Origin: an uncultured Mycoplasmatota bacterium
GTDB lineage: Bacteria; Bacillota_I; Bacilli_A; RF39; UBA660
Reading direction: 5' to 3'
DNA: 45,697 nucleotides
NCBI GenBank assembly: GCA_946494345.1
Contig: CAMMBX010000002.1
Location: 1-45,697 of the forward strand
Positions within the stretch are counted from its first letter, which is position 1, and every line of letters starts with the position of its first letter. The notes under the pieces were generated by a model. The model made no database searches and was not told the DNA's origin. It worked only from the letters and a program-made list of their open reading frames with translations. Of this stretch, positions 1-45,697 are shown piece after piece. Made by a program: the position numbers and the translations under genes.

Positions 1-30
1 CACTAAGAAATAGAAAAGAAAGAGAGGTGT

Positions 31-53
31 AGTCGAGATTTGTCTACTCGACT
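31..53 (+). promoter_or_regulatory. 7-bp hairpin between a Shine-Dalgarno-like GAGAGG (22-27) and the ATG at 59
   Basis: AGTCGAG (31-37) is the exact reverse complement of CTCGACT (47-53), with a 9-nt loop. No other purine-rich RBS lies closer to the ATG. Confidence 0.3.
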
Positions 54-58
54 GTCAT

Positions 59-802
59 ATGAATACAAAAAATGAATATGCAATTAAAGTAAGTCATGTT
101 ACTAAAAAATTTAAAGTTTATTATGATAAAGCAAACACTTTAAAAGAACAATTAGTATTTTGGAAAAGTAAAAATAAAGTAGAAGAAAGAACTGTTTTAA
201 ATGATATCAATTTAGAAATAAAAAAAGGTGAGACAGTTGCTTTAATAGGTACTAATGGTAGTGGAAAAAGTACTTTGCTAAAATTGATGACTAAAATAAT
301 TTATCCCACTAAAGGTAAAATAACAACAGTGGGAAAATTAACATCATTATTAGAGTTAGGTGCTGGCTTTCATGATGATTTTACTGGTAGAGAAAATATA
401 TATTTTAATGCATCAATATTCGGACTAACAAGAAGTGAAATAGATAAAAAAATAGATGATATTATCAAATTTTCTGAGTTAGAAGAATTTATAGATAATC
501 CCGTAAGAACATATTCATCTGGAATGTATATGCGTTTAGCTTTTTCTGTTGCTATTAATGTTAATGCGGAAATTCTTTTAATTGATGAGATACTTGCTGT
601 TGGCGACCAACACTTTCAAGATAAATGTTTTGATAAGTTAAAAGAACTTAAAGAAAGTGATAAAACAATTGTAATTGTAAGTCATAGCTTAGATTCAATT
701 AGAAAACTTTGTACAAGGGCTATTTGGATTAAAGATGGCCATGTAGAAATGGATGGAGAAACCAATAAAGTAATTGATAAATATTTAGAGGAATGCAAGT
801 AG
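59..802 (+). CDS. ABC transporter ATP-binding protein, polysaccharide/teichoic-acid export type (Wzt/TagH/RgpD-like, NBD only)
   Basis: Walker A GTNGSGKST, signature YSSGMYMRLAF, Walker B LLIDE. An ABC-2 permease follows 10 nt downstream. Confidence 0.9.
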   Translation: MNTKNEYAIKVSHVTKKFKVYYDKANTLKEQLVFWKSKNKVEERTVLNDINLEIKKGETVALIGTNGSGKSTLLKLMTKIIYPTKGKITTVGKLTSLLELGAGFHDDFTGRENIYFNASIFGLTRSEIDKKIDDIIKFSELEEFIDNPVRTYSSGMYMRLAFSVAINVNAEILLIDEILAVGDQHFQDKCFDKLKELKESDKTIVIVSHSLDSIRKLCTRAIWIKDGHVEMDGETNKVIDKYLEECK

Positions 803-812
803 AGGTGATAAT

Positions 813-1586
813 ATGCAATTAGCTAGAAATTTGTATAATTATAGAGAACTTTTAAAAAGTAATGTTAAAAAAGAGATTCGTGGTAAATATAAGGGATCTT
901 TTCTAGGTGTTTTGTGGTCATTTATTAATCCATTATTACAAGTAGCAGTATATGCAATTGTCTTTCCTTATATTATGAGAGTACAAACAGACAATTATCT
1001 AATATACTTAATTATTGGTATTATTCCTTGGACTTTTTTTACTACTGTTATTAATCAAGGCATGATTACGGTAAGAATAAATGCGGGCATTATAAAAAAA
1101 GTATATTTTCCAAGAGAAATTTTGCCAATTTCTGTGGCGGTTAGTGGCTTGATTAACTTTCTAATAAGCTGTATTATAATTTTATTATTTTGTATTTTTG
1201 GAGGAGTAGGTATTAGTTGGCATCTTATATTGTTACCATTTATTGCCATTATACAGTTTTTTTTAACACTAGGTATTGTCTTTGCTTTAAGTGCTATTAA
1301 TGTATATATTAAAGATACTGAATATTTAATAGCTTTCTTCCTTAATATGTTATTTTATGCAACTCCAATTCTTTATGAAGCAACATTATTTCCAGAAAGT
1401 ATTAGATTTATACTTTATTTAAATCCAATGACACAAGTTGTTTTAGCATATCGAGATATTTTCTTATATCATCAAGTGCCAGAATTGAGCGGCATAATTT
1501 ATTTAATTATAATAACAATTATAATATTTGCATTAGGTCTATTAATATTTAGAAAATTGGAAAAAGGTTTTGCAGAGGAGGTATAA
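813..1586 (+). CDS. ABC-2 type polysaccharide export permease (Wzm/TagG/RgpC-like)
   Basis: About 6 predicted TM helices. The N-terminal motif KYKGSFLGVLWSFINPLL is typical of ABC-2 permeases. It is paired with the upstream NBD. Confidence 0.85.
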   Translation: MQLARNLYNYRELLKSNVKKEIRGKYKGSFLGVLWSFINPLLQVAVYAIVFPYIMRVQTDNYLIYLIIGIIPWTFFTTVINQGMITVRINAGIIKKVYFPREILPISVAVSGLINFLISCIIILLFCIFGGVGISWHLILLPFIAIIQFFLTLGIVFALSAINVYIKDTEYLIAFFLNMLFYATPILYEATLFPESIRFILYLNPMTQVVLAYRDIFLYHQVPELSGIIYLIIITIIIFALGLLIFRKLEKGFAEEV

Positions 1587-1587
1587 T

Positions 1588-3750
1588 ATGAAATGTGATT
1601 ATGTACATATTGAAGAAGCGAGAGTTTATGGAGTTAAGAATCCTAAATTCTTTGTTATTGGTAGTGTAATGGATAAGAATGCTACTTTTAAGATATTAGC
1701 AGATGGTAAAGAAATAGAATATCATAAATTGCCTAATTTAGCGAATTGTGGTTTTTGTTTAGAAGCTGAACTTACTAATGATATGAAAAAATTAGAAGTA
1801 TATGCTATTAAAGATGGCAAAGAAGAACTTATTTGTGTAAGAGAAAACTCTAAAATGCATCGTATTAAAACTAAAATTAGAAAGACTCTTGAACCATTTG
1901 AGATTAAAATAAAGAAAATAGCCCATGTTTTTGCTAGTTTCTTTAAAGCGATAGGTCGTGGCTTTAGATTTTTATGGAGAGAACATCATCTATTAGTTCC
2001 TCCAACATTATGGGGAAAATATTTAAAAGACTTTGCTACTAAAATGAAAGAAATATTTAGAGGGGGACTATATTTAGATCCAGGTACACCTAGTGATTAT
2101 CAATATTGGTTAAAAAGACAAGCTTTAGCATATCCTAGAGAAGAACCTAAAAAATTAAAATATAATCCTAAAATATCTATGGTTATACCAGTTTATAATG
2201 TAAGTAGAGAATTATTAAGCGATTGTCTAGATTCTATTTTAAATCAAAGTTATACAAATTTTGAAATATGTCTTGCTGATGATAAATCTACTAATAAAGA
2301 AACAATTGATACTTTAAAAGAATATATGAAAAAAGATGAAAGAATTAAAGTAGTATTTAGAAAAGAAAATGGTCATATATCAAAAGCGACAAATAGTGCA
2401 ATAGAAATCGCTACAGGTGAGTTTATTGGGCTTATGGATAATGATGACACTCTAGATCAAGACGCTTTATGTGAAGTTGCTAAACTTTTAAATGAAGATA
2501 AGACTTTAGATATGATTTATACTGATGAAGATAAACTTGATATGAAAGGAAATAGAAGAGATCCTCATTTTAAAGCAGATTTTTCACCAGATACATTATT
2601 AAGTAGTAATTATATTTGTCATTTCTGTGTTTTGAGAAAGAAAATAGTTGATAAAATAGGAGGCTTTAGAGTAGGTTATGAAGGCAGTCAAGATCATGAT
2701 TTATTCTTAAGATTTACAGAAGTTAGTGATAGAGTAGGACATATTCCTAAAGTTTTATATCACTGGAGAATGATACCAGGTTCTACTGCTGCTACTATAG
2801 ATAGTAAAAGTTATGCTTTAGAGCGTGGTAAGAAGTGTGTTGAAGATGCTTTAAAAAGAAGAAAAATAAAAGGTGAAGTTACTATTAAATATAATCACTA
2901 TTTAGTAGAGTATAAATATTCTAAAGAACCTAGTATTTCTATAATTATTCCTACTAAAGATCATGCTGATGATACTAGAAAGTGTTTAGTATCAGTATTT
3001 GATAAAACTAATTACAAAAATTATGAAGTTGTTTTAGTTAATAATAATAGTACAGAGCAAGAATTATTTGATTTAATAGATGAGTTTAAAAAGAAATATA
3101 AAAACTTTAGAGTAGTAGATGCTCCTATTCCCTTTAATTATTCAAAAATAAATAATATGGCTGTTAAAACTTGTAAGAGTGATTATATAGTATTATTAAA
3201 TAATGATACTGAACTAATAACAGGAGATTGGTTGAAAATAATGGTTGGTTATGCTATGCAAAAACATATTGGTACAGTAGGTGTTAAACTACTTTATCCT
3301 GATAATACTATTCAACATGGAGGCGTTGTTCTTGGAGTAGGAGGAATTGCTAATCATGCTTTCTTAGGAGAGTCAAGAGACTCTATTGGTTTATATGCCC
3401 GACTTGCCCTACCTCATAACTATAGTGCTAATACAGCAGCTTGTTTTATGGTATCAAGAAAAAAATATGATGAAGTAGGTGGACTCGAAGAGGAACTTAT
3501 GGTAGCGTATAATGATATAGACTTTAATTTAAAGCTTTTAGAAAAAGGATATTATAATGTCTTTCTTCCTCAAGTAGAATTATATCATTATGAGTCTAAA
3601 TCAAGAGGACTTGATACAACAACAGAAAAATATAAAAGATTTATGAAAGAACAATATTATATGTATGAAAAATGGGATAAATATATTGATAGAGATCCAT
3701 TTTATAATAAAAATTTCAGCATAACAAAAAGCTTTTATTTGGACAAATAG
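1588..3750 (+). CDS. Multidomain glycosyltransferase: unassigned N-terminal region plus two GT2 domains
   Basis: Two GT-A signatures: ISMVIPVYNV...LMDNDD and ISIIIPTKD...LLNNDTE. The start was moved to ATG 1588, which sits 6 nt after AGGAGG; the track start at 1570 is a TTG that overlaps the RBS. Confidence 0.85.
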   Translation: MKCDYVHIEEARVYGVKNPKFFVIGSVMDKNATFKILADGKEIEYHKLPNLANCGFCLEAELTNDMKKLEVYAIKDGKEELICVRENSKMHRIKTKIRKTLEPFEIKIKKIAHVFASFFKAIGRGFRFLWREHHLLVPPTLWGKYLKDFATKMKEIFRGGLYLDPGTPSDYQYWLKRQALAYPREEPKKLKYNPKISMVIPVYNVSRELLSDCLDSILNQSYTNFEICLADDKSTNKETIDTLKEYMKKDERIKVVFRKENGHISKATNSAIEIATGEFIGLMDNDDTLDQDALCEVAKLLNEDKTLDMIYTDEDKLDMKGNRRDPHFKADFSPDTLLSSNYICHFCVLRKKIVDKIGGFRVGYEGSQDHDLFLRFTEVSDRVGHIPKVLYHWRMIPGSTAATIDSKSYALERGKKCVEDALKRRKIKGEVTIKYNHYLVEYKYSKEPSISIIIPTKDHADDTRKCLVSVFDKTNYKNYEVVLVNNNSTEQELFDLIDEFKKKYKNFRVVDAPIPFNYSKINNMAVKTCKSDYIVLLNNDTELITGDWLKIMVGYAMQKHIGTVGVKLLYPDNTIQHGGVVLGVGGIANHAFLGESRDSIGLYARLALPHNYSANTAACFMVSRKKYDEVGGLEEELMVAYNDIDFNLKLLEKGYYNVFLPQVELYHYESKSRGLDTTTEKYKRFMKEQYYMYEKWDKYIDRDPFYNKNFSITKSFYLDK

Positions 3751-3836
3751 ATAGGAGTAGTAATTATTGGAAAATATTTATTATATGTCAAATATATCTT
3801 TGTATATTATTATAACTAGTTATAGGAGGTAAAAAT

Positions 3837-5921
3837 GTGAAAAAATTAAAGTGTTTTTTCAAAAAAAATAGTAAGTTGCTATGGTATTTGTTAGCTTTAT
3901 TAACAATATTTTTAGTATTTATTCCTATATATTATAAATTTCCTCAATATAAAGTAACTATGGCATTTGAAGGAATGTTAATAGTTTTAACATTATTATG
4001 TTATTTTTTTACAAATATTTTTAAAAAAATAGGTAATTTTCTTATAGAATTTAGATATCCTGTTGCTTTAATAATATTTATTTTGTGTGTATTACTAAAA
4101 ATAAATATGTCTTCCATTGGAATGTATAATGTAGTATTAAATGATCGAGGGGGAAATAATAATGATAATGTTTGGGGAATTAGCAGGGAAATTAGATCTG
4201 ATGAATGGCTAGTTCATACACCATATTATTTTTCACAGCAGTATAATGATTATAAAAAAATAAGTAATCTTATGAGTTTATCTGGTCAAGATATGATAGT
4301 TGGCTATAATGCTCCTGTTAAAGATATATCTTTATTAGCTAAACCTCTTACTTGGGGATATTTATTGTTAGGAAATGATTATGGTCTTTCTTGGTATTGG
4401 TGTTTAAAAATAATTTTATTTTCACTGGGAGCTTTTGAATTAACGATGATTATTACTAAGAAAAATAAATTAGTATCTTGTTTGGGCGTATTATTAATTG
4501 CATTTGCTCCTACTATGCAGTGGTGGTTTGTTCCTCACTTTGTAGATGTTGTTTTATGGAGTATATGGTTACTTGTTTTGGCTTATCATTTTTTTACTGC
4601 TAAGACGAGGCGATTTAGGAACTTACTTACAATACTTACTCCTCTTGCAGGTTGTGTATTTGTCTTATCATTGTTTCCATCTTTACAAATACCACTTGGA
4701 CTTTTGGCTATTCTTCTATTAGTAGTATTCTTAATAAGAGATAAAAATACGATAACATTTAAAAAAAAGAATCTAATTAATATTTTAATTATGATTGCAA
4801 TTGCTGGAGTTATTTTAGGATATACTTTATTTACATCACTTGAGGCTATAAAGGCTTTGTATAGTACTTCATATCCTGGTAAGCGAGTTTCTTTTGGTAA
4901 TACTGGAACTTTAGAGTCTATTTTTACAAATTTAACAACTATATTTTTACCATATAAGGATATTAATTATCTTAATAATTGTGAAGTTAGTGATTTTATT
5001 CATTTCGCACCGATTTTTTTGCTTATTTATCCTTTGATTTACAAATATTTAAAAAAGAAAAAATCTAACGATTTAATAGTTGGTAATGCTTTATTGGTTG
5101 CAATTATTGTTAGTTTAACATTTTATTTAGTAGGCTTTTCAGAAATTCTTTCTAAAATTACATTGTTTTCTTATGTTAATAGAATTCAAACTGTTTATGG
5201 ATTTATTGCTGTTCTGTTTAGTTTATGGTGTATTTATGTCTTATTTAAGTATAAAGATATTTTAACTAACAAACAAAAAATTATTTCTTTAATAATATTT
5301 GTAGTTGTCTATATTTTAATAATAAGTGAACAGCTTCTTTCTTATATGCCTATATATGTATATATTATAGAGATATTAGTTTTTGCTTTTATTATATTTA
5401 CTGTTTATTATAATTTAAAATACTTGACTACAGCTTTGATATTTCTTTTGATTTTATTTTCATCATTTACAATTAATCCAATTATAAGTGGTGATGATGC
5501 TTTAACTAATCACAAAATAATTGATGAAGCGAAAGAAATATATGAAAGTGATAAAGGATATTTCTTAACTATAGATACTTTGCATATGCAATCTTTACTT
5601 TTAGCGAATGGTGTAGATGTACTTAATGCAGTTAATTTTTACCCTGACTTTGCAAAATGGGAAGAATTAGATGAACATAAAGAAAATTATGAGTATTATA
5701 ATCGGTACTTGCATATGAACTTTAAACTTACTAATAAGAAAACGAATTTCAATCTTATTACTGATGATAATCTAGAGATTAATATTAATCCTAGAGATTT
5801 AGAGAAAATTGATGTAAAGTATTTGTTAGCTCCTTATGATGTATCTAATACATTAGAAGATAATGATGTTGACTTTGAAACATTGTATAATGAAGATTAT
5901 TATATTTATAAACTAGGATAG
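3837..5921 (+). CDS. Large polytopic membrane protein, possible GT-C-type extracytoplasmic glycosyltransferase
   Basis: 694 aa with many hydrophobic segments and a soluble C-terminal region. GTG start 7 nt after AGGAGG. The function is inferred only from its position in the polysaccharide locus. Confidence 0.5.
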   Translation: MKKLKCFFKKNSKLLWYLLALLTIFLVFIPIYYKFPQYKVTMAFEGMLIVLTLLCYFFTNIFKKIGNFLIEFRYPVALIIFILCVLLKINMSSIGMYNVVLNDRGGNNNDNVWGISREIRSDEWLVHTPYYFSQQYNDYKKISNLMSLSGQDMIVGYNAPVKDISLLAKPLTWGYLLLGNDYGLSWYWCLKIILFSLGAFELTMIITKKNKLVSCLGVLLIAFAPTMQWWFVPHFVDVVLWSIWLLVLAYHFFTAKTRRFRNLLTILTPLAGCVFVLSLFPSLQIPLGLLAILLLVVFLIRDKNTITFKKKNLINILIMIAIAGVILGYTLFTSLEAIKALYSTSYPGKRVSFGNTGTLESIFTNLTTIFLPYKDINYLNNCEVSDFIHFAPIFLLIYPLIYKYLKKKKSNDLIVGNALLVAIIVSLTFYLVGFSEILSKITLFSYVNRIQTVYGFIAVLFSLWCIYVLFKYKDILTNKQKIISLIIFVVVYILIISEQLLSYMPIYVYIIEILVFAFIIFTVYYNLKYLTTALIFLLILFSSFTINPIISGDDALTNHKIIDEAKEIYESDKGYFLTIDTLHMQSLLLANGVDVLNAVNFYPDFAKWEELDEHKENYEYYNRYLHMNFKLTNKKTNFNLITDDNLEININPRDLEKIDVKYLLAPYDVSNTLEDNDVDFETLYNEDYYIYKLG

Positions 5922-5934
5922 ATAGGATGGTATT

Positions 5935-7680
5935 ATGAATAATAAATTATTAAAAAGTATTTTAGCTTTAGTTTCTGCTATTATTAGTGTTAATGTATTT
6001 GGTTTAGCAAGTGATAATTTTTTAGGAATTACTATTATTTTATTTATCCTTTTCTTTTTTTATAATTTTATTTTGAAAAATATTAGTTTTGATAAAAGAA
6101 AAGTTACTATTTCTTTATTACTTGCTTTTATTTATACTATTTTAAATTTACTAGGTAATATTGTGATAAATGATTTAGTTGTGAGCTTTTCTTTTGTTAT
6201 AAATATAATAGGTAATTTAATATTATTCTCATTTATATGTTTATTTCTTTTTTCTAAAATAGAAGATTTAATTAAAGTAAGGGAAAAGTTTTCTTTTAAG
6301 TTTAATATCTATAAAATTAAACATTTTAAACTTATAGTAATGATTATATTATTTGTTTGCTATATTCCAGCTTTTATAGCATCTTTTCCGGGTGTTTTTG
6401 CTTATGATGCTCCACATCAAGTAACGCAGTTTATAACTTCTAATATTGGTAATAATCAACCGGTAGTTAGTTCGTTATTTATATATTTAATAATGAGTAT
6501 AGGTAAATTTATTTTCTCTTCTTGGGAAGGGGGATTAGCTTTATTTATTGTAGTGCAGATGCTTATTTGCTTTTATGTAATTGCTTATCTTTTAGATTTT
6601 TTAAGAGAAGAGAAGGTTAATCCTATAATAATAATTATTACGTTACTTTTCTTTGCTTTATTTCCTGTTAATCATTTATTTATGGTTAATTCTGGTAAGG
6701 ATACTTTGTTTTCTTATTTCTTCTTATTCTTTGTTATTACTATTATTGAAATGTTTAAAGATAAAGAAAAGTTTTTTAAATCAAAAGGTAAAGTTATTAG
6801 GTTAGTTATTTTGATTTTATTAACTTTATTTTGGCGTAATAATATGATATACGTTTTTATAATAACTGCTTTGATATATTTAATTGTATTAAAAAAAAAT
6901 TGTTTAAAATGGCTTATTATAATGATAGTTACAATTGTTCCTTACTTTGTTGTAACTGGACCTGTTTATGATAGTTTAGGTATAAGAAATTCTAATACTA
7001 GAGAGATGATGAGTATTCCTGCTCAAAGTATTGTTAATATTTATACTAAGAATTCTGATAGTATAAGTAATAAGGATAAAAAGATGATTAAATATTATTT
7101 TGGTACTAATAATGTAGAGGAGTTAAAGGGAATTTATAGGCCATTTAATGGTGATAATACTAAAGTATCAATTAACAATGAAAAATTATTGGAAAATACT
7201 GGTGATTTTGTAAAGTTATTTTTATCTTTATCATTTAGATATCCAGTTGACTTTTTAGAAGCTTTTCTTTCAAATACTCTTGGTTATTGGTATCCTAATA
7301 TTAATTTTCCTAATGATGGAGTTTATCCTCAAAAATATATAGAATATACTAATTCTACTTATGAAGTTGAAATGATGACTGATAGATATGACTATTTACC
7401 ATCTTTGTCTAATTACTATTTAGATTTAGGTGAAGGAAGAGGTCTTTCTATGCTTGGACCTTTAGCATTTCTTGGTAATATGGGCTTAATATTATGGATA
7501 TATCTTTTCTTTATAGCTTATTCTATCTATAAGAGGAGATATAATATCTTATTATATTTGATTCCATTAGCATTGTTATTTGCAACTAATTTATTAGGAC
7601 CAGTTGTAATTTTTAGATATGTATATTATCTATTAATTTCAATGATTCTATTTGTTGTTTTATCTTTTAGAAAAGAGTAA
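5935..7680 (+). CDS. Polytopic membrane protein, possible GT-C-type glycosyltransferase or polymerase
   Basis: 581 aa with more than 10 hydrophobic segments, located in the polysaccharide locus. The family name was not verifiable without a search. Confidence 0.5.
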   Translation: MNNKLLKSILALVSAIISVNVFGLASDNFLGITIILFILFFFYNFILKNISFDKRKVTISLLLAFIYTILNLLGNIVINDLVVSFSFVINIIGNLILFSFICLFLFSKIEDLIKVREKFSFKFNIYKIKHFKLIVMIILFVCYIPAFIASFPGVFAYDAPHQVTQFITSNIGNNQPVVSSLFIYLIMSIGKFIFSSWEGGLALFIVVQMLICFYVIAYLLDFLREEKVNPIIIIITLLFFALFPVNHLFMVNSGKDTLFSYFFLFFVITIIEMFKDKEKFFKSKGKVIRLVILILLTLFWRNNMIYVFIITALIYLIVLKKNCLKWLIIMIVTIVPYFVVTGPVYDSLGIRNSNTREMMSIPAQSIVNIYTKNSDSISNKDKKMIKYYFGTNNVEELKGIYRPFNGDNTKVSINNEKLLENTGDFVKLFLSLSFRYPVDFLEAFLSNTLGYWYPNINFPNDGVYPQKYIEYTNSTYEVEMMTDRYDYLPSLSNYYLDLGEGRGLSMLGPLAFLGNMGLILWIYLFFIAYSIYKRRYNILLYLIPLALLFATNLLGPVVIFRYVYYLLISMILFVVLSFRKE

Positions 7681-7690
7681 TATTTAGTAA

Positions 7691-7719
7691 TTGAAAGAGC
7701 TAGGGTATTGTGTTACAAT
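7691..7719 (+). promoter_or_regulatory. Putative sigma-A promoter inside the polysaccharide locus
   Basis: TTGAAA (7691-7696), a 17-nt spacer, then TGT-TACAAT (extended -10, 7711-7719), located upstream of the GtrB-like gene. Confidence 0.45.
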
Positions 7720-7745
7720 TTAAGTGAAATGAGGAGAGAAGTATA

Positions 7746-8705
7746 ATGAAAAAAAATGTAGAAAACAAATATAATGATAAAAAAATAGCAGTGTTAATTC
7801 CTTGTTATAATGAGGCTTTAACAGTAGAAAAAGTAGTTAAAGATTATAAAAAGGCTTTACCTAATGCTGATATTTATGTTTATGATAATAATTCTACTGA
7901 TGGGACTGATGAAATTGCAAGAAAAGCAGGGGCAATAGTTCGTTATGAGTATCGTCAAGGTAAAGGTAATGTTATTAGAAGTATGTTTAAAGATATAGAT
8001 GCGGATTGCTATCTAATGATAGATGGTGATGATACTTATCCTGCTAGTAATGCTAAAGAGATGTGTGAGTATGTTTTAGATGGTAAAGCTGATATGGTAA
8101 TAGGTGATAGATTATCTAGTACATATTTTACAGAAAATAAAAGAGCATTTCATAACTTTGGTAATAAGTTAGTTAGAAGTTTAATTAATCATTTATTTAA
8201 GAGTAATATAAGAGATATAATGACAGGATATCGGGCTTTTAGTTATGAATTTGTTAAGACTTTTCCTGTTTTGTCAAAGGGATTTGAAATTGAAAATGAG
8301 ATGACTATTCATGCTGTTTATAATAATTTTAAATTAGTAGAGATACCTGTTAATTATAAAGATCGTCCGGAAGGAAGTGTTTCTAAGCTTAATACGTATT
8401 CTGATGGTTTTAAGGTATTAATGACAATAACAAGGTTATTTAAAGAATATAAGCCAACTGTTTTCTTTAGTCTTATTGGAACTATTTTATTAATTCTTGC
8501 TTTAATATTTGGTATACCTGTTTTTAATGAATTCTTTAAAACTGGTATGGTTCCAAGATTTCCAACATTAATATTTTCATTAGTTTTATTGTTAATTTCT
8601 ATTTTAATGTATATTACAGGGATTATTTTAGAAGTAGTTGCTAAGAAAAATAAGCAAATATTTGAATTGTTTTTAATTAGAACAAAGAGGGATAATAATG
8701 AATAG
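7746..8705 (+). CDS. GT2 polyprenyl-phosphate glycosyltransferase (GtrB/CsbB/DPM1-like) with C-terminal TM helices
   Basis: AVLIPCYNE...YDNNSTDGT...IDGDDTY GT-A motifs, two C-terminal hydrophobic helices, and an overlap with the GtrA gene. Confidence 0.85.
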   Translation: MKKNVENKYNDKKIAVLIPCYNEALTVEKVVKDYKKALPNADIYVYDNNSTDGTDEIARKAGAIVRYEYRQGKGNVIRSMFKDIDADCYLMIDGDDTYPASNAKEMCEYVLDGKADMVIGDRLSSTYFTENKRAFHNFGNKLVRSLINHLFKSNIRDIMTGYRAFSYEFVKTFPVLSKGFEIENEMTIHAVYNNFKLVEIPVNYKDRPEGSVSKLNTYSDGFKVLMTITRLFKEYKPTVFFSLIGTILLILALIFGIPVFNEFFKTGMVPRFPTLIFSLVLLLISILMYITGIILEVVAKKNKQIFELFLIRTKRDNNE

Positions 8706-9153
8706 TGAAGATAAAACTGCTTTATTTGTAAAGAAAATGTTGAAGATGTTTCATATTAAATTAAAACCTAAGCATGAAAAATTATTTATTCAGATTTTTA
8801 AGTTTGGAATAGTTGGTGGCACGGCTTTTGTAATTGATTTTGTTTTTCTTTATGTTTTTAGAGAATTTTGTCATTTTCCAGTACTTGTTTCTAATACTTT
8901 AGCATTTTGTATTTCTGTTATTTACAACTATATTGCAAGTGTTAAATGGGTATTTGATGTTAATAAGGAAAAAGATGCTAGGAAGCAATTTGTTGTTTTT
9001 ATAGTATTTAGTGTTATTGGATTGTTAATAAATGATTTAATTATGTGGGTAAGTGTAGATTTCTTAAATATTTATTACTTACTTGCAAAAATAATTGCAA
9101 CAGCAGTTGTTATGGTATTTAATTTTGTAACTAGAAAGATTTTTTTAGAGTAG
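8698..9153 (+). CDS. GtrA-family small membrane protein (putative lipid-linked sugar flippase)
   Basis: 151 aa with 4 TM segments. The motif FKFGIVGGTAFVIDF is typical of GtrA. Its ATG overlaps the stop of the upstream GtrB-like gene. Confidence 0.85.
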   Translation: MNSEDKTALFVKKMLKMFHIKLKPKHEKLFIQIFKFGIVGGTAFVIDFVFLYVFREFCHFPVLVSNTLAFCISVIYNYIASVKWVFDVNKEKDARKQFVVFIVFSVIGLLINDLIMWVSVDFLNIYYLLAKIIATAVVMVFNFVTRKIFLE

Positions 9154-9166
9154 GTGGTGATTAATA

Positions 9167-10468
9167 ATGAGAGTAGTAGTAGCAGGTACAGGTTATGTTG
9201 GATTAATTACAGGTGTTGTTTTAGCATATATAGGAAATAAAGTAACATGTATAGATGTTGATAGTAATAAAATTGATTTATTAAATAATGGGCAAAGCCC
9301 AATTTATGAAAAAGATTTAGATAAATATTTATCTTTAGCTAGAGATAATTTGAGTTTTACTACGGATAATAATTGTTATGCTAATAGCGATGTAATTATA
9401 ATAGGTGTTGGAACTCCAGAAAGAAAAGATGGTAGTGCTAATTTAGACTATGTATATAATGTTTGTGATAATATTGTTAAATATGCAAATAAAGATGTAG
9501 TTGTTGTTATTAAGTCAACTGTTCCTATTGGAACCAATGATGATGTTTTAGAGTATTTATCTTCTAAGAGAAGTGATATCAATATAACAGTGGCTAGTAA
9601 TCCTGAATTTCTAGCCCAAGGAACGGCAATACATGATACTTTATATGCTAGTAGAATTATAGTTGGTGCTGAGGATGATAAAACTTTTGATATTATGAGA
9701 AAACTTTATGAACCATTAACTAAAGATCCTTATAATGTTCCTTATCTTGAAATGGATAGAAGAAGTGCTGAAATGGTAAAATATGCTTCTAATGATTTTT
9801 TGGCTTTAAAAATATCATATATTAATGAAATAGCTAATCTATGTAGTAAAGTAGGTGCAAATATTGATGATGTTACTAAGGGTATGAGTTATGATAAGAG
9901 AATTGGATCTTTATTTTTAAAACCAGGAATAGGTTATGGTGGTAGTTGTTTTCCTAAAGATACAAAGGCTTTACACTGGCTTAGTAAAATAAATGATTGT
10001 GAGTTAAAACTAGTAAAAGATTGTATTGAAATTAATAAGAAACAAAAATTAGTATTACTTGATAAATTAAGAGAATATTTTAAGTCTTTAAAAGATTTAA
10101 AGGTTACTATATTAGGCTTAGCTTTTAAACCTATGACAGATGATTTAAGAGAAGCACCATCACTTGTTAACATAGATATGTTGTTAGATTATAATGCTAA
10201 TGTTACAGTATATGATCCTATTGCAACTTCTAGAGTAGAGAAAATATATGGTGATAAAATAAAATATGCTAAAACTATTGATGATGCAATTATGAATAGT
10301 GATGCTGTTTTGATAATGACGGAATGGCAAGAAATAAAAGAGTATAATGTAGATAATTATGTAAAATATATGAATAATGGTAAAGCTAAGGTTTATGATG
10401 GTAGAAATTGCTATGATCCAAAGATTATGAAAGAAAAAGGAATTTATTATTATTCGATAGGAAGGTAA
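9167..10468 (+). CDS. ugd: UDP-glucose 6-dehydrogenase
   Basis: N-terminal Rossmann motif VAGTGYVGL and catalytic Cys motif GYGGSCFPKDT, at full length of about 430 aa. Confidence 0.92.
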   Translation: MRVVVAGTGYVGLITGVVLAYIGNKVTCIDVDSNKIDLLNNGQSPIYEKDLDKYLSLARDNLSFTTDNNCYANSDVIIIGVGTPERKDGSANLDYVYNVCDNIVKYANKDVVVVIKSTVPIGTNDDVLEYLSSKRSDINITVASNPEFLAQGTAIHDTLYASRIIVGAEDDKTFDIMRKLYEPLTKDPYNVPYLEMDRRSAEMVKYASNDFLALKISYINEIANLCSKVGANIDDVTKGMSYDKRIGSLFLKPGIGYGGSCFPKDTKALHWLSKINDCELKLVKDCIEINKKQKLVLLDKLREYFKSLKDLKVTILGLAFKPMTDDLREAPSLVNIDMLLDYNANVTVYDPIATSRVEKIYGDKIKYAKTIDDAIMNSDAVLIMTEWQEIKEYNVDNYVKYMNNGKAKVYDGRNCYDPKIMKEKGIYYYSIGR

Positions 10469-10489
10469 ATTTAGGGAAGGTGTATTTAT

Positions 10490-11431
10490 ATGGATAAAAT
10501 ATCAATAATCATTCCTTGTTATAATGAAGAGGACTCTATCCCTCTTTTTTATAAAGAGATGACTAAGGTCATGAAAAAAATGTTTAATGTTAAGTTTGAA
10601 ATATTGTTTATCAACGATGGTTCTTTTGATAATAGTTTAAAAGAAATAAAGAAACTTGCAAAAGAACATGATGAAGTTAAGTATATTTCTTTTTCTCGTA
10701 ATTTTGGGAAAGAAGCGGCAATGATAGCAGGACTTGATTATGCAAGTGGTGATTATGTTGCGATAATGGATGTTGACTTACAAGATCCACCAGAGAAATT
10801 AGAAGAGATGTATAAAATAATAAAAAATAATAGTGATATAGATTGTGTAGGTTTAAAAACTAATAGTCATGATGATTATGGCTTTATTAGGAAGTTCTTT
10901 ACCAATTGTTTTTATAAGATAATTGGTAAAATGTCTAAGACTGAAATGGTTCCTGGGGCAAGGGATTTTAGGTTAATGACAAGACAAATGGTAGATGCTA
11001 TAATCTCTTTAAGAGAGTATAACCGTTATTCTAAGGGACTTTTTAGTTTTGTTGGCTTTAATACAGAATGGTTGACTTATAAGATTCCTGAACGTAAAGC
11101 TGGTAAAACTACTTGGAATTTCTTTAAGTTATGTGCTTATGCTTTTGATGGTATTTTGGCATTTACAACTACACCTTTAACTATTGCAGCTTTTATTGGA
11201 GTTATCTTTTGTTTAGTATCTTTAATTGCAATTATTGTAATTATTATTAAGACTTTGTTATTTGGTGATCCTGTAGATGGTTGGCCATCATTAGTATGTA
11301 TTATGTTCTTTTTAAGCGGTATCCAATTGTTTTGTACAGGTATTATTGGAGCATACTTATCTAAAACATATACAGAGGTTAAGAAAAGACCTATTTATAT
11401 TGTAAAAGAAAAAAATATTGAAAAAGTTTAA
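10490..11431 (+). CDS. GT2 polyprenyl-phosphate glycosyltransferase (second GtrB/CsbB-like copy)
   Basis: ISIIIPCYNEE...NDGSFD...MDVDLQDPP motifs plus two C-terminal TM helices. Confidence 0.85.
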   Translation: MDKISIIIPCYNEEDSIPLFYKEMTKVMKKMFNVKFEILFINDGSFDNSLKEIKKLAKEHDEVKYISFSRNFGKEAAMIAGLDYASGDYVAIMDVDLQDPPEKLEEMYKIIKNNSDIDCVGLKTNSHDDYGFIRKFFTNCFYKIIGKMSKTEMVPGARDFRLMTRQMVDAIISLREYNRYSKGLFSFVGFNTEWLTYKIPERKAGKTTWNFFKLCAYAFDGILAFTTTPLTIAAFIGVIFCLVSLIAIIVIIIKTLLFGDPVDGWPSLVCIMFFLSGIQLFCTGIIGAYLSKTYTEVKKRPIYIVKEKNIEKV

Positions 11432-11520
11432 ATGTTAATAATAAATCAATCTTATCGATTGATGTTTAAAAAAAAACTTTTCTGTGGTATTATTAAAGTA
11501 TCTATAGAAAGGTTTTTATT

Positions 11521-12780
11521 ATGAAGAAAAATATAATTAAATTAATAGAGCTGTTCTTAATATTAAGTCCTCTTTTTGATATGCTTACAGCTTTTATGCT
11601 TCAGATTTTAAATATCAATTTTACAATTGGAATGGTTGTTAGATTTATTATTATTTTAATATGTATCTTTTATCTTATCTTTATTTATAAACAAAAAGAT
11701 AAAAAATATCTTCTTTTAATACTTGGTGGTATCTTTCTTTATTTATTAATATTTTTAATTACAATGGTTGTAAATAAAGATATCAGTGTTTTGTTATATG
11801 AAGGAAAAAATGCTATAAAAACCTTTTATTTTCCAATATTACTTATTACATTTTATGCTATTGTTAAAGAAAATAAAATTTTTATTACTAATAAGACCTT
11901 GATTATTGTCTATATAATATATTTGTTAGGGATCTTTATTCCTGATATCTTGGGTATTGGTTTTGACAGTTATGAAATAAGTAAAACAGGTAGTATTGGC
12001 TTTTTTAATACAGCTAATGAAATTAGTGCAATTATTTCGATCTTAATGCCTTTTTTTCTACTATATCTTTATGAGAAGAAGAACTTTGTTTTAACAGTAT
12101 TATTAATAGGTGTTTTAGTATTTGACATTTTAAGTATTGGTACTAAGGGACCTTTACTTTCTTTTGTTATTATCATTGGTGTAATACTATTTATATATAT
12201 AATTTACCTTGTCAAAGAAAAACTATATAAAATGCTTTCTTTTCTTCTTGTACTATTGTTCTTATTTATAGTATTTATCAATATATATCTACCTAGGACA
12301 GCTTTTTATGAAAATATTAAAATACATTTAGATTTCTTAGGTGTTGATAATGTTATGGATGTATTTACTGATTATGAGTTATTTGATCATTTTGTTTTTA
12401 GTTCAAGGTTGAAGTTTTTAGGTAATACCTTTGATAATTATAAATCTTCTTCAATTCTTGAAAAAATATTTGGTATCGGTTATATTGAAAATTATGGAGA
12501 AGAAAATAGTACTACTAAGATGATAGAAATGGATTATTTTGATATCTTATTTAGACATGGAATAGTTGGTTTTGCTGTTTATGTGGGGATATTTGGATAT
12601 TTTATTTATCAAGCCTTTAAAAATATTTATTCTTTAAAAGATAATGCTTATAAAATATGTAGTTATTTATCATTATTTTTAATTATTTTATTATCTTTGA
12701 TTACAGGTCATGTCCTTTTAGCTCCTTCTGTCAGCATTTTTGTAGCAATTATTTTGACTAAAAAAGAGGTGGTAAAATGA
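11521..12780 (+). CDS. O-antigen ligase/polymerase-like (Wzy_C-type) polytopic membrane protein
   Basis: 419 aa with about 10-12 TM segments and one larger loop, in a polysaccharide locus. The family call rests on topology and context. Confidence 0.55.
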   Translation: MKKNIIKLIELFLILSPLFDMLTAFMLQILNINFTIGMVVRFIIILICIFYLIFIYKQKDKKYLLLILGGIFLYLLIFLITMVVNKDISVLLYEGKNAIKTFYFPILLITFYAIVKENKIFITNKTLIIVYIIYLLGIFIPDILGIGFDSYEISKTGSIGFFNTANEISAIISILMPFFLLYLYEKKNFVLTVLLIGVLVFDILSIGTKGPLLSFVIIIGVILFIYIIYLVKEKLYKMLSFLLVLLFLFIVFINIYLPRTAFYENIKIHLDFLGVDNVMDVFTDYELFDHFVFSSRLKFLGNTFDNYKSSSILEKIFGIGYIENYGEENSTTKMIEMDYFDILFRHGIVGFAVYVGIFGYFIYQAFKNIYSLKDNAYKICSYLSLFLIILLSLITGHVLLAPSVSIFVAIILTKKEVVK

Positions 12781-13643
12781 GAAAGTTAGTTTTTGTTATT
12801 ATAAATTATAATGATTTTAATACTACTAAGAGATTACTTTATAATATAAAAGATTATAAAGTAATAGATAAGATCTATGTTGTTGATAATCATTCTACTG
12901 ATGAATCTTATTCAAAGTTAAAAAAATTAAAAATTAATAGATATGAAGTAATAGAAACACCAGTTAATAAAGGCTTTGCTTATGCCTTAAATGTAGGTGC
13001 TAAAAAGGCTATAGAAGAGTTTAATGATGTTGATATTATCTTTTCTAATGCTGATATAATAATTCATAGTAATGAAGATTTAGAAGATTTAAAAAAGACT
13101 TTAGATAAACGTGATGTAGGACTTGTCGCCCCTGTTGTTTATGAAAATGGTGGTTTAAATAGAGGCTGGAAGTTACCTAGTCCAAAAGAAGAAGTACTTG
13201 GTAATTTACCAGTTATAGGTAAAAGATTTAGTAAAAAATTACATTATAAAGAATCTCATTATAAAAGTGACTATAGTCAAGTAGATGTTATTTCTTTTTG
13301 TTTTTTTCTTATAAAAAGTGAAATCTTAGAAAAGATAAATTATTTTGATGAAGAAACTTTTCTTTACTATGAAGAAAATATTACAGCATCAAAACTTAAG
13401 AGGACTAAATATAAATTATTAATTGATAATAATGTAACAATTATTCATGATCATTCAGTTAGTGTTGATAAAAGTATAAATTATATAAATAAATTTAAAA
13501 TATTAAAGAATAGCCAGTTATATTTTGAGAGTAAATATAATAATGCTAGTAGTTTGGAAATACTTTTGTTAAAACTTACAATTAGATTAACACTGATGAC
13601 TTTATATGTTAGAATATTTATTAGAGGAGGTTTGAAGAAATGA
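12777..13643 (+). CDS. GT2 glycosyltransferase (possibly a rhamnosyltransferase)
   Basis: [10 protein letters not shown]...[13 protein letters not shown] motifs. ATGA overlaps on both sides indicate translational coupling with the rfbA operon. Confidence 0.8.
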
Positions 13644-14515
13644 AAGGAATAATCTTAGCAGGAGGTAGTGGAACGAGGCTTTATCCCTTAACAGAAGTTA
13701 CTAGTAAACAACTTATGCCTATTTATGATAAACCTATGATTTATTATCCTTTGTCAGTTTTAATGCAGGCAGAAATAAGAGATATACTAATAATTTCAAC
13801 GCCTAAAGATTTACCTAGATTTAAGGAATTGTTAGGTGATGGATCTAAGTTTGGTATTAGACTTTCCTATAAAGAACAGCCTAGTCCTGATGGACTTGCT
13901 CAGGCCTTTATTTTAGGAGAAGAATTTATTGGTAATGATACTTGTTGTATGGTTTTAGGAGATAATATTTTCTATGGACCAAATTTAAAAATAGAGTTAA
14001 TGAAAGCGAAAGAATATGCTAATAAAGGAATTTCTACTGTTTTTGGATATCATGTTTATGATCCTGAGAGATTTGGAGTTGTTGAATTTGATAAAGATGG
14101 TAAGGTTTTAAGTGTAGAAGAAAAACCAATAAATCCTAAAAGTAATTATGCTGTGACAGGAATTTATTTTTATGATAATACTGTAATTGAGAAAGCGAAA
14201 AGATTGAAACCATCTTCAAGAGGAGAGTTAGAAATAACTGATTTGAATAGGTTATATTTAGATGAATCTAAATTAAACGTTATTACTTTGAATGAAGGTT
14301 ATGGGTGGTTTGATACAGGAACATTTAAAAGCTTATTTGATGCAACTAATTTTGTAGCGACAATACAAGAACATCAAAATATTACTATTTGTTGTCCAGA
14401 AGAGATTGCCTATAAAAATGGTTGGCTAAAAAGAGAAGATGTTCTAAAACAAGCAGAGTTAATGAAAAAGAATACTTATGGAAAACATTTAATGGAAATT
14501 ATAGAGGAGAAATGA
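13640..14515 (+). CDS. rfbA: Glucose-1-phosphate thymidylyltransferase
   Basis: [18 protein letters not shown] signature, and 291 aa is the typical RmlA length. Confidence 0.95.
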
Positions 14516-14516
14516 T

Positions 14517-15089
14517 ATGAAAAGAATTGCAACTAATTTATTAGATTGTTATATATTAGAGCCCGATAAATTTGGGGATGAAAGGGGATACTTTTCACCA
14601 TATTATATAGAAGCTGATTTAAAAGAATTAGGTTTTCTTGGTGTAAAACAGGCCAATAGAAGTAAAAGTAGTAAAGGAGTAGTAAGAGGACTTCATTTTC
14701 AAGAAGATCCTATGTGTCAAGCGAAAATCGTTGAGGTAATTAAAGGTTCTGCAATTGATGTAGTAGTTGATATTAGAAAAGATTCAGAAACTTATGGAAA
14801 GTTTACAACAGTTAAATTGACTGAAGATAATAATAGACAATTATTTGTACCCCGTGGTTTTGCACATGGTTTTATATCATTAGAGGATGACACTATTTTT
14901 CAGTATTTAGTTGATAATGCTTATGCTCCTGATAAAGAAGGTGGTATTCTTTGGAATGATCCTGATCTTAAGATAAACTGGGAAGAAATGTTTAAAGAAA
15001 ATGGTATAACTAATCCTATTTTATCTGAAAAAGATGGAAAATATCCAAGATTTAAAGATTCTAAAGTATTATTTTTAAGGAGGAAATAA
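14517..15089 (+). CDS. rfbC: dTDP-4-dehydrorhamnose 3,5-epimerase
   Basis: FGDERGYF and RGLHFQ motifs, at 190 aa. Confidence 0.93.
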   Translation: MKRIATNLLDCYILEPDKFGDERGYFSPYYIEADLKELGFLGVKQANRSKSSKGVVRGLHFQEDPMCQAKIVEVIKGSAIDVVVDIRKDSETYGKFTTVKLTEDNNRQLFVPRGFAHGFISLEDDTIFQYLVDNAYAPDKEGGILWNDPDLKINWEEMFKENGITNPILSEKDGKYPRFKDSKVLFLRRK

Positions 15090-15976
15090 TGAAATATTTA
15101 ATTACAGGTTATAAAGGACAATTAGGCTATGATGTAAAAAGAGAATTATTAAAAAGAGGTGTAAGTGAAGAAGATATTCTTGCTATAGATAAAGATGAGA
15201 TGGATATTACTAATAAAGAAGAAGTAGAGATGGTTGTTAAAGGTTTTAATCCAAACGTTATCTTTCATTGTGCAGCTTTTACGGCAGTAGATAAAGCTGA
15301 AGATATGAGTGATGCTTGTTATGCTGTTAATGTTACTGGTACTAAAAATATAGTTGATGTATCAATTGAAACAAACTCTACTGTTATATATATGTCAACT
15401 GATTATGTTTTTGATGGTACTAAAGATGGCCTATATACAGAAGAAGATAATGTAAATCCTAAAAGTGTTTATGGTGAGACTAAGTTTTTAGGTGAAGAAG
15501 AAGTAAGACGTAATCCTAAACATTTTATTACAAGAATATCTTGGGTATTTGGAATTAATGGACATAACTTTATTAGAACAATGTTAAAATTATCAGAAAA
15601 TCATAATGAATTAAATGTGGTTAATGATCAAGTTGGTAGTCCTACTTATACTGTTGATCTTGCTAAAACATTAGTAGATATGGCAGGTAGTGATAAGTAT
15701 GGTACCTATAATGTTACTAATAGTGATTATTGTAGTTGGGCAGAGTTTGCTGATTTTATCTTTAAATCTAATGGAAAAGATGTTAATGTAAATAAAGTTA
15801 CAACAGAAGAATATTTAGAAATTACTGGTACAAAGCAAGCATATCGTCCTAGAAATTCTAAACTAGATAAAACAAAATTAGAAGAGAACTTTGGGTTGTT
15901 ACCAACATGGAAAGATGCAGTTCGTCGTTATAATATAGAACTTGAAGAAGAAAAGAAATTAGTAAAGAAAATATAA
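15089..15976 (+). CDS. rfbD: dTDP-4-dehydrorhamnose reductase
   Basis: N-terminal ITGYKGQLG Rossmann motif and STDYVFDG...YGETK catalytic motif, at 295 aa. Confidence 0.92.
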   Translation: MKYLITGYKGQLGYDVKRELLKRGVSEEDILAIDKDEMDITNKEEVEMVVKGFNPNVIFHCAAFTAVDKAEDMSDACYAVNVTGTKNIVDVSIETNSTVIYMSTDYVFDGTKDGLYTEEDNVNPKSVYGETKFLGEEEVRRNPKHFITRISWVFGINGHNFIRTMLKLSENHNELNVVNDQVGSPTYTVDLAKTLVDMAGSDKYGTYNVTNSDYCSWAEFADFIFKSNGKDVNVNKVTTEEYLEITGTKQAYRPRNSKLDKTKLEENFGLLPTWKDAVRRYNIELEEEKKLVKKI

Positions 15977-15993
15977 TACTTAAGGAGAATACT

Positions 15994-16890
15994 ATGCTTG
16001 AAGTTAAACATATTACAAAATATTATGGAAATAATAGGGCAGTTAATGATCTGTCCTTTACTGTTAAAGATGGAGAGATATTTGGTTTACTTGGAGAAAA
16101 TGGAGCGGGTAAGACTACTACATTTAGAATCATTATGGGACTTATTGATGCGAATAGTGGAGAAGTTTTACTTGATGGAGAAAAGATAGACTATAATCTA
16201 ACTGATAAAATTGGGTTTGTTACAGAAGAGAGAAGTCTTCTTACTAAACTTACTGTTTTAGAACAACTTAAATTTTATGGTGTTTTGAAAGGAATGGATG
16301 AGAGCTTAATTGAAAATGATATAGATAAATGGTTAGAAAAGTTTTCCATTTCTAGTTATAAAAATAGAAAGATTAAAGAACTATCTAAAGGTAATCAACA
16401 AAAAATTCAATTTATTTCTGCAATCATTAATCATCCTAAATTATTAATACTTGACGAGCCTTTTACTGGACTTGATCCTATTAATGTTAAAATGATGAAA
16501 GATGCTATTTATGATTTACAAAAAGAAGGTTGTTCAATTATTTTTTCATCTCATCAAATGGAATATATTGAAGACTTTTGTGAGAAGTTAGTTATTTTAG
16601 TAAAAGGAGAAGCAGTTGTAAGTGGTAACTTGAAAGATATTAAAGAAGACTTTGGTATTAAAAATATTATGTTGAGGGGAGATGATTTACCTCTTGATAA
16701 AATAAAAAAAGTTAAAGGTGTTTTAAGCGTTTCCAAAGTAAGAGGAGAAATAGAAGTGAAAATAGAAGATAAAGTGATCGCACCTAAGATCTTTTCCTTA
16801 GTAAAAAACTCTAATATTACTAAATATGATGTAGAAGAGCCAACACTTAATGAAATATTTATTGCGAAAGTAGGGGGTATTCATGAATAG
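15994..16890 (+). CDS. ABC transporter ATP-binding protein (NatA/YhaQ-like)
   Basis: Walker A GENGAGKTT, signature LSKGNQQK, Walker B LILDEP, plus a C-terminal accessory domain. Confidence 0.88.
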   Translation: MLEVKHITKYYGNNRAVNDLSFTVKDGEIFGLLGENGAGKTTTFRIIMGLIDANSGEVLLDGEKIDYNLTDKIGFVTEERSLLTKLTVLEQLKFYGVLKGMDESLIENDIDKWLEKFSISSYKNRKIKELSKGNQQKIQFISAIINHPKLLILDEPFTGLDPINVKMMKDAIYDLQKEGCSIIFSSHQMEYIEDFCEKLVILVKGEAVVSGNLKDIKEDFGIKNIMLRGDDLPLDKIKKVKGVLSVSKVRGEIEVKIEDKVIAPKIFSLVKNSNITKYDVEEPTLNEIFIAKVGGIHE

Positions 16891-18199
16891 GAAATTTCTT
16901 TATTTAACTAAAGTTAGTTTAAGAAAAAAGTTTAAGACTAAATGGTTTGTTATTACTAATATAATCCTTGCTGTAGCAATAATTCTTCTTTTAAACATTA
17001 ATTCTATAGTATCTTTTTTTGGAGGGGATTTTGATAGTAAGACTAATATAATTGTTGTAGATAATGGTACCGATAGTTATTCTTTATTTGAAAAGAATAT
17101 AGAAAGTTACGCTAGTACAATAAATTCTGATGAAGATGGTGTAAAATTAGCAGTTAAAAAGAGTAATAAAACTGTTGATGAATTAAAAGATGATTTACAA
17201 GATGATGAGATACTAGTAGAGTTAAATAGTGATAGTACAGAATACTTGAAAGCAAAGGTTACTTCTAATGAGAAAATAGATACTTTAACTTATCAAGTAT
17301 TATCTCAGAGTTTAAACTCTACTAAGACTACGATTGGTATGGCTATTAATAATATAGATGCTACTACGTTAAATAATATCTCTAGTCCTGTAACAATAGA
17401 TAGAGTAGTCTTGAATGAAGATAATAATGTCGATGAGAATGTGGGACTTATTATGAGCAGTGTCTTTCCAACAGTAATCTTACCATTTTTTATGTTAACT
17501 ATGATCTTAATTCAAATGGTAGGAGGAGAAATATGCGAAGAGAAGACTACTCGTAGTATGGAAATAATTATTTCTAATGTTTCTCCTAAACAACATTTAA
17601 TGTCTAAGATACTTGCTAGTAATATTTTTGTTATAGTTCAAGGAATGCTTTTAGTAGTTTATGCTGTTATTGGTCTTTTAATAAGTACTAATATGTTAAG
17701 CAGTGGTATGTCACTACCTAGTGAAGTTACATCTATCTTTGATAGTCTAGTAGCATCTGGTTTTATAGAGAAGTTAATCTATGTAATACCTTTAACCTTA
17801 ATCTTAATAGTTTTATCATTCCTTGCTTATTCCATTGTAGCAGGTATTCTTGCTTCTATGACTGTTAATATGGAAGACTTTAGTCAATTACAAACACCAT
17901 TAGTATTTCTTTCTTTAGGAGGTTATTACTTAGCGATGATGGCGGGTATGTTTAATGGTTCAGTTCTTATTAGAATACTTTCATATGTACCATTCTTATC
18001 ATCATTTGTTAGTCCTAGTTTATATATGATGGGAGAAATAGGTTTAGTTGATATAGTTATTTCTATTATTATATTAATTCTATTTATTTATTTGATACTT
18101 CATTTTGGAATAAAAGTATATAAAGTAGGAATACTTAATTATTCTAATGAAAAAGTTTGGAGTAAATTCTTTAAGGCTTTTAAAAATAAAGATGTATAA
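16883..18199 (+). CDS. ABC-2 family permease (NatB-like) with a large extracytoplasmic loop
   Basis: One N-terminal TM segment, a soluble loop of about 170 aa, then 5 TM segments. It overlaps the upstream NBD gene. Confidence 0.75.
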   Translation: MNRKFLYLTKVSLRKKFKTKWFVITNIILAVAIILLLNINSIVSFFGGDFDSKTNIIVVDNGTDSYSLFEKNIESYASTINSDEDGVKLAVKKSNKTVDELKDDLQDDEILVELNSDSTEYLKAKVTSNEKIDTLTYQVLSQSLNSTKTTIGMAINNIDATTLNNISSPVTIDRVVLNEDNNVDENVGLIMSSVFPTVILPFFMLTMILIQMVGGEICEEKTTRSMEIIISNVSPKQHLMSKILASNIFVIVQGMLLVVYAVIGLLISTNMLSSGMSLPSEVTSIFDSLVASGFIEKLIYVIPLTLILIVLSFLAYSIVAGILASMTVNMEDFSQLQTPLVFLSLGGYYLAMMAGMFNGSVLIRILSYVPFLSSFVSPSLYMMGEIGLVDIVISIIILILFIYLILHFGIKVYKVGILNYSNEKVWSKFFKAFKNKDV

Positions 18200-18206
18200 T
18201 GCTAAA

Positions 18207-18234
18207 AAGTTATTTCGTTAAAACGAAATAACTT
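18207..18234. terminator. Near-perfect 13-nt-arm palindrome after the ABC operon
   Basis: AAGTTATTTCGTT / AACGAAATAACTT. There is no T-run on the + side, and its 3' arm overlaps the -35 of the next promoter. Confidence 0.35.
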
Positions 18235-18261
18235 GACAAAAATGTTATATAAATATAAAAT
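18233..18261 (+). promoter_or_regulatory. Putative sigma-A promoter for the DUF4143-type ATPase gene
   Basis: TTGACA (18233-18238), a 17-nt spacer, then TAAAAT (18256-18261). Confidence 0.45.
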
Positions 18262-18278
18262 AAAAAAAGGTGATAAAA

Positions 18279-19472
18279 ATGTTAAAAAGAGAAACTTACT
18301 TGTCAAGAATTAGGGGATTTTACGATTCTAATTTAGTAAAAATTTTAGTAGGAATAAGAAGATGTGGTAAGTCTGTAATTCTTAATCAGATAGTAGAAGA
18401 AATAAAAGATAAAGGCGTTAATGAAGATCATATTATATATGTTAATTTTGAACTTGTAGAATTTGAAGAATTACAAGACTATAAAAAGCTAAATAAATAT
18501 ATTAAAGATAATATTAAAGATGATAAAATTTATTATGTATTTTTAGATGAGATACAAAGAGTTGAAAAATTTGAAACAGTTGTAAATTCATTACGAGCAT
18601 CTCTTTCTAATATAAGTATATTTATAACTGGTTCTAATAGTAAACTTCTTTCTAATGAACTTTCTACAGTTTTGTCAGGTAGGTATGTTCTATTTAATAT
18701 CTATCCTTTAAGTTATAAAGAATTCACGGAACTATCTTTAAAAGATCCTAAGAGTGAAGAAACATTTTGGAATTTTGTAAAGTGGGGAGGACTTCCAAAT
18801 AGAGTAGAGTTTATTGATGAAGTTAATATAAAAGATTATCTTCATAGTGTGTTTGATTCTATTATTCTAAGGGATGTAGTAGAACGACTAGGACTTAAAG
18901 ATATTGTTTTATTTAATTTGTTATTACAATATGTTGTTGATACAACAGGAAGAGAATTTTCTGCTGATAATGTTATAAAGTTTTTAAAAGCTGAAGGAAG
19001 AAGTGTTTCTACTGAAACTTTATATATTTATTTAGATGCTTTATGTAAAGCTTTAATAATTAATAAGATTTATAGATATGATATACATGGTAAGACAATA
19101 TTAAAAACATTAAATAAATATTATATGACTGACTTGGGAATAGCACAAATAAAGAATAATAATTTTGAGATTAATAAAAGTTTTGCAATAGAAAATGTTG
19201 TTTATAATGAATTATTAGAAAGAGGATATGATGTTTATATAGGAAAAACGAAAAAAGGTGAAATAGATTTTATTGCCACAAAAACTGATGAAAAAATATA
19301 TATTCAAGTTGCATATTTTTTAAATAGTGAAAAGGTAATATCTAGAGAGTTTGGGGCATTTAAAGAAATAAATGATGATGTTCCTAAATATGTTCTTTCA
19401 TTAGACAAAGATGATTTATCAAGAGATGGTATTATACATAGAAATATTATAGAATGGTTATTAGAAAAATAA
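18279..19472 (+). CDS. AAA-type ATPase with a C-terminal PD-(D/E)xK-like domain (AAA_14 + DUF4143 architecture)
   Basis: Walker A GIRRCGKS, Walker B VFLDEIQ, and C-terminal GEIDFIA...YIQV. ATG 18279 follows AAAGGTG; the track start at 18270 is a GTG inside the RBS. Confidence 0.75.
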   Translation: MLKRETYLSRIRGFYDSNLVKILVGIRRCGKSVILNQIVEEIKDKGVNEDHIIYVNFELVEFEELQDYKKLNKYIKDNIKDDKIYYVFLDEIQRVEKFETVVNSLRASLSNISIFITGSNSKLLSNELSTVLSGRYVLFNIYPLSYKEFTELSLKDPKSEETFWNFVKWGGLPNRVEFIDEVNIKDYLHSVFDSIILRDVVERLGLKDIVLFNLLLQYVVDTTGREFSADNVIKFLKAEGRSVSTETLYIYLDALCKALIINKIYRYDIHGKTILKTLNKYYMTDLGIAQIKNNNFEINKSFAIENVVYNELLERGYDVYIGKTKKGEIDFIATKTDEKIYIQVAYFLNSEKVISREFGAFKEINDDVPKYVLSLDKDDLSRDGIIHRNIIEWLLEK

Positions 19473-19549
19473 GAGACAGTCATCGATTGTCTTTTTCTTT
19501 ATAATTATCTAATTTTGTGTTAGACTAATATTAGAAAGGTAGTTGACTT

Positions 19550-20464
19550 ATGAAGAGAATTGTAATTATAGGTTGTGGTAATGTTGGTATCAGTTATTTG
19601 AGGAAGCTGTGTTTGACTAATGTTTCTCTAGATATAAGTTTGATTGATATAGATGAAGAAAAGTTAGAAGGAGAAATACTTGATTTAGAGCAATCTTTAG
19701 TTTATCAGAATAGTAATATTAATTTAAAAATTGGTAGTTATAATGATTGTGATAATGCGGATATTATTGTAATTACAGCAGGGCCTTCTCAGTCTCTTAA
19801 TGATAGATTAAGTGACTTAAATAGTGCTAATGAAATAATAGTAGATATTACTAATAAATTAAGAAATACTAATTTTAAAGGAATATACCTAGTTGCATGT
19901 AATCCTTTAGATGTAATGACAGAGTTAATTGCTCATTATACAGATCATCCTTATAATAAAGTAATAGGTACAGGGTGTATGCTTGATACAGCAAGATTGA
20001 AATCATTAATTAGTAAAAAGATTAAAGTTAAGCCTAACGATATAAATGTCTATGTTTTAGGAGAACATGGTAATAGTCAGTTTGTGGCTTGGAGTAATGC
20101 TAATATTGGTTTAGAAAACTTAAGTCAATTTTTATCTATCTCGGAAAAAGATGAGTTAGAAAATGAAACTAAAGAGATGGGAAGTACTATTGTTAAACAT
20201 AAAGGATATACAAGTGAGGGTGTTGCTGCTTGTCTTTTAGAACTAACTTTAGTAATATTAAATGATTTAAAGAAAGTATATTCAGTATCAAACTATAATA
20301 CAACGTATGATGTTTATCTATCTACACCATGTATTATTGGTAAAAATGGAATAGAAAAGGTAATTAATATAAAACTAACAGATGAAGAAGAGGAAAAGTT
20401 AGAGGAATCTAGTGAAGTAATTAGTACAGCACTTGATAAAATATTACCAAGAGAATTATATTAG
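19550..20464 (+). CDS. ldh: L-lactate (L-2-hydroxyacid) dehydrogenase
   Basis: IIGCGNVG Rossmann motif, GTGCMLDTARL substrate loop, and GEHGNSQF containing the catalytic His. Confidence 0.85.
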   Translation: MKRIVIIGCGNVGISYLRKLCLTNVSLDISLIDIDEEKLEGEILDLEQSLVYQNSNINLKIGSYNDCDNADIIVITAGPSQSLNDRLSDLNSANEIIVDITNKLRNTNFKGIYLVACNPLDVMTELIAHYTDHPYNKVIGTGCMLDTARLKSLISKKIKVKPNDINVYVLGEHGNSQFVAWSNANIGLENLSQFLSISEKDELENETKEMGSTIVKHKGYTSEGVAACLLELTLVILNDLKKVYSVSNYNTTYDVYLSTPCIIGKNGIEKVINIKLTDEEEEKLEESSEVISTALDKILPRELY

Positions 20465-20481
20465 AGAGGTAGTGAGTTGTT

Positions 20482-20808
20482 ATGATTAATTATTTGTTTT
20501 TAGTAGTTATTTTCTTATTTATGGCTATTGAAGTAGTATCTTCATATAAGTTTTTTAGATTAAAAAAGATAAAACAAGGTATTTTTTCGTTATTATATTT
20601 TCTTATTACTTTAATTTTAACATTAAGTTATTTTTCTACTCGTGATGTTTTAGTAGAAGATGAACTTACAAGTCTTATTAATGGTGTTAGTAATTTTAAT
20701 TTATTTGCAATTTTAGTCCTTATTCTTAATATATCTATGATTATAGTTAGTACTTATAGTTATGTTAAAGTAATTGAATGGGGTAGAGCGAAAAGAGATG
20801 CTAAATAA
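20482..20808 (+). CDS. Small membrane protein, function unknown
   Basis: 108 aa with three hydrophobic segments. The family was not recognised. Confidence 0.5.
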   Translation: MINYLFLVVIFLFMAIEVVSSYKFFRLKKIKQGIFSLLYFLITLILTLSYFSTRDVLVEDELTSLINGVSNFNLFAILVLILNISMIIVSTYSYVKVIEWGRAKRDAK

Positions 20809-20812
20809 ATAT

Positions 20813-20848
20813 AAAAAGAAGAAACTAGTTATAAAATTTCTTCTTTTT
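20813..20848. terminator. Bidirectional hairpin between convergent genes
   Basis: AAAAAGAAGAAA (20813-20824) pairs with TTTCTTCTTTTT (20837-20848). The right arm overlaps the 3' end of the minus-strand ATPase gene. Confidence 0.5.
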
Positions 20849-22085
20849 CATTTTCATTATAAGTTATACCTCTTATTTTACAATATATGTCTAAGTCATC
20901 ATCAACATCAATAATTTTGTATATTTCATCAAAAGAGGTTGAGCCATTTAATACTTTTTGCAAACCATCTTGTAACATTGTAATAACATCTGATTTATAT
21001 ACTAATTTATTTAGATCATCCTTTTCTAGACCTTCTTCATTTAAAGCATTTCTAATTTCATCATTTATCATTAATACTTCTTGAATAGCGATACGTCCAT
21101 GATAACCATTATTACATTTATCACATCCATTAGGATTAGCATTGTATATTTCTTCTACATCTTTTCCTAGAGCCATTTTAAAGACTTTCTTTTGATAAGG
21201 GGTAGTTTTTTCTTTAATATGACAGTGGGGACAAACCATTTTAGCAAGTTTTTGAGAAATGATTCCAGATAGAGCGCTTGATAATAGATATCTTTCAACA
21301 TTCATATCAAGTAATCTTTCAATAGTACTTAAAGAGTTATTAGTATGGATTGTAGATAATACTAAGTGTCCTGTAATAGAAGCACGAACAGCGATTTTAG
21401 CAGTTTCACTATCACGAATTTCACCAATTAAAATAACGTTAGGGTCTTGTCTTAAGATAGATCTTAGGACAGTAGCAAAGTCAAGGCCTATTTCACTATT
21501 TACTTGGACTTGGTTTAAGCCTTCAAGATTCATTTCTATTGGATCTTCTACAGTGATTATATTTGTTTCTTTTTTATTTAAGACTTGTAGAATAGAGTAA
21601 ACTGTTGTACTTTTACCAGAACCAGTGGCACCAGTTATTAAAATAATACCATTAGGTTCAGCGATCATCTTTTTTAACTTTTTAAAGTTATCTTCATTAA
21701 AGCCAAGGGATTCTATTCCTTCTAGACTTCTAGAATAATCAAGGATACGAATAACACATTTTTCTCCTTCATTAGTAGGAAGAGTAGAGACACGTGTTTC
21801 TAGGTTGATTCCTTTGATATTTCCTTTAATAGAACCATCTTGAGGAAGTCTACTTTCTGTGATATTCATATTGGCGATAAGTTTAATTCTTGTAATTAAA
21901 TTTCTCTCATATATTTTAGGAATTTCTGTATAATCTCTTAAATCTCCATCTATTCTAATTCTTACCATTAGACTATTTTCTCTTGGATCAAAATGAATAT
22001 CACTAGCACCTGCTTTAGCAGCATTGGCGATTATATCATCAACAACATTGACAATTGGTGTTTTTGTCATATCATATGTAACCAA
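20829..22085 (-). CDS. Type II/IV secretion-family assembly ATPase (GspE/PilB/ComGA-like), short form
   Basis: Walker A GATGSGKST, Walker B ILIGEIRD, His box GHLVLSTIHTN, and tetracysteine CPHC...CDKC. It lacks the long N-terminal domains of PilB. Confidence 0.9.
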   Translation of the reverse strand: MVTYDMTKTPIVNVVDDIIANAAKAGASDIHFDPRENSLMVRIRIDGDLRDYTEIPKIYERNLITRIKLIANMNITESRLPQDGSIKGNIKGINLETRVSTLPTNEGEKCVIRILDYSRSLEGIESLGFNEDNFKKLKKMIAEPNGIILITGATGSGKSTTVYSILQVLNKKETNIITVEDPIEMNLEGLNQVQVNSEIGLDFATVLRSILRQDPNVILIGEIRDSETAKIAVRASITGHLVLSTIHTNNSLSTIERLLDMNVERYLLSSALSGIISQKLAKMVCPHCHIKEKTTPYQKKVFKMALGKDVEEIYNANPNGCDKCNNGYHGRIAIQEVLMINDEIRNALNEEGLEKDDLNKLVYKSDVITMLQDGLQKVLNGSTSFDEIYKIIDVDDDLDIYCKIRGITYNENEKEEIL

Positions 22086-22170
22086 AGTATCAACCCCTTT
22101 ACTTTATTCTTTTAATTTACTATAATATATTATATAGTAAGAATGTCTTAATTACAAGAGGGAGCTTAGA

Positions 22171-24063
22171 ATGAAAAGGAAAAAAGTGTTAAATAATAGC
22201 GGATTTATGTTGGTAGAAACTTTAATAGTTGGTGTTTTTATTATGGGTATTTTTTCACTTCTTTATACGAATTTTTTTCCTCTTATTGGAGAGTATGAAC
22301 GTTATAGAGATTATGATACAGTAGAATCTACTTATGTTGCTCATTGGGCAAGGATGATAGCTTTAAAAGGTTTACCTGATAATATTTATAATACTGCTGC
22401 TACTAAGGGTTATGTTGATATTAGTGATTGTAATTTATATACAAACTCTGATGGTGTTAGTTCTTGTTCTTCTTTTAAGGCGATGAATAATGTATCAAAA
22501 ATATATTTAACTACATATTCTACAACTAATTTTAAGAACTTTGTAAAAGATAATAATAGTTATGATAGAAGGTTTAGAGAGTATATAGCATATTTACCAT
22601 CTTATAGTAAAAATACAAATAAGACTTCAGCGACAGGTTATTATAGAGTAATAGTTGAATATGTTTCTAATGATACTTATGAATATGGAAATATTGAAGT
22701 TTATAATGATTTTTCTGCTGATGAATGTAAGGATGGGCTAGCGAATTATTTATTAGCAAACATAGGAAGTAATGGTAGTACTTATGATGATGGAGAAGAT
22801 ACTTTTATAACAGGAACTGAGCCAAATAACTATATATGGTATAGTGGTAAATTATGGAGAGCAGTCTCTGTTAATAATGAAGATAAGACAGTAAAATTAG
22901 TAACACAACAGAATATAAGTACATTAGCATATAATGAAAATAATAAAGATACCGCTTTTGATGCTTCTTATATAGAAAAATGGTTAAATGATACAAGTGT
23001 AGATGGCTTTTTAGGTAATTTAAGAGAACCAGAGAAATTTATTGTTATGGATAGTGAATGGAATGCCACATCTACAACTGATGAGGAAATTAAACCAACT
23101 AAAACTAATATGGTAACTGATGCTGTGGGTTTAATTAGTGTTTATGAATATTTAATGACTTACTATAATAGTGGCATAGATAGTAGTGATAGTTATTTGC
23201 ATAATGGACTTACATGGTGGACTTTATCTCCATATAATAATAATCGTAGTTGGTCTATTAGTACTTATGATGGTGATGTTGAAGAAGAGGACAGTGCTTA
23301 TGAATATGGTGTGCGTCCTGCTATAAATTTGAAATGCAGTGTAAAAATTGCTGGTGGTAATGGTACGGCCTCAAACCCATATCGTTTAGATGGTGATAAT
23401 GATACTAGCTTAAATGGTGTTAGATTAAATACAAGATATAGTGGAGAATATATAAGGTTTGGAACTGGTGCTAATAACTTGTATCGTATTGTTAGCCATG
23501 AAACTTCTGGATTAACAAAAATAGTTAGTTCTGAACCATTAAGTAATGGTGGAAGCTTTCTTGAGTTAGCTTTTGGTAATAATACATTTTATGCTTCTAA
23601 TAACACTATAGGTTCATTTTTAAATGGCAGTTATTTGACTGGTGGCAGTTATTTAACAAGTAGTCAAGTAAATATGATACAAACAAATAATGTTTGGTAC
23701 TTAGGAATTGTAGAAGATACAATAGCAGGTAATGGAAATTATAAGTTAGCAAAATATAGTGATGAGAGTATGACAAGTACTATTTCTAGGACGACAACAG
23801 CAACAGTTGGACTGTTAAGATTTGGAGAATTAATGTCAGGTGCTTATGAGTTAAGAGATTCAGATCCAGATGAGAGAATTTGGTTATTAACACCACAAAA
23901 TTCATCATATGTTTGGTATGTTGATGGAATGGGTCAATTGGGTGCTATTGGTCCTGCTGCGTTTTCTTATTTGGTTCGTCCAGCCATGAATTTAAAATCT
24001 AATGTTATAATAACTGGGGGAGATGGAACACAAAATAATCCATTTACAATAAGTTTAGGTTAG
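22171..24063 (+). CDS. Giant type IV pilin-like protein: class III signal peptide plus two tandem copies of a roughly 200-aa domain
   Basis: The N-terminus KKVLNNSG|FMLVETLIV has Glu at +5 followed by a hydrophobic helix. The two copies end in YGVRPAINLKCSVKIAGGNGTASNPY and YLVRPAMNLKSNVIITGGDGTQNNPF. Confidence 0.8.
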   Translation: MKRKKVLNNSGFMLVETLIVGVFIMGIFSLLYTNFFPLIGEYERYRDYDTVESTYVAHWARMIALKGLPDNIYNTAATKGYVDISDCNLYTNSDGVSSCSSFKAMNNVSKIYLTTYSTTNFKNFVKDNNSYDRRFREYIAYLPSYSKNTNKTSATGYYRVIVEYVSNDTYEYGNIEVYNDFSADECKDGLANYLLANIGSNGSTYDDGEDTFITGTEPNNYIWYSGKLWRAVSVNNEDKTVKLVTQQNISTLAYNENNKDTAFDASYIEKWLNDTSVDGFLGNLREPEKFIVMDSEWNATSTTDEEIKPTKTNMVTDAVGLISVYEYLMTYYNSGIDSSDSYLHNGLTWWTLSPYNNNRSWSISTYDGDVEEEDSAYEYGVRPAINLKCSVKIAGGNGTASNPYRLDGDNDTSLNGVRLNTRYSGEYIRFGTGANNLYRIVSHETSGLTKIVSSEPLSNGGSFLELAFGNNTFYASNNTIGSFLNGSYLTGGSYLTSSQVNMIQTNNVWYLGIVEDTIAGNGNYKLAKYSDESMTSTISRTTTATVGLLRFGELMSGAYELRDSDPDERIWLLTPQNSSYVWYVDGMGQLGAIGPAAFSYLVRPAMNLKSNVIITGGDGTQNNPFTISLG

Positions 24064-24077
24064 AAGAAGGTGAAGAT

Positions 24078-24581
24078 ATGTTAAATAAAAAGGGAGTAAC
24101 TTCTGTTGAGTTATTAGTATGTTTTATTATTGTGGCAACTATAGTTGTTAGTATGTATAACTTAATATTAAATTATCGTAATAGAGAACAAATAGAAGAA
24201 ATTAATAATGAGGTTATATCTTTTAGTAATAACTTACAAGAGGTAATTCAGTCCGATTTAATTATGGGGCATTTAGTTAATGTTACTAATGTTAGCTCTG
24301 ATGGACATAAGGCAACTTTTACTTTTGACACTCCTAGTAGTTATACAACTACGCTTACAATTAATCCTGATACAGGGGTTATTAGTTATGGTAGAAGTGG
24401 TAATGTTATTAATTATGAAATACCAGGTATCGCTGATTTGATGCTTTCACCTGATTCTAAAATAGAATATATTGCGGCAGCGAATGGATATTTAAAGATA
24501 ACTATTATTTTAACGCATCCTAATTTTACTGATGAGACCTATTCTTTTATGATTAATTGCCTAGTTAATTATGCTTTTTAA
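24078..24581 (+). CDS. Minor pilin / pseudopilin-like protein
   Basis: The N-terminus MLNKKG|VTSVELLV has Glu at +5 and a hydrophobic helix. It is 167 aa and lies immediately downstream of the giant pilin. Confidence 0.7.
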   Translation: MLNKKGVTSVELLVCFIIVATIVVSMYNLILNYRNREQIEEINNEVISFSNNLQEVIQSDLIMGHLVNVTNVSSDGHKATFTFDTPSSYTTTLTINPDTGVISYGRSGNVINYEIPGIADLMLSPDSKIEYIAAANGYLKITIILTHPNFTDETYSFMINCLVNYAF

Positions 24582-25489
24582 AAACTAATATATAAAAGAG
24601 TGGCAATAGCAGTTCCTATGATTCTACCTATGAAGAAGTATTTATAATCTAAATCTTCTTCTTTTATATTATTTAAAACTTGTAAGTGTACTGAAAAACT
24701 TCCAAATGTAATAAAACTTAGGACAAGAAGACCTTTAAAAAACTGGCTAGTATTTAGATTTCCTACAAGACTAATACCACTTGTCATGTCTAATATTCCT
24801 GTTAATATTACTTCTGTAAAGGGATTTAATGATAAGAAAGAAGAGATTAATTTACTTAAAAACATAAAGAAAGTAATACTGCCTAACATAAATAATAATA
24901 GCTTAATCGCTTCATTTATGGCATTAGGTAAAGCTTCTAAAAAAGAAGTAGTGTACTTTTTACTTATATTTTTCTTAGTAGATATTTCTTTAGGCCTTAA
25001 AATAAAACCTAAAATTAGGTTAGATATTATTCCTATAATAAGGATTTTATAAGCGAGGGAAATACTGTTTAAGACTATACCACATGTTCCTAAAATAAAT
25101 AGAGGATTAGCAAAATGGGTAAACGTTAAAAGATAATTGGCAGTACTTTTATCTATAGATTTCTCTTTGTAACTTAAAGATATGTATTTAGAACCACTTG
25201 GGAAACCTGATATCATGCTAACTAAAATAATAAAGGCACTATTTCCTTCGACATGAAATATCTTTTTTAATATTGGATTTAGTTTATTACTTATTTTTGT
25301 GGCAATGCCAAGTTCTAAAAGAAGAGATGCTAGAACAAAAAAAGGAAATATTGAAGGGAAAAGTTTAGTTTTGAAGATATTAATACTAGTAATTCCACTT
25401 TCTATAATTAGAGAGGGTTTTATAAAAATTCCTAAGTATATAAATAAAATAATAAGTACTGCTAATAATTCTTGATATTTTCTTTTCAT
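24578..25489 (-). CDS. Nucleoside-recognition (Gate) domain membrane protein, YlbJ-like
   Basis: 303 aa and polytopic. It sits divergent from a YlbL-type gene, as in the Bacillus ylbJ-ylbL neighbourhood. It overlaps the convergent pilin gene by 4 nt. Confidence 0.6.
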   Translation of the reverse strand: MKRKYQELLAVLIILFIYLGIFIKPSLIIESGITSINIFKTKLFPSIFPFFVLASLLLELGIATKISNKLNPILKKIFHVEGNSAFIILVSMISGFPSGSKYISLSYKEKSIDKSTANYLLTFTHFANPLFILGTCGIVLNSISLAYKILIIGIISNLILGFILRPKEISTKKNISKKYTTSFLEALPNAINEAIKLLLFMLGSITFFMFLSKLISSFLSLNPFTEVILTGILDMTSGISLVGNLNTSQFFKGLLVLSFITFGSFSVHLQVLNNIKEEDLDYKYFFIGRIIGTAIATLLYISF

Positions 25490-25505
25490 AAAATTACCTT
25501 CTTTT

Positions 25506-25514
25506 GGTATAATG
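25506..25514 (+). promoter_or_regulatory. Extended -10 element upstream of the ylbL-like gene
   Basis: TGGTATAAT lies 20 nt before ATG 25535. Confidence 0.35.
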
Positions 25515-25534
25515 GTATAGTAAGGACTGATGTT

Positions 25535-26557
25535 ATGTTTAATAAATTTTATTTAAAGTTTAAAAAGTTTATGAAAGAAAATTATAAGAGTATTATATTT
25601 TTGATAGTATGTTACTTTGTTTTTACTTTTCCACTACCTTATTATATTTATGCTGGTGGAGGGACTATTAATATTAATGATAGAGTAGAAATAGATGGTG
25701 AAAATTCTTCTAGTAAAGGTAGTCTTAACTTTGCTTATGTTAGAGAACTTGAAGGTAATGTGGCATCATTTATACTTGGCAATATTATTCCATCTTATGA
25801 GGTAGAAAAGCAAGAAGATGTAGAGTTAAATGAAGATGAGTCTAGTGAAGATATTATGTTTAGAAATAGAATTTATTTGGAAAATGCGAATCAAACTGCT
25901 ATTATGTTAGCATATACTGCATCAGGTAAGGACATTGAAGTTAGTGATAGTCATTTCTATGTTATTTATGTTGATGAAAAAGAAGATGGTGGCTTAAGAG
26001 TAGGGGATGAGTTAGTGAAGGTAAATGGTAAAGACATTGAAAAGGTAGAAGATTATACTAAGGAAATACAAGAATTTAATGTTGGTGATAAAGTTAATGT
26101 AACAGTTATTAGAGATGATAAGGAGAAAGATGTAACTGCTACAGTAAAAGAAGAAGATGGTACTAAGTTAACTGGTATTTCAGTAAGTACGATTTATGAG
26201 TATGAAACTGATCCAAAGATAGAGCTTAAGTTTAGAGATAGTGAGGGTGGTCCAAGTGGTGGACTTATGTTGACGCTTGCTATTTATGATAAATTAACTG
26301 ATGGAGATTTAACTCATGGTTTAACTATTGTTGGAACTGGTACTATAAGTAGTGATGGTAGTGTTGGGGAAATTGGTGGTGTTAAACATAAGTTAAATGG
26401 TGCAGTAAAAGCCAATGCTGATGTATTTTTAGTTCCTAAAGGAGATAATTATAAAGAGGCTTTAAAAGAAAAAGAAAAGCATAATTATGATATTGAAATT
26501 AAAGCGATAGGGACATTTGATGAAGCGGTAGAGTATTTGGAGAATTTAGATTCTTAA
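25535..26557 (+). CDS. PDZ domain-containing Lon-like serine protease (YlbL/SepM family)
   Basis: N-terminal TM segment, PDZ motif (GDELVKVNGKDI), and a Lon C-terminal-like domain with GPSGGL and a downstream Lys (VKHKLNGA). The start was moved to ATG 25535 because the track start overlaps the divergent gene. Confidence 0.8.
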   Translation: MFNKFYLKFKKFMKENYKSIIFLIVCYFVFTFPLPYYIYAGGGTININDRVEIDGENSSSKGSLNFAYVRELEGNVASFILGNIIPSYEVEKQEDVELNEDESSEDIMFRNRIYLENANQTAIMLAYTASGKDIEVSDSHFYVIYVDEKEDGGLRVGDELVKVNGKDIEKVEDYTKEIQEFNVGDKVNVTVIRDDKEKDVTATVKEEDGTKLTGISVSTIYEYETDPKIELKFRDSEGGPSGGLMLTLAIYDKLTDGDLTHGLTIVGTGTISSDGSVGEIGGVKHKLNGAVKANADVFLVPKGDNYKEALKEKEKHNYDIEIKAIGTFDEAVEYLENLDS

Positions 26558-26621
26558 AAAGTGTTCACCAAAGCTCTTAAAAAGTGTCCACTGAAACTCT
26601 TAATAATTGTTCATTTGATAT
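26553..26621 (+). repeat. Three tandem, degenerating 23-nt direct repeats in the intergenic region
   Basis: CTTAAAAAGTGTTCACCAAAGCT / CTTAAAAAGTGTCCACTGAAACT / CTTAATAATTGTTCATTTGATAT. Confidence 0.7.
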
Positions 26622-26674
26622 TGCTAAAAATGTAATTATATGTTAAAGTAATGGTAATAGAAGGAGGATTCATT

Positions 26675-27955
26675 ATGGGCTTAACAGAAAAAGGTTATAG
26701 AAGAAGATTAATAGATAGTAAGATAGATCGTTATTTAGATACTTTTGGAGCGATTTTAATTGAAGGACCTAAATGGTGTGGAAAAACATGGACAGCTTTA
26801 AATCATGCAGAAAGTGTATCTTTTGTTACAGAAAATTCTACTAAAAGACTAGCTTTAATAAATCCTAAAAATATTTTTTCTGATAAAAGACCTCAGCTTA
26901 TAGATGAATGGCAAATTGTTCCCTCAATATGGGATTCGGTAAGACATGAATGTGATAGGGGTAGAGGTCCTGGCAATTTTATTTTAACTGGTTCTACAAC
27001 ACTTAGAAAAGAAATAGCTGACAGGCAAATTTATCATTCTGGGGCTGGAAGGATTGCTAGACTTAAAATGGAAACTATGAGTTTATATGAATCAGGTGAT
27101 TCTACTGGTGATGTATCTATAACTGATATGTTGGAGAATAAAGATATAAGCAAAAACATAGGAGAAGTAGAATTAAAATATCTTGCTAATTTAATTATAA
27201 GAGGTGGATGGCCAGCGAGTCTAAAAGCTAAGGAGGAAAATTATCCTTTAATACCAAAAAGTTATATTGACTCAATTTTAAATGTAGAGTTAGATGATGA
27301 TGAAAAAGCAAGAGATAAAAATAAAATGAATATGTTATTAAAATCTTTAGCAAGAAATGAATCAACTACCTGTAGTAATAAGACCCTTATAAAAGATATC
27401 GAAGAATATGAAACTGGTAATGATATATTAACAAGTAGAACTACACTTCTTGATTATTTGGATTTCTTAGAAAGACTTCATTTAATAGATAATCAAGAGT
27501 CATATAGTTCAAATTATCGTTCTCCTGAAAGAGTAGGTAAGTCAGTGAAAAGACATTTAGTTGATCCATCATTAGCTTGTTCCTTATTAAATCTTAATAT
27601 AGATAAGTTAATGAAAGATTTAAACACTTTCGGGTTTCTTTTTGAAGCACTTGTAGAAAGAGACTTAAGAATATATATGGATTACTTAGATGGAAAACTA
27701 TATCATTTTAGAGATAATGTCAGTGGCTTAGAAGTGGATTCAATATTAGAATTTGAAGATGGAGAATATGCTGCAGTTGAAATAAAATTAGGTTACAATG
27801 AAGTAGATGATGCAATTAAGAATTTAAAAGACTTTTATAATAATATGATTAAAAAGCCTAAATTTATGTGCGTTATTGTTGGCGTTTTAGAATCAGCTTA
27901 TAAAGATCCGGATACATCTATTTATGTAGTACCAATAACTGCTTTAAAACCATAG
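26675..27955 (+). CDS. AAA-type ATPase with a C-terminal PD-(D/E)xK-like domain (second, divergent DUF4143-type paralogue)
   Basis: Walker A GPKWCGKT, Walker B LIDEWQ, and C-terminal LEVDSIL...AVEIK. ATG 26675 sits 5-6 nt after GAAGGAGGA. Confidence 0.75.
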   Translation: MGLTEKGYRRRLIDSKIDRYLDTFGAILIEGPKWCGKTWTALNHAESVSFVTENSTKRLALINPKNIFSDKRPQLIDEWQIVPSIWDSVRHECDRGRGPGNFILTGSTTLRKEIADRQIYHSGAGRIARLKMETMSLYESGDSTGDVSITDMLENKDISKNIGEVELKYLANLIIRGGWPASLKAKEENYPLIPKSYIDSILNVELDDDEKARDKNKMNMLLKSLARNESTTCSNKTLIKDIEEYETGNDILTSRTTLLDYLDFLERLHLIDNQESYSSNYRSPERVGKSVKRHLVDPSLACSLLNLNIDKLMKDLNTFGFLFEALVERDLRIYMDYLDGKLYHFRDNVSGLEVDSILEFEDGEYAAVEIKLGYNEVDDAIKNLKDFYNNMIKKPKFMCVIVGVLESAYKDPDTSIYVVPITALKP

Positions 27956-27986
27956 GAAAAGAGATAAGTTCAATTGCTTATCTCTT

Positions 27987-30017
27987 TTAATATGTAGTAC
28001 TTGGGGTACCAGGAACAACTTCAGTTATATCCGGGTCTTTTTTAGGAGGATCAACTTCAGGTAAATTTTCTTCTTCTTTTTCTTTATCTTGATCTGTTTT
28101 TATTTCCTCTGTATCATCTTCTTCATTAGTAGGAGGTGTTACAGAATTGTTATTACCTTGACTTGGTGTTGTATTATCTTCAGGTTCATCGTATCCACTA
28201 CCTGATAATGTTAACACAACACTGCCACTTATTAAATCTATTCTTTTATTAGCAGGGTAACTTTGGGCTACTACATAACCACCATTACCTTTGAAAGTAA
28301 CATTAATTCCATGAGCATTAGCATAACTTTGGGCTGCTGCCTCACTATCACCAGTAAAGTCAGGTAATAAGTCATATGTAAAAGCAGTTTTGTAAGGACC
28401 AGTACCTGTTACTGTTTTTTCATAGTCTTCATCATTAATAGAGAATGAGAATTCTTTAATCATGTCAGGCTCTTCTTCTTCAAGATTTATTTTCATTGCC
28501 TTTATAATATCATCTCTACTTGCAGTATTAGGTACATAGTCCCATAAAACCATTCTACTTCGCTCATCATAAATCATTTGACCTGTACCATCTAAATATA
28601 ATTGTTCAATATTAATAAGGTCAGCATCATCTTTTTGTAGAGCATTATTCATTATATCTTTAGCAATGTCATAGAATGATAATATTTGTTGTTCTGTAAA
28701 GTTAGTATCTAAATTATTAGTAACAGTATTTAAAACATCCATTACTTGATTAATACTTTTCATATCTTTAACTTTATTTAATATTCCTTGAATAACTAAT
28801 TGTTGATTTAAACCTCTGTCTAAATCCCCAGCGGCTAGTTGTTTTCTGTTTCTAGCAAGTACTAAAGCCTGTTCACCATTTAAGGTTTGAAGTCCTGCAC
28901 TAATACAAACTTCTCCTTCACGACTAGAGTTATCAGTACATAAATCTTGAGGAACTTCAACAGTAATACCACCTAAGGTATCAACTAAACTAACTAAACC
29001 TTTAAAATTAATCTTAGCATAATAATCAATCGTAACATCAAAATAATTTTCAATCGTATCCATCATGCAGTCAGTACCATAGGCTGCAGCATGGGTTATT
29101 TTATTTTCAGGAGTACCACTCCAACAAGCGATAGGTACATAACTATCTCTTGGAATACTTAACATTGTAGCATTTAAAGTGTTAGGGTTAAAAGTAATTA
29201 AAATTAAACTATCACCATTAGCAACTGTATTTTTAGATAATCCTTCTTCTGCTGAGTCAACTCCCATTAAAAGAATAGTAAATGGTTCTGTTACATCTTT
29301 ACCAGCAGATGTTTTTTCTCTATCACTAGTATTAGATTTTTTCATTTCTTTTTCTTCAGTTAAAATGATTTTTGTATCACTATCAATATTTTCATAAGCT
29401 TCCATACTAGTGAACATTGAAGGGTAATCAGTTGGAACAAATAGGGCATCTACTTCACCATCATATAAATCAGCCATACCTGAAAAGTAATCATCATATT
29501 CTACTATTTCATTGTTTTTATCCAAATTATTTTTAGAAATTACTTCATTAGGTATTATATTTCCTTCTGGTGATGATTCATCAGAAAGAATACCAATTGA
29601 GTTATCCGATAGATCATCAATGCTCTCAATCTCGCTATCAGAACTTACAATTAAACTACTAGAGTAAGTAACATAGTCTCTATTAATACTTGAAAGAGTA
29701 CCATAAGCATACATTATTAGACCACTGATTGCACAGTTTATAATCAAATATATAATTAATAATGTAGTTAGAAGTCTTACCTTTTTTTCTTTGTGAAGTC
29801 TTTTGCTTCTTACTTTAAAGATAATAATTAAGTCAAATACTACAAAAATACCAATTACTATATATCTTATTACTTCTTCTACAGGACCTAGTCGTAAGAT
29901 GTTATAAATAGCAAAGATATTAGTTAATATAACAATAATACTTAATATTGCTAACCAAAGTCGGCCTTTTTTATTTTTCTTTTCTTTTGTCTCTTTATTC
30001 TCTTTATTCTTTCTCAT
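27987..30017 (-). CDS. LCP (LytR-CpsA-Psr) family cell-wall polymer ligase with a C-terminal PASTA-like domain and an acidic/Pro-rich tail
   Basis: N-terminal TM segments. LCP motifs FTILLMGVDS, GDSLILITFNP, LSIPRDSYV and LARNR. The C-terminal LPDFTGDSEAAAQSYANAHGINVTF...VVAQSYPANKRIDLISGSVVLTLSG resembles PASTA. ATG 30017 follows GGAGG by 8 nt. Confidence 0.85.
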   Translation of the reverse strand: MRKNKENKETKEKKNKKGRLWLAILSIIVILTNIFAIYNILRLGPVEEVIRYIVIGIFVVFDLIIIFKVRSKRLHKEKKVRLLTTLLIIYLIINCAISGLIMYAYGTLSSINRDYVTYSSSLIVSSDSEIESIDDLSDNSIGILSDESSPEGNIIPNEVISKNNLDKNNEIVEYDDYFSGMADLYDGEVDALFVPTDYPSMFTSMEAYENIDSDTKIILTEEKEMKKSNTSDREKTSAGKDVTEPFTILLMGVDSAEEGLSKNTVANGDSLILITFNPNTLNATMLSIPRDSYVPIACWSGTPENKITHAAAYGTDCMMDTIENYFDVTIDYYAKINFKGLVSLVDTLGGITVEVPQDLCTDNSSREGEVCISAGLQTLNGEQALVLARNRKQLAAGDLDRGLNQQLVIQGILNKVKDMKSINQVMDVLNTVTNNLDTNFTEQQILSFYDIAKDIMNNALQKDDADLINIEQLYLDGTGQMIYDERSRMVLWDYVPNTASRDDIIKAMKINLEEEEPDMIKEFSFSINDEDYEKTVTGTGPYKTAFTYDLLPDFTGDSEAAAQSYANAHGINVTFKGNGGYVVAQSYPANKRIDLISGSVVLTLSGSGYDEPEDNTTPSQGNNNSVTPPTNEEDDTEEIKTDQDKEKEEENLPEVDPPKKDPDITEVVPGTPSTTY

Positions 30018-30200
30018 TAAATTAACCTCCAACGTTTAAAACATAAAACTATACCTTATCATTATAGACTATTATCAGAATCATTTCAACTCTAGTCTTT
30101 TTGTTTGAACTGTCAAGTTGACGATATATCTATATTTTATAGAGACAGTTTGTCGAAGTTTCTGTTATAATGTAAATAGGAGAATAGGAGTTGATGGGGT

Positions 30201-32030
30201 ATGAAAAAAATAATGTATGTAACACTTATCTTAATTATGTTATTTACCTTTATTCCTAATGTATCGGCATCAACTAGTAGTTATATCGTTTTAAATGAAA
30301 ATAAATACTTTAGGGAAGAACCTGGTGGTGACTTAATTATGGGAGTTACTGATGGGGTGTTACTTGCAGGGGAAAAGGTAGATGTTATTTCTAAAGATGG
30401 TAAAAGTGGCTATGGCTGTAAAAATAATTGGTACAAAGTTAAATATAATGATTTAGAAGGATATATTTGTTCATCTAATCAGGCAATTATTGAAGTAGCT
30501 GATGTTGATATTAATGGCAGCTTTGAACAAGAAATGTTAAATAAGGGGTTTAAAGAAAGTTATTTACCTTATTTAAAGGCAATGCACGAGAAACATCCTA
30601 ATTGGATCTTTACACCAGTATCTATTGGTATTTCTTTTAATGATGCAGTTACTAATGAAAGTTATGGAGAAATTAGTTTAGTTGATGGATCTGATGAGAC
30701 CCTTAGAAGTAAGGAATGGCCTTATTATCAAAATGGTGTTTATCAACAAATAGAACCAGGATGGTATGTTGCTAGTAGGGATACTGTGTCTTATTACTTA
30801 GATCCTAGAAATTTCTTATCAGAAGAGTATATATTTATGTTTGAAAATTTAAAATATAATTCAAATATTCAAACAGAGGATGCAGTAAGAGGAGTTACTA
30901 GTGGTACTTTTCTAAATACTAATGAATACTTAAATATTTTAATGAAAACTGCCGAAACTTATAATGTCAGTCCAGTTTATATAGCTAGTAGGATTAGACA
31001 AGAGAAAGGTAGTAATGATAGTATTTCAACAACAGGTGGTAGTTTTACTTTTACAGTTGATAATAATTGTTTAAATAATTTAGGTTATGCAAGTAATCCA
31101 TCTACTTGGAATGCTCTTAATTCTTGTGGTAATGGTAAAACTTATAGTGGCATTTATAACTATTTTAATATCGGGGCATATAGTTCTTATCAATCCCCAC
31201 AAATTAGAGGATTAATTTGGGCTAATGGTGGTTATGATGCTTCTGTTACTACTTATAGAAGGCCATGGACATCAAAAGAAGAAGCTATTATGGGTGGTGT
31301 TGAATATATTGCTAGTAAATATATAGATGCTAATCAAAATACTTTGTATTATCAAAAATTTAATGTAGCACCTTCTGCAGTTTATCCTACATATACACAT
31401 CAATATATGACTAATATTAGAGCTGTGTCTAATGAAGCATATAGTATTTATAAGAGTTATAGAGATAATAATCTTTTAGGTAATACTTATGAATTTCTAA
31501 TTCCTGTCTATGAAAATATGCCTAATGATAATGAAGTGATATTACCTGATGATGAAGAAAAGGAAGAGACAATCGTTACTACTCCTGCTATTGATGTTAA
31601 TACGGGAGTTGTAGGAGCAGGATTTAAGATTGATGGAGATGTTATTTCTAATATTTCATTTAATACTAATATTGATACAATTAATAGTATTTTAAGTAGT
31701 GTTAATGCAAATTTAAAAGTTATAGATTATAAAGATAGATATGGTGTTAAAGCTAGTGGTAATGTTGGTACAGGAGATACTTTGGTAATTAGTAATGGTA
31801 ATACTAGTGTATCTTATAAAGTTGTTATTTATGGTGATAATAATGGAGATGGTAAGACTAGTATTGTAGATTTACTTAGAGTTCAAAAAGATATTTTAGG
31901 AAGTAGTAATTTATCTACTTATGATAGGGAAGCTAGTGATACTAATAAAGATGGTAAAGTTGATGTTATAGATTTACTTAGAGTTCAAAAACAAATACTT
32001 GGTAATAATGTAATAGAACAGGAGGGCTAG
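30201..32030 (+). CDS. Secreted peptidoglycan hydrolase-like protein: signal peptide, SH3b-like domain, glucosaminidase (GH73-like) domain and C-terminal dockerin
   Basis: Signal peptide ending VSA|ST, SH3b-like NNWYKVKYNDLEGYI, and glucosaminidase-like ASRIRQEKG...YNYFNIGA...YYQKFN. Two dockerin F-hand segments: GDNNGDGKTSIVDLLRVQKDILG and DTNKDGKVDVIDLLRVQKQILG. Confidence 0.8.
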   Translation: MKKIMYVTLILIMLFTFIPNVSASTSSYIVLNENKYFREEPGGDLIMGVTDGVLLAGEKVDVISKDGKSGYGCKNNWYKVKYNDLEGYICSSNQAIIEVADVDINGSFEQEMLNKGFKESYLPYLKAMHEKHPNWIFTPVSIGISFNDAVTNESYGEISLVDGSDETLRSKEWPYYQNGVYQQIEPGWYVASRDTVSYYLDPRNFLSEEYIFMFENLKYNSNIQTEDAVRGVTSGTFLNTNEYLNILMKTAETYNVSPVYIASRIRQEKGSNDSISTTGGSFTFTVDNNCLNNLGYASNPSTWNALNSCGNGKTYSGIYNYFNIGAYSSYQSPQIRGLIWANGGYDASVTTYRRPWTSKEEAIMGGVEYIASKYIDANQNTLYYQKFNVAPSAVYPTYTHQYMTNIRAVSNEAYSIYKSYRDNNLLGNTYEFLIPVYENMPNDNEVILPDDEEKEETIVTTPAIDVNTGVVGAGFKIDGDVISNISFNTNIDTINSILSSVNANLKVIDYKDRYGVKASGNVGTGDTLVISNGNTSVSYKVVIYGDNNGDGKTSIVDLLRVQKDILGSSNLSTYDREASDTNKDGKVDVIDLLRVQKQILGNNVIEQEG

Positions 32031-32033
32031 ACA

Positions 32034-33368
32034 GTGATTAATTTTAAGAGAATATTATTTATATTAGGACTTAGCTTCCTTTTCTTTCTGCCTTTTAAGG
32101 TAGATGCTGCTTCTATAAGCATCGCAGGTACTACTTCTACAGGTACAGTTGGAGGAAATATTACAGTAAGAGTTACAATTAATGAGCCTACAGGTTTAGG
32201 AAGTTGGGAATATAGTTTGGATTATGACAGTAGTAAGTTACAACTTTTAAGTGGTTCTACTCATGTTGTTGGTTATGTTGATGGACAAGGAGAAACGAGT
32301 AGGAGTTATACTTATAGTTTTAGAGTTAAAGGAACAGGCAGTACCACTATTTCAGTTGTAAATACTGCTATTGCTAGTTGGGATGAAGTAGTTAGTAGTC
32401 CTACTGATAGTACAACTATTAATTTAGTAAGTAGAGAAGAAGTAGAGACTAGTTATAGTGATGATAATAATCTTTCTAGTTTAGAGGTAGAAGGCTATAG
32501 TCTAAGTCCTGAGTTTAATAGTGGTACTACTTCATATAGTGTAAATGTAGATAGTGATGTAACTAGTGTTAAAGTAAATGCAACTGCAAGTGATAGTAAA
32601 GCTAAAGTCAGTGGGGCAGGAGAAGTAGAAGTAAGTGAAGGTGCTAATACGATTAATGTGGTAGTAGAAGCAGAAAATGGTGCTACTAAAACTTATAAAA
32701 TAGTTGTTAATGTTAAAGAGAAAGATCCTATTAATGTTAAAGTTAATAAAGAAAACTTAAGTGTAGTTAGAGATAAAGAAAGTCTAAATGATTTAATTAA
32801 AGATTATTTTGTAGAAACTACAGTTAATATTGATGAAGAAGAAGTTCCTGCTTATACTATAGAAGCATTAAATCTTACTTTATTAGCTTTAAGAGACGAT
32901 GATGGTAAAATTAAGTTTTATATATATGATGATGGAAATTTTACTTTATATCAAGAATTAGGTAGTGATACTCTTACTGTTCATCTTTTAGATAATGGTA
33001 AATATCCTGATAATTATAAAAAATATACAGTTAAAATAGATGGAGAAGAGTATACTGTTTATAAGATAAATAAAGATAGTGATTACTATTTAGTTTATGG
33101 AGAAAATGTCGAAACTGGTAAAAAAGGACTATATTTGTATGATAGTGTTGATAATACTATTCAAAGATATTATAATGAAGAAGTTAATAGTTTAAATGAT
33201 AGATTAAGGATAAATTCATTTATTATTATTGGACTTATTAGTTTAATTGTTATTATTTTGATAATTTTCTTAATTACATTACATACTAAGAATAATAGTA
33301 AAAGAAAAAAGAAAAAGGAAATTAAAAAAAGATTAAAACAAGAAAAAGAAGATTTTTTAAAGGATTAG
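32034..33368 (+). CDS. Membrane-anchored scaffoldin-like protein: signal peptide, cohesin-like domain, cadherin-like beta-sandwich, C-terminal TM segment and Lys-rich tail
   Basis: Cohesin-like GGNITVRVTINEPTGLGSWEYSLDYDSSKLQLL, and cadherin-like LSSLEVEGYSLSPEFNSGTTSYSVNV...NGATKTYKIVVNV. The TM segment FIIIGLISLIVIILIIFLITL is followed by KRKKKKEIKK. GTG start. Confidence 0.7.
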   Translation: MINFKRILFILGLSFLFFLPFKVDAASISIAGTTSTGTVGGNITVRVTINEPTGLGSWEYSLDYDSSKLQLLSGSTHVVGYVDGQGETSRSYTYSFRVKGTGSTTISVVNTAIASWDEVVSSPTDSTTINLVSREEVETSYSDDNNLSSLEVEGYSLSPEFNSGTTSYSVNVDSDVTSVKVNATASDSKAKVSGAGEVEVSEGANTINVVVEAENGATKTYKIVVNVKEKDPINVKVNKENLSVVRDKESLNDLIKDYFVETTVNIDEEEVPAYTIEALNLTLLALRDDDGKIKFYIYDDGNFTLYQELGSDTLTVHLLDNGKYPDNYKKYTVKIDGEEYTVYKINKDSDYYLVYGENVETGKKGLYLYDSVDNTIQRYYNEEVNSLNDRLRINSFIIIGLISLIVIILIIFLITLHTKNNSKRKKKKEIKKRLKQEKEDFLKD

Positions 33369-33378
33369 GAGTGTAACT

Positions 33379-34026
33379 ATGGAAGTAAAACATCATAATA
33401 AACATCTAGGAATAATGATATTTATTGGTTTTTTATTAATTATTATTGGTATTATTTCTTATATTATTATTAATTATAACAATGACCAAGCTGAAGTTAG
33501 AAAGAGAATGGACGTTGTTGTTGATACTTATAAAACATTTAGAAGTGATGTAGATGCCTTTAATACTATTAGAGATAATATATATACTGAGGTTATGCAA
33601 GATATGTATTATCAGACTTTAAAGGATAATGATACTAGATTTAAAGAACTTTATAATAGTTATAAAGATAGCTTAGAAAAAGTAGATGAAGATTATAAAA
33701 AAATCGAAGATAAATGTATAAATGTTTTACATCCTAAAGCTGATGTTAATAATAAGTGTGAAGCGATGGTTGTTGGTTATGAAGAAGTAGTTAATACTTA
33801 TATTAGTGATGTAAATAGTTATAATAACCTTATTAAGTCTTATAATAAATGGTTAGAAACTAATAATAGTAGTGATCCCAAATTAGAAGAAATTGAGATA
33901 GATAGAGATTATTTAGATGTAAATGGAGATAGAGAATATGCAGGTAGGAAGGAAATAGAAACAGAGATAACTGATGAGACGATGAAATCTAATGAGAATG
34001 GGGAAGAGTCTAGTGAAGAAAGTTGA
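33379..34026 (+). CDS. Membrane-anchored protein with a helical, acidic ectodomain; function unknown
   Basis: A single N-terminal TM segment followed by charged, helix-prone sequence. The family was not recognised. Confidence 0.5.
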   Translation: MEVKHHNKHLGIMIFIGFLLIIIGIISYIIINYNNDQAEVRKRMDVVVDTYKTFRSDVDAFNTIRDNIYTEVMQDMYYQTLKDNDTRFKELYNSYKDSLEKVDEDYKKIEDKCINVLHPKADVNNKCEAMVVGYEEVVNTYISDVNSYNNLIKSYNKWLETNNSSDPKLEEIEIDRDYLDVNGDREYAGRKEIETEITDETMKSNENGEESSEES

Positions 34027-35098
34027 TTTAGATAAGACAATTTTAATGCCTAGTATTGCTAGTGAAATAAAAAAAGAGAAAAGAAAAGAAAAGAAGATTA
34101 TTTCCAAAGTTATAATAGCTTTGTTTATAATAGGAAGTTCGTTTTCTTTGTTTCTTTTTTATGGACCAATAGATGGGTTTAGGAACTTTTGGATTACTTC
34201 AGCGATGACTTCGATGTCACATCAATATCTTGCTACTTGGTTTTATAATGATGAAGTTATTAATGAAGTACTATCTAATAATAATATAATTGAAGTAGAT
34301 GAAAATACTAATCCTGATTTAATTAATTTTAAAGACTATGATGCTGATACTAAGATATATAAGAATGAATATGAAAAAGAGATTTTAACAAAAGATCCTG
34401 GTAATGATTTATATAAAGTTATTGAAGTTAATGGTAGTGGTTATCAAGGTTATTTAGTAGCGATATATGACCCTTCAAGAGTTTCTATTGCGACAACGGC
34501 TTATCTTGGTAAAAGAGGAGAAGCGATTACTACAGTTGCTAAAAGAGAAAATGCTATAATTGCTATTAATGCTGGTGGTTTTTATGACCCTGATTGGAAT
34601 AGTAATGGGGCTCTACCACATGGTACAGTTATTAAAGATGGAGAAATTGTAAGTGATTTTGATGATGCTAAGATGGGTGGAGGCTTTGTTGGATTTACTA
34701 AAGATAATAAACTAGTACTTGGTAAGATGACTAAGGAAGAGGCACTTGCTATGGGGATTAGAGATGCTATTGAGTTTGGACCTTTCTTAATCGTAAATGG
34801 TAAGAGTAGTTTTGTTAAAGGTAATGGTGGTTGGGGTATTGCTCCAAGAACTGCTATTGGTCAAAGAGAAGATGGTATAGTCTTATTCTTAGTTATTAAT
34901 GGACGTCTTGCTACTTCAATCGGTGCTGATATGGGAGATTTAACAGAGATAATGGAAAACTATGGTGCTGTTAATGCTGCTAATATGGATGGAGGTAGCT
35001 CTAGTGCTTTAGTAATTAATAATGAGATTATTAATACACCAGTTGCCGGTGGAGAGAATGGCCTTAGAGATATACCAACATTTTGGATAGTTAAGTAA
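33992..35098 (+). CDS. Phosphodiester glycosidase family protein (DUF2233/NAGPA-like), membrane-anchored
   Basis: N-terminal TM segment and C-terminal motifs INAGGF...FGPFLIVNGK...PRTAIGQ...NMDGGSSS. The start is uncertain among ATG 33992, ATG 33998 and GTG 34013, all overlapping the upstream gene. Confidence 0.75.
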   Translation: MRMGKSLVKKVDLDKTILMPSIASEIKKEKRKEKKIISKVIIALFIIGSSFSLFLFYGPIDGFRNFWITSAMTSMSHQYLATWFYNDEVINEVLSNNNIIEVDENTNPDLINFKDYDADTKIYKNEYEKEILTKDPGNDLYKVIEVNGSGYQGYLVAIYDPSRVSIATTAYLGKRGEAITTVAKRENAIIAINAGGFYDPDWNSNGALPHGTVIKDGEIVSDFDDAKMGGGFVGFTKDNKLVLGKMTKEEALAMGIRDAIEFGPFLIVNGKSSFVKGNGGWGIAPRTAIGQREDGIVLFLVINGRLATSIGADMGDLTEIMENYGAVNAANMDGGSSSALVINNEIINTPVAGGENGLRDIPTFWIVK

Positions 35099-35114
35099 AT
35101 TAACTATTCTTTAT

Positions 35115-35201
35115 GCAGGAATGGCGGAATAGGTAGACGCACTACTTTGAGGGGGTAGTGATTAGTTAATCGTGCGAGTTCGAGTCTCGTTTCCTGCACC
35201 A
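35115..35201 (+). tRNA. tRNA-Leu (anticodon GAG), class II with a long variable arm and encoded CCA
   Basis: Acceptor stem GCAGGAA/TTCCTGC, anticodon stem CTACT/GGTAG with loop TTGAGGG, T-arm GCGAG-TTCGAGT-CTCGT, and a 15-nt variable arm. Confidence 0.9.
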
Positions 35202-35301
35202 TTTTAGAAATTTACTGGGACTTTTAAGTTTTATTATATTTTGATATTAGTGGAGAGAGCAATAAGTTGCCGAAAAGTGTTCGAATGGATGAAAAATAAA
35301 T

Positions 35302-35330
35302 TTGACAAAAAAGCTTTTTTTTGCTATGGT
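35302..35330 (+). promoter_or_regulatory. Near-consensus sigma-A promoter with no obvious gene
   Basis: TTGACA (35302-35307), a 17-nt spacer, then TGC-TATGGT (extended -10, 35322-35330). Confidence 0.45.
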
Positions 35331-35342
35331 TTACTTGTGAGC

Positions 35343-35376
35343 ACTGGAAAGGACTAAGGTCTTCCAGTCTTTTTTG
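35343..35376 (+). terminator. Rho-independent terminator
   Basis: ACTGGAA-(AG bulge)-GAC / GTC-TTCCAGT stem with a TAAG loop, followed by CTTTTTTG. Confidence 0.6.
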
Positions 35377-35410
35377 TTAATTTTTTCCAATTGATTAAAA
35401 CCACTTTTCA

Positions 35411-35424
35411 CGAATAAATGTTCG
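35411..35424 (+). promoter_or_regulatory. LexA (Cheo/SOS) box within the promoter of the Y-family polymerase gene
   Basis: CGAATAAATGTTCG differs at one position from the Gram-positive consensus CGAAC-N4-GTTCG. It lies between TTTTCA (-35, 35405-35410) and TGATAAAAT (extended -10, 35425-35433). Confidence 0.7.
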
Positions 35425-35449
35425 TGATAAAATAATAATGGTGATTTAA

Positions 35450-36937
35450 ATGGAACGAGCATATTGTTGTATTGATTTAAAGAGTTTTTATGCATCAGTA
35501 GAATGTGTTGAAAGAGGACTTAATCCCTTAAAAACTAATCTTGTTGTTGCTGATAAATCTAGGACAGAAAAGACGATATGTTTAGCGGTAAGCCCTTCAT
35601 TAAAACAATATGGTATTCCTGGAAGAGCGAGGCTTTTTGAAGTGTTAAGTAAGGTTAAAGAAATTAATAAAATAAGAAGAAAAGCTAATGGCTATAAAAA
35701 GTTTAGTGGTAAAGCAGTTAATGATGATATCTTAAAGAAAGATAAGACTAAAGAATTAGATTTAATTATCGCTCCTCCTAGAATGGCTCATTATATTGAT
35801 TATTCAGCTAAAATATATAATATCTATTTAAAGTACATTGCTAAAGAAGATATATTTGTTTATTCTATTGATGAAGTCTTTATGGATATAACTAATTACT
35901 TAAAGTACTATAAACTATCTCCTAAAGACTTAATCACAAAAATAATTAAAGATGTTTATGATACAACTGGTATTACAGCGACAGGGGGAATTGGTACTAA
36001 TTTATTTCTTGCTAAAGTTGCTATGGATGTAGTAGCAAAACATACTGAAGCTAATAAGTTTGGAGTAAGAATTGCCGAACTTAATGAAATGTCTTATAGA
36101 AAAATGTTATGGAGTCATGTGCCTATTACTGATATTTGGCGAGTAGGTAAGGGTATTTCTAAAAGATTAGAGAAGTACGGTATGTATACAATGGGTGATG
36201 TTGCCAGATGTTCTATTAATAATGAAGACTTACTATATAAATTATTTGGAGTTAATGCTGAGCTTTTAATAGACCATGCTTGGGGTTATGAGCCTTGTAC
36301 AATAGAGTCTATTAAAAACTATAAACCACTTGCTAAAAGCATTAGTAGTGGTCAAGTTTTACAAAGTCCATATTCATATGATAAAGCTAAGTTAATAGTA
36401 AGAGAAATGGCAGAGTTGCTAGCTTTAGACCTCGTCTCTAAAAAATTAGTAGCAGAACAGTTAGTATTAACTATTGGTTATGATATAGAAAATGTTACTG
36501 ATGATTATAATGGGAGTGTTACAATAGATTATTATGGACGGGCTATACCAAAACACGCTCATGGAACTATTAACTTAGATTATAAAACATCTTCATCTAA
36601 AATAATTACTACAGCGATGATTAAGTTATATGATAGGATTATAAATCCTAAGTTGTCAGTTAGAAGAGTTACTATGGCTGCTACAAAACTAGCTAGTGAA
36701 GATGAAGAAATAGGTAAAGTTAGGTATAGACAGTTAGATTTATTTTCTAGTTTGGAAGGACAAGATAATAAGTTAGCTTATAATAGAGAAGTTTTAAAAG
36801 AAGAAAACAATCTTCAAAATGCCATGTTAAATATAAAAGAAAAATATGGTAAAAATGCTATTTTAAAAGGTATGGATTTAGAAGATGAGGCAACAACAAT
36901 TGATAGGAATAGGCAAATAGGAGGACATCATGAATAA
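35450..36937 (+). CDS. Y-family (translesion) DNA polymerase, UmuC/UvrX-like
   Basis: N-terminal CIDLKSFYASVE motif, SIDEVFMD catalytic acidic motif, and 495 aa. It is coupled by overlap to a YolD-like gene. Confidence 0.9.
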   Translation: MERAYCCIDLKSFYASVECVERGLNPLKTNLVVADKSRTEKTICLAVSPSLKQYGIPGRARLFEVLSKVKEINKIRRKANGYKKFSGKAVNDDILKKDKTKELDLIIAPPRMAHYIDYSAKIYNIYLKYIAKEDIFVYSIDEVFMDITNYLKYYKLSPKDLITKIIKDVYDTTGITATGGIGTNLFLAKVAMDVVAKHTEANKFGVRIAELNEMSYRKMLWSHVPITDIWRVGKGISKRLEKYGMYTMGDVARCSINNEDLLYKLFGVNAELLIDHAWGYEPCTIESIKNYKPLAKSISSGQVLQSPYSYDKAKLIVREMAELLALDLVSKKLVAEQLVLTIGYDIENVTDDYNGSVTIDYYGRAIPKHAHGTINLDYKTSSSKIITTAMIKLYDRIINPKLSVRRVTMAATKLASEDEEIGKVRYRQLDLFSSLEGQDNKLAYNREVLKEENNLQNAMLNIKEKYGKNAILKGMDLEDEATTIDRNRQIGGHHE

Positions 36938-37331
36938 TTATGACGATATTATAAATATGCCTCATCATGTATCTAAAATAAGAAAGCCTATGTCTTTACA
37001 AAATAGATCTGCACAGTTTGCTCCTTTTTCTGCTTTAACAGGGTATGATGAGAAGATAAGAGAAGTCGCAAGGGAAACATCTAAGAAAATAGAATTAGAT
37101 GAAGGTATAAAATTAATGCTAAATGAGAAATTATGTCTTATAAAAAATGATGTTAGATTAAGACCTAAAGTAACAATTACTTATTTTGTTAGAGATACAA
37201 GGAAAGAAAACAGAGGTATATATAAAACTATAACTAGCAATGTTAAAGTAGTTGATGAAGTGTATAAAAGAATAATCTTAATAGATAATACTATAATATC
37301 TTTCGATAATATAATTGATATTAAGTTTTGA
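36930..37331 (+). CDS. YolD-like protein (accessory partner of Gram-positive Y-family polymerases)
   Basis: 133 aa, with FAPFSALTGYDE near the N-terminus and a C-terminal beta-rich region ending FDNIIDI. It overlaps the polymerase gene by 8 nt. Confidence 0.75.
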   Translation: MNNYDDIINMPHHVSKIRKPMSLQNRSAQFAPFSALTGYDEKIREVARETSKKIELDEGIKLMLNEKLCLIKNDVRLRPKVTITYFVRDTRKENRGIYKTITSNVKVVDEVYKRIILIDNTIISFDNIIDIKF

Positions 37332-37375
37332 TTATATTTCTTAAAAAATATGTATATACTATTATTGTATACTAG

Positions 37376-37404
37376 TTGACATTTTTAGAAAAAAATAGTA
37401 TATT
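37376..37404 (+). promoter_or_regulatory. Sigma-A promoter of the repeat-RNA transcription unit
   Basis: TTGACA (37376-37381), a 17-nt spacer, then TATATT (37399-37404). Confidence 0.6.
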
Positions 37405-37431
37405 TATATCACAGATGAGATTACTCATCGT

Positions 37432-37542
37432 GGAAATGTTTTTCGCTTCTGGATGGTGCGATTAATAAATGATTCCAGTCGACAATGTTTTTCGCTTCCA
37501 GGTGGTGCGACTAATAAATGATCCTGGTTGAAAATGTTAAAA
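37432..37542 (+). ncRNA. Candidate type III antitoxin RNA: 2 full and 1 partial copies of a 49-nt direct repeat
   Basis: Copy 1 (37436-37484) is ATGTTTTTCGCTTCTGGATGGTGCGATTAATAAATGATTCCAGTCGACA. Copy 2 (37485-37533) is ATGTTTTTCGCTTCCAGGTGGTGCGACTAATAAATGATCCTGGTTGAAA. A partial third copy starts at 37534. There is no ORF, and the unit has its own promoter and terminator. Confidence 0.7.
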
Positions 37543-37544
37543 AA

Positions 37545-37574
37545 CTTCATCATTTATGGTGAAGTTTTTGTTTT
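37545..37574 (+). terminator. Rho-independent terminator between the repeat RNA and the toxin ORF
   Basis: CTTCATCA / TGGTGAAG forms an 8-bp stem (one G-U pair) with a TTTA loop, followed by TTTTTGTTTT. Confidence 0.75.
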
Positions 37575-37669
37575 GCATGTAAAAAAACAATTTATATATT
37601 GACGAACATAAGTATAATTTAGTATATTTAAATTACATATCATATTTGTTGTTTGGGGGTGTTTGTAAA

Positions 37670-38137
37670 ATGAAAGTTAAAACAGGATATTTATATCATA
37701 TTAAAGATGAATACTTTGATGTTGTAAATGATGATAATTTGATGCAAAATCATGAAAGAGGAAAGAAACGACCAACATATTTTACAATTAAAGATAAAAA
37801 TATACTATGGTTTATTCCTATAAGTTCTAAAGTGGAAAAGTATCAAAAAATAATTGATAAGAAAATAAAAAAATATGGGTTTTGTAATACAATAATAATT
37901 AGGAAAATTGCTGGTAGTAATGCTGCTATTTTATTGCAAAATGCTTTTCCTACTATAGAGAAATATATTGACCATGTACATACTGTTGATGGAGTGCCTT
38001 TAAAAGTTCCTACTGATTTACAAACAGAAATTAAAAGCATGTTTAAAAATATGTTAGGTTTGAAAAAGAGAGGGACTAATTTATTCTTCGCTGATATAGA
38101 TAGTTTAGTGGAAAAAATGTTAAAAGAAAATAAATAG
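37670..38137 (+). CDS. Candidate type III toxin-antitoxin system toxin (ToxN/AbiQ/CptN-like endoribonuclease)
   Basis: 155-aa basic protein directly downstream of the repeat array and terminator. The N-terminal pattern MKVKTGYLYHIKDEYF...KKRPTYFTI...WFIPISSK resembles the ToxN/AbiQ N-termini as I recall them. ATG 37670 follows GGGGG. Confidence 0.6.
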   Translation: MKVKTGYLYHIKDEYFDVVNDDNLMQNHERGKKRPTYFTIKDKNILWFIPISSKVEKYQKIIDKKIKKYGFCNTIIIRKIAGSNAAILLQNAFPTIEKYIDHVHTVDGVPLKVPTDLQTEIKSMFKNMLGLKKRGTNLFFADIDSLVEKMLKENK

Positions 38138-38160
38138 ATATTATAGAGAGGAGATATTTT

Positions 38161-38673
38161 ATGTTTGATTTTTAATATAAAGTTTATGATGAAGTACTGG
38201 AGACAATGAAAAATAAAACTAAAAATATAGAAGTGAGATTATACAACGAAAAATCTAGTAAAATTAGAATAGACGATATAATAAAACTTAAGTTAGCGAA
38301 TGATGAGAACAAATATGTATTAGTAAAAGTTAAAAACTTAATAACGTATGAGAATGTTGATGATTTTTTAGAAAAGTTTGATTTAAAAATGGCGATAAAA
38401 GTACATAATAAAGAAAATGCTCTTGATACTTTATATAATATATTTGTAAAAGAAGAAGTGGATACCCAAGGTTTAAGAGCAAAATATTATGATGATGGTA
38501 TAGAAGAATTATATGATAGTTTAAATAAATTAATTGAAAGTAGAGATTTAGTTAATAAATTATTATTAAGTATAGTTGCAACTAAAGAATCTTTTGAATA
38601 TAATTATGAAAAGAATAATGAACATACGAAAAAACTTTTAAAAAATTATCAGCAAGTGAAAAGATATCAATAA
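38161..38673 (+). pseudogene. ASCH-domain protein gene interrupted by an in-frame TAA at codon 5
   Basis: A strong RBS GAGAGGAGA lies 6 nt before ATG 38161. The reading is MFDF-TAA-YKVYDEVLETMKNKTKNIEVRLYNEKSSKIRIDDII, where KxIEVRLYxEK is the conserved ASCH N-terminal strand. The track ORF starts only at the internal ATG 38206. Confidence 0.55.
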
Positions 38674-40108
38674 TTATAGATTAGGAAATTTAATAATTTT
38701 ACATTTTGTAAATTGTTTAGAATCGATTGCATTATATTGTGAAAGTAATTTATTAGCATAAGTCTTTCTTACACTTTCATAAAGGAAATCACTTTTTCTT
38801 ATAGCAACTGCAACATTTTCTATTGAAATACTGTCAGCCCCTTTTTGCATTGCTATTGAAAATGCTAATTCTAATATTGTTATAGAAGCATCGGGATTAT
38901 ATCTTTTATCGTTATATATATTATGCTTAGTATTAGACGTTTCTATAATATGATTAATAATTATCTCTTGTTCTGAAAAGTTAAAATTCCAACTAACATT
39001 AGTTATTTGTTCTAACTTTTTGATAGTCTCTTCAACAATTTGCACTAATAAATTTTTATTTGACCTCTATCTAAATATGGTTTTAATATATTTGCTAAGT
39101 CAAGAGTATTATGGTTTCCTTTTCCTGCACCTATTATAGTGTGGAATTCAGCTATAAACAAAATAGTATCAGGATTTTTAATTAAATACTGTACTAATTT
39201 TTCTACTTTTGCTTCTAATGCTCCAACAAAAGTACAACCTTGAATTATAGATGAAGTATTTACTTTTAATATTTTTTTGTTTTTTAATTTATTAGAAACT
39301 TGTCCATTCATTATTTTATAGGCAAGCCCTTCAACAATTGCAGTTTTTCCTACACCTGTTTCACCTACTAATATAGCAGATTTACTAGGCATTAAAAGAG
39401 CAATCTCTAAATTTTCTATTTCATTTTCACGACCAATTGCAGGATTTCTTATATAATCTTTATTTGTTAGAAATTCATAGTTTATACCTAGATTATTCAA
39501 AATAGGGGGTATTTGTTTATGATCTAACTCCTTTAAAAAACAGTCCCAATTGTGATAAGTAATATCATCCCTGGTATTATTTTGTATTTCTTTCCATAAT
39601 GAAATAGCTTTGTATAATGTTTCCTCAAAATTTTTATATTTTTCTTCTAGTGATTTTATGATTTCATTAAAACTTAGAAAGTCAGTACTGTTTATATGTT
39701 TTGAACTATTTGCAAAACTACTAAATTTAATACTATCTTTAGCTAAAGTTTCAATATGTTTTTTGTAGTTGATAGCATAGGTACAAACTGATTATAAAGT
39801 TCATTTATTGCTTTAATGTTATTATTAGTATTATTATCTTCATTTGTGGTTGTAGTTAACTGCGCATCATCTGTAATTTGTCTATAGTTATTAATTGAAT
39901 AATATGCTAAACAGGCAATATGTGCTAAGCCTTCCTCAAGAGATAGATAAAATTCATCAGATAAACCTTTTTCAAAACATCTTTCCATTTTTATGTTTAA
40001 TTTATCATTTTCTACAAAGAAAGTTATGATAATGTTCTCACTATTTATAATTAAAGATGTATTTCCATATTTATAAATATTTTCTACAGCTTGTGTCATT
40101 AAATTCAT
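38674..40108 (-). pseudogene. Clp/Hsp100 D1-like AAA+ ATPase with an unrecognised N-terminal domain, split into three frames
   Basis: Fragment A (40108-39743) has a strong AAGGAGG RBS. The frame of fragment B is open from 39791 to 39045 but has no start codon before the TTG at 39500. B carries PAIGRENEI, Walker A GETGVGKTAIVEGLA, and LANILKPYLDRGQIK. Fragment C (39045-38674) resembles the D1 lid domain. The frame switches coincide with an A6 run (39759-39764) and an A5 run (39053-39057). Confidence 0.6.
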
Positions 40109-40174
40109 ATAAAAAAGCCTCCTTTTAAATTAGTATATATACTAACATAAAGAAGTTATTTCCACAAGATTTTA

Positions 40175-40807
40175 TTAAAAATATAAGTACTTAAATCCTA
40201 AGTCTTTATATACTTCTGATGACTTAGGTAGATTTAAAATATTTGCAAATATTAGATTATATAATTCATCAAATAAGAAAATAGCACAGATTGTATAACT
40301 TAGTACTAAAAATGTTTTCTTAGGTAGTTTTCTTGCTAAATAAAAACAAAATGGTACTATTATATACATTAATAATAAAGCAGAAAGTCCAAAGATTAAA
40401 ACACTTCTTAGACATACATAACCATTGATACTACCAAAGCTTAATATTTCGGAATTATAATCCCAACATTTTATATGCATGATATGTTCCATAAAAGCTC
40501 CACCAATATATTCTAATATTCCTGCTGTTATCATGCTTACAATAAAAACAAATAGAGGATTTTTTCTTTTTTTGTAAGTTAATATATATATTAAAACAGC
40601 ACCTATGGCATAAATATTTATCCAAGGCAAGAAATTACCACCACGCCAGTATATTTCTTTCATACCACTATTAAAATAGTAAAATATTACTTCATATAAC
40701 CAACCAAACATTCCTGATATTACAATAATTAAACAAAATATTCCTAACATTGTTAATTTATCAAAGTGATGATTCTTAGTTAAATAATTTTTATACTTCT
40801 TTTTCAT
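40175..40807 (-). CDS. Polytopic membrane protein of the putative ABC-transporter type IV (CmpB/DUF1113-like) family
   Basis: 210 aa with about 6 TM segments and the motif GWLYEVIFYYF near the first TM segment. Confidence 0.55.
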   Translation of the reverse strand: MKKKYKNYLTKNHHFDKLTMLGIFCLIIVISGMFGWLYEVIFYYFNSGMKEIYWRGGNFLPWINIYAIGAVLIYILTYKKRKNPLFVFIVSMITAGILEYIGGAFMEHIMHIKCWDYNSEILSFGSINGYVCLRSVLIFGLSALLLMYIIVPFCFYLARKLPKKTFLVLSYTICAIFLFDELYNLIFANILNLPKSSEVYKDLGFKYLYF

Positions 40808-40983
40808 ACTACCTACATCCGTTCTTAAATTAAAAGATATTTTATCTCTTATATTGTAACAAAAAGATTAAGAGTTTTTAATATACATATTTTTTTCTTC
40901 TGTAAAATTAAGTAAATTAGACGATATTATGATATAATGTATAGACAAGTGGTATTTAATTTAAAATTAAGTGTGGAGTAAGT

Positions 40984-41907
40984 ATGAAAAAAATATTAAA
41001 AGTTATTGGTATTATCTTTATAGTTATAATAATTGTAGCAGTTTTATTATTTGTTTATCTTCAAATGCAGCCTTTTGTACCTACTGATTATATAGAAAAA
41101 GTAGAAACAGGTGGAGATATAGAAGCAAAGTATTTAAAGCTGGGTGATTATGACGTATCTTATATGGAAGTTGATACTGATGAGACATTTGAAAAGTATG
41201 AAATCTATTATCCTAGTAAAATGAAGAAAACGAATGATAAGTACCCTTTAGTTATCTTTGCTAATGGTACAGGAGTAAAGGCTTCTAGATATAGAGCTTT
41301 ATTTGAACATCTAGCATCATGGGGATTTATTGTGATTGGTAATGAAGATAGCTCATCTTGGAATGGATATTCTTCAGCGCAGTCTTTAGACTATATGATT
41401 AGACAGAATAATAATCAAAAGAGTATTTTTTATAATAAAATAGATGTAGATAATATAGGAATATCAGGTCATTCACAAGGTGGTGTCGCTGTGTTTAATG
41501 CTATTACTAATTATGATAATAGTAATATGTATAAAGTAGCGGTTGTATTGTCACCTGCTAATGAAGATCTTTCTACATTTTTAAATTGGCCTTATGATGT
41601 TACAAAAGTTAAAATACCTGTTATGATCGCTTCAGGGACAGAAGGCATTTTTGAAAATCAAATAGTTTTGCCTTTTGATAATTTAAAACAATTATATGAA
41701 GAACTTAATGTAGATAAATTAATGATTAGGAAAACTGGTTATATACATAGGCAAATGATATATCAAGCGGATGGTTATGTGACAGCATGGTTTATATGGC
41801 ATTTATATGATGATAAAAATGCAAGTGCAGCTTTTATTGGTAGTGATCCTGAAGTTTTAAGTAATAAATTATATCAAGATCAAAGAATAGATATTAAGGA
41901 AGAATAA
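40984..41907 (+). CDS. Membrane-anchored alpha/beta hydrolase (dienelactone hydrolase / lipase-like)
   Basis: N-terminal TM segment, nucleophile elbow GHSQGG, and PLVIFANGTG oxyanion-region motif. Confidence 0.7.
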   Translation: MKKILKVIGIIFIVIIIVAVLLFVYLQMQPFVPTDYIEKVETGGDIEAKYLKLGDYDVSYMEVDTDETFEKYEIYYPSKMKKTNDKYPLVIFANGTGVKASRYRALFEHLASWGFIVIGNEDSSSWNGYSSAQSLDYMIRQNNNQKSIFYNKIDVDNIGISGHSQGGVAVFNAITNYDNSNMYKVAVVLSPANEDLSTFLNWPYDVTKVKIPVMIASGTEGIFENQIVLPFDNLKQLYEELNVDKLMIRKTGYIHRQMIYQADGYVTAWFIWHLYDDKNASAAFIGSDPEVLSNKLYQDQRIDIKEE

Positions 41908-42001
41908 TACTTTATTTTACATATACTTTTGTAAAATAAAAATTAATGTTAAGTTTTAATAAAAATATATAGTATAATATTAGATAGTAGTGGAGGAAAA
42001 G

Positions 42002-42625
42002 ATGAAAAGAAAGATATTTTTAGGGGTTATTATAGTTATAGTAGTTGTATGTATAGGAGTGGGAGTTTTTTTATTAATCAATAATAGGAACTCTTCAGCT
42101 TTAAATGATATTGATATTAGTGCAGAAGATCTTAATAATGATAATGTAAATATTTTAATCGCTTATTATTCTTATAATGACAATGTTTTAGATCTTGCTA
42201 AGGAAATTCAAAATCAAACAGGGGGAGAGTTATGGCAAATAGAAAGAGCGGTTCCTTATACTAATTTTGAAGTGGAAGCATTAGATGAGATAAATAATAA
42301 TACTAGACCTCTTCTTGATAATACTAATGCTATTGAAGATATAAATGAATATCCTGTTATTTTTGTATGTTATCCTGTTTGGTGGAATAATGCACCTACT
42401 ATAATAAATTCATTTTTGGAAAGCTATGATTTAACTGGTAATGTTATTATACCTTTCCGAATAAGTTCTAGTGATGATGATATAAGTGTTAATAGTTTAA
42501 GACAGTCCGTTCCTGATAATGTAACTGTATTAGAGGGACTTAAATTAACAAATGAAGAAGTTACTTCAGGAAGTGGAAAAGAAGAAATTGCTAATTGGTT
42601 AAGTAGTTTTGCCGTATTTAAGTAG
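42002..42625 (+). CDS. Membrane-anchored flavodoxin-like protein (Flavodoxin_4-like)
   Basis: An N-terminal TM segment is followed by ILIAYYSYNDN and CYPVWWNNAP motifs. ATG 42002 follows GGAGGAAAAG; the track start is a GTG inside the RBS. Confidence 0.6.
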   Translation: MKRKIFLGVIIVIVVVCIGVGVFLLINNRNSSALNDIDISAEDLNNDNVNILIAYYSYNDNVLDLAKEIQNQTGGELWQIERAVPYTNFEVEALDEINNNTRPLLDNTNAIEDINEYPVIFVCYPVWWNNAPTIINSFLESYDLTGNVIIPFRISSSDDDISVNSLRQSVPDNVTVLEGLKLTNEEVTSGSGKEEIANWLSSFAVFK

Positions 42626-42662
42626 AAAAATCTCTTCATAGTGGAGAGATTTTTATTTTTTT
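42626..42662 (+). terminator. Rho-independent terminator
   Basis: AAAAATCTCT / AGAGATTTTT stem with a 9-nt loop, followed by ATTTTTTT. Confidence 0.65.
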
Positions 42663-42688
42663 GCATAAAATTATTATGGGAGGAATTT

Positions 42689-43300
42689 ATGTATAAATTA
42701 AAACCATTACCTTATTTATATCAGGATTTAGAACCATATATTGATACACATACTATAGGGCTTCACTATCATAAGCATCAACAGAATTATTTGAATAAAT
42801 TAAATGAATTATTATTAAAAAATAACTATGATTATAGATATAAATTAGAAGAATTATTTTATCATCTTGATTTGTTTCCTTTGGATGATAGAAAGAATAT
42901 TTTGTATAATTTGGGAGGTGTTTTAAATCATGACTTATACTTTAATAGTATGAGCCCTAGACAGGATAGAGAACCTAAAGGAAAGCTTCTTGAAGACTTA
43001 AAGAAGAAGTATGGTAGTTTGGCAAATTTTTTTGGTAAGTTTAAAGAAATGACGATGAGTTTAAAAGGATCTGGGTATACTTTTTTAGTAGTTACTAGTA
43101 ATGGAAATTTAGATATTATAAATTTATCTAATCAAGAACTGCCACAGTCTTATGGGTTTATTCCACTACTAAATATGGATATGTGGGAACATGCTTATTA
43201 TTTGAATTATAAAAATGAAAAAGAAAAATATATTGATAATTTTTTAATTGTTGCTGATTTTACTGAAGCAAGTCAAATTTATAATATGATTATGAGATAG
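42689..43300 (+). CDS. Fe/Mn superoxide dismutase
   Basis: LPYLYQDLEPYID, metal ligands in HYHKHQ, NH at residue ~80 and DMWEHAYY. ATG 42689 follows GGGAGGAA. Confidence 0.9.
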   Translation: MYKLKPLPYLYQDLEPYIDTHTIGLHYHKHQQNYLNKLNELLLKNNYDYRYKLEELFYHLDLFPLDDRKNILYNLGGVLNHDLYFNSMSPRQDREPKGKLLEDLKKKYGSLANFFGKFKEMTMSLKGSGYTFLVVTSNGNLDIINLSNQELPQSYGFIPLLNMDMWEHAYYLNYKNEKEKYIDNFLIVADFTEASQIYNMIMR

Positions 43301-43410
43301 TTAATTCTTATAATAAGTAAAATTATTATTAAAACAACTAAAAATTATGTTACAATGTAAGTAGGTTATGGTAATATCCTACTTTTAATAAGTATTTTTT
43401 TGGTGGTTAT

Positions 43411-44871
43411 ATGAAGAAGTTAAAATTGGCAATTCCTTATACTTTAGTATTTATTTTATTTGGAATTATTTTGTTTTTAAGCCCTATTTCAGGTGATGAT
43501 TGGGGTAATTATTTAGTCGGTAGAGAGGGAATATATCATTCTATTGGTAATGCAATAGGTATGTATTTTGATTGGGAAGGACGCTTTTTAAGTCGAGTGT
43601 TTATTAATATTCTTACTTACCATAAAGTAATTTGGAATTTAGTTAACAGTCTTGTTATTGTATCTATTGTTTATTTAATTGTGAAAATATTAAATTCCCA
43701 TAATAAAAAACTTATCTTTTTTCTTTCCCTTTTTATTATTATTTTTATGAATATTTATACTTTTTCTCAAATAATTGTTTGGATTGCAGGTAATATTACT
43801 TATTTATTTCCTATTCCATTATTGTTATATTACTTTTATCGAATACTTAATAATAAAGATAAAACTTTGGTATTTACTTTCTTATTAATAATATTAAATT
43901 TTATTATTCCTATGTTTGTAGAACATGTTGCAGGTGTTTTAGTAATATTTAATCTTATTATTAATATAGTTTATTTCATTAAATATAAGAAAGTTAATAA
44001 AAAGTATCTTGCTTATTTTATTGTTTCTATTTTAGGTATGGCAATTATGTATTTTAGTCCTGGAAATGTTAAGCGCTCTTTAATAGAAAACTTGGAATTT
44101 AATGAGTTATCTATATTTGGTAAAATAATTTATAATATTCCTAATTTTATTTATTATACATTTATTATTAATCCATATATGATTTTATTGATGGTAGTTG
44201 CTAATATTTATTTAATAAAAAATATTGTTTCTAATAAATATATTAAAGTAGCTAGTTATGTATATTTAACGATCTTACCTGTAGTAATTATAATTTTATG
44301 TTTAGTATCTAATTTTATTATGCAGCCATTTTTAACTATGTTTAATCAAAATAATATCTTTATTATTATTTACTTTATTAGTTATATCTTAGTTGAATTT
44401 ATTTTATTAATCATATTCTTTTATCGTAAAAATAAATATATTCCTTTTCTTTTCTTTATATTAGGAATAGCATCTAATGGTATTATGTTATTATCTCCTA
44501 CTTGGGGATACCGTACTAGTTTTTTAACTTATTTACTTTTATCTATAGCATTTATTTCTATTATTGATTGTTATGGTCATGAAAAGAAAATTATTAATTA
44601 TATATTATTTGCTTTTACTTGCATTGCTTTTACTTTTTATTTAATTTTATATATTAATTTGTATAGAGCACAACTAGATAGAGAAAAAGAAATAAAAAGA
44701 CAAATAGATAATGATATTATTTATATTGAAAAGTTCCCTAGTTATGTCAATTGCAATATTAATCCGGATAATCCTTATCACTTAGGTAAGTTTAAGGAGT
44801 ATTATAATATTAGACAAAGTACGCAAATAAAGCTTGTTGAAGAAAAATGGAAATATATAATTTTTTATTAG
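43411..44871 (+). CDS. Polytopic membrane protein, possible GT-C-like glycosyltransferase
   Basis: 486 aa with more than 10 TM segments and an early SGDDWGNY loop motif. The family was not verifiable. Confidence 0.45.
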   Translation: MKKLKLAIPYTLVFILFGIILFLSPISGDDWGNYLVGREGIYHSIGNAIGMYFDWEGRFLSRVFINILTYHKVIWNLVNSLVIVSIVYLIVKILNSHNKKLIFFLSLFIIIFMNIYTFSQIIVWIAGNITYLFPIPLLLYYFYRILNNKDKTLVFTFLLIILNFIIPMFVEHVAGVLVIFNLIINIVYFIKYKKVNKKYLAYFIVSILGMAIMYFSPGNVKRSLIENLEFNELSIFGKIIYNIPNFIYYTFIINPYMILLMVVANIYLIKNIVSNKYIKVASYVYLTILPVVIIILCLVSNFIMQPFLTMFNQNNIFIIIYFISYILVEFILLIIFFYRKNKYIPFLFFILGIASNGIMLLSPTWGYRTSFLTYLLLSIAFISIIDCYGHEKKIINYILFAFTCIAFTFYLILYINLYRAQLDREKEIKRQIDNDIIYIEKFPSYVNCNINPDNPYHLGKFKEYYNIRQSTQIKLVEEKWKYIIFY

Positions 44872-44902
44872 AGCTGAAAATAAAATATTTTAGCTTTTTT
44901 TG
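44872..44902 (+). terminator. Rho-independent terminator
   Basis: AGCT(G)AAAAT / TATTTTAGCT stem followed by TTTTTTT. Confidence 0.6.
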
Positions 44903-44991
44903 TTAATAATAATAGTGTAAACATTAAGCTTTTTTGTTTGTAAGTAAAAGCAAAATATTTTATGCTATATAATGATGAAAGGTAGTGTGTT

Positions 44992-45697
44992 ATGTTTTTA
45001 GATATAGTTATTTTATTAATAGGTTTTGTAATAATTGTTAAATCATCGGATGTTTTGGTAGATGCAGCATCTTCTTTAGCTTTAAAATTAAGAGTACCTA
45101 AGATGTTAATTGCCCTTACCATAGTATCATTTGGAACATGTGCTCCTGAAGTTGCTATTTCTTTTAGAAGTGTTGCATCTGGTGATGGAGTTATGGCTTT
45201 TGCCAATGTTGTTGGTAGTTGTATTGTAAATGTTTTCTTAATTATAGGTCTTGCTAGCTTTGTAAAGCCTATTAAAGTAAGACATGCTACTGTTAAAAAA
45301 GAATTGCCTTTATTACTAATTGTTACAACAGTTTTTTCACTTTTAATGTTAGATAGATTGTTTGATCCTTTAACTAGTAATGCTTTTTCAAGACGGGATA
45401 GTTTTATATTAATTCTATTGTTCTGTATGTTTGTTTTATATTTAGTGGGAATGTTATTTAAAAGAAATAAAGTTGTTGAGGATGAAGTAGGAAAAGGTAA
45501 GTTTTCTGTTATAGCTTCTTGTTTTTTATTACTTATTACTATTATTTTAATAATTTATAGTAGTGATATGATTATAAATTCTGCTAAGTCAATTGCAACT
45601 GCTTTAAATATAAGTGAGAAGGCAATTACTATGACTGCTATTGTAATAGGAACAAGCTTACCTGAGATGATTATGACTGTAACAAGTGCTAGAAAAG
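44992..45697 (+). CDS. Ca2+/Na+ antiporter (CaCA / YrbG-like), 5' partial that runs off the window end
   Basis: It is absent from the ORF track because it has no stop. The translation MFLDIVILLIGFVIIVKSSDVLVDAAS...GTCAPEVAIS...NVVGSCIVNV...GTSLPEM shows both alpha-repeat motifs (GTSxPE). Confidence 0.8.
   Translation, partial: MFLDIVILLIGFVIIVKSSDVLVDAASSLALKLRVPKMLIALTIVSFGTCAPEVAISFRSVASGDGVMAFANVVGSCIVNVFLIIGLASFVKPIKVRHATVKKELPLLLIVTTVFSLLMLDRLFDPLTSNAFSRRDSFILILLFCMFVLYLVGMLFKRNKVVEDEVGKGKFSVIASCFLLLITIILIIYSSDMIINSAKSIATALNISEKAITMTAIVIGTSLPEMIMTVTSARK

Follow-up and report, generated by a model that had tools for sequence, protein, structure and literature searches.

By its domain architecture, the 630-aa protein encoded at this locus is one of the modular pilins defined by Raynaud et al. 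(2021), with a pilin part from families that escape current HMMs: our analysis showed it to be an ordinary pilin of about 180 aa, followed by a short linker and two C-type-lectin-like DUF6273 domains. Together with a divergently transcribed extension ATPase and a second pilin, it probably forms the core, conserved across a lineage of small-genome gut Bacilli, of a type IV filament system resembling a type IV pilus. The window, by which we mean the whole 45,697-nucleotide stretch of DNA that was analysed, holds these genes in exactly the arrangement that an earlier note on this DNA had described. The ATPase gene (418 aa; 20829..22085, minus strand) and the pilin 1 gene (a 630-aa ORF; 22171-24063, plus strand) flank an AT-rich divergent intergenic region of 85 bp, as read from the sequence (22086..22170). 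This region contains the GGAG ribosome-binding site of pilin 1 and promoter-like hexamers in both directions (plus strand, 22098-22126; minus strand, 22157-22129), the latter being consensus matches only, in numbers only moderately above those of shuffled sequences in such AT-rich DNA. Because the pilin 2 gene (167 aa; 24078..24581, plus strand), with an AAGGTG ribosome-binding site ahead of it, follows 14 bp past the stop codon of pilin 1, the two pilin genes probably form one operon.

The ATPase is of the GspE/PilB (T2SSE) family, as first read. It matched Pfam T2SSE with an E value of 4.7e-121, and its best relatives in the PDB are GspE, PilF and PilB (E about 1e-99). Walker A (GATGSGKST, residues 152-160), the Asp box (177-184), Walker B (217-225), the His box (238-247) and the tetracysteine motif (CPHC, 285-288; CDKC, 321-324) were all located; an extension ATPase of this family with its Walker, Asp and His boxes is a feature by which a type IV filament is recognised. 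The NCBIfam models scored 468 bits for GspE, 448 bits for PilB and 279 bits for ComGA (model cut-off 300 bits), all under the equivalog cut-offs. The protein has the N2 and C-terminal domains, without an N1/MshEN domain, and its TTG start codon is supported by the first residues, MVT[YF]D, which are kept in relatives.

A prepilin-type pattern was present in only two of the 71 ORFs of the window (at least 45 aa, six frames), namely pilin 1 and pilin 2, both of which adjoin the ATPase gene; the scan thus bore out the earlier statement that the window has no further pseudopilins. The class III leader of pilin 1, MKRKKVLNNSG (22171..22203), ends in Gly-1 and is followed by FMLVETLIV, with Phe at +1 and Glu at +5, and the leader of pilin 2, MLNKKG, is followed by VTSVELLV (Gly-1, Val+1, Glu+5), so that the proposed leaders were found in both products. 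Gly-1 occurs in all 74 motif-matched pilin 1 orthologues and in five of the six loci missed by the pattern; Ala or Arg takes this position in three homologues. Among homologues recognised by sequence similarity or by gene position, and not by the motif, Glu+5 is invariant in both families, and Gly-1 is near-invariant in pilin 1 and invariant in pilin 2. In the latter, an alignment extending to orthologues of 23-38% identity keeps G6 and E11 without exception, and the residue at +1 is M, I, L or V.

Mature residues 12-178 of pilin 1 (22204..22704) constitute the pilin module, with a hydrophobic alpha1N segment and a globular head that carries two conserved cysteines (87 and 99). The module is equivalent to a complete 180-aa protein of relatives (locus L007, 9449-9991), and its AlphaFold model (pLDDT 87) has a helix at residues 9-48, followed by a helix/four-strand head. 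The short basic leader with its glycine, Glu+5, the alpha1N segment of about 20 residues and this lollipop architecture are those of a type IV pilin, although the curated N-terminal methylation HMMs (Pfam N_methyl and TIGR02532) missed both window pilins, relaxed thresholds included, and Foldseek with the confident pilin-module model returned no significant match to any solved pilin. With hhalign, the module aligned to E. coli GspG in the correct register (E 1.2e-4), and the N-terminus of pilin 2 proved to be related to that of pilin 1 (probability 92.5%). Weak matches linked the N-terminus of pilin 1 to ComGD (E 0.0037) and that of pilin 2 to ComGE (E 0.007), and pilin 2 orthologues reach or come near Pfam N_methyl (L078, E 6.6e-4). 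We regard both window proteins as putative prepilins on the strength of the motif, the in-register GspG alignment, the weak ComGD and ComGE matches and the genomic context.

The earlier note had singled out the 630-aa protein as a giant pilin. A large ectodomain is indeed carried on a pilin stalk, but the protein does not represent a giant family of its own; it is a sporadic allele of a pilin of about 180 aa, to which a module of about 440 aa, made of two DUF6273 domains, has been added. Three observations place the boundary: short pilin 1 alleles end at a position that matches residue ~180, homology of the module with non-pilin carriers begins at about residue 189, and pLDDT is low ahead of residue 190. 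Residues 179-199 (22705..22767) form the junction. The first domain of the added module (residues ~200-406; 22768..23388) is a member of DUF6273 (PF19789), with a Pfam match at residues 244-388 (E 1.5e-14; 54.7 bits against a gathering cut-off of 23.5), and was modelled at a pLDDT of about 90. Foldseek matched it to PDB entry 9qa6 (E 2.8e-8), from the Thomasclavelia ramosa IgA peptidase, in which DUF6273 is the N-terminal domain (PMC12402451), and it also matched phage DUF6273/receptor-binding proteins with E values down to 5e-14. DUF6273 resembles the C-type lectin domain and serves phages as a receptor-binding domain diversified by DGRs (PMC10743442). The second, diverged DUF6273-like domain (residues ~407-630; 23389..24063, with the stop codon) was detected only by internal BLASTP, in which the two halves of the module matched each other (E 1e-12, 29% identity), and by structure (pLDDT 85-93); the alignment ends in the common motif RPA(I/M)NLK...GG(N/D)GT..NP(Y/F).

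The pilin 1 family comprises 1,482 clusters at 50% identity, and 16 of its best 150 representatives exceed 300 aa. The stand-alone 180-aa orthologues, together with the occurrence of the Pfam DUF6273 module on non-pilin proteins, among them unrelated membrane-anchored carriers, are what is expected of a modular pilin. In other species (L019, L067) the DUF6273 module is borne by pilin 2, and the designation of the second gene as a minor pilin, made in the earlier note, was thus an assumption. Other pilin alleles bear alternative modules: Flg_new and Flg_new_2 (InlB-repeat) and ALK_LTK_GRD (glycine-rich). The modules are actively exchanged. Diversification by a DGR was sought in the window: no reverse-transcriptase domain was found in any ORF scanned, and no repeat that might serve as template or variable repeat involved 22171-24063 beyond chance-level AT-rich matches. 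Thus, the variation of the module comes from ordinary divergence and from exchange of alleles and modules, not from a DGR.

The trio of ATPase, pilin 1 and pilin 2 recurs, with the same divergent arrangement, among uncultured gut Bacilli: Candidatus Onthousia and relatives account for 80 species-level genomes, in which the ATPase is 70-96% identical, and the trio is retained in more distant metagenomic relatives with an ATPase of 65% identity. The order ylbL-like, ylbJ-like, pilin 2, pilin 1, ATPase holds in all 80 GTDB species loci. Because the linkage recurs so widely, the trio is a conserved unit and not the displaced end of an operon; had no such linkage been found, the earlier proposal of an ATPase-pilin pair would have failed. 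All three genes are under purifying selection: dN/dS is 0.05-0.07 for the ATPase (against four relatives), 0.11-0.17 for pilin 2, 0.20-0.24 for the pilin 1 module and 0.29-0.43 for the C-terminal module. These values bear on the idea that the locus no longer functions and is decaying from a formerly complete operon for a pilus or for competence, an idea that draws on the local absence of the usual partner genes and on the reduced genomes of the lineage. At least 80 species keep the reading frames intact, the catalytic motifs of the ATPase are invariant and the modules are in active exchange; with dN/dS at 0.05-0.24 across the ATPase and the two pilin modules, the selection data make a remnant very unlikely.

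The usual arrangement in Firmicutes places pilB/comGA next to pilC/comGB. A Pfam scan of the window ORFs of at least 90 aa gave neither T2SSF (platform) nor Peptidase_A24, in agreement with the earlier statement that PilC/ComGB and PilD/ComC are missing from the window. The search was extended to about 85 related loci, over 1.5 Mb of flanking sequence (~10 kb around the ATPase gene). There, phmmer with HofC and GspF as platform queries gave 0 matches, compared to 92 for the ATPase control in the same search, and the GspO query gave no match to a prepilin peptidase. Among 34 clusters of unassigned membrane proteins from the flanks, Pfam recognised no platform and no peptidase, and genes for a retraction ATPase, PilMNO or a secretin were found in none of the loci. 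The absence of a local platform and peptidase, the silence of the HMMs and the lack of a solved-pilin match for the pilin module all count against a filament system.

The earlier note had left two possibilities, machinery encoded elsewhere or a minimal, non-canonical system. In the latter, the trio would be self-sufficient, operating without a PilC-type platform and/or a peptidase and possibly making use of the adjacent YlbJ-like protein. The strict conservation of the trio in some 85 genomes whose flanks, like the window, have no T2SSF or A24 homologue is compatible with this, as is the ylbJ-like gene that abuts pilin 2 in 78 loci. However, the YlbJ-like protein is polytopic and nucleoside-transporter-like (TIGR02871, E 3.5e-48) and bears no resemblance to PilC, and its pairing with ylbL is, we presume, ancestral Bacillota synteny, as in B. 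subtilis. Moreover, the characterised type IV filaments all need pilin, peptidase, ATPase and platform (PMC10790768). The near-invariant Gly-1 and Glu+5 of both pilin families are a signature of peptidase processing, which argues for a prepilin peptidase gene elsewhere in the genome; since this signature occurs where no local peptidase does, at least one essential gene would already be encoded at a distance. For this reason, judged from the cleavage motif, machinery encoded elsewhere appears more likely than a minimal system, and self-sufficiency of the trio seems highly improbable.

A second alternative concerns the kind of machine. The Com pilus (T4dP; comGA-GG with comC) is the simplest characterised type IV filament (PMC10790768), and our locus resembles it in its monoderm host, in having 'core' components only, in a peptidase gene unlinked from the pilin operon and in the weak N-terminal similarity to ComGD and ComGE. 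The trio might accordingly drive a short, wall-spanning Com-like or T2SS-like pseudopilus, with platform and peptidase encoded elsewhere. That only two pilins are present, that no retraction ATPase, PilMNO or secretin-type gene accompanies them, that the weak matches are to Com minor pilins and that the genomes are small (about 1.5 Mb) all suit such a structure. In contrast to the Com pilus, however, the ATPase has the tetracysteine motif and a higher score with GspE/PilB than with ComGA, no comGB lies beside its gene, and the genes are divergent instead of forming a single operon. There are two pilins in place of five; their mature length of 160-170 aa far exceeds the roughly 100 aa of ComGC, and a small helical major pilin of that kind is missing. 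Adjacent comGA and comGB, a small ComGC, four minor pilins and one operon, by which a Com pilus is recognised, were thus not found here, nor was the order and content of comG. We consider a short pseudopilus unlikely, whether it pushed the lectin module through the peptidoglycan or served DNA uptake or secretion; the binding module argues for adhesion and against DNA uptake.

In the preferred reading, a type IV filament, a prepilin peptidase would cut both prepilins after Gly-1, and the ATPase, acting through a PilC-type platform, would polymerise the pilins through their alpha1 helices; the peptidase and platform genes would lie elsewhere in the genome. The DUF6273 module would thereby be displayed beyond the cell wall, with the filament tip or its vicinity as the most likely position, and may there serve adhesion by binding a gut ligand, either a glycan or a protein. 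Swapping of modules between alleles (DUF6273, InlB-type repeats, the glycine-rich domain) would change the ligand specificity. The argument for the tip, like the concept of the modular pilin, comes from PMC8179133. Two observations sit less well with this scheme: characterised systems have a major pilin and about four minor pilins (PMC10790768), compared to two pilins here, and the F+1 N-terminus of pilin 1 is more like that of a major pilin, a poor fit with a module found exclusively at the tip.

Conversely, the 630-aa protein could be the major subunit of a 'bottle-brush' fibre with two lectin domains per subunit, leaving pilin 2 as a priming or minor pilin. In favour, pilin 1 is encoded ahead of pilin 2 in the operon and begins like a canonical major pilin (G|F.LVETL), in contrast to the M, I, L or V at +1 of pilin 2; the window holds no other pilin gene; and since known pili expose the pilin C-terminus at the filament surface, a flexible linker could make room for the module. 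Against this, the modular pilins studied so far are of low abundance and predicted at the tip (PMC8179133), the module on pilin 2 in other species suggests equivalent, probably terminal, positions for the two pilins, and a separate major pilin may be encoded elsewhere, one related genome having an extra pilin gene. A bottle-brush fibre is therefore decidedly doubtful. We regard as similarly improbable that the locus represents the simplest type IV filament yet, with an ATPase uncoupled from, or working without, a PilC-type platform, two pilins of which either can be grafted, and a major-pilin-like subunit with two lectin domains per copy.

The closest parallels to a filament of modular pilins are those of S. 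sanguinis, PilB with a vWA module and PilC with a lectin module (Raynaud et al. 2021, PMC8179133). As in these and in modular pilins globally, the protein starts with a small pilin module and continues, past a short linker, into a bulky module for ligand binding; the monoderm host, the predicted adhesive role and the reuse of modules on different carriers are shared with S. sanguinis. Our case differs in that the module is a tandem DUF6273 pair and that either pilin can bear it, depending on the species. The pil locus of S. sanguinis has ~20 genes, compared to only an ATPase and two pilins here. The large pilins ETEC CofB, V. cholerae TcpB and T2SS GspK also carry an extra domain, tip-exposed and binding in their case (PMC8179133); they sit, however, in diderm T4b or T2SS machines with complete clustered machinery, and their extra domains are not DUF6273 and are fixed family features, not sporadic alleles. 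The phage 'tentaclins', which are DGR targets (PMC10743442), and the 9qa6 domain (PMC12402451) share the Pfam family, the C-type-lectin-like fold, exposure at the surface and a setting in gut Firmicutes and their phages, but here DUF6273 is grafted on a pilin.

The modular-pilin design is already known; the pilin families that underlie it here, unlike those of Raynaud et al., are unannotated, with InterPro/Pfam N_methyl silent. Because N_methyl fails to detect them, a survey of modular pilins based on IPR012902 probably misses these families, and surveys that rely on this signature overlook whole families. If the filament is real, a widespread adhesion device is now annotated as hypothetical proteins, in which a pilin stalk would carry exchangeable modules for ligand binding, one of them a lectin-like domain known otherwise from receptor-binding proteins of phages and from an IgA protease. 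For pilus specialists, the interest lies in the parts list, a conserved unit of one ATPase and two pilins. The host genomes come from the gut of chickens, rabbits, ruminants, mice and humans. The extra pilin-like gene of the related genome, locus L047, lies at 18161-20056 and has a canonical N_methyl leader; prepilin substrates are therefore scattered in this clade.

The ATPase gene (20829-22085, minus strand, 418 aa) and the two genes for pilin-like proteins diverge from an intergenic region of 85 bp. Pilin 1 (22171-24063, plus strand, 630 aa; N-terminus MKRKKVLNNSG/FMLVETLIV) is followed, 14 bases past its stop codon and behind an AAGGTG ribosome-binding site, by pilin 2 (24078-24581, plus strand, 167 aa; N-terminus MLNKKG/VTSVELLV). 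The DNA of the window has a GC content of about 27%, and these two genes are the only ones of its 71 six-frame ORFs of at least 45 aa to match the prepilin-type pattern. The ATPase matched Pfam T2SSE at E 4.7e-121 and has all of the motifs sought (Walker A, Asp box, Walker B, His box and two CxxC pairs); its TTG start is supported by the retention of the first residues, MVT[YF]D, in relatives. The nearest solved structures are GspE, PilF and PilB (E ~1e-99), with retraction ATPases far lower, and the NCBIfam ranking is GspE (468 bits), PilB (448 bits) and ComGA (279 bits), every score lying under the equivalog cut-off. ORFs, motifs and Pfam scans thus bear out the earlier observation: the window has an ATPase gene and two prepilin-leader genes, and no gene for a platform protein or a peptidase was found in it. 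The ATPases of more distant relatives (gene L084, 9986-12790, and those of loci L081, L072, L057 and L075) have a C-terminal tail of 150-500 aa, Lys/Glu/Asn-rich and of low complexity; the window protein has only some 25 residues of this kind. A platform protein fused into the long tails was ruled out, as these are charged, of low complexity and non-membrane.

Neither Pfam N_methyl nor TIGR02532 matched the two window N-termini (E up to 10 and up to 1); only ComGD and ComGE did, weakly and under cut-off. Orthologues of pilin 2 come near the Pfam N_methyl threshold. Gly at -1 and Glu at +5 are invariant or nearly so among homologues picked by homology or gene position. In a few pilin 1 homologues (locus L072, 2547-3179; proteins P0276 and P0267) Ala or Arg replaces Gly at -1. 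Ala is the one substitution at this site that PilD is known to tolerate in part; the Arg may be a sequencing error or mark a non-processed variant. The profile of pilin 1 aligned in exact register with E. coli GspG (E 1.2e-4), that of pilin 2 more weakly, and a relationship between the two N-termini has a probability of 92.5%. The structure of the pilin 1 N-terminal module was predicted from a pilin-only alignment, since a mixed alignment gave a poor N-terminal domain. In this confident model (pLDDT 87), an N-terminal helix of 40 residues leads into a head of a helix and four strands. A Foldseek search of the PDB with the model returned no significant match, the top hits, pantothenate synthetases at E ~0.06, being meaningless, and so did not confirm the pilin fold. 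In every genome both genes also accompany one for a PilB-type ATPase, and sequence and gene context together support well the assignment of both proteins as putative pilins. The products might build a short pseudopilus of the Com/T2SS type. We hold this to be possible yet unlikely, and favour a polymerised filament that displays a ligand-binding module.

In a survey of linkage, the ATPase was used as query against one genome per GTDB species. The scan recovered 80 loci (identity 70-96%), all in metagenome-assembled genomes that bear the labels uncultured Bacilli, Tenericutes or Candidatus Onthousia and come from the gut of chickens, rabbits, ruminants, mice or humans. One of these loci lies on a closed 1.52-Mb chromosome, and complete genomes of this clade are available (OZ006970.1; an ENA contig of 1,519,355 bp). 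Essentially all loci have the same gene order: a ylbL/SepM-like protease, a ylbJ-like membrane protein, pilin 2, pilin 1 and the divergent ATPase. The trio is also kept in more distant relatives, as in locus L089, where the ATPase is 65% identical, and around protein P0317, a pilin 1 homologue 31% identical to that of the window. These distant trios share a chromosomal frame, with lepA-hemW-HD-tmk on one side and ylbJ-ylbL-mutS on the other. The trio is thus a conserved unit, linked across the 80 loci and beyond, and not the displaced end of an operon without conserved linkage, as the earlier note had allowed. The two neighbours, ylbJ-like and ylbL-like, fall into sporulation and housekeeping families; because they form what we take, from B. 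subtilis, to be an ancestral gene pair, we leave them out of the system. Among 1.84 billion representatives, the profile of the pilin 1 N-terminal module found 1,482 clusters at 50% identity, 879 of them with E<=1e-10. Our search for literature on pili or competence in RFN20-type Bacilli found nothing.

The giant pilin of the earlier note is real as a 630-aa ORF, but its size is not that of the pilin itself. In most relatives pilin 1 has about 180 aa and ends at the equivalent of window residue 178-180 (YGNIELYKK*); the excess in the window protein is a separate module at residues ~190-630. Besides the window, Candidatus Onthousia excrementipullorum and a few other species have the 630-aa form, which is not an artefact, since it was assembled independently in 31 protein clusters. 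The module consists of two homologous domains (internal BLASTP E 1e-12), the first of which is Pfam DUF6273 (54.7 bits). Its model (pLDDT ~90) matches the IgA peptidase of Thomasclavelia ramosa in the region of the N-terminal DUF6273 domain (9qa6, E 2.8e-8) and, weakly, C-type lectin domains; many phage DUF6273, receptor-binding and tail-fibre proteins are matched as well. DUF6273 has been described as a C-type-lectin-like domain and as a phage receptor-binding domain diversified by diversity-generating retroelements (PMC10743442). Variation driven by such an element was ruled out here, as neither a reverse transcriptase nor a template repeat is present in the window.

The same module of ~440 aa sits on pilin 2 in loci L019 and L067, and other modules occur on either pilin: InlB-type B repeats on pilin 1 (L047, L052), and Listeria-Bacteroides repeats (L078), a glycine-rich ALK_LTK_GRD-type domain (L098) and a glycine-rich extension (L089) on pilin 2. 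On a neighbour-joining tree of the ATPase gene (no bootstrap), long pilin alleles are scattered among short ones, which implies that modules were gained, lost or exchanged more than once. Of the best 150 representatives of the pilin 1 family, about 11% exceed 300 aa. Were pilin 1 the major subunit, the fibre would be coated with lectin-like domains along its length. We regard this as improbable and prefer a placement of the module at the tip. The module is also found in thousands of proteins on a quite different N-terminal carrier, in which a membrane segment precedes a motif (SYAAF, for example) and a domain of ~180 aa. This very large family (L009, 11355-13259, minus strand; L032, 7729-9642, minus strand; L044, 11400-13283, minus strand; proteins P0032-P0120) includes short forms (L057, 6508-7188 and 7225-7860; L075, 12509-13129). 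Its genes often directly adjoin the pilus ATPase gene in relatives, and its motif has the variant TFAYF. The motif is reminiscent of TasA/SipW-type signal peptides; such an identity of these carriers found no support in NCBIfam, Pfam or a PDB sequence search.

Comparison with four relatives gave dN/dS values of 0.05-0.07 (ATPase), 0.11-0.17 (pilin 2), 0.20-0.24 (N-terminal module of pilin 1) and 0.29-0.43 (DUF6273 module), all approximate because dS (0.6-1.2) is near saturation. Non-synonymous change is some two to three times faster in the DUF6273 module than in its pilin carrier, as expected for a surface ligand-binding domain. That the system is a remnant in decay, as a trio with no adjoining platform gene might suggest, is hardly credible beside such values.

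No characterised type IV filament does without pilins, an extension ATPase, a platform protein or a prepilin peptidase (PMC10790768). Pfam scans of the window ORFs of at least 90 aa detected neither a T2SSF platform protein nor an A24 peptidase, and extension of both window ends through same-species contigs added no gene for either. In the six-frame ORFs of all related loci obtained (1.5 Mb), a phmmer search with HofC, GspF and GspO of E. coli as queries had no match at E<=10, and in the same set HofB and GspE matched 92 ATPase fragments. The 34 unassigned membrane-protein clusters of the flanks gave no strong T2SSF or A24 match among the best 25 of the 35 Pfam families matched. The PilD/PilC candidates considered downstream of the ATPase in distant relatives proved to be housekeeping genes, those of thymidylate kinase, an HD protein, HemW and LepA. 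Conservation of the cleavage motif implies a peptidase gene at some other site; if one essential gene is unlinked, it is parsimonious to expect the same of the platform gene. One related genome encodes a third pilin-like protein (L047, 18161-20056, minus strand, 631 aa) with a canonical GFTLIELL leader, matches to Pfam N_methyl (E 2.3e-6) and TIGR02532, and a large C-terminal region without assignment. Its gene lies 7 kb from the ATPase gene with no pilus machinery adjoining, which shows that pilus genes are scattered in this clade. A truly platform-less system would account for the empty searches and depart from every characterised filament; we consider it very unlikely.

In the mechanism that we favour, with moderate confidence in it as a whole, both prepilins would be inserted into the membrane, cut after Gly-1 by an unlinked peptidase and polymerised by the ATPase by way of a PilC-type platform whose gene is likewise unlinked. 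The two DUF6273 domains of pilin 1 would be exposed beyond the wall and probably at the filament tip, as has been argued for other modular pilins (PMC8179133), and would there bind a glycan or protein ligand of the gut; species would differ in the module displayed, on either pilin. What the sequences show directly is the nature of the genes, their motifs and linkage, the selection on them and the modular build of pilin 1; processing, assembly into a filament, the site of the module, the class of its ligand and the unlinked genes are inferred. The concept of modular pilins is already known: the 630-aa pilin 1 has the same design as PilB and PilC of S. sanguinis, beyond which such pilins are widespread (PMC8179133). 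That a type IV filament might have fewer pilins than the Com pilus is explicitly raised in PMC10790768, and the trio may be such a case. New here are the two pilin families, both unannotated, a tandem DUF6273 module that a second family of carriers has too, and the strictly conserved unit of an ATPase and two pilins with no adjoining platform gene. For Firmicutes, the last arrangement is unusual.

Several other loci of the window are of note. Past tRNA-Leu(GAG) (35115-35201), about 5 kb (35450-40108) hold genes without counterpart in the 80 related loci, among them an AAA gene, one for a Y-family (ImpB/UmuC-type) polymerase and several small ORFs of unknown kind; the stretch may be an element that integrated at the tRNA gene. 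In an intergenic gap of the putative island (37435-37532), a 49-nt unit occurs twice in tandem, the copies 82% identical, with no Rfam family at the gathering threshold. The AAA ATPase gene (38674-39500, minus strand) is broken into two ORFs of 123 and 151 aa and is a single 309-aa gene on a same-species contig (L101, 2118-3047); the split is due to a frameshift, which marks a pseudogene or stems from a sequencing error. Two paralogous AAA_14/DUF4143 ATPase genes (18270-19472 and 26651-27955; clusters C15 and C10) lie on either side of the trio and vary in presence among close relatives. A LytR-CpsA-Psr/PASTA protein is encoded at 27987-30032 (minus strand). Downstream, a conserved surface-protein cluster (30201-35098) encodes a dockerin/SH3 protein of 609 aa, a cadherin-like protein of 444 aa, an unknown protein of 215 aa and a phosphodiester glycosidase (NAGPA); the dockerin was unexpected in a gut Bacillus of small genome.

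Follow-up and report, generated by a model that had tools for sequence, protein, structure and literature searches.

Organization of the locus

The window, i.e., the whole 45.7-kb stretch of DNA analyzed here, contains two adjacent forward-strand genes encoding a secreted hydrolase and a membrane-anchored protein, both of which are labeled hypothetical or 'cadherin-like' in public databases. The hydrolase gene (30201..32030, +), found at the position given in the initial annotation, codes for 609 amino acids and comprises a signal peptide, an SH3b-like module, a GH73-type glucosaminidase, a beta linker domain and a dockerin. The anchor gene (32034..33368, +) codes for 444 amino acids, arranged as a signal peptide, a cohesin, a Cadherin-like domain, an unassigned beta domain, a transmembrane (TM) helix and a basic tail. 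The anchor gene adjoins the hydrolase gene, as had been described; its GTG start codon is located 3 nt past the hydrolase stop codon, with both genes in one reading frame. An AGGAGG ribosome-binding site for the anchor gene (32019..32024, +) lies within the last hydrolase codons, which suggests translational coupling.

The anchor gene is followed in the same direction by a gene for a 215-aa single-pass membrane protein of no assigned function (33379..34026, +) and by a gene for a NAGPA-type phosphodiester glycosidase with an N-terminal TM segment (33992..35098, +; E=2e-43), which is the last of the co-directional run; no terminators were found across these four genes. Upstream and divergent, profile matches identify an LCP-family glycopolymer ligase with a PASTA domain (27987..30032, −). 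Between the divergent LCP and hydrolase genes, an intergenic stretch of 168 nt holds a promoter-like site (GAGACA, 18 nt, TG-TATAAT; 30142..30171, +), which is a weak consensus match only, as a scan returned 43 such sites versus 33.9 expected in this AT-rich DNA (~27% GC).

The cassette is carried by uncultured gut Bacilli with small genomes (Candidatus Onthousia and relatives). The flanking LCP and phosphodiester glycosidase genes are present as initially annotated, and their earlier reading as a coordinated wall-remodelling cluster holds for the near clade, in which a rhamnose-polysaccharide gene cluster is also found beside the cassette. Beyond this clade the reading does not hold: the NAGPA gene together with the 215-aa gene, the latter confined to the near clade, was found in 37/67 loci, and an LCP gene within 5 kb, at varying positions, in 46/66. 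The LCP, glycosidase and rhamnose-polysaccharide neighbors of the near clade suggest a coordination with wall-glycopolymer attachment.

A secreted GH73-type glucosaminidase

The hydrolase begins with a Sec signal peptide read from the sequence (residues 1-23, VSA/S; 30201..30269, +), whose Ala23 is conserved at ≥95%; since a lipobox Cys is lacking, the product is expected to be soluble and secreted. The SH3b-like module claimed for this protein (Pfam SH3_3, PF08239, residues 52-92; 30354..30476, +) is a borderline profile match in the window hydrolase, with 26.4 bits against a cut-off of 27, whereas many orthologs score above the cut-off (e.g., 50.7 bits for P0272 and 56.8 bits for the protein of L088).

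The GH73-type N-acetylglucosaminidase core (residues ~111-440; 30531..31520, +) was assigned from PDB relatives, the SagB model and conservation. Its relatives in the PDB include 5wqw (E=9.9e-9), 6fxo (E=1.4e-7) and 4pi7 (E=6.4e-6), with AtlA and AtlE also among them, and support the glucosaminidase module proposed earlier, although the corresponding Pfam family PF01832 gave no match to the window hydrolase in a profile search. The same Pfam family does match variant heads of the cassette (P0389 and the upstream protein of L164). The core motifs are the catalytic Glu268, YNxFNIGA (319-326) and HQY402. Glu268 aligns with the Glu of the E-T-G motif in 5wqw and AtlE and is invariant (75/75 sequences), and Tyr402, the conserved Tyr of a YATD-like motif, is found in 74/75.

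The NCBIfam model for SagB (NF052642, 'peptidoglycan release complex glucosaminidase') matched the window hydrolase with E=5e-9 but with 35.8 bits far under the family cut-off of 425, so that an assignment as SagB ortholog was rejected; the protein is a distant GH73 relative only. An origin as prophage endolysin was likewise rejected on account of the Sec signal peptide, the chromosomal wall-synthesis context and the absence of phage genes nearby. Between the core and the dockerin lies a linker beta domain without family assignment (residues 441-540; 31521..31820, +), in place of which distant orthologs carry one to three Cadherin-like modules.

A symmetric type I dockerin

The C-terminal region of the hydrolase (residues 544-600; 31830..32000, +) was identified as a type I dockerin from the Pfam profile, solved dockerins, the symmetry of its segments and the conservation of its ligands. 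Dockerin_1 (PF00404) is matched over all 57 positions of the model at E=1.9e-11; the score is 44.4 bits and the cut-off 22.9. Both peptides quoted in the initial annotation as a duplicated F-hand are exact, namely the 22-residue segments DNNGDGKTSIVD and DTNKDGKVDVID, which are spaced by 34 residues in 36/36 proteins examined. They conform to the definition of a type I dockerin, i.e., F-hand segments of ~22 residues with Asp/Asn calcium ligands at loop positions 1, 3, 5 and 12. The calcium ligands read from the sequence are D546, D550, D557, D580, D584 and D591, and all six Asp residues as well as a Gln-Lys pair on both dockerin helices are conserved at ≥95%.

The near-identical DNA repeat of about 22 nt reported for this region is real and forms part of a longer direct repeat, which encodes both dockerin segments (31834..32007, +). 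Its two 72-nt copies (31834-31905 and 31936-32007) are 76% identical and share an identical 23-nt core at ~31867 and ~31969; the repeat simply mirrors, at the DNA level, the two F-hands that it encodes.

The two segments evolve in concert, with an identity of 0.75 within a protein compared to 0.57-0.585 between proteins, a difference that was reached in 0/5000 permutations. Such concerted evolution of the dockerin helices would be expected for a symmetric protein-binding surface. The dockerin subtype is almost confined to GH73 heads.

A compact cohesin on a membrane anchor

The anchor protein carries the signal peptide, cadherin-like domain, TM helix and Lys-rich tail that had been noted previously. 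The signal peptide (residues 1-25; 32034..32108, +) is followed by a compact module of nine beta strands (residues 26-135; 32109..32438, +), which was assigned as cohesin on the basis of a structure model, Foldseek and a family profile. Pfam Cohesin (PF00963) gave no match to the window anchor at E<=1, and a single-sequence phmmer search of the anchor against the PDB returned nothing relevant. PF00963 matches 8/19 members of the anchor family (best E=1.2e-5), and of the 16 matches obtained with the anchor family profile in the PDB, 14 are cohesins (best E=1.5e-4). The nine-stranded domain model has a pLDDT of 93.5, and in a Foldseek search against the PDB ranks 1-6 were all cohesins, as were 31 of the best 50 matches. 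The leading structural matches are the C. perfringens GH84C and GH33 cohesins, with a TMq of 0.68-0.78 at a sequence identity of 11-17%; other beta-sandwich folds, namely TRAP-beta and complement MG domains, were also returned. The cohesin was thus revealed only by the family profile and the structure models and not by single-sequence phmmer. The domain is unusually short, with ~107 residues compared to 130-170 in solved cohesins. Cohesins bind dockerin through their 8-3-6-5 sheet. The cohesin-like beta-sandwich of the initial annotation is therefore upheld, and the objection that it had itself foreseen, the lack of a cohesin fold in this protein, does not apply.

The invariant Ala25-Ala26 pair lies at the boundary of the signal peptide. 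The cohesin is followed by a Cadherin-like beta sandwich (Pfam PF12733, residues 147-226; 32472..32711, +), which matches with E=3.4e-12 and 47.1 bits against a cut-off of 24.2 and is carried by 19/19 family members. A third extracellular beta domain of ~150 residues, overlooked in the initial annotation, is located next to the membrane (residues 233-378; 32730..33167, +); it is all-beta, contains a conserved YGENVETG motif and belongs to no known family. The single TM helix (residues 396-416; 33219..33281, +) was read from the sequence, and the anchor model shows one long helix spanning residues 381-443. The Lys/Arg-rich, cytoplasmic tail (residues 417-444; 33282..33365, +) fits an N-out, C-in topology and is consistent with the anchor being a type I membrane protein.

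Conservation and co-divergence of the gene pair

In 79/81 genome loci the cohesin is immediately preceded by a dockerin-coding segment, the other two loci being truncated contigs, and a dockerin directly precedes the anchor in 72-74 of the 75 loci of an independent metagenome set. The adjacency is retained in ~150 loci from two independent scans, down to an anchor identity of ~33%. Each of ~160 loci (1.45 Mb) contains exactly one dockerin and one cohesin, as does the 45.7-kb window, a count that covers these loci and the window. Occasionally the catalytic head is swapped for a subtilase or a glucosaminidase-amidase: the respective genes encode Peptidase_S8-dockerin and Glucosaminidase-Amidase_3-dockerin proteins, and in both cases what comes next is an anchor ortholog or a cohesin-like N-terminus, so that the dockerin-cohesin adjacency stays.

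In comparisons of domain distances, the dockerin tracks the cohesin most closely (r=0.895; partial r 0.445, reached in 0/1000 permutations), and more so than it tracks the catalytic domain of the hydrolase itself. Part of this mirror-tree signal may stem from a fast rate of evolution common to the domains, as the partial r between SH3 and cohesin also amounts to 0.37. At the residue level, dockerin-cohesin covariation in 110 non-redundant pairs was no stronger than that of control domain pairs (top MI-APC 0.49, compared to 0.50 for dockerin with Cadherin-like and 0.68 for GH73 with cohesin).

The latter result, together with the missing Pfam Cohesin match of the window anchor and the additional Foldseek matches to TRAP-beta and MG domains, would be compatible with an absence of binding between the two proteins. 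In that case the calcium-stabilized dockerin module would recognize some other partner, for instance a polymer of the wall or the product of a cohesin gene at another site, the N-terminal domain of the anchor would serve as a generic Ig-like spacer or adhesin, and the adjacency would express a shared envelope role only. We regard this as unlikely, as it is at odds with an adjacency that persists across such diverged loci even where the catalytic head is replaced, with the concerted evolution of the two dockerin helices, with the preferential co-divergence of dockerin and cohesin, and with the cohesin identity of all six leading structural matches.

Proposed function

It appears fairly probable that the two proteins form a dedicated, non-cellulosomal cohesin-dockerin pair that tethers the cell's own wall hydrolase at the cell surface. 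As far as can be judged from sequence features, the most likely function would be that an autolysin docks, in a calcium-dependent manner, to a stalk in the membrane. By sequence and model, the hydrolase is exported via Sec as a soluble GH73 N-acetylglucosaminidase equipped with a probable SH3b-like peptidoglycan-binding module and a symmetric dockerin. The anchor presents its distal cohesin on a stalk made of the Cadherin-like and the unassigned beta domain, followed by the TM helix. Binding of the dockerin to this cohesin would depend on calcium and might occur in either of two orientations. Such docking would keep the hydrolase at a constant distance from the membrane, either in the producer's wall or immediately beneath it, and there it may cleave glycan strands during wall growth, turnover or daughter-cell separation. 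The tethering put forward in the initial annotation is thus retained as far as dockerin, cohesin fold, topology, conserved pairing and signs of co-evolution are concerned, with the qualification that the hydrolase is probably not devoid of wall-binding modules, given its SH3b-like domain of borderline score.

Comparison with known systems

Cohesin-dockerin pairs outside plant cell-wall degradation are likewise represented by the C. perfringens GH84C and GH33 cohesins (2w1n, 2jh2, 2vo8, 2ozn). There, the cohesins are parts of large secreted enzymes and serve to connect one enzyme with another, whereas in the present case a single cohesin is located on a dedicated, non-catalytic membrane anchor and the predicted client is a peptidoglycan hydrolase. 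In Cellulosilyticum lentocellum, ClcC and ClcD are encoded by an adjacent one-cohesin, one-dockerin operon, and their heterodimer was demonstrated experimentally (PMC13487519). The likeness lies in the two-gene unit of one cohesin protein and one dockerin enzyme. However, the ClcC/ClcD pair combines a GH5 cellulase, a cohesin protein with a cellulose-targeting CBM and an asymmetric dockerin, in contrast to the GH73 muramidase-family glucosaminidase, the TM-anchored cohesin protein and the symmetric dockerin described here.

Lysozymes and cell-wall hydrolases fused to dockerins are known from ruminococcal cellulosomes ('lyticome'; PMC6403190, PMC6487960, PMC3573020). In cellulolytic bacteria, these enzymes dock on scaffoldins with multiple cohesins, and their presumed targets are other cells. 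The present host, in contrast, is no cellulosome producer; the enzyme belongs to family GH73, and the cohesin is single, genome-adjacent and membrane-anchored. Both dockerin-bearing peptidoglycan hydrolases and a one-cohesin/one-dockerin operon are therefore already published. Dockerin-bearing lysozymes and D-Ala-D-Ala peptidases of rumen cellulosome producers have been read as competition weapons (PMC6487960; PMC6403190), and by analogy the pair might bind but serve for offense, as a lytic device displayed on the surface (a minimal 'lyticome') and directed against the walls of neighbors instead of the producer's own. The occurrence of the dockerin subtype on a secreted subtilase, which is not an obvious housekeeping wall enzyme, would fit such a role. 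Nevertheless, we consider it distinctly improbable: the C-terminal TM helix embeds the anchor and the stalk comprises only three beta domains, which would place the enzyme in or underneath the wall of the producer itself; nearly all members of the lineage carry the cassette, in a single copy, and in the near clade it lies beside wall-synthesis genes, namely the LCP gene and the rhamnose-polysaccharide cluster; nor is there any obvious immunity gene. The topology and the gene context lead us to infer that the target is the cell's own wall and not that of competitors.

Capture of a dockerin-bearing partner by a cell-surface cohesin is familiar from cellulosome anchoring proteins (PMC5817068). 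SdbA, OlpB and Orf2p, with their SLH modules, and the sortase-dependent ScaE are wall-attached and hold scaffoldins, whereas the present anchor ends in a TM helix and apparently holds one enzyme directly.

Control of peptidoglycan hydrolases by membrane proteins is established for FtsEX with CwlO or PcsB and for SpdC with SagB. As in the tethering proposed here, a dedicated membrane protein keeps a peptidoglycan hydrolase at the membrane, and SagB is a GH73 relative, but the interaction modules are unrelated and lack cohesin or dockerin. Such precedents, together with the conserved unassigned ectodomain (233-378) and the conserved cytoplasmic tail of the anchor, would also suit a pair that binds but in which the anchor acts mainly as regulator or latch, keeping the hydrolase sequestered or off until a signal or a change in calcium. 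This has little chance of being correct, given that the cytoplasmic part is a short basic tail with no recognizable signaling or ATPase-coupling domain and that known cohesin-dockerin pairs are passive high-affinity tethers. A role as cellulosome component was rejected, as cellulosomes, amylosomes and mucinolysomes are defined by a scaffoldin whose cohesins, at least two, bring together several dockerin-carrying enzymes for polysaccharide breakdown, while the anchor has one cohesin, and no CBM or cellulase was found in the window or the loci examined.

Implications

The positioning and restraint of autolysins, which may be lethal to the cell, is a central question of the Gram-positive cell wall, to which wall-binding repeats and partnerships with membrane complexes are known solutions. 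If the proposed tethering is true, a cohesin-dockerin tether would be a further and structurally simple one. A wider and rather doubtful extension would be that the cassette is a modular plug-in system for surface display in wall-bearing, genome-reduced gut Bacilli, in which a single TM-anchored cohesin stalk replaces LysM, choline-binding, SLH or sortase attachment and might act as a molecular ruler for the cutting height of the main autolysin, with heads (GH73, GH73-amidase, subtilase) being swapped while the socket is unchanged. The cohesin-dockerin toolkit would, if the pairing is confirmed, gain a compact cohesin of ~107 residues, a matched symmetric dockerin and natural head-swapped variants, and such a compact pair could serve in engineered surface display. 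The cassette is found in a large group of uncultured Bacilli from the guts of humans and animals.

Organization and Domain Structure of the Hydrolase-Anchor Pair

The gene for the dockerin-bearing hydrolase (30201-32030, forward strand, 609 aa) is followed after only 3 nt by the anchor gene (32034-33368, forward strand, 444 aa), in agreement with the adjacency described in the initial annotation. The anchor gene starts with GTG, and an AGGAGG sequence is located 9 nt ahead of it within the final codons of the hydrolase gene. Two further co-directional genes (33379-35098), encoding a 215-aa membrane protein and a NAGPA phosphodiester glycosidase, follow after a 10-nt gap and overlap each other by 35 nt; the true start codon of the latter may lie further downstream. 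No terminator-like sites were found between 29900 and 35600. The window has a GC content of about 27%, and its nearest relatives are metagenome-assembled genomes labelled Candidatus Onthousia or "uncultured Bacilli/Tenericutes." Candidatus Onthousia is a chicken-gut genus of Bacilli incertae sedis.

The dockerin at the C-terminus of the hydrolase was confirmed by a full-length Pfam match to Dockerin_1 (residues 544-600, E = 1.9e-11). The near-identical DNA repeat reported in the initial annotation is real as well, comprising direct 72-nt copies (76% identical, with a 23-nt identical core) that are the nucleotide counterpart of the two dockerin F-hand segments. The N-terminus carries a Sec signal peptide (VSA↓S) without lipobox, which points to a secreted soluble protein. 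An SH3_3 match fell slightly short of the Pfam cut-off (26.4 bits against 27). The window hydrolase was not matched by the Pfam Glucosaminidase model, and the SagB model of NCBIfam (E = 5e-9) remained far under its family cut-off. The glucosaminidase-like catalytic module proposed initially was recovered by sequence searches of the PDB, in which residues 247-437 matched GH73 catalytic domains, the best relative being the Clostridium perfringens autolysin Acp (5wqw, E = 1e-8), followed by Staphylococcus aureus Atl (6fxo) and AtlE (4pi7). In these alignments, Glu268 lies opposite the catalytic glutamate of the E-T-G motif. This residue is invariant among 75 full-length orthologs, in which the YNxFNIGA motif is conserved as well; 74 of the 75 have Tyr402 of the HQY motif. 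The hydrolase is accordingly predicted to be secreted as a soluble GH73 enzyme in which both the catalytic residues and the Ca-binding dockerin are intact. More distant orthologs (P0261, P0262, and P0272 from the dockerin search; positions 1062-2996 of the related locus L102; loci L046-L081) contain one to three Cadherin-like modules between GH73 and dockerin, which replace the linker domain of the window protein (residues 441-540) and are of the same type as the module in the anchor stalk.

For the anchor, the only Pfam match was the expected Cadherin-like domain (residues 147-226, E = 3.4e-12), while Pfam yielded no cohesin match in this protein. When 19 anchor homologs (40-83% identity) were searched individually, eight matched the cohesin family PF00963, with a best E of 1.2e-5. 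A profile of the anchor family matched cohesin modules in 14 of 16 PDB hits (best 3l8q, E = 1.5e-4), all of which fall on residues 24-140. The AlphaFold2 model of the whole anchor (pLDDT 84) consists of a signal-peptide helix, a nine-stranded domain (27-132), the Cadherin-like domain, an all-beta domain (234-378), and a long helix (381-443) holding a hydrophobic transmembrane stretch (396-416) and a Lys/Arg-rich tail, in line with the signal peptide, C-terminal transmembrane helix and Lys-rich tail read from the sequence. Its top Foldseek matches are two C. perfringens cohesin structures. Residues 25-139 modeled alone, with very high confidence (pLDDT 93.5, pTM 0.82), gave cohesins as all six best PDB matches: five are non-cellulosomal and belong to GH84C and GH33 of C. 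perfringens (TMq 0.68-0.78), and an OlpC cohesin of C. thermocellum comes sixth. A non-cellulosomal Archaeoglobus cohesin (21% identity) ranked eighth. Cohesins account for 31 of the top 50 matches; the remainder are beta sandwiches of other kinds, among them TRAP-beta and complement MG domains. Based on these structural matches, the cohesin-like beta-sandwich assigned initially does have a predicted cohesin fold, which is unusually compact at about 107 residues compared to 130-170 in solved cohesins. The anchor is thus modeled as a type I membrane protein presenting a distal cohesin on a three-domain stalk. The third extracellular all-beta domain (residues 233-378; 32730-33167), with the motif YGENVETG...Y.YD, is found in every anchor ortholog and matched no family in Pfam or NCBIfam.

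Conservation and Head Swapping

A genome scan with one genome per species yielded 79 loci, to which two metagenome contigs were added. In 79 of these 81 loci, the dockerin-coding segment ends 75-100 nt ahead of the cohesin-coding segment, the two exceptions being contigs cut off at this point. In a second, independent scan of metagenome contigs seeded with distant anchors, 75 anchors had an upstream ORF, 72 of which end in a clean double F-hand; one ORF is partial, one (L164) matches Dockerin_1 in Pfam with a degenerate second segment, and one (L131) has no dockerin. In the 45.7-kb window, family HMMs detected a single ORF each for dockerin and cohesin, and across 1.45 Mb of flanks no locus carried a second copy of either. 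The metagenome-assembled genome STF2_109 contains two hydrolase-anchor cassettes (L070, L080), which poses the question of orthogonal paralogous dockerin-cohesin pairs.

An exhaustive search of the 73-residue dockerin against 1.84 billion representative proteins found this subtype (single, C-terminal, at least 50% identical) almost only on GH73-bearing proteins (52 proteins, plus fragments). There are informative exceptions: P0298 combines Peptidase_S8 with the dockerin, and P0389 combines Glucosaminidase and Amidase_3 with it. Located 8 nt 3′ of the subtilase gene is a clear anchor ortholog that has a signal peptide, a cohesin-like motif, a Cadherin-like domain, the shared C-domain motif, a transmembrane helix, and a basic tail. 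Downstream of the amidase gene, a truncated gene starts by encoding a signal peptide and then a cohesin-like N-terminus. These cassettes with other heads come from L084 (6001-9050), L082, and L083. Since the catalytic head varies while the adjacency of dockerin and cohesin persists, these sequences argue that the relationship under selection is probably the one between dockerin and cohesin. The same search also returned proteins of an architecture unlike the cassette (P0241, P0243), with six to eight Dockerin_1 repeats in tandem and about 30-37% identity to the dockerin of the window.

Signs of Co-evolution between Dockerin and Cohesin

The spacing between the two dockerin segments is 34 residues in each of 36 non-redundant proteins, and the segments are more alike within one protein than between proteins. 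For the distant subset, within-protein similarity is 0.75 versus 0.57-0.585 across proteins, a difference reached in none of 5000 permutations. A substitution on the recognition helix of one segment often recurs in the other segment of that protein (DLQKIQKHILN twice in L064, DLLKVQKNILG twice in L054), a pattern that would be expected of a symmetric dockerin kept able to bind two ways round; such a dual-mode criterion has been discussed for dockerins (PMC13487519).

Among 110 non-redundant gene pairs, dockerin distances track cohesin distances best (r = 0.895), ahead of GH73 (0.847) and SH3 (0.873) from the same polypeptide. The partial dockerin-cohesin correlation given all other domains is 0.445, was reached in none of 1000 permutations, is similar to that of physically adjacent domain pairs within one protein (0.49-0.52), and lies well over those of dockerin-cadherin (0.04), GH73-cohesin (0.05), and GH73-cadherin (0.06). 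Some of this signal may stem from rapid evolution shared by the domains, given that SH3 and cohesin also show a partial correlation of 0.37, and residue-level MI-APC between dockerin and cohesin was not higher than in controls. The MI-APC result would also be compatible with a dockerin and a cohesin-like domain that do not bind each other directly, an alternative which the persistent adjacency of the two modules under different catalytic heads makes unlikely. Taken together, the co-evolution data are supportive of pairing, not decisive.

Proposed Tethering at the Membrane

The features described in the initial annotation are confirmed and, as far as computation allows, sequences and models support the pairing put forward there, in which a wall hydrolase of the housekeeping type would be tethered through a recruited cohesin-dockerin interaction. 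The dockerin would dock onto the cohesin in a Ca-dependent manner and thereby hold the hydrolase at the membrane. Topology and context suggest the cell's own wall as substrate, since the stalk, made of three small beta domains, would confine the enzyme to the wall or the space directly under it. Dockerin-linked wall hydrolases have been read as competition tools: ruminococcal cellulosomes include dockerin-bearing lysozymes, genes for dockerin-linked lysozymes or D-Ala-D-Ala peptidases were reported from the rumen, and a review coined the term "lyticome" (PMC6403190, PMC6487960). An offensive role of this kind appears improbable for the hydrolase studied here, given the predicted stalk. The anchor is also unlikely to serve as a regulatory latch.

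The neighborhood agrees in part with the wall-remodelling cluster suggested initially. An LCP-family glycopolymer ligase with a PASTA domain is encoded divergently upstream of the hydrolase, and the genes do flank the pair as described, but the five-gene arrangement is kept only where anchor identity is at least about 45%. The NAGPA and 215-aa genes always co-occur and are confined to the near clade, being present in 37 of the 67 loci whose flanks are long enough; 46 of 66 loci have an LCP gene no more than 5 kb away, in varying positions. Because these neighbors are kept only in part of the loci, the two-gene pair is the conserved unit, and a link to glycopolymer attachment is plausible but clade-specific. 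The region 59-18199 encodes a rhamnose-type, ABC-transporter-dependent wall polysaccharide pathway (RmlA, RmlC, RmlD, several GT2 glycosyltransferases, UDP-glucose dehydrogenase, an O-antigen-ligase-like protein, two ABC-2 exporter pairs, and large membrane proteins with DUF7657/DUF7654 and DUF6020). The window also contains two paralogous AAA_14 plus DUF4143 ATPase genes at most 8 kb apart (18270-19472, 26651-27955), a minus-strand T2SSE-family secretion ATPase divergent from a 630-aa DUF6273 protein (20829-24063), and, at 35450-37331, a Y-family DNA polymerase gene (IMS, IMS_C) that shares 8 nt with an ORF of 133 aa lacking any Pfam match. By eye, this ORF looks similar to the small partner proteins often accompanying such polymerases.

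Relation to Known Systems

Non-cellulosomal cohesin-dockerin pairs are already established, with examples in C. perfringens enzyme complexes and in Archaeoglobus, and cohesins from both are among the structural matches of the cohesin-domain model. In Ruminococcus flavefaciens, a cohesin-dockerin protein with an NlpC/P60-like module has been described (PMC3573020), and in Cellulosilyticum lentocellum the products of a two-gene operon of one cohesin and one dockerin were shown in 2026 to form a heterodimer, with a cellulase as client (PMC13487519). The component parts and the general principle of the pair are therefore already known. Unlike these clients, the putative one here is of the GH73 autolysin type; the anchor is a dedicated, transmembrane-anchored stalk with a single cohesin, in place of the SLH modules or sortase attachment of known cellulosome anchors (PMC5817068); and the hosts, in contrast to those of cellulosome systems, are not cellulosome producers. 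Public annotation of the two proteins goes no further than "hypothetical protein" and "cadherin-like beta sandwich domain-containing protein." A full-text literature search found no account of the arrangement, with the 2009 survey by Peer et al. outside its coverage, so an earlier listing is possible. The pair is near-universally conserved across a large group of uncultured gut Bacilli, in which the proposed tether would be a simple and widespread device that is directly testable with two small recombinant modules.

Follow-up and report, generated by a model that had tools for sequence, protein, structure and literature searches.

Type III toxin-antitoxin (TA) families are defined by the sequence of the toxin. 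According to the description of Blower et al. 2012 (PMC3401426), a type III TA locus has tandem short repeats 5' of the toxin gene, a Rho-independent terminator between the two, and a protein which is toxic and is neutralised by binding of the repeat RNA, while a promoter 5' of the repeats is preferred but not strictly required. A review from 2016 gives type III loci a single promoter (PMC5086642). In the 33 founding loci of the cptIN family the repeats are 40-48 nt long and are present in 1.9-3.4 copies (PMC3401426), and a 2025 survey reported the cptI repeats as "mostly perfect" (PMC12283969). In three systems, from E. rectale, C. catus and R. torques, toxicity, rescue and processing have been demonstrated (PMC3401426, PMC4627078). 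The toxin of Eubacterium rectale (CptN_Er) cleaves after the 3' A in GA^AAG and leaves a 2',3'-cyclic phosphate on A45 (PMC4627078), and its residues Asp81, Ser85 and Tyr104 surround the scissile adenine and contact the base (Rao et al. 2015, PMC4627078). CptIN_Er stabilises plasmids and caused no abortion of six coliphages in E. coli; two CptIN systems were assayed against coliphages with negative results, and phage defence has so far been shown for no CptIN system (PMC3401426, PMC4627078).

The window, i.e. the whole stretch of 45,697 nt that was analysed, is chromosomal DNA of low GC content (24-32%), and its genes are ordinary ones for the cell envelope and for housekeeping. A yolD-like ORF at 36930-37331, having a weak Pfam YolD match, is found in it, with a UmuC-like polymerase also upstream. 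The 340-nt interval 3' of the yolD-like ORF contains a promoter, a hairpin, repeats and a terminator, and is followed by a 155-aa ORF. We consider this gap to be a complete chromosomal type III TA module of the CptIN family, with a probability of about 0.9. Every element that the first-pass annotation had listed here was recovered, exactly or within a few bases. Its proposal of a type III system closest to CptIN was supported by the toxin family model (above its cutoff), by the match to crystallised CptN, by the alignment of the repeat with the antitoxin RNA of E. rectale (CptI_Er) and by a covarying pseudoknot. The features are the following:

37376-37404, plus strand: P1, predicted sigma-A type promoter of the antitoxin RNA (TTGACA-17-TATATT), 11 of 12 consensus positions
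37412-37432, plus strand: 5' leader hairpin, core GATGAG/CTCATC at 37414-37429, -7.6 kcal/mol, z = -2.5, ending at the first predicted processing site
37434-37482, plus strand: cptI antitoxin unit 1, 49 nt, S1 UCGC/GCGA, S2 CUGGA/UCCAG (Tandem Repeats Finder (TRF), covariation, alignment to CptI_Er)
37483-37531, plus strand: cptI antitoxin unit 2, 49 nt, S1 UCGC/GCGA, S2 CCAGG/CCUGG (TRF, covariation)
37532-37541, plus strand: third-unit stub AAAUGUU..., overlapping the A-tract of the terminator stem
37540-37578, plus strand: Rho-independent terminator, a 13-pair stem at 37540-37569 counting the A/U extension, then a T-run
37599-37628, plus strand: P2, predicted second promoter (TTGACG-18-TATATT), 10 of 12 consensus positions, between the terminator and the ORF
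37655-37661, plus strand: Shine-Dalgarno-like GGGGGTG of cptN, read from the sequence, 9-15 nt 5' of the ATG
37670-38137, plus strand: cptN, 155-aa CptN-family endoribonuclease toxin by homology (ATG at 37670, NF047359.1 and 4RMO_A matches)

The ORF matched the NCBIfam equivalog model NF047359.1, "type III toxin-antitoxin system CptIN family toxin", over its full length (residues 6-150 on model positions 1-150) with 163.9 bits against a curated cutoff of 90 (E = 2.3e-48). In the PDB sequence search CptN of E. rectale (4RMO_A) was found with an E value of 2.7e-20 over 135 residues and 36% identity. CptIN was the sole significant match in NCBIfam, TenpN was matched neither in NCBIfam nor in Pfam, and the Pfam and PADLOC searches of the ORF gave no matches at E up to 1, hence none to the ToxN/AbiQ models. 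The HMM comparison suggested by the first-pass annotation, which had named the ToxN/AbiQ, CptIN and TenpIN toxin families, was thus decided for CptIN. The Rfam search of the repeat region returned no family match either. Since the NCBIfam and PDB matches are strong, the empty Pfam, PADLOC and Rfam results were not counted against CptIN. A large protein database contained 2508 homologues at E up to 1e-3. The cptN product would have a ToxN/Kid-like fold, judging from its homology to 4RMO; the AlphaFold2 model, made from a shallow alignment of 29 sequences (all at least 82% identical), had a pLDDT of 38.3.

The catalytic-loop motif P-I-S-S-K of this protein aligns with P-L-S-S-R of CptN_Er, and the triad is Ser52-Ser53-Lys54, with Lys in place of Arg. 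These three residues, as well as His102 and His104, are invariant in the toxins of 80 genomes (70-98% identity). At the equivalents of Asp81, Ser85 and Tyr104 of CptN_Er, the protein has Gly, Ala and His. The His at the Tyr104 equivalent is common to every aligned relative other than the E. rectale protein, down to 45% identity, and it is invariant in the close homologues. Since three base-contacting residues and the Arg of the triad are substituted, the cleavage specificity may differ from that of CptN_Er.

In one scan of species-representative genomes, 280 loci encoding relatives of the toxin were found, and the locus comparisons rest on the best 80 of these 280, whose toxins are 70-98% identical. 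Nearly all of the best 80 come from gut MAGs labelled uncultured Bacilli, Tenericutes or Erysipelotrichaceae. In the 330 nt 5' of the toxin genes of the 80 loci the same order recurs, namely promoter, short hairpin, repeats, GAAAAUG stub, terminator and RBS. The neighbourhood is different in this respect: the upstream neighbours (yolD) are common to only 7 of the 80 related loci and the 155-aa ORF downstream of the toxin gene (38206-38673) to 3 of the 80. Both the downstream ORF and yolD were considered as a third component and were rejected on these counts. Since the flanking genes are shared so rarely, the module is regarded as self-contained, and the approx. 760 bp from P1 to the cptN stop appear to be a self-contained, horizontally mobile module, as expected of a TA system. 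As predicted by some gene callers, the toxin ORF reaches across the terminator and into the repeats.

Homologues of the toxin at 31-39% identity are present on plasmids of Clostridium, Megamonas, Planococcus, Oscillibacter and Fusobacterium, all annotated as "hypothetical protein"; the DNA-level search of plasmids found nothing, and the protein search of GenBank phages returned no homologue. Five IMG/VR contigs carry toxin relatives, and in four of them, at 45-46% identity, these are accompanied by 45-46-nt repeats of the same design. Orphan cptI-like repeats, i.e. phage-borne antitoxin mimics, were sought in IMG/VR through the conserved core, and the sole contig matched also carries the toxin. 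The neighbours on that contig are not clearly phage genes.

The repeat array was detected by TRF with a period of 49 nt and 2.1 copies at 37434-37538 (82% matches, score 147), 132 nt 5' of the ATG, and a second repeat search placed the 49-mers at 37435-37483 and 37484-37532, again with 82% identity. The two full copies described earlier are therefore present, while the third, "partial" copy amounts to the first 6-10 nt of a unit (AAATGTT, from 37532). This stub is predicted to supply the 3' processing site of unit 2. The motif GA|[A/C]AAUG recurs at all three unit boundaries (GUGGA|AAUG, GUCGA|CAAUG and GUUGA|AAAUG), and the cleavage would take place there by analogy with CptN_Er, a placement good to about 1 nt. 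Units 1 and 2 differ at 9 positions, of which 6 are three compensated S2 pairs that turn CUGGA/UCCAG into CCAGG/CCUGG. The unit-2 49-mer is identical in 43 fetched arrays, and the S2 sequence pair of the window's units 1 and 2 recurs in 42 of the 50 arrays with 49-nt units (42 species-level genomes). Among the related loci, 50 arrays consist of 49+49 nt, 13 of 51+51 nt (the sister clade) and a few contain three or four units; altogether unit lengths of 48, 49, 50, 51 and 52 nt occur, and the base pairing is preserved.

The proposed pseudoknot was tested on an alignment of 54 distinct units from the related loci, with the pairs read from the window's own repeats: S1 was counted as UCGC/GCGA, extendable by one pair, and S2 as a 5-bp helix. 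Across the 54 units, 96.5% of the cells of the H-type pseudoknot (S1 and S2) are paired, and double changes are seen in 7 of the 10 pairs, among them every one of the 5 in S2. The number of compensated cells was 78, compared with 21.3 +/- 4.7 in shuffles, and none of the 500 shuffles reached 78. In the control, where the 3' partner was slid by 1-3 columns, the pairing dropped to 22-59%. Nested MFE folding of a single unit was no better than that of shuffles (z about -0.2) and adds no support; the stem chosen is S1 for unit 1 and S2 for unit 2. Such a result is expected of a pseudoknot. The 45-nt CptI_Er, whose sequence was taken from the cloning primer in PMC4627078, can be aligned element by element with the units of the window, AUAAAUG in the A-rich L2 and the (U/C)GA 3' end being common to them. 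The L2 of the window, CUAAUAAAUGAU, aligns to UAUAUAAAUGG of CptI_Er, and the units have the H-type pseudoknot with A-rich L2.

The transcription of this RNA would begin at P1, with a predicted start near A37411. P1 is the top-scoring promoter-like site within 37200-38400. Taken together, promoter-like sites are no commoner in this AT-rich region than expected (10 found, 11.1 expected), and the support for P1 is for this reason its conservation: exact TTGACA-17-TATATT is present at the equivalent place in 60 of 74 related loci and a form with one mismatch in 12 more, giving near-identity in 72 of 74. The hairpin that follows is kept at its position in nearly all relatives with differing stems, e.g. 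GCACTT/AAGTGT, CTACTT/AAGTGG and CCATT/AATGG.

Between the repeats and the toxin gene lies the terminator hairpin (37540-37569), with the tail TTTTTGTTTT after the stem. It folds with -13.4 kcal/mol (z = -5.0) and is the sole terminator-like site in the region, where shuffles give 0.1 expected; in the relatives the hairpin is kept with compensating changes. The stem of 8 pairs reported in the first reading proved to be the core of the 13-pair stem. The terminator had also been called leaky. While the terminator itself stands, its leakiness is an assumption, and the conserved promoter-like element downstream of it offers another route to the toxin mRNA. This element, P2, was absent from the list of the first-pass annotation. 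Positions 37611-37646 share 75% identity with 37387-37422 in an alignment that is in register with the -35 boxes, and P2 looks like a diverged copy of P1.

A CptIN system with two unequal promoters would make sense of this arrangement: an efficient terminator would end the antitoxin RNA, and the toxin would be transcribed from its own, weaker P2 and not through a leaky terminator. In its favour, the P2 block resembles P1 and hardly varies in the window's subclade (10 loci), while the DNA directly 3' of the terminator does. In other subclades, 54 of 74 loci have TGnTAnnnT (TRTGnTAnnnT) at a constant distance from the ATG (-28). Among 42 distinct spacers T-25 and T-20 are present in 42 of 42, A-24 in 41, T-28 and G-27 in 38 each, R-29 is conserved, and positions -26 and -21 vary freely; the conserved and the variable columns agree exactly with the Gram-positive extended -10 pattern TRTGnTATAAT (TRTGnTATAnT). 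The distant CptIN loci (45-46% identity) are without a P2-like element and have no room for it, their T-run being only 16-20 nt from the ATG, and this, together with the single promoter that the review ascribes to type III loci, was also counted in its favour. Against it, the -10-like hexamers are common in AT-rich DNA, as the count given above for the region indicates. The loci are related, so part of the conservation is inherited, and the spacer element could act at the RNA level instead. Furthermore, in the relatives GGAG is found at -13 to -10, and in the clade with 39-nt spacers the predicted start is the first G of this GGAG, which would leave an unusually short leader. On balance, we judge the chances of the two-promoter arrangement to be slightly below even. 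A broader proposal, that the clade is a regulatory and structural CptIN variant having a strong P1, a weak P2 after an efficient terminator, and in addition two deliberately different pseudoknots, is offered tentatively, and we would expect it to fail rather than to hold. The two unlike units might couple as a heteromeric RNA pair in a 2:2 complex, or they might guard the array against recombinational collapse.

Two other explanations would change the nature of the locus itself. The substitution of several residues that contact the scissile adenine in CptN_Er could mean a decaying remnant, still recognisable as CptIN but non-functional, and truncated CptN genes do occur in some genomes (Blower et al., PMC3401426). 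We regard this as very unlikely. The ORF is not truncated relative to the family model, the toxin retains 70-98% identity across 80 species-level genomes with invariant motif residues, and the His in place of Tyr104 is already present in 45%-identical relatives. Compensatory changes have kept the promoter, the terminator and the two stems of the pseudoknot intact. The repeats could be imagined, on the other hand, as a cis-acting leader (attenuator- or riboswitch-like) or as the gene of a small protein, the toxin-like ORF being partnered by a neighbouring protein in a type II-like manner. A 42-aa ORF on the minus strand does overlap the repeats (37425-37553), and the 155-aa ORF follows the toxin gene. 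This is the least probable explanation and to our judgement a hardly credible one: Rfam has no matching family for a leader, the neighbours accompany the toxin in the few loci counted above, and the RNA aligns with the crystallised CptI antitoxin. The unit lengths of 48-52 nt would shift any reading frame, while the pairing is preserved, and the minus-strand ORF was rejected, since the unit-length variants would break its frame.

On the CptIN reading, the locus would work as follows. P1 would transcribe a short non-coding RNA made of the 5' hairpin, the two 49-nt units and the stub, and ending at the terminator. CptN, as an RNase of the ToxN/Kid-like fold family, would cut this precursor after the A of the GA|(A/C)AAUG boundaries and set free two units of about 49 nt, each an H-type pseudoknot with an S1 of 4-5 bp, an S2 of 5 bp and an A-rich L2. 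After processing, the units would remain on the toxin and obstruct its active site; in E. rectale the complex is a ring of 2 protein and 2 RNA molecules. If the RNA supply drops or the RNA is degraded, free CptN could cleave cellular or invading RNAs and growth would stop. In this way the locus would be stabilised or the cell addicted to it, and a defence against phages may result as well. The toxin gene itself may be transcribed by read-through of the terminator, from the predicted P2, or by both. For complex formation, toxicity, neutralisation and processing we infer the behaviour of this locus from that of the CptIN family.

These results add a very widespread and well-supported CptIN subfamily in uncultured, small-genome gut Bacilli, with relatives in approx. 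280 species-level genomes and approx. 2500 protein clusters. The general picture of type III TA biology is unchanged by it. It is valuable for its covariation data on CptI, for the gap in annotation that it points to, and for the hypotheses of two promoters and two units, both of which can be tested. The natural RNA variants give independent covariation support to the CptI pseudoknot, which has so far rested on one crystal structure. Standard annotation misses the RNA gene, for which there is no Rfam family, and the plasmid homologues of the toxin are labelled as hypothetical, as mentioned. If true, the second promoter would revise the rule of "single promoter plus leaky terminator" for type III systems.

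The locus shares with ToxIN (Pectobacterium, Bacillus thuringiensis) and AbiQ/antiQ (Lactococcus) the type III design, with inhibitory pseudoknot units processed by the toxin and a terminator between the RNA and the toxin gene. Unlike the window locus, the ToxI/antiQ systems have units of 34-36 nt in 2.8-5.5 copies and form 3:3 heterohexamers, and the window ORF has no detectable sequence match to the ToxN/AbiQ models of Pfam or PADLOC. ToxIN_Pa and AbiQ are proven to act against phages by abortive infection, but no CptIN is; of the architecture of "TA and abortive-infection systems" that the earlier description had recognised here, the TA layout is what stands, the two CptIN systems assayed having been negative against coliphages (PMC3401426, PMC4627078). 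TenpIN of Photorhabdus luminescens likewise has about two longer repeats (39-57 nt in TenpIN, some non-identical) followed by a terminator and the toxin, but its toxin belongs to a different family and it occurs mostly in Proteobacteria.

The closest system is CptIN of E. rectale (4RMO, PMC4627078) and the cptIN family as founded (PMC3401426). The order of promoter, about two repeats, terminator and toxin is the same, and the locus is likewise chromosomal and found in Firmicutes. The RNA has the same succession of elements as CptI_Er, from the 5' tail through S1, a short L1, S2, S1', the A-rich L2 (AUAAAUG) and S2' to the ...UGA end, and the protein keeps the P-(I/L)-S-S-(K/R) motif, while Gly, Ala and His replace Asp81, Ser85 and Tyr104. 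The unit is 49 nt (51 nt in the sister clade) compared with 45 nt in E. rectale; the copy number of 2.1 is inside the range of the founding loci and the length is 1 nt outside of it, the range being descriptive and not defining. In contrast with the "mostly perfect" repeats reported for cptI, the two units of the window are only 82% identical and differ by three compensated pairs. [quoted passage not shown] The status of a distinct subfamily, which the first-pass annotation had raised, seems reasonable in view of the 36% identity of the toxin to CptN_Er and of the 49-nt unit as against the published 40-48 nt. The locus is an additional member, at most a subfamily, of the CptIN family, which has been known since 2012 and whose structure was solved in 2015.

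The predicted antitoxin RNA promoter of the cptIN locus is the TTGACA-17-TATATT element at 37376-37404, and the approximately 30 nt lying before its -35 box (37343-37375, ATATGTATATACTATTATTGTATACTAG) were found to be kept even between loci that have nothing in common further out in their flanks. This stretch is partly palindromic, and it could represent an UP element or an operator.

Variants of the antitoxin array were observed in related loci, that is, in the best 80 of 280, which carry toxins 70-98% identical. In the loci L074 and L076 the array, located upstream of position 3001, consists of three or four units with lengths of 48/50/49 nt, and the first units are degenerate (e.g. GAATGTGCGTCGC...). 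These two loci may illustrate the growth and decay of the arrays. In the case of L066, the end of unit 2, likewise upstream of position 3001, is joined straight onto the 3' arm of the terminator and its T-run (...GATCCCGGAGTTTTCTTTTG). The hairpin of the terminator has been deleted, together with the predicted 3' processing site. Despite the loss of the hairpin, both the promoter-like TGnTATAnT element and the toxin ORF are retained in this locus.

The TA module is directly preceded by a pair of genes (within 35450-37331), in which a gene for a UmuC-like Y-family polymerase (IMS domains, E 9e-28) and a weak YolD-like ORF overlap by 8 nt. In L005, L028 and L029, three of the related loci, approx. 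1.2 kb of extra DNA was found between yolD and cptIN. On the other side of the module the following feature was noted:

Minus strand, 38674-39500: a 151-aa and a 123-aa ORF, both short and lying side by side

In the 151-aa ORF, the first of the pair, a Walker A region of the Clp/AAA type was found (Pfam AAA, E 7e-11), but this ORF is much shorter than a Clp ATPase would be. It has the appearance of an AAA+ gene that was split or truncated. Further upstream in the window (30201-33368) a 609-aa protein is encoded in which a type I dockerin domain occurs together with an SH3 domain; it is followed by a protein with a cadherin-like domain. The presence of such proteins in a MAG of small-genome, Mollicutes-like gut Bacilli is unexpected.

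In other assemblies the toxin was called as a 206-aa protein (P0001, P0123 and P0125, relatives of 37517-38137 in the window). The N-terminal extension of these calls (MILVENVKNFIIYGEVFVLHVKK...) is false; it runs across the terminator into antitoxin unit 2 and masks the RNA gene in the annotation of those assemblies. The 155-aa toxin of the window (37670-38137) matched phrog_33519 of PHROGs (E 5e-24), a family of unknown function. CptN-like proteins are therefore present in phage or prophage gene catalogues, where they stand functionally unlabelled.
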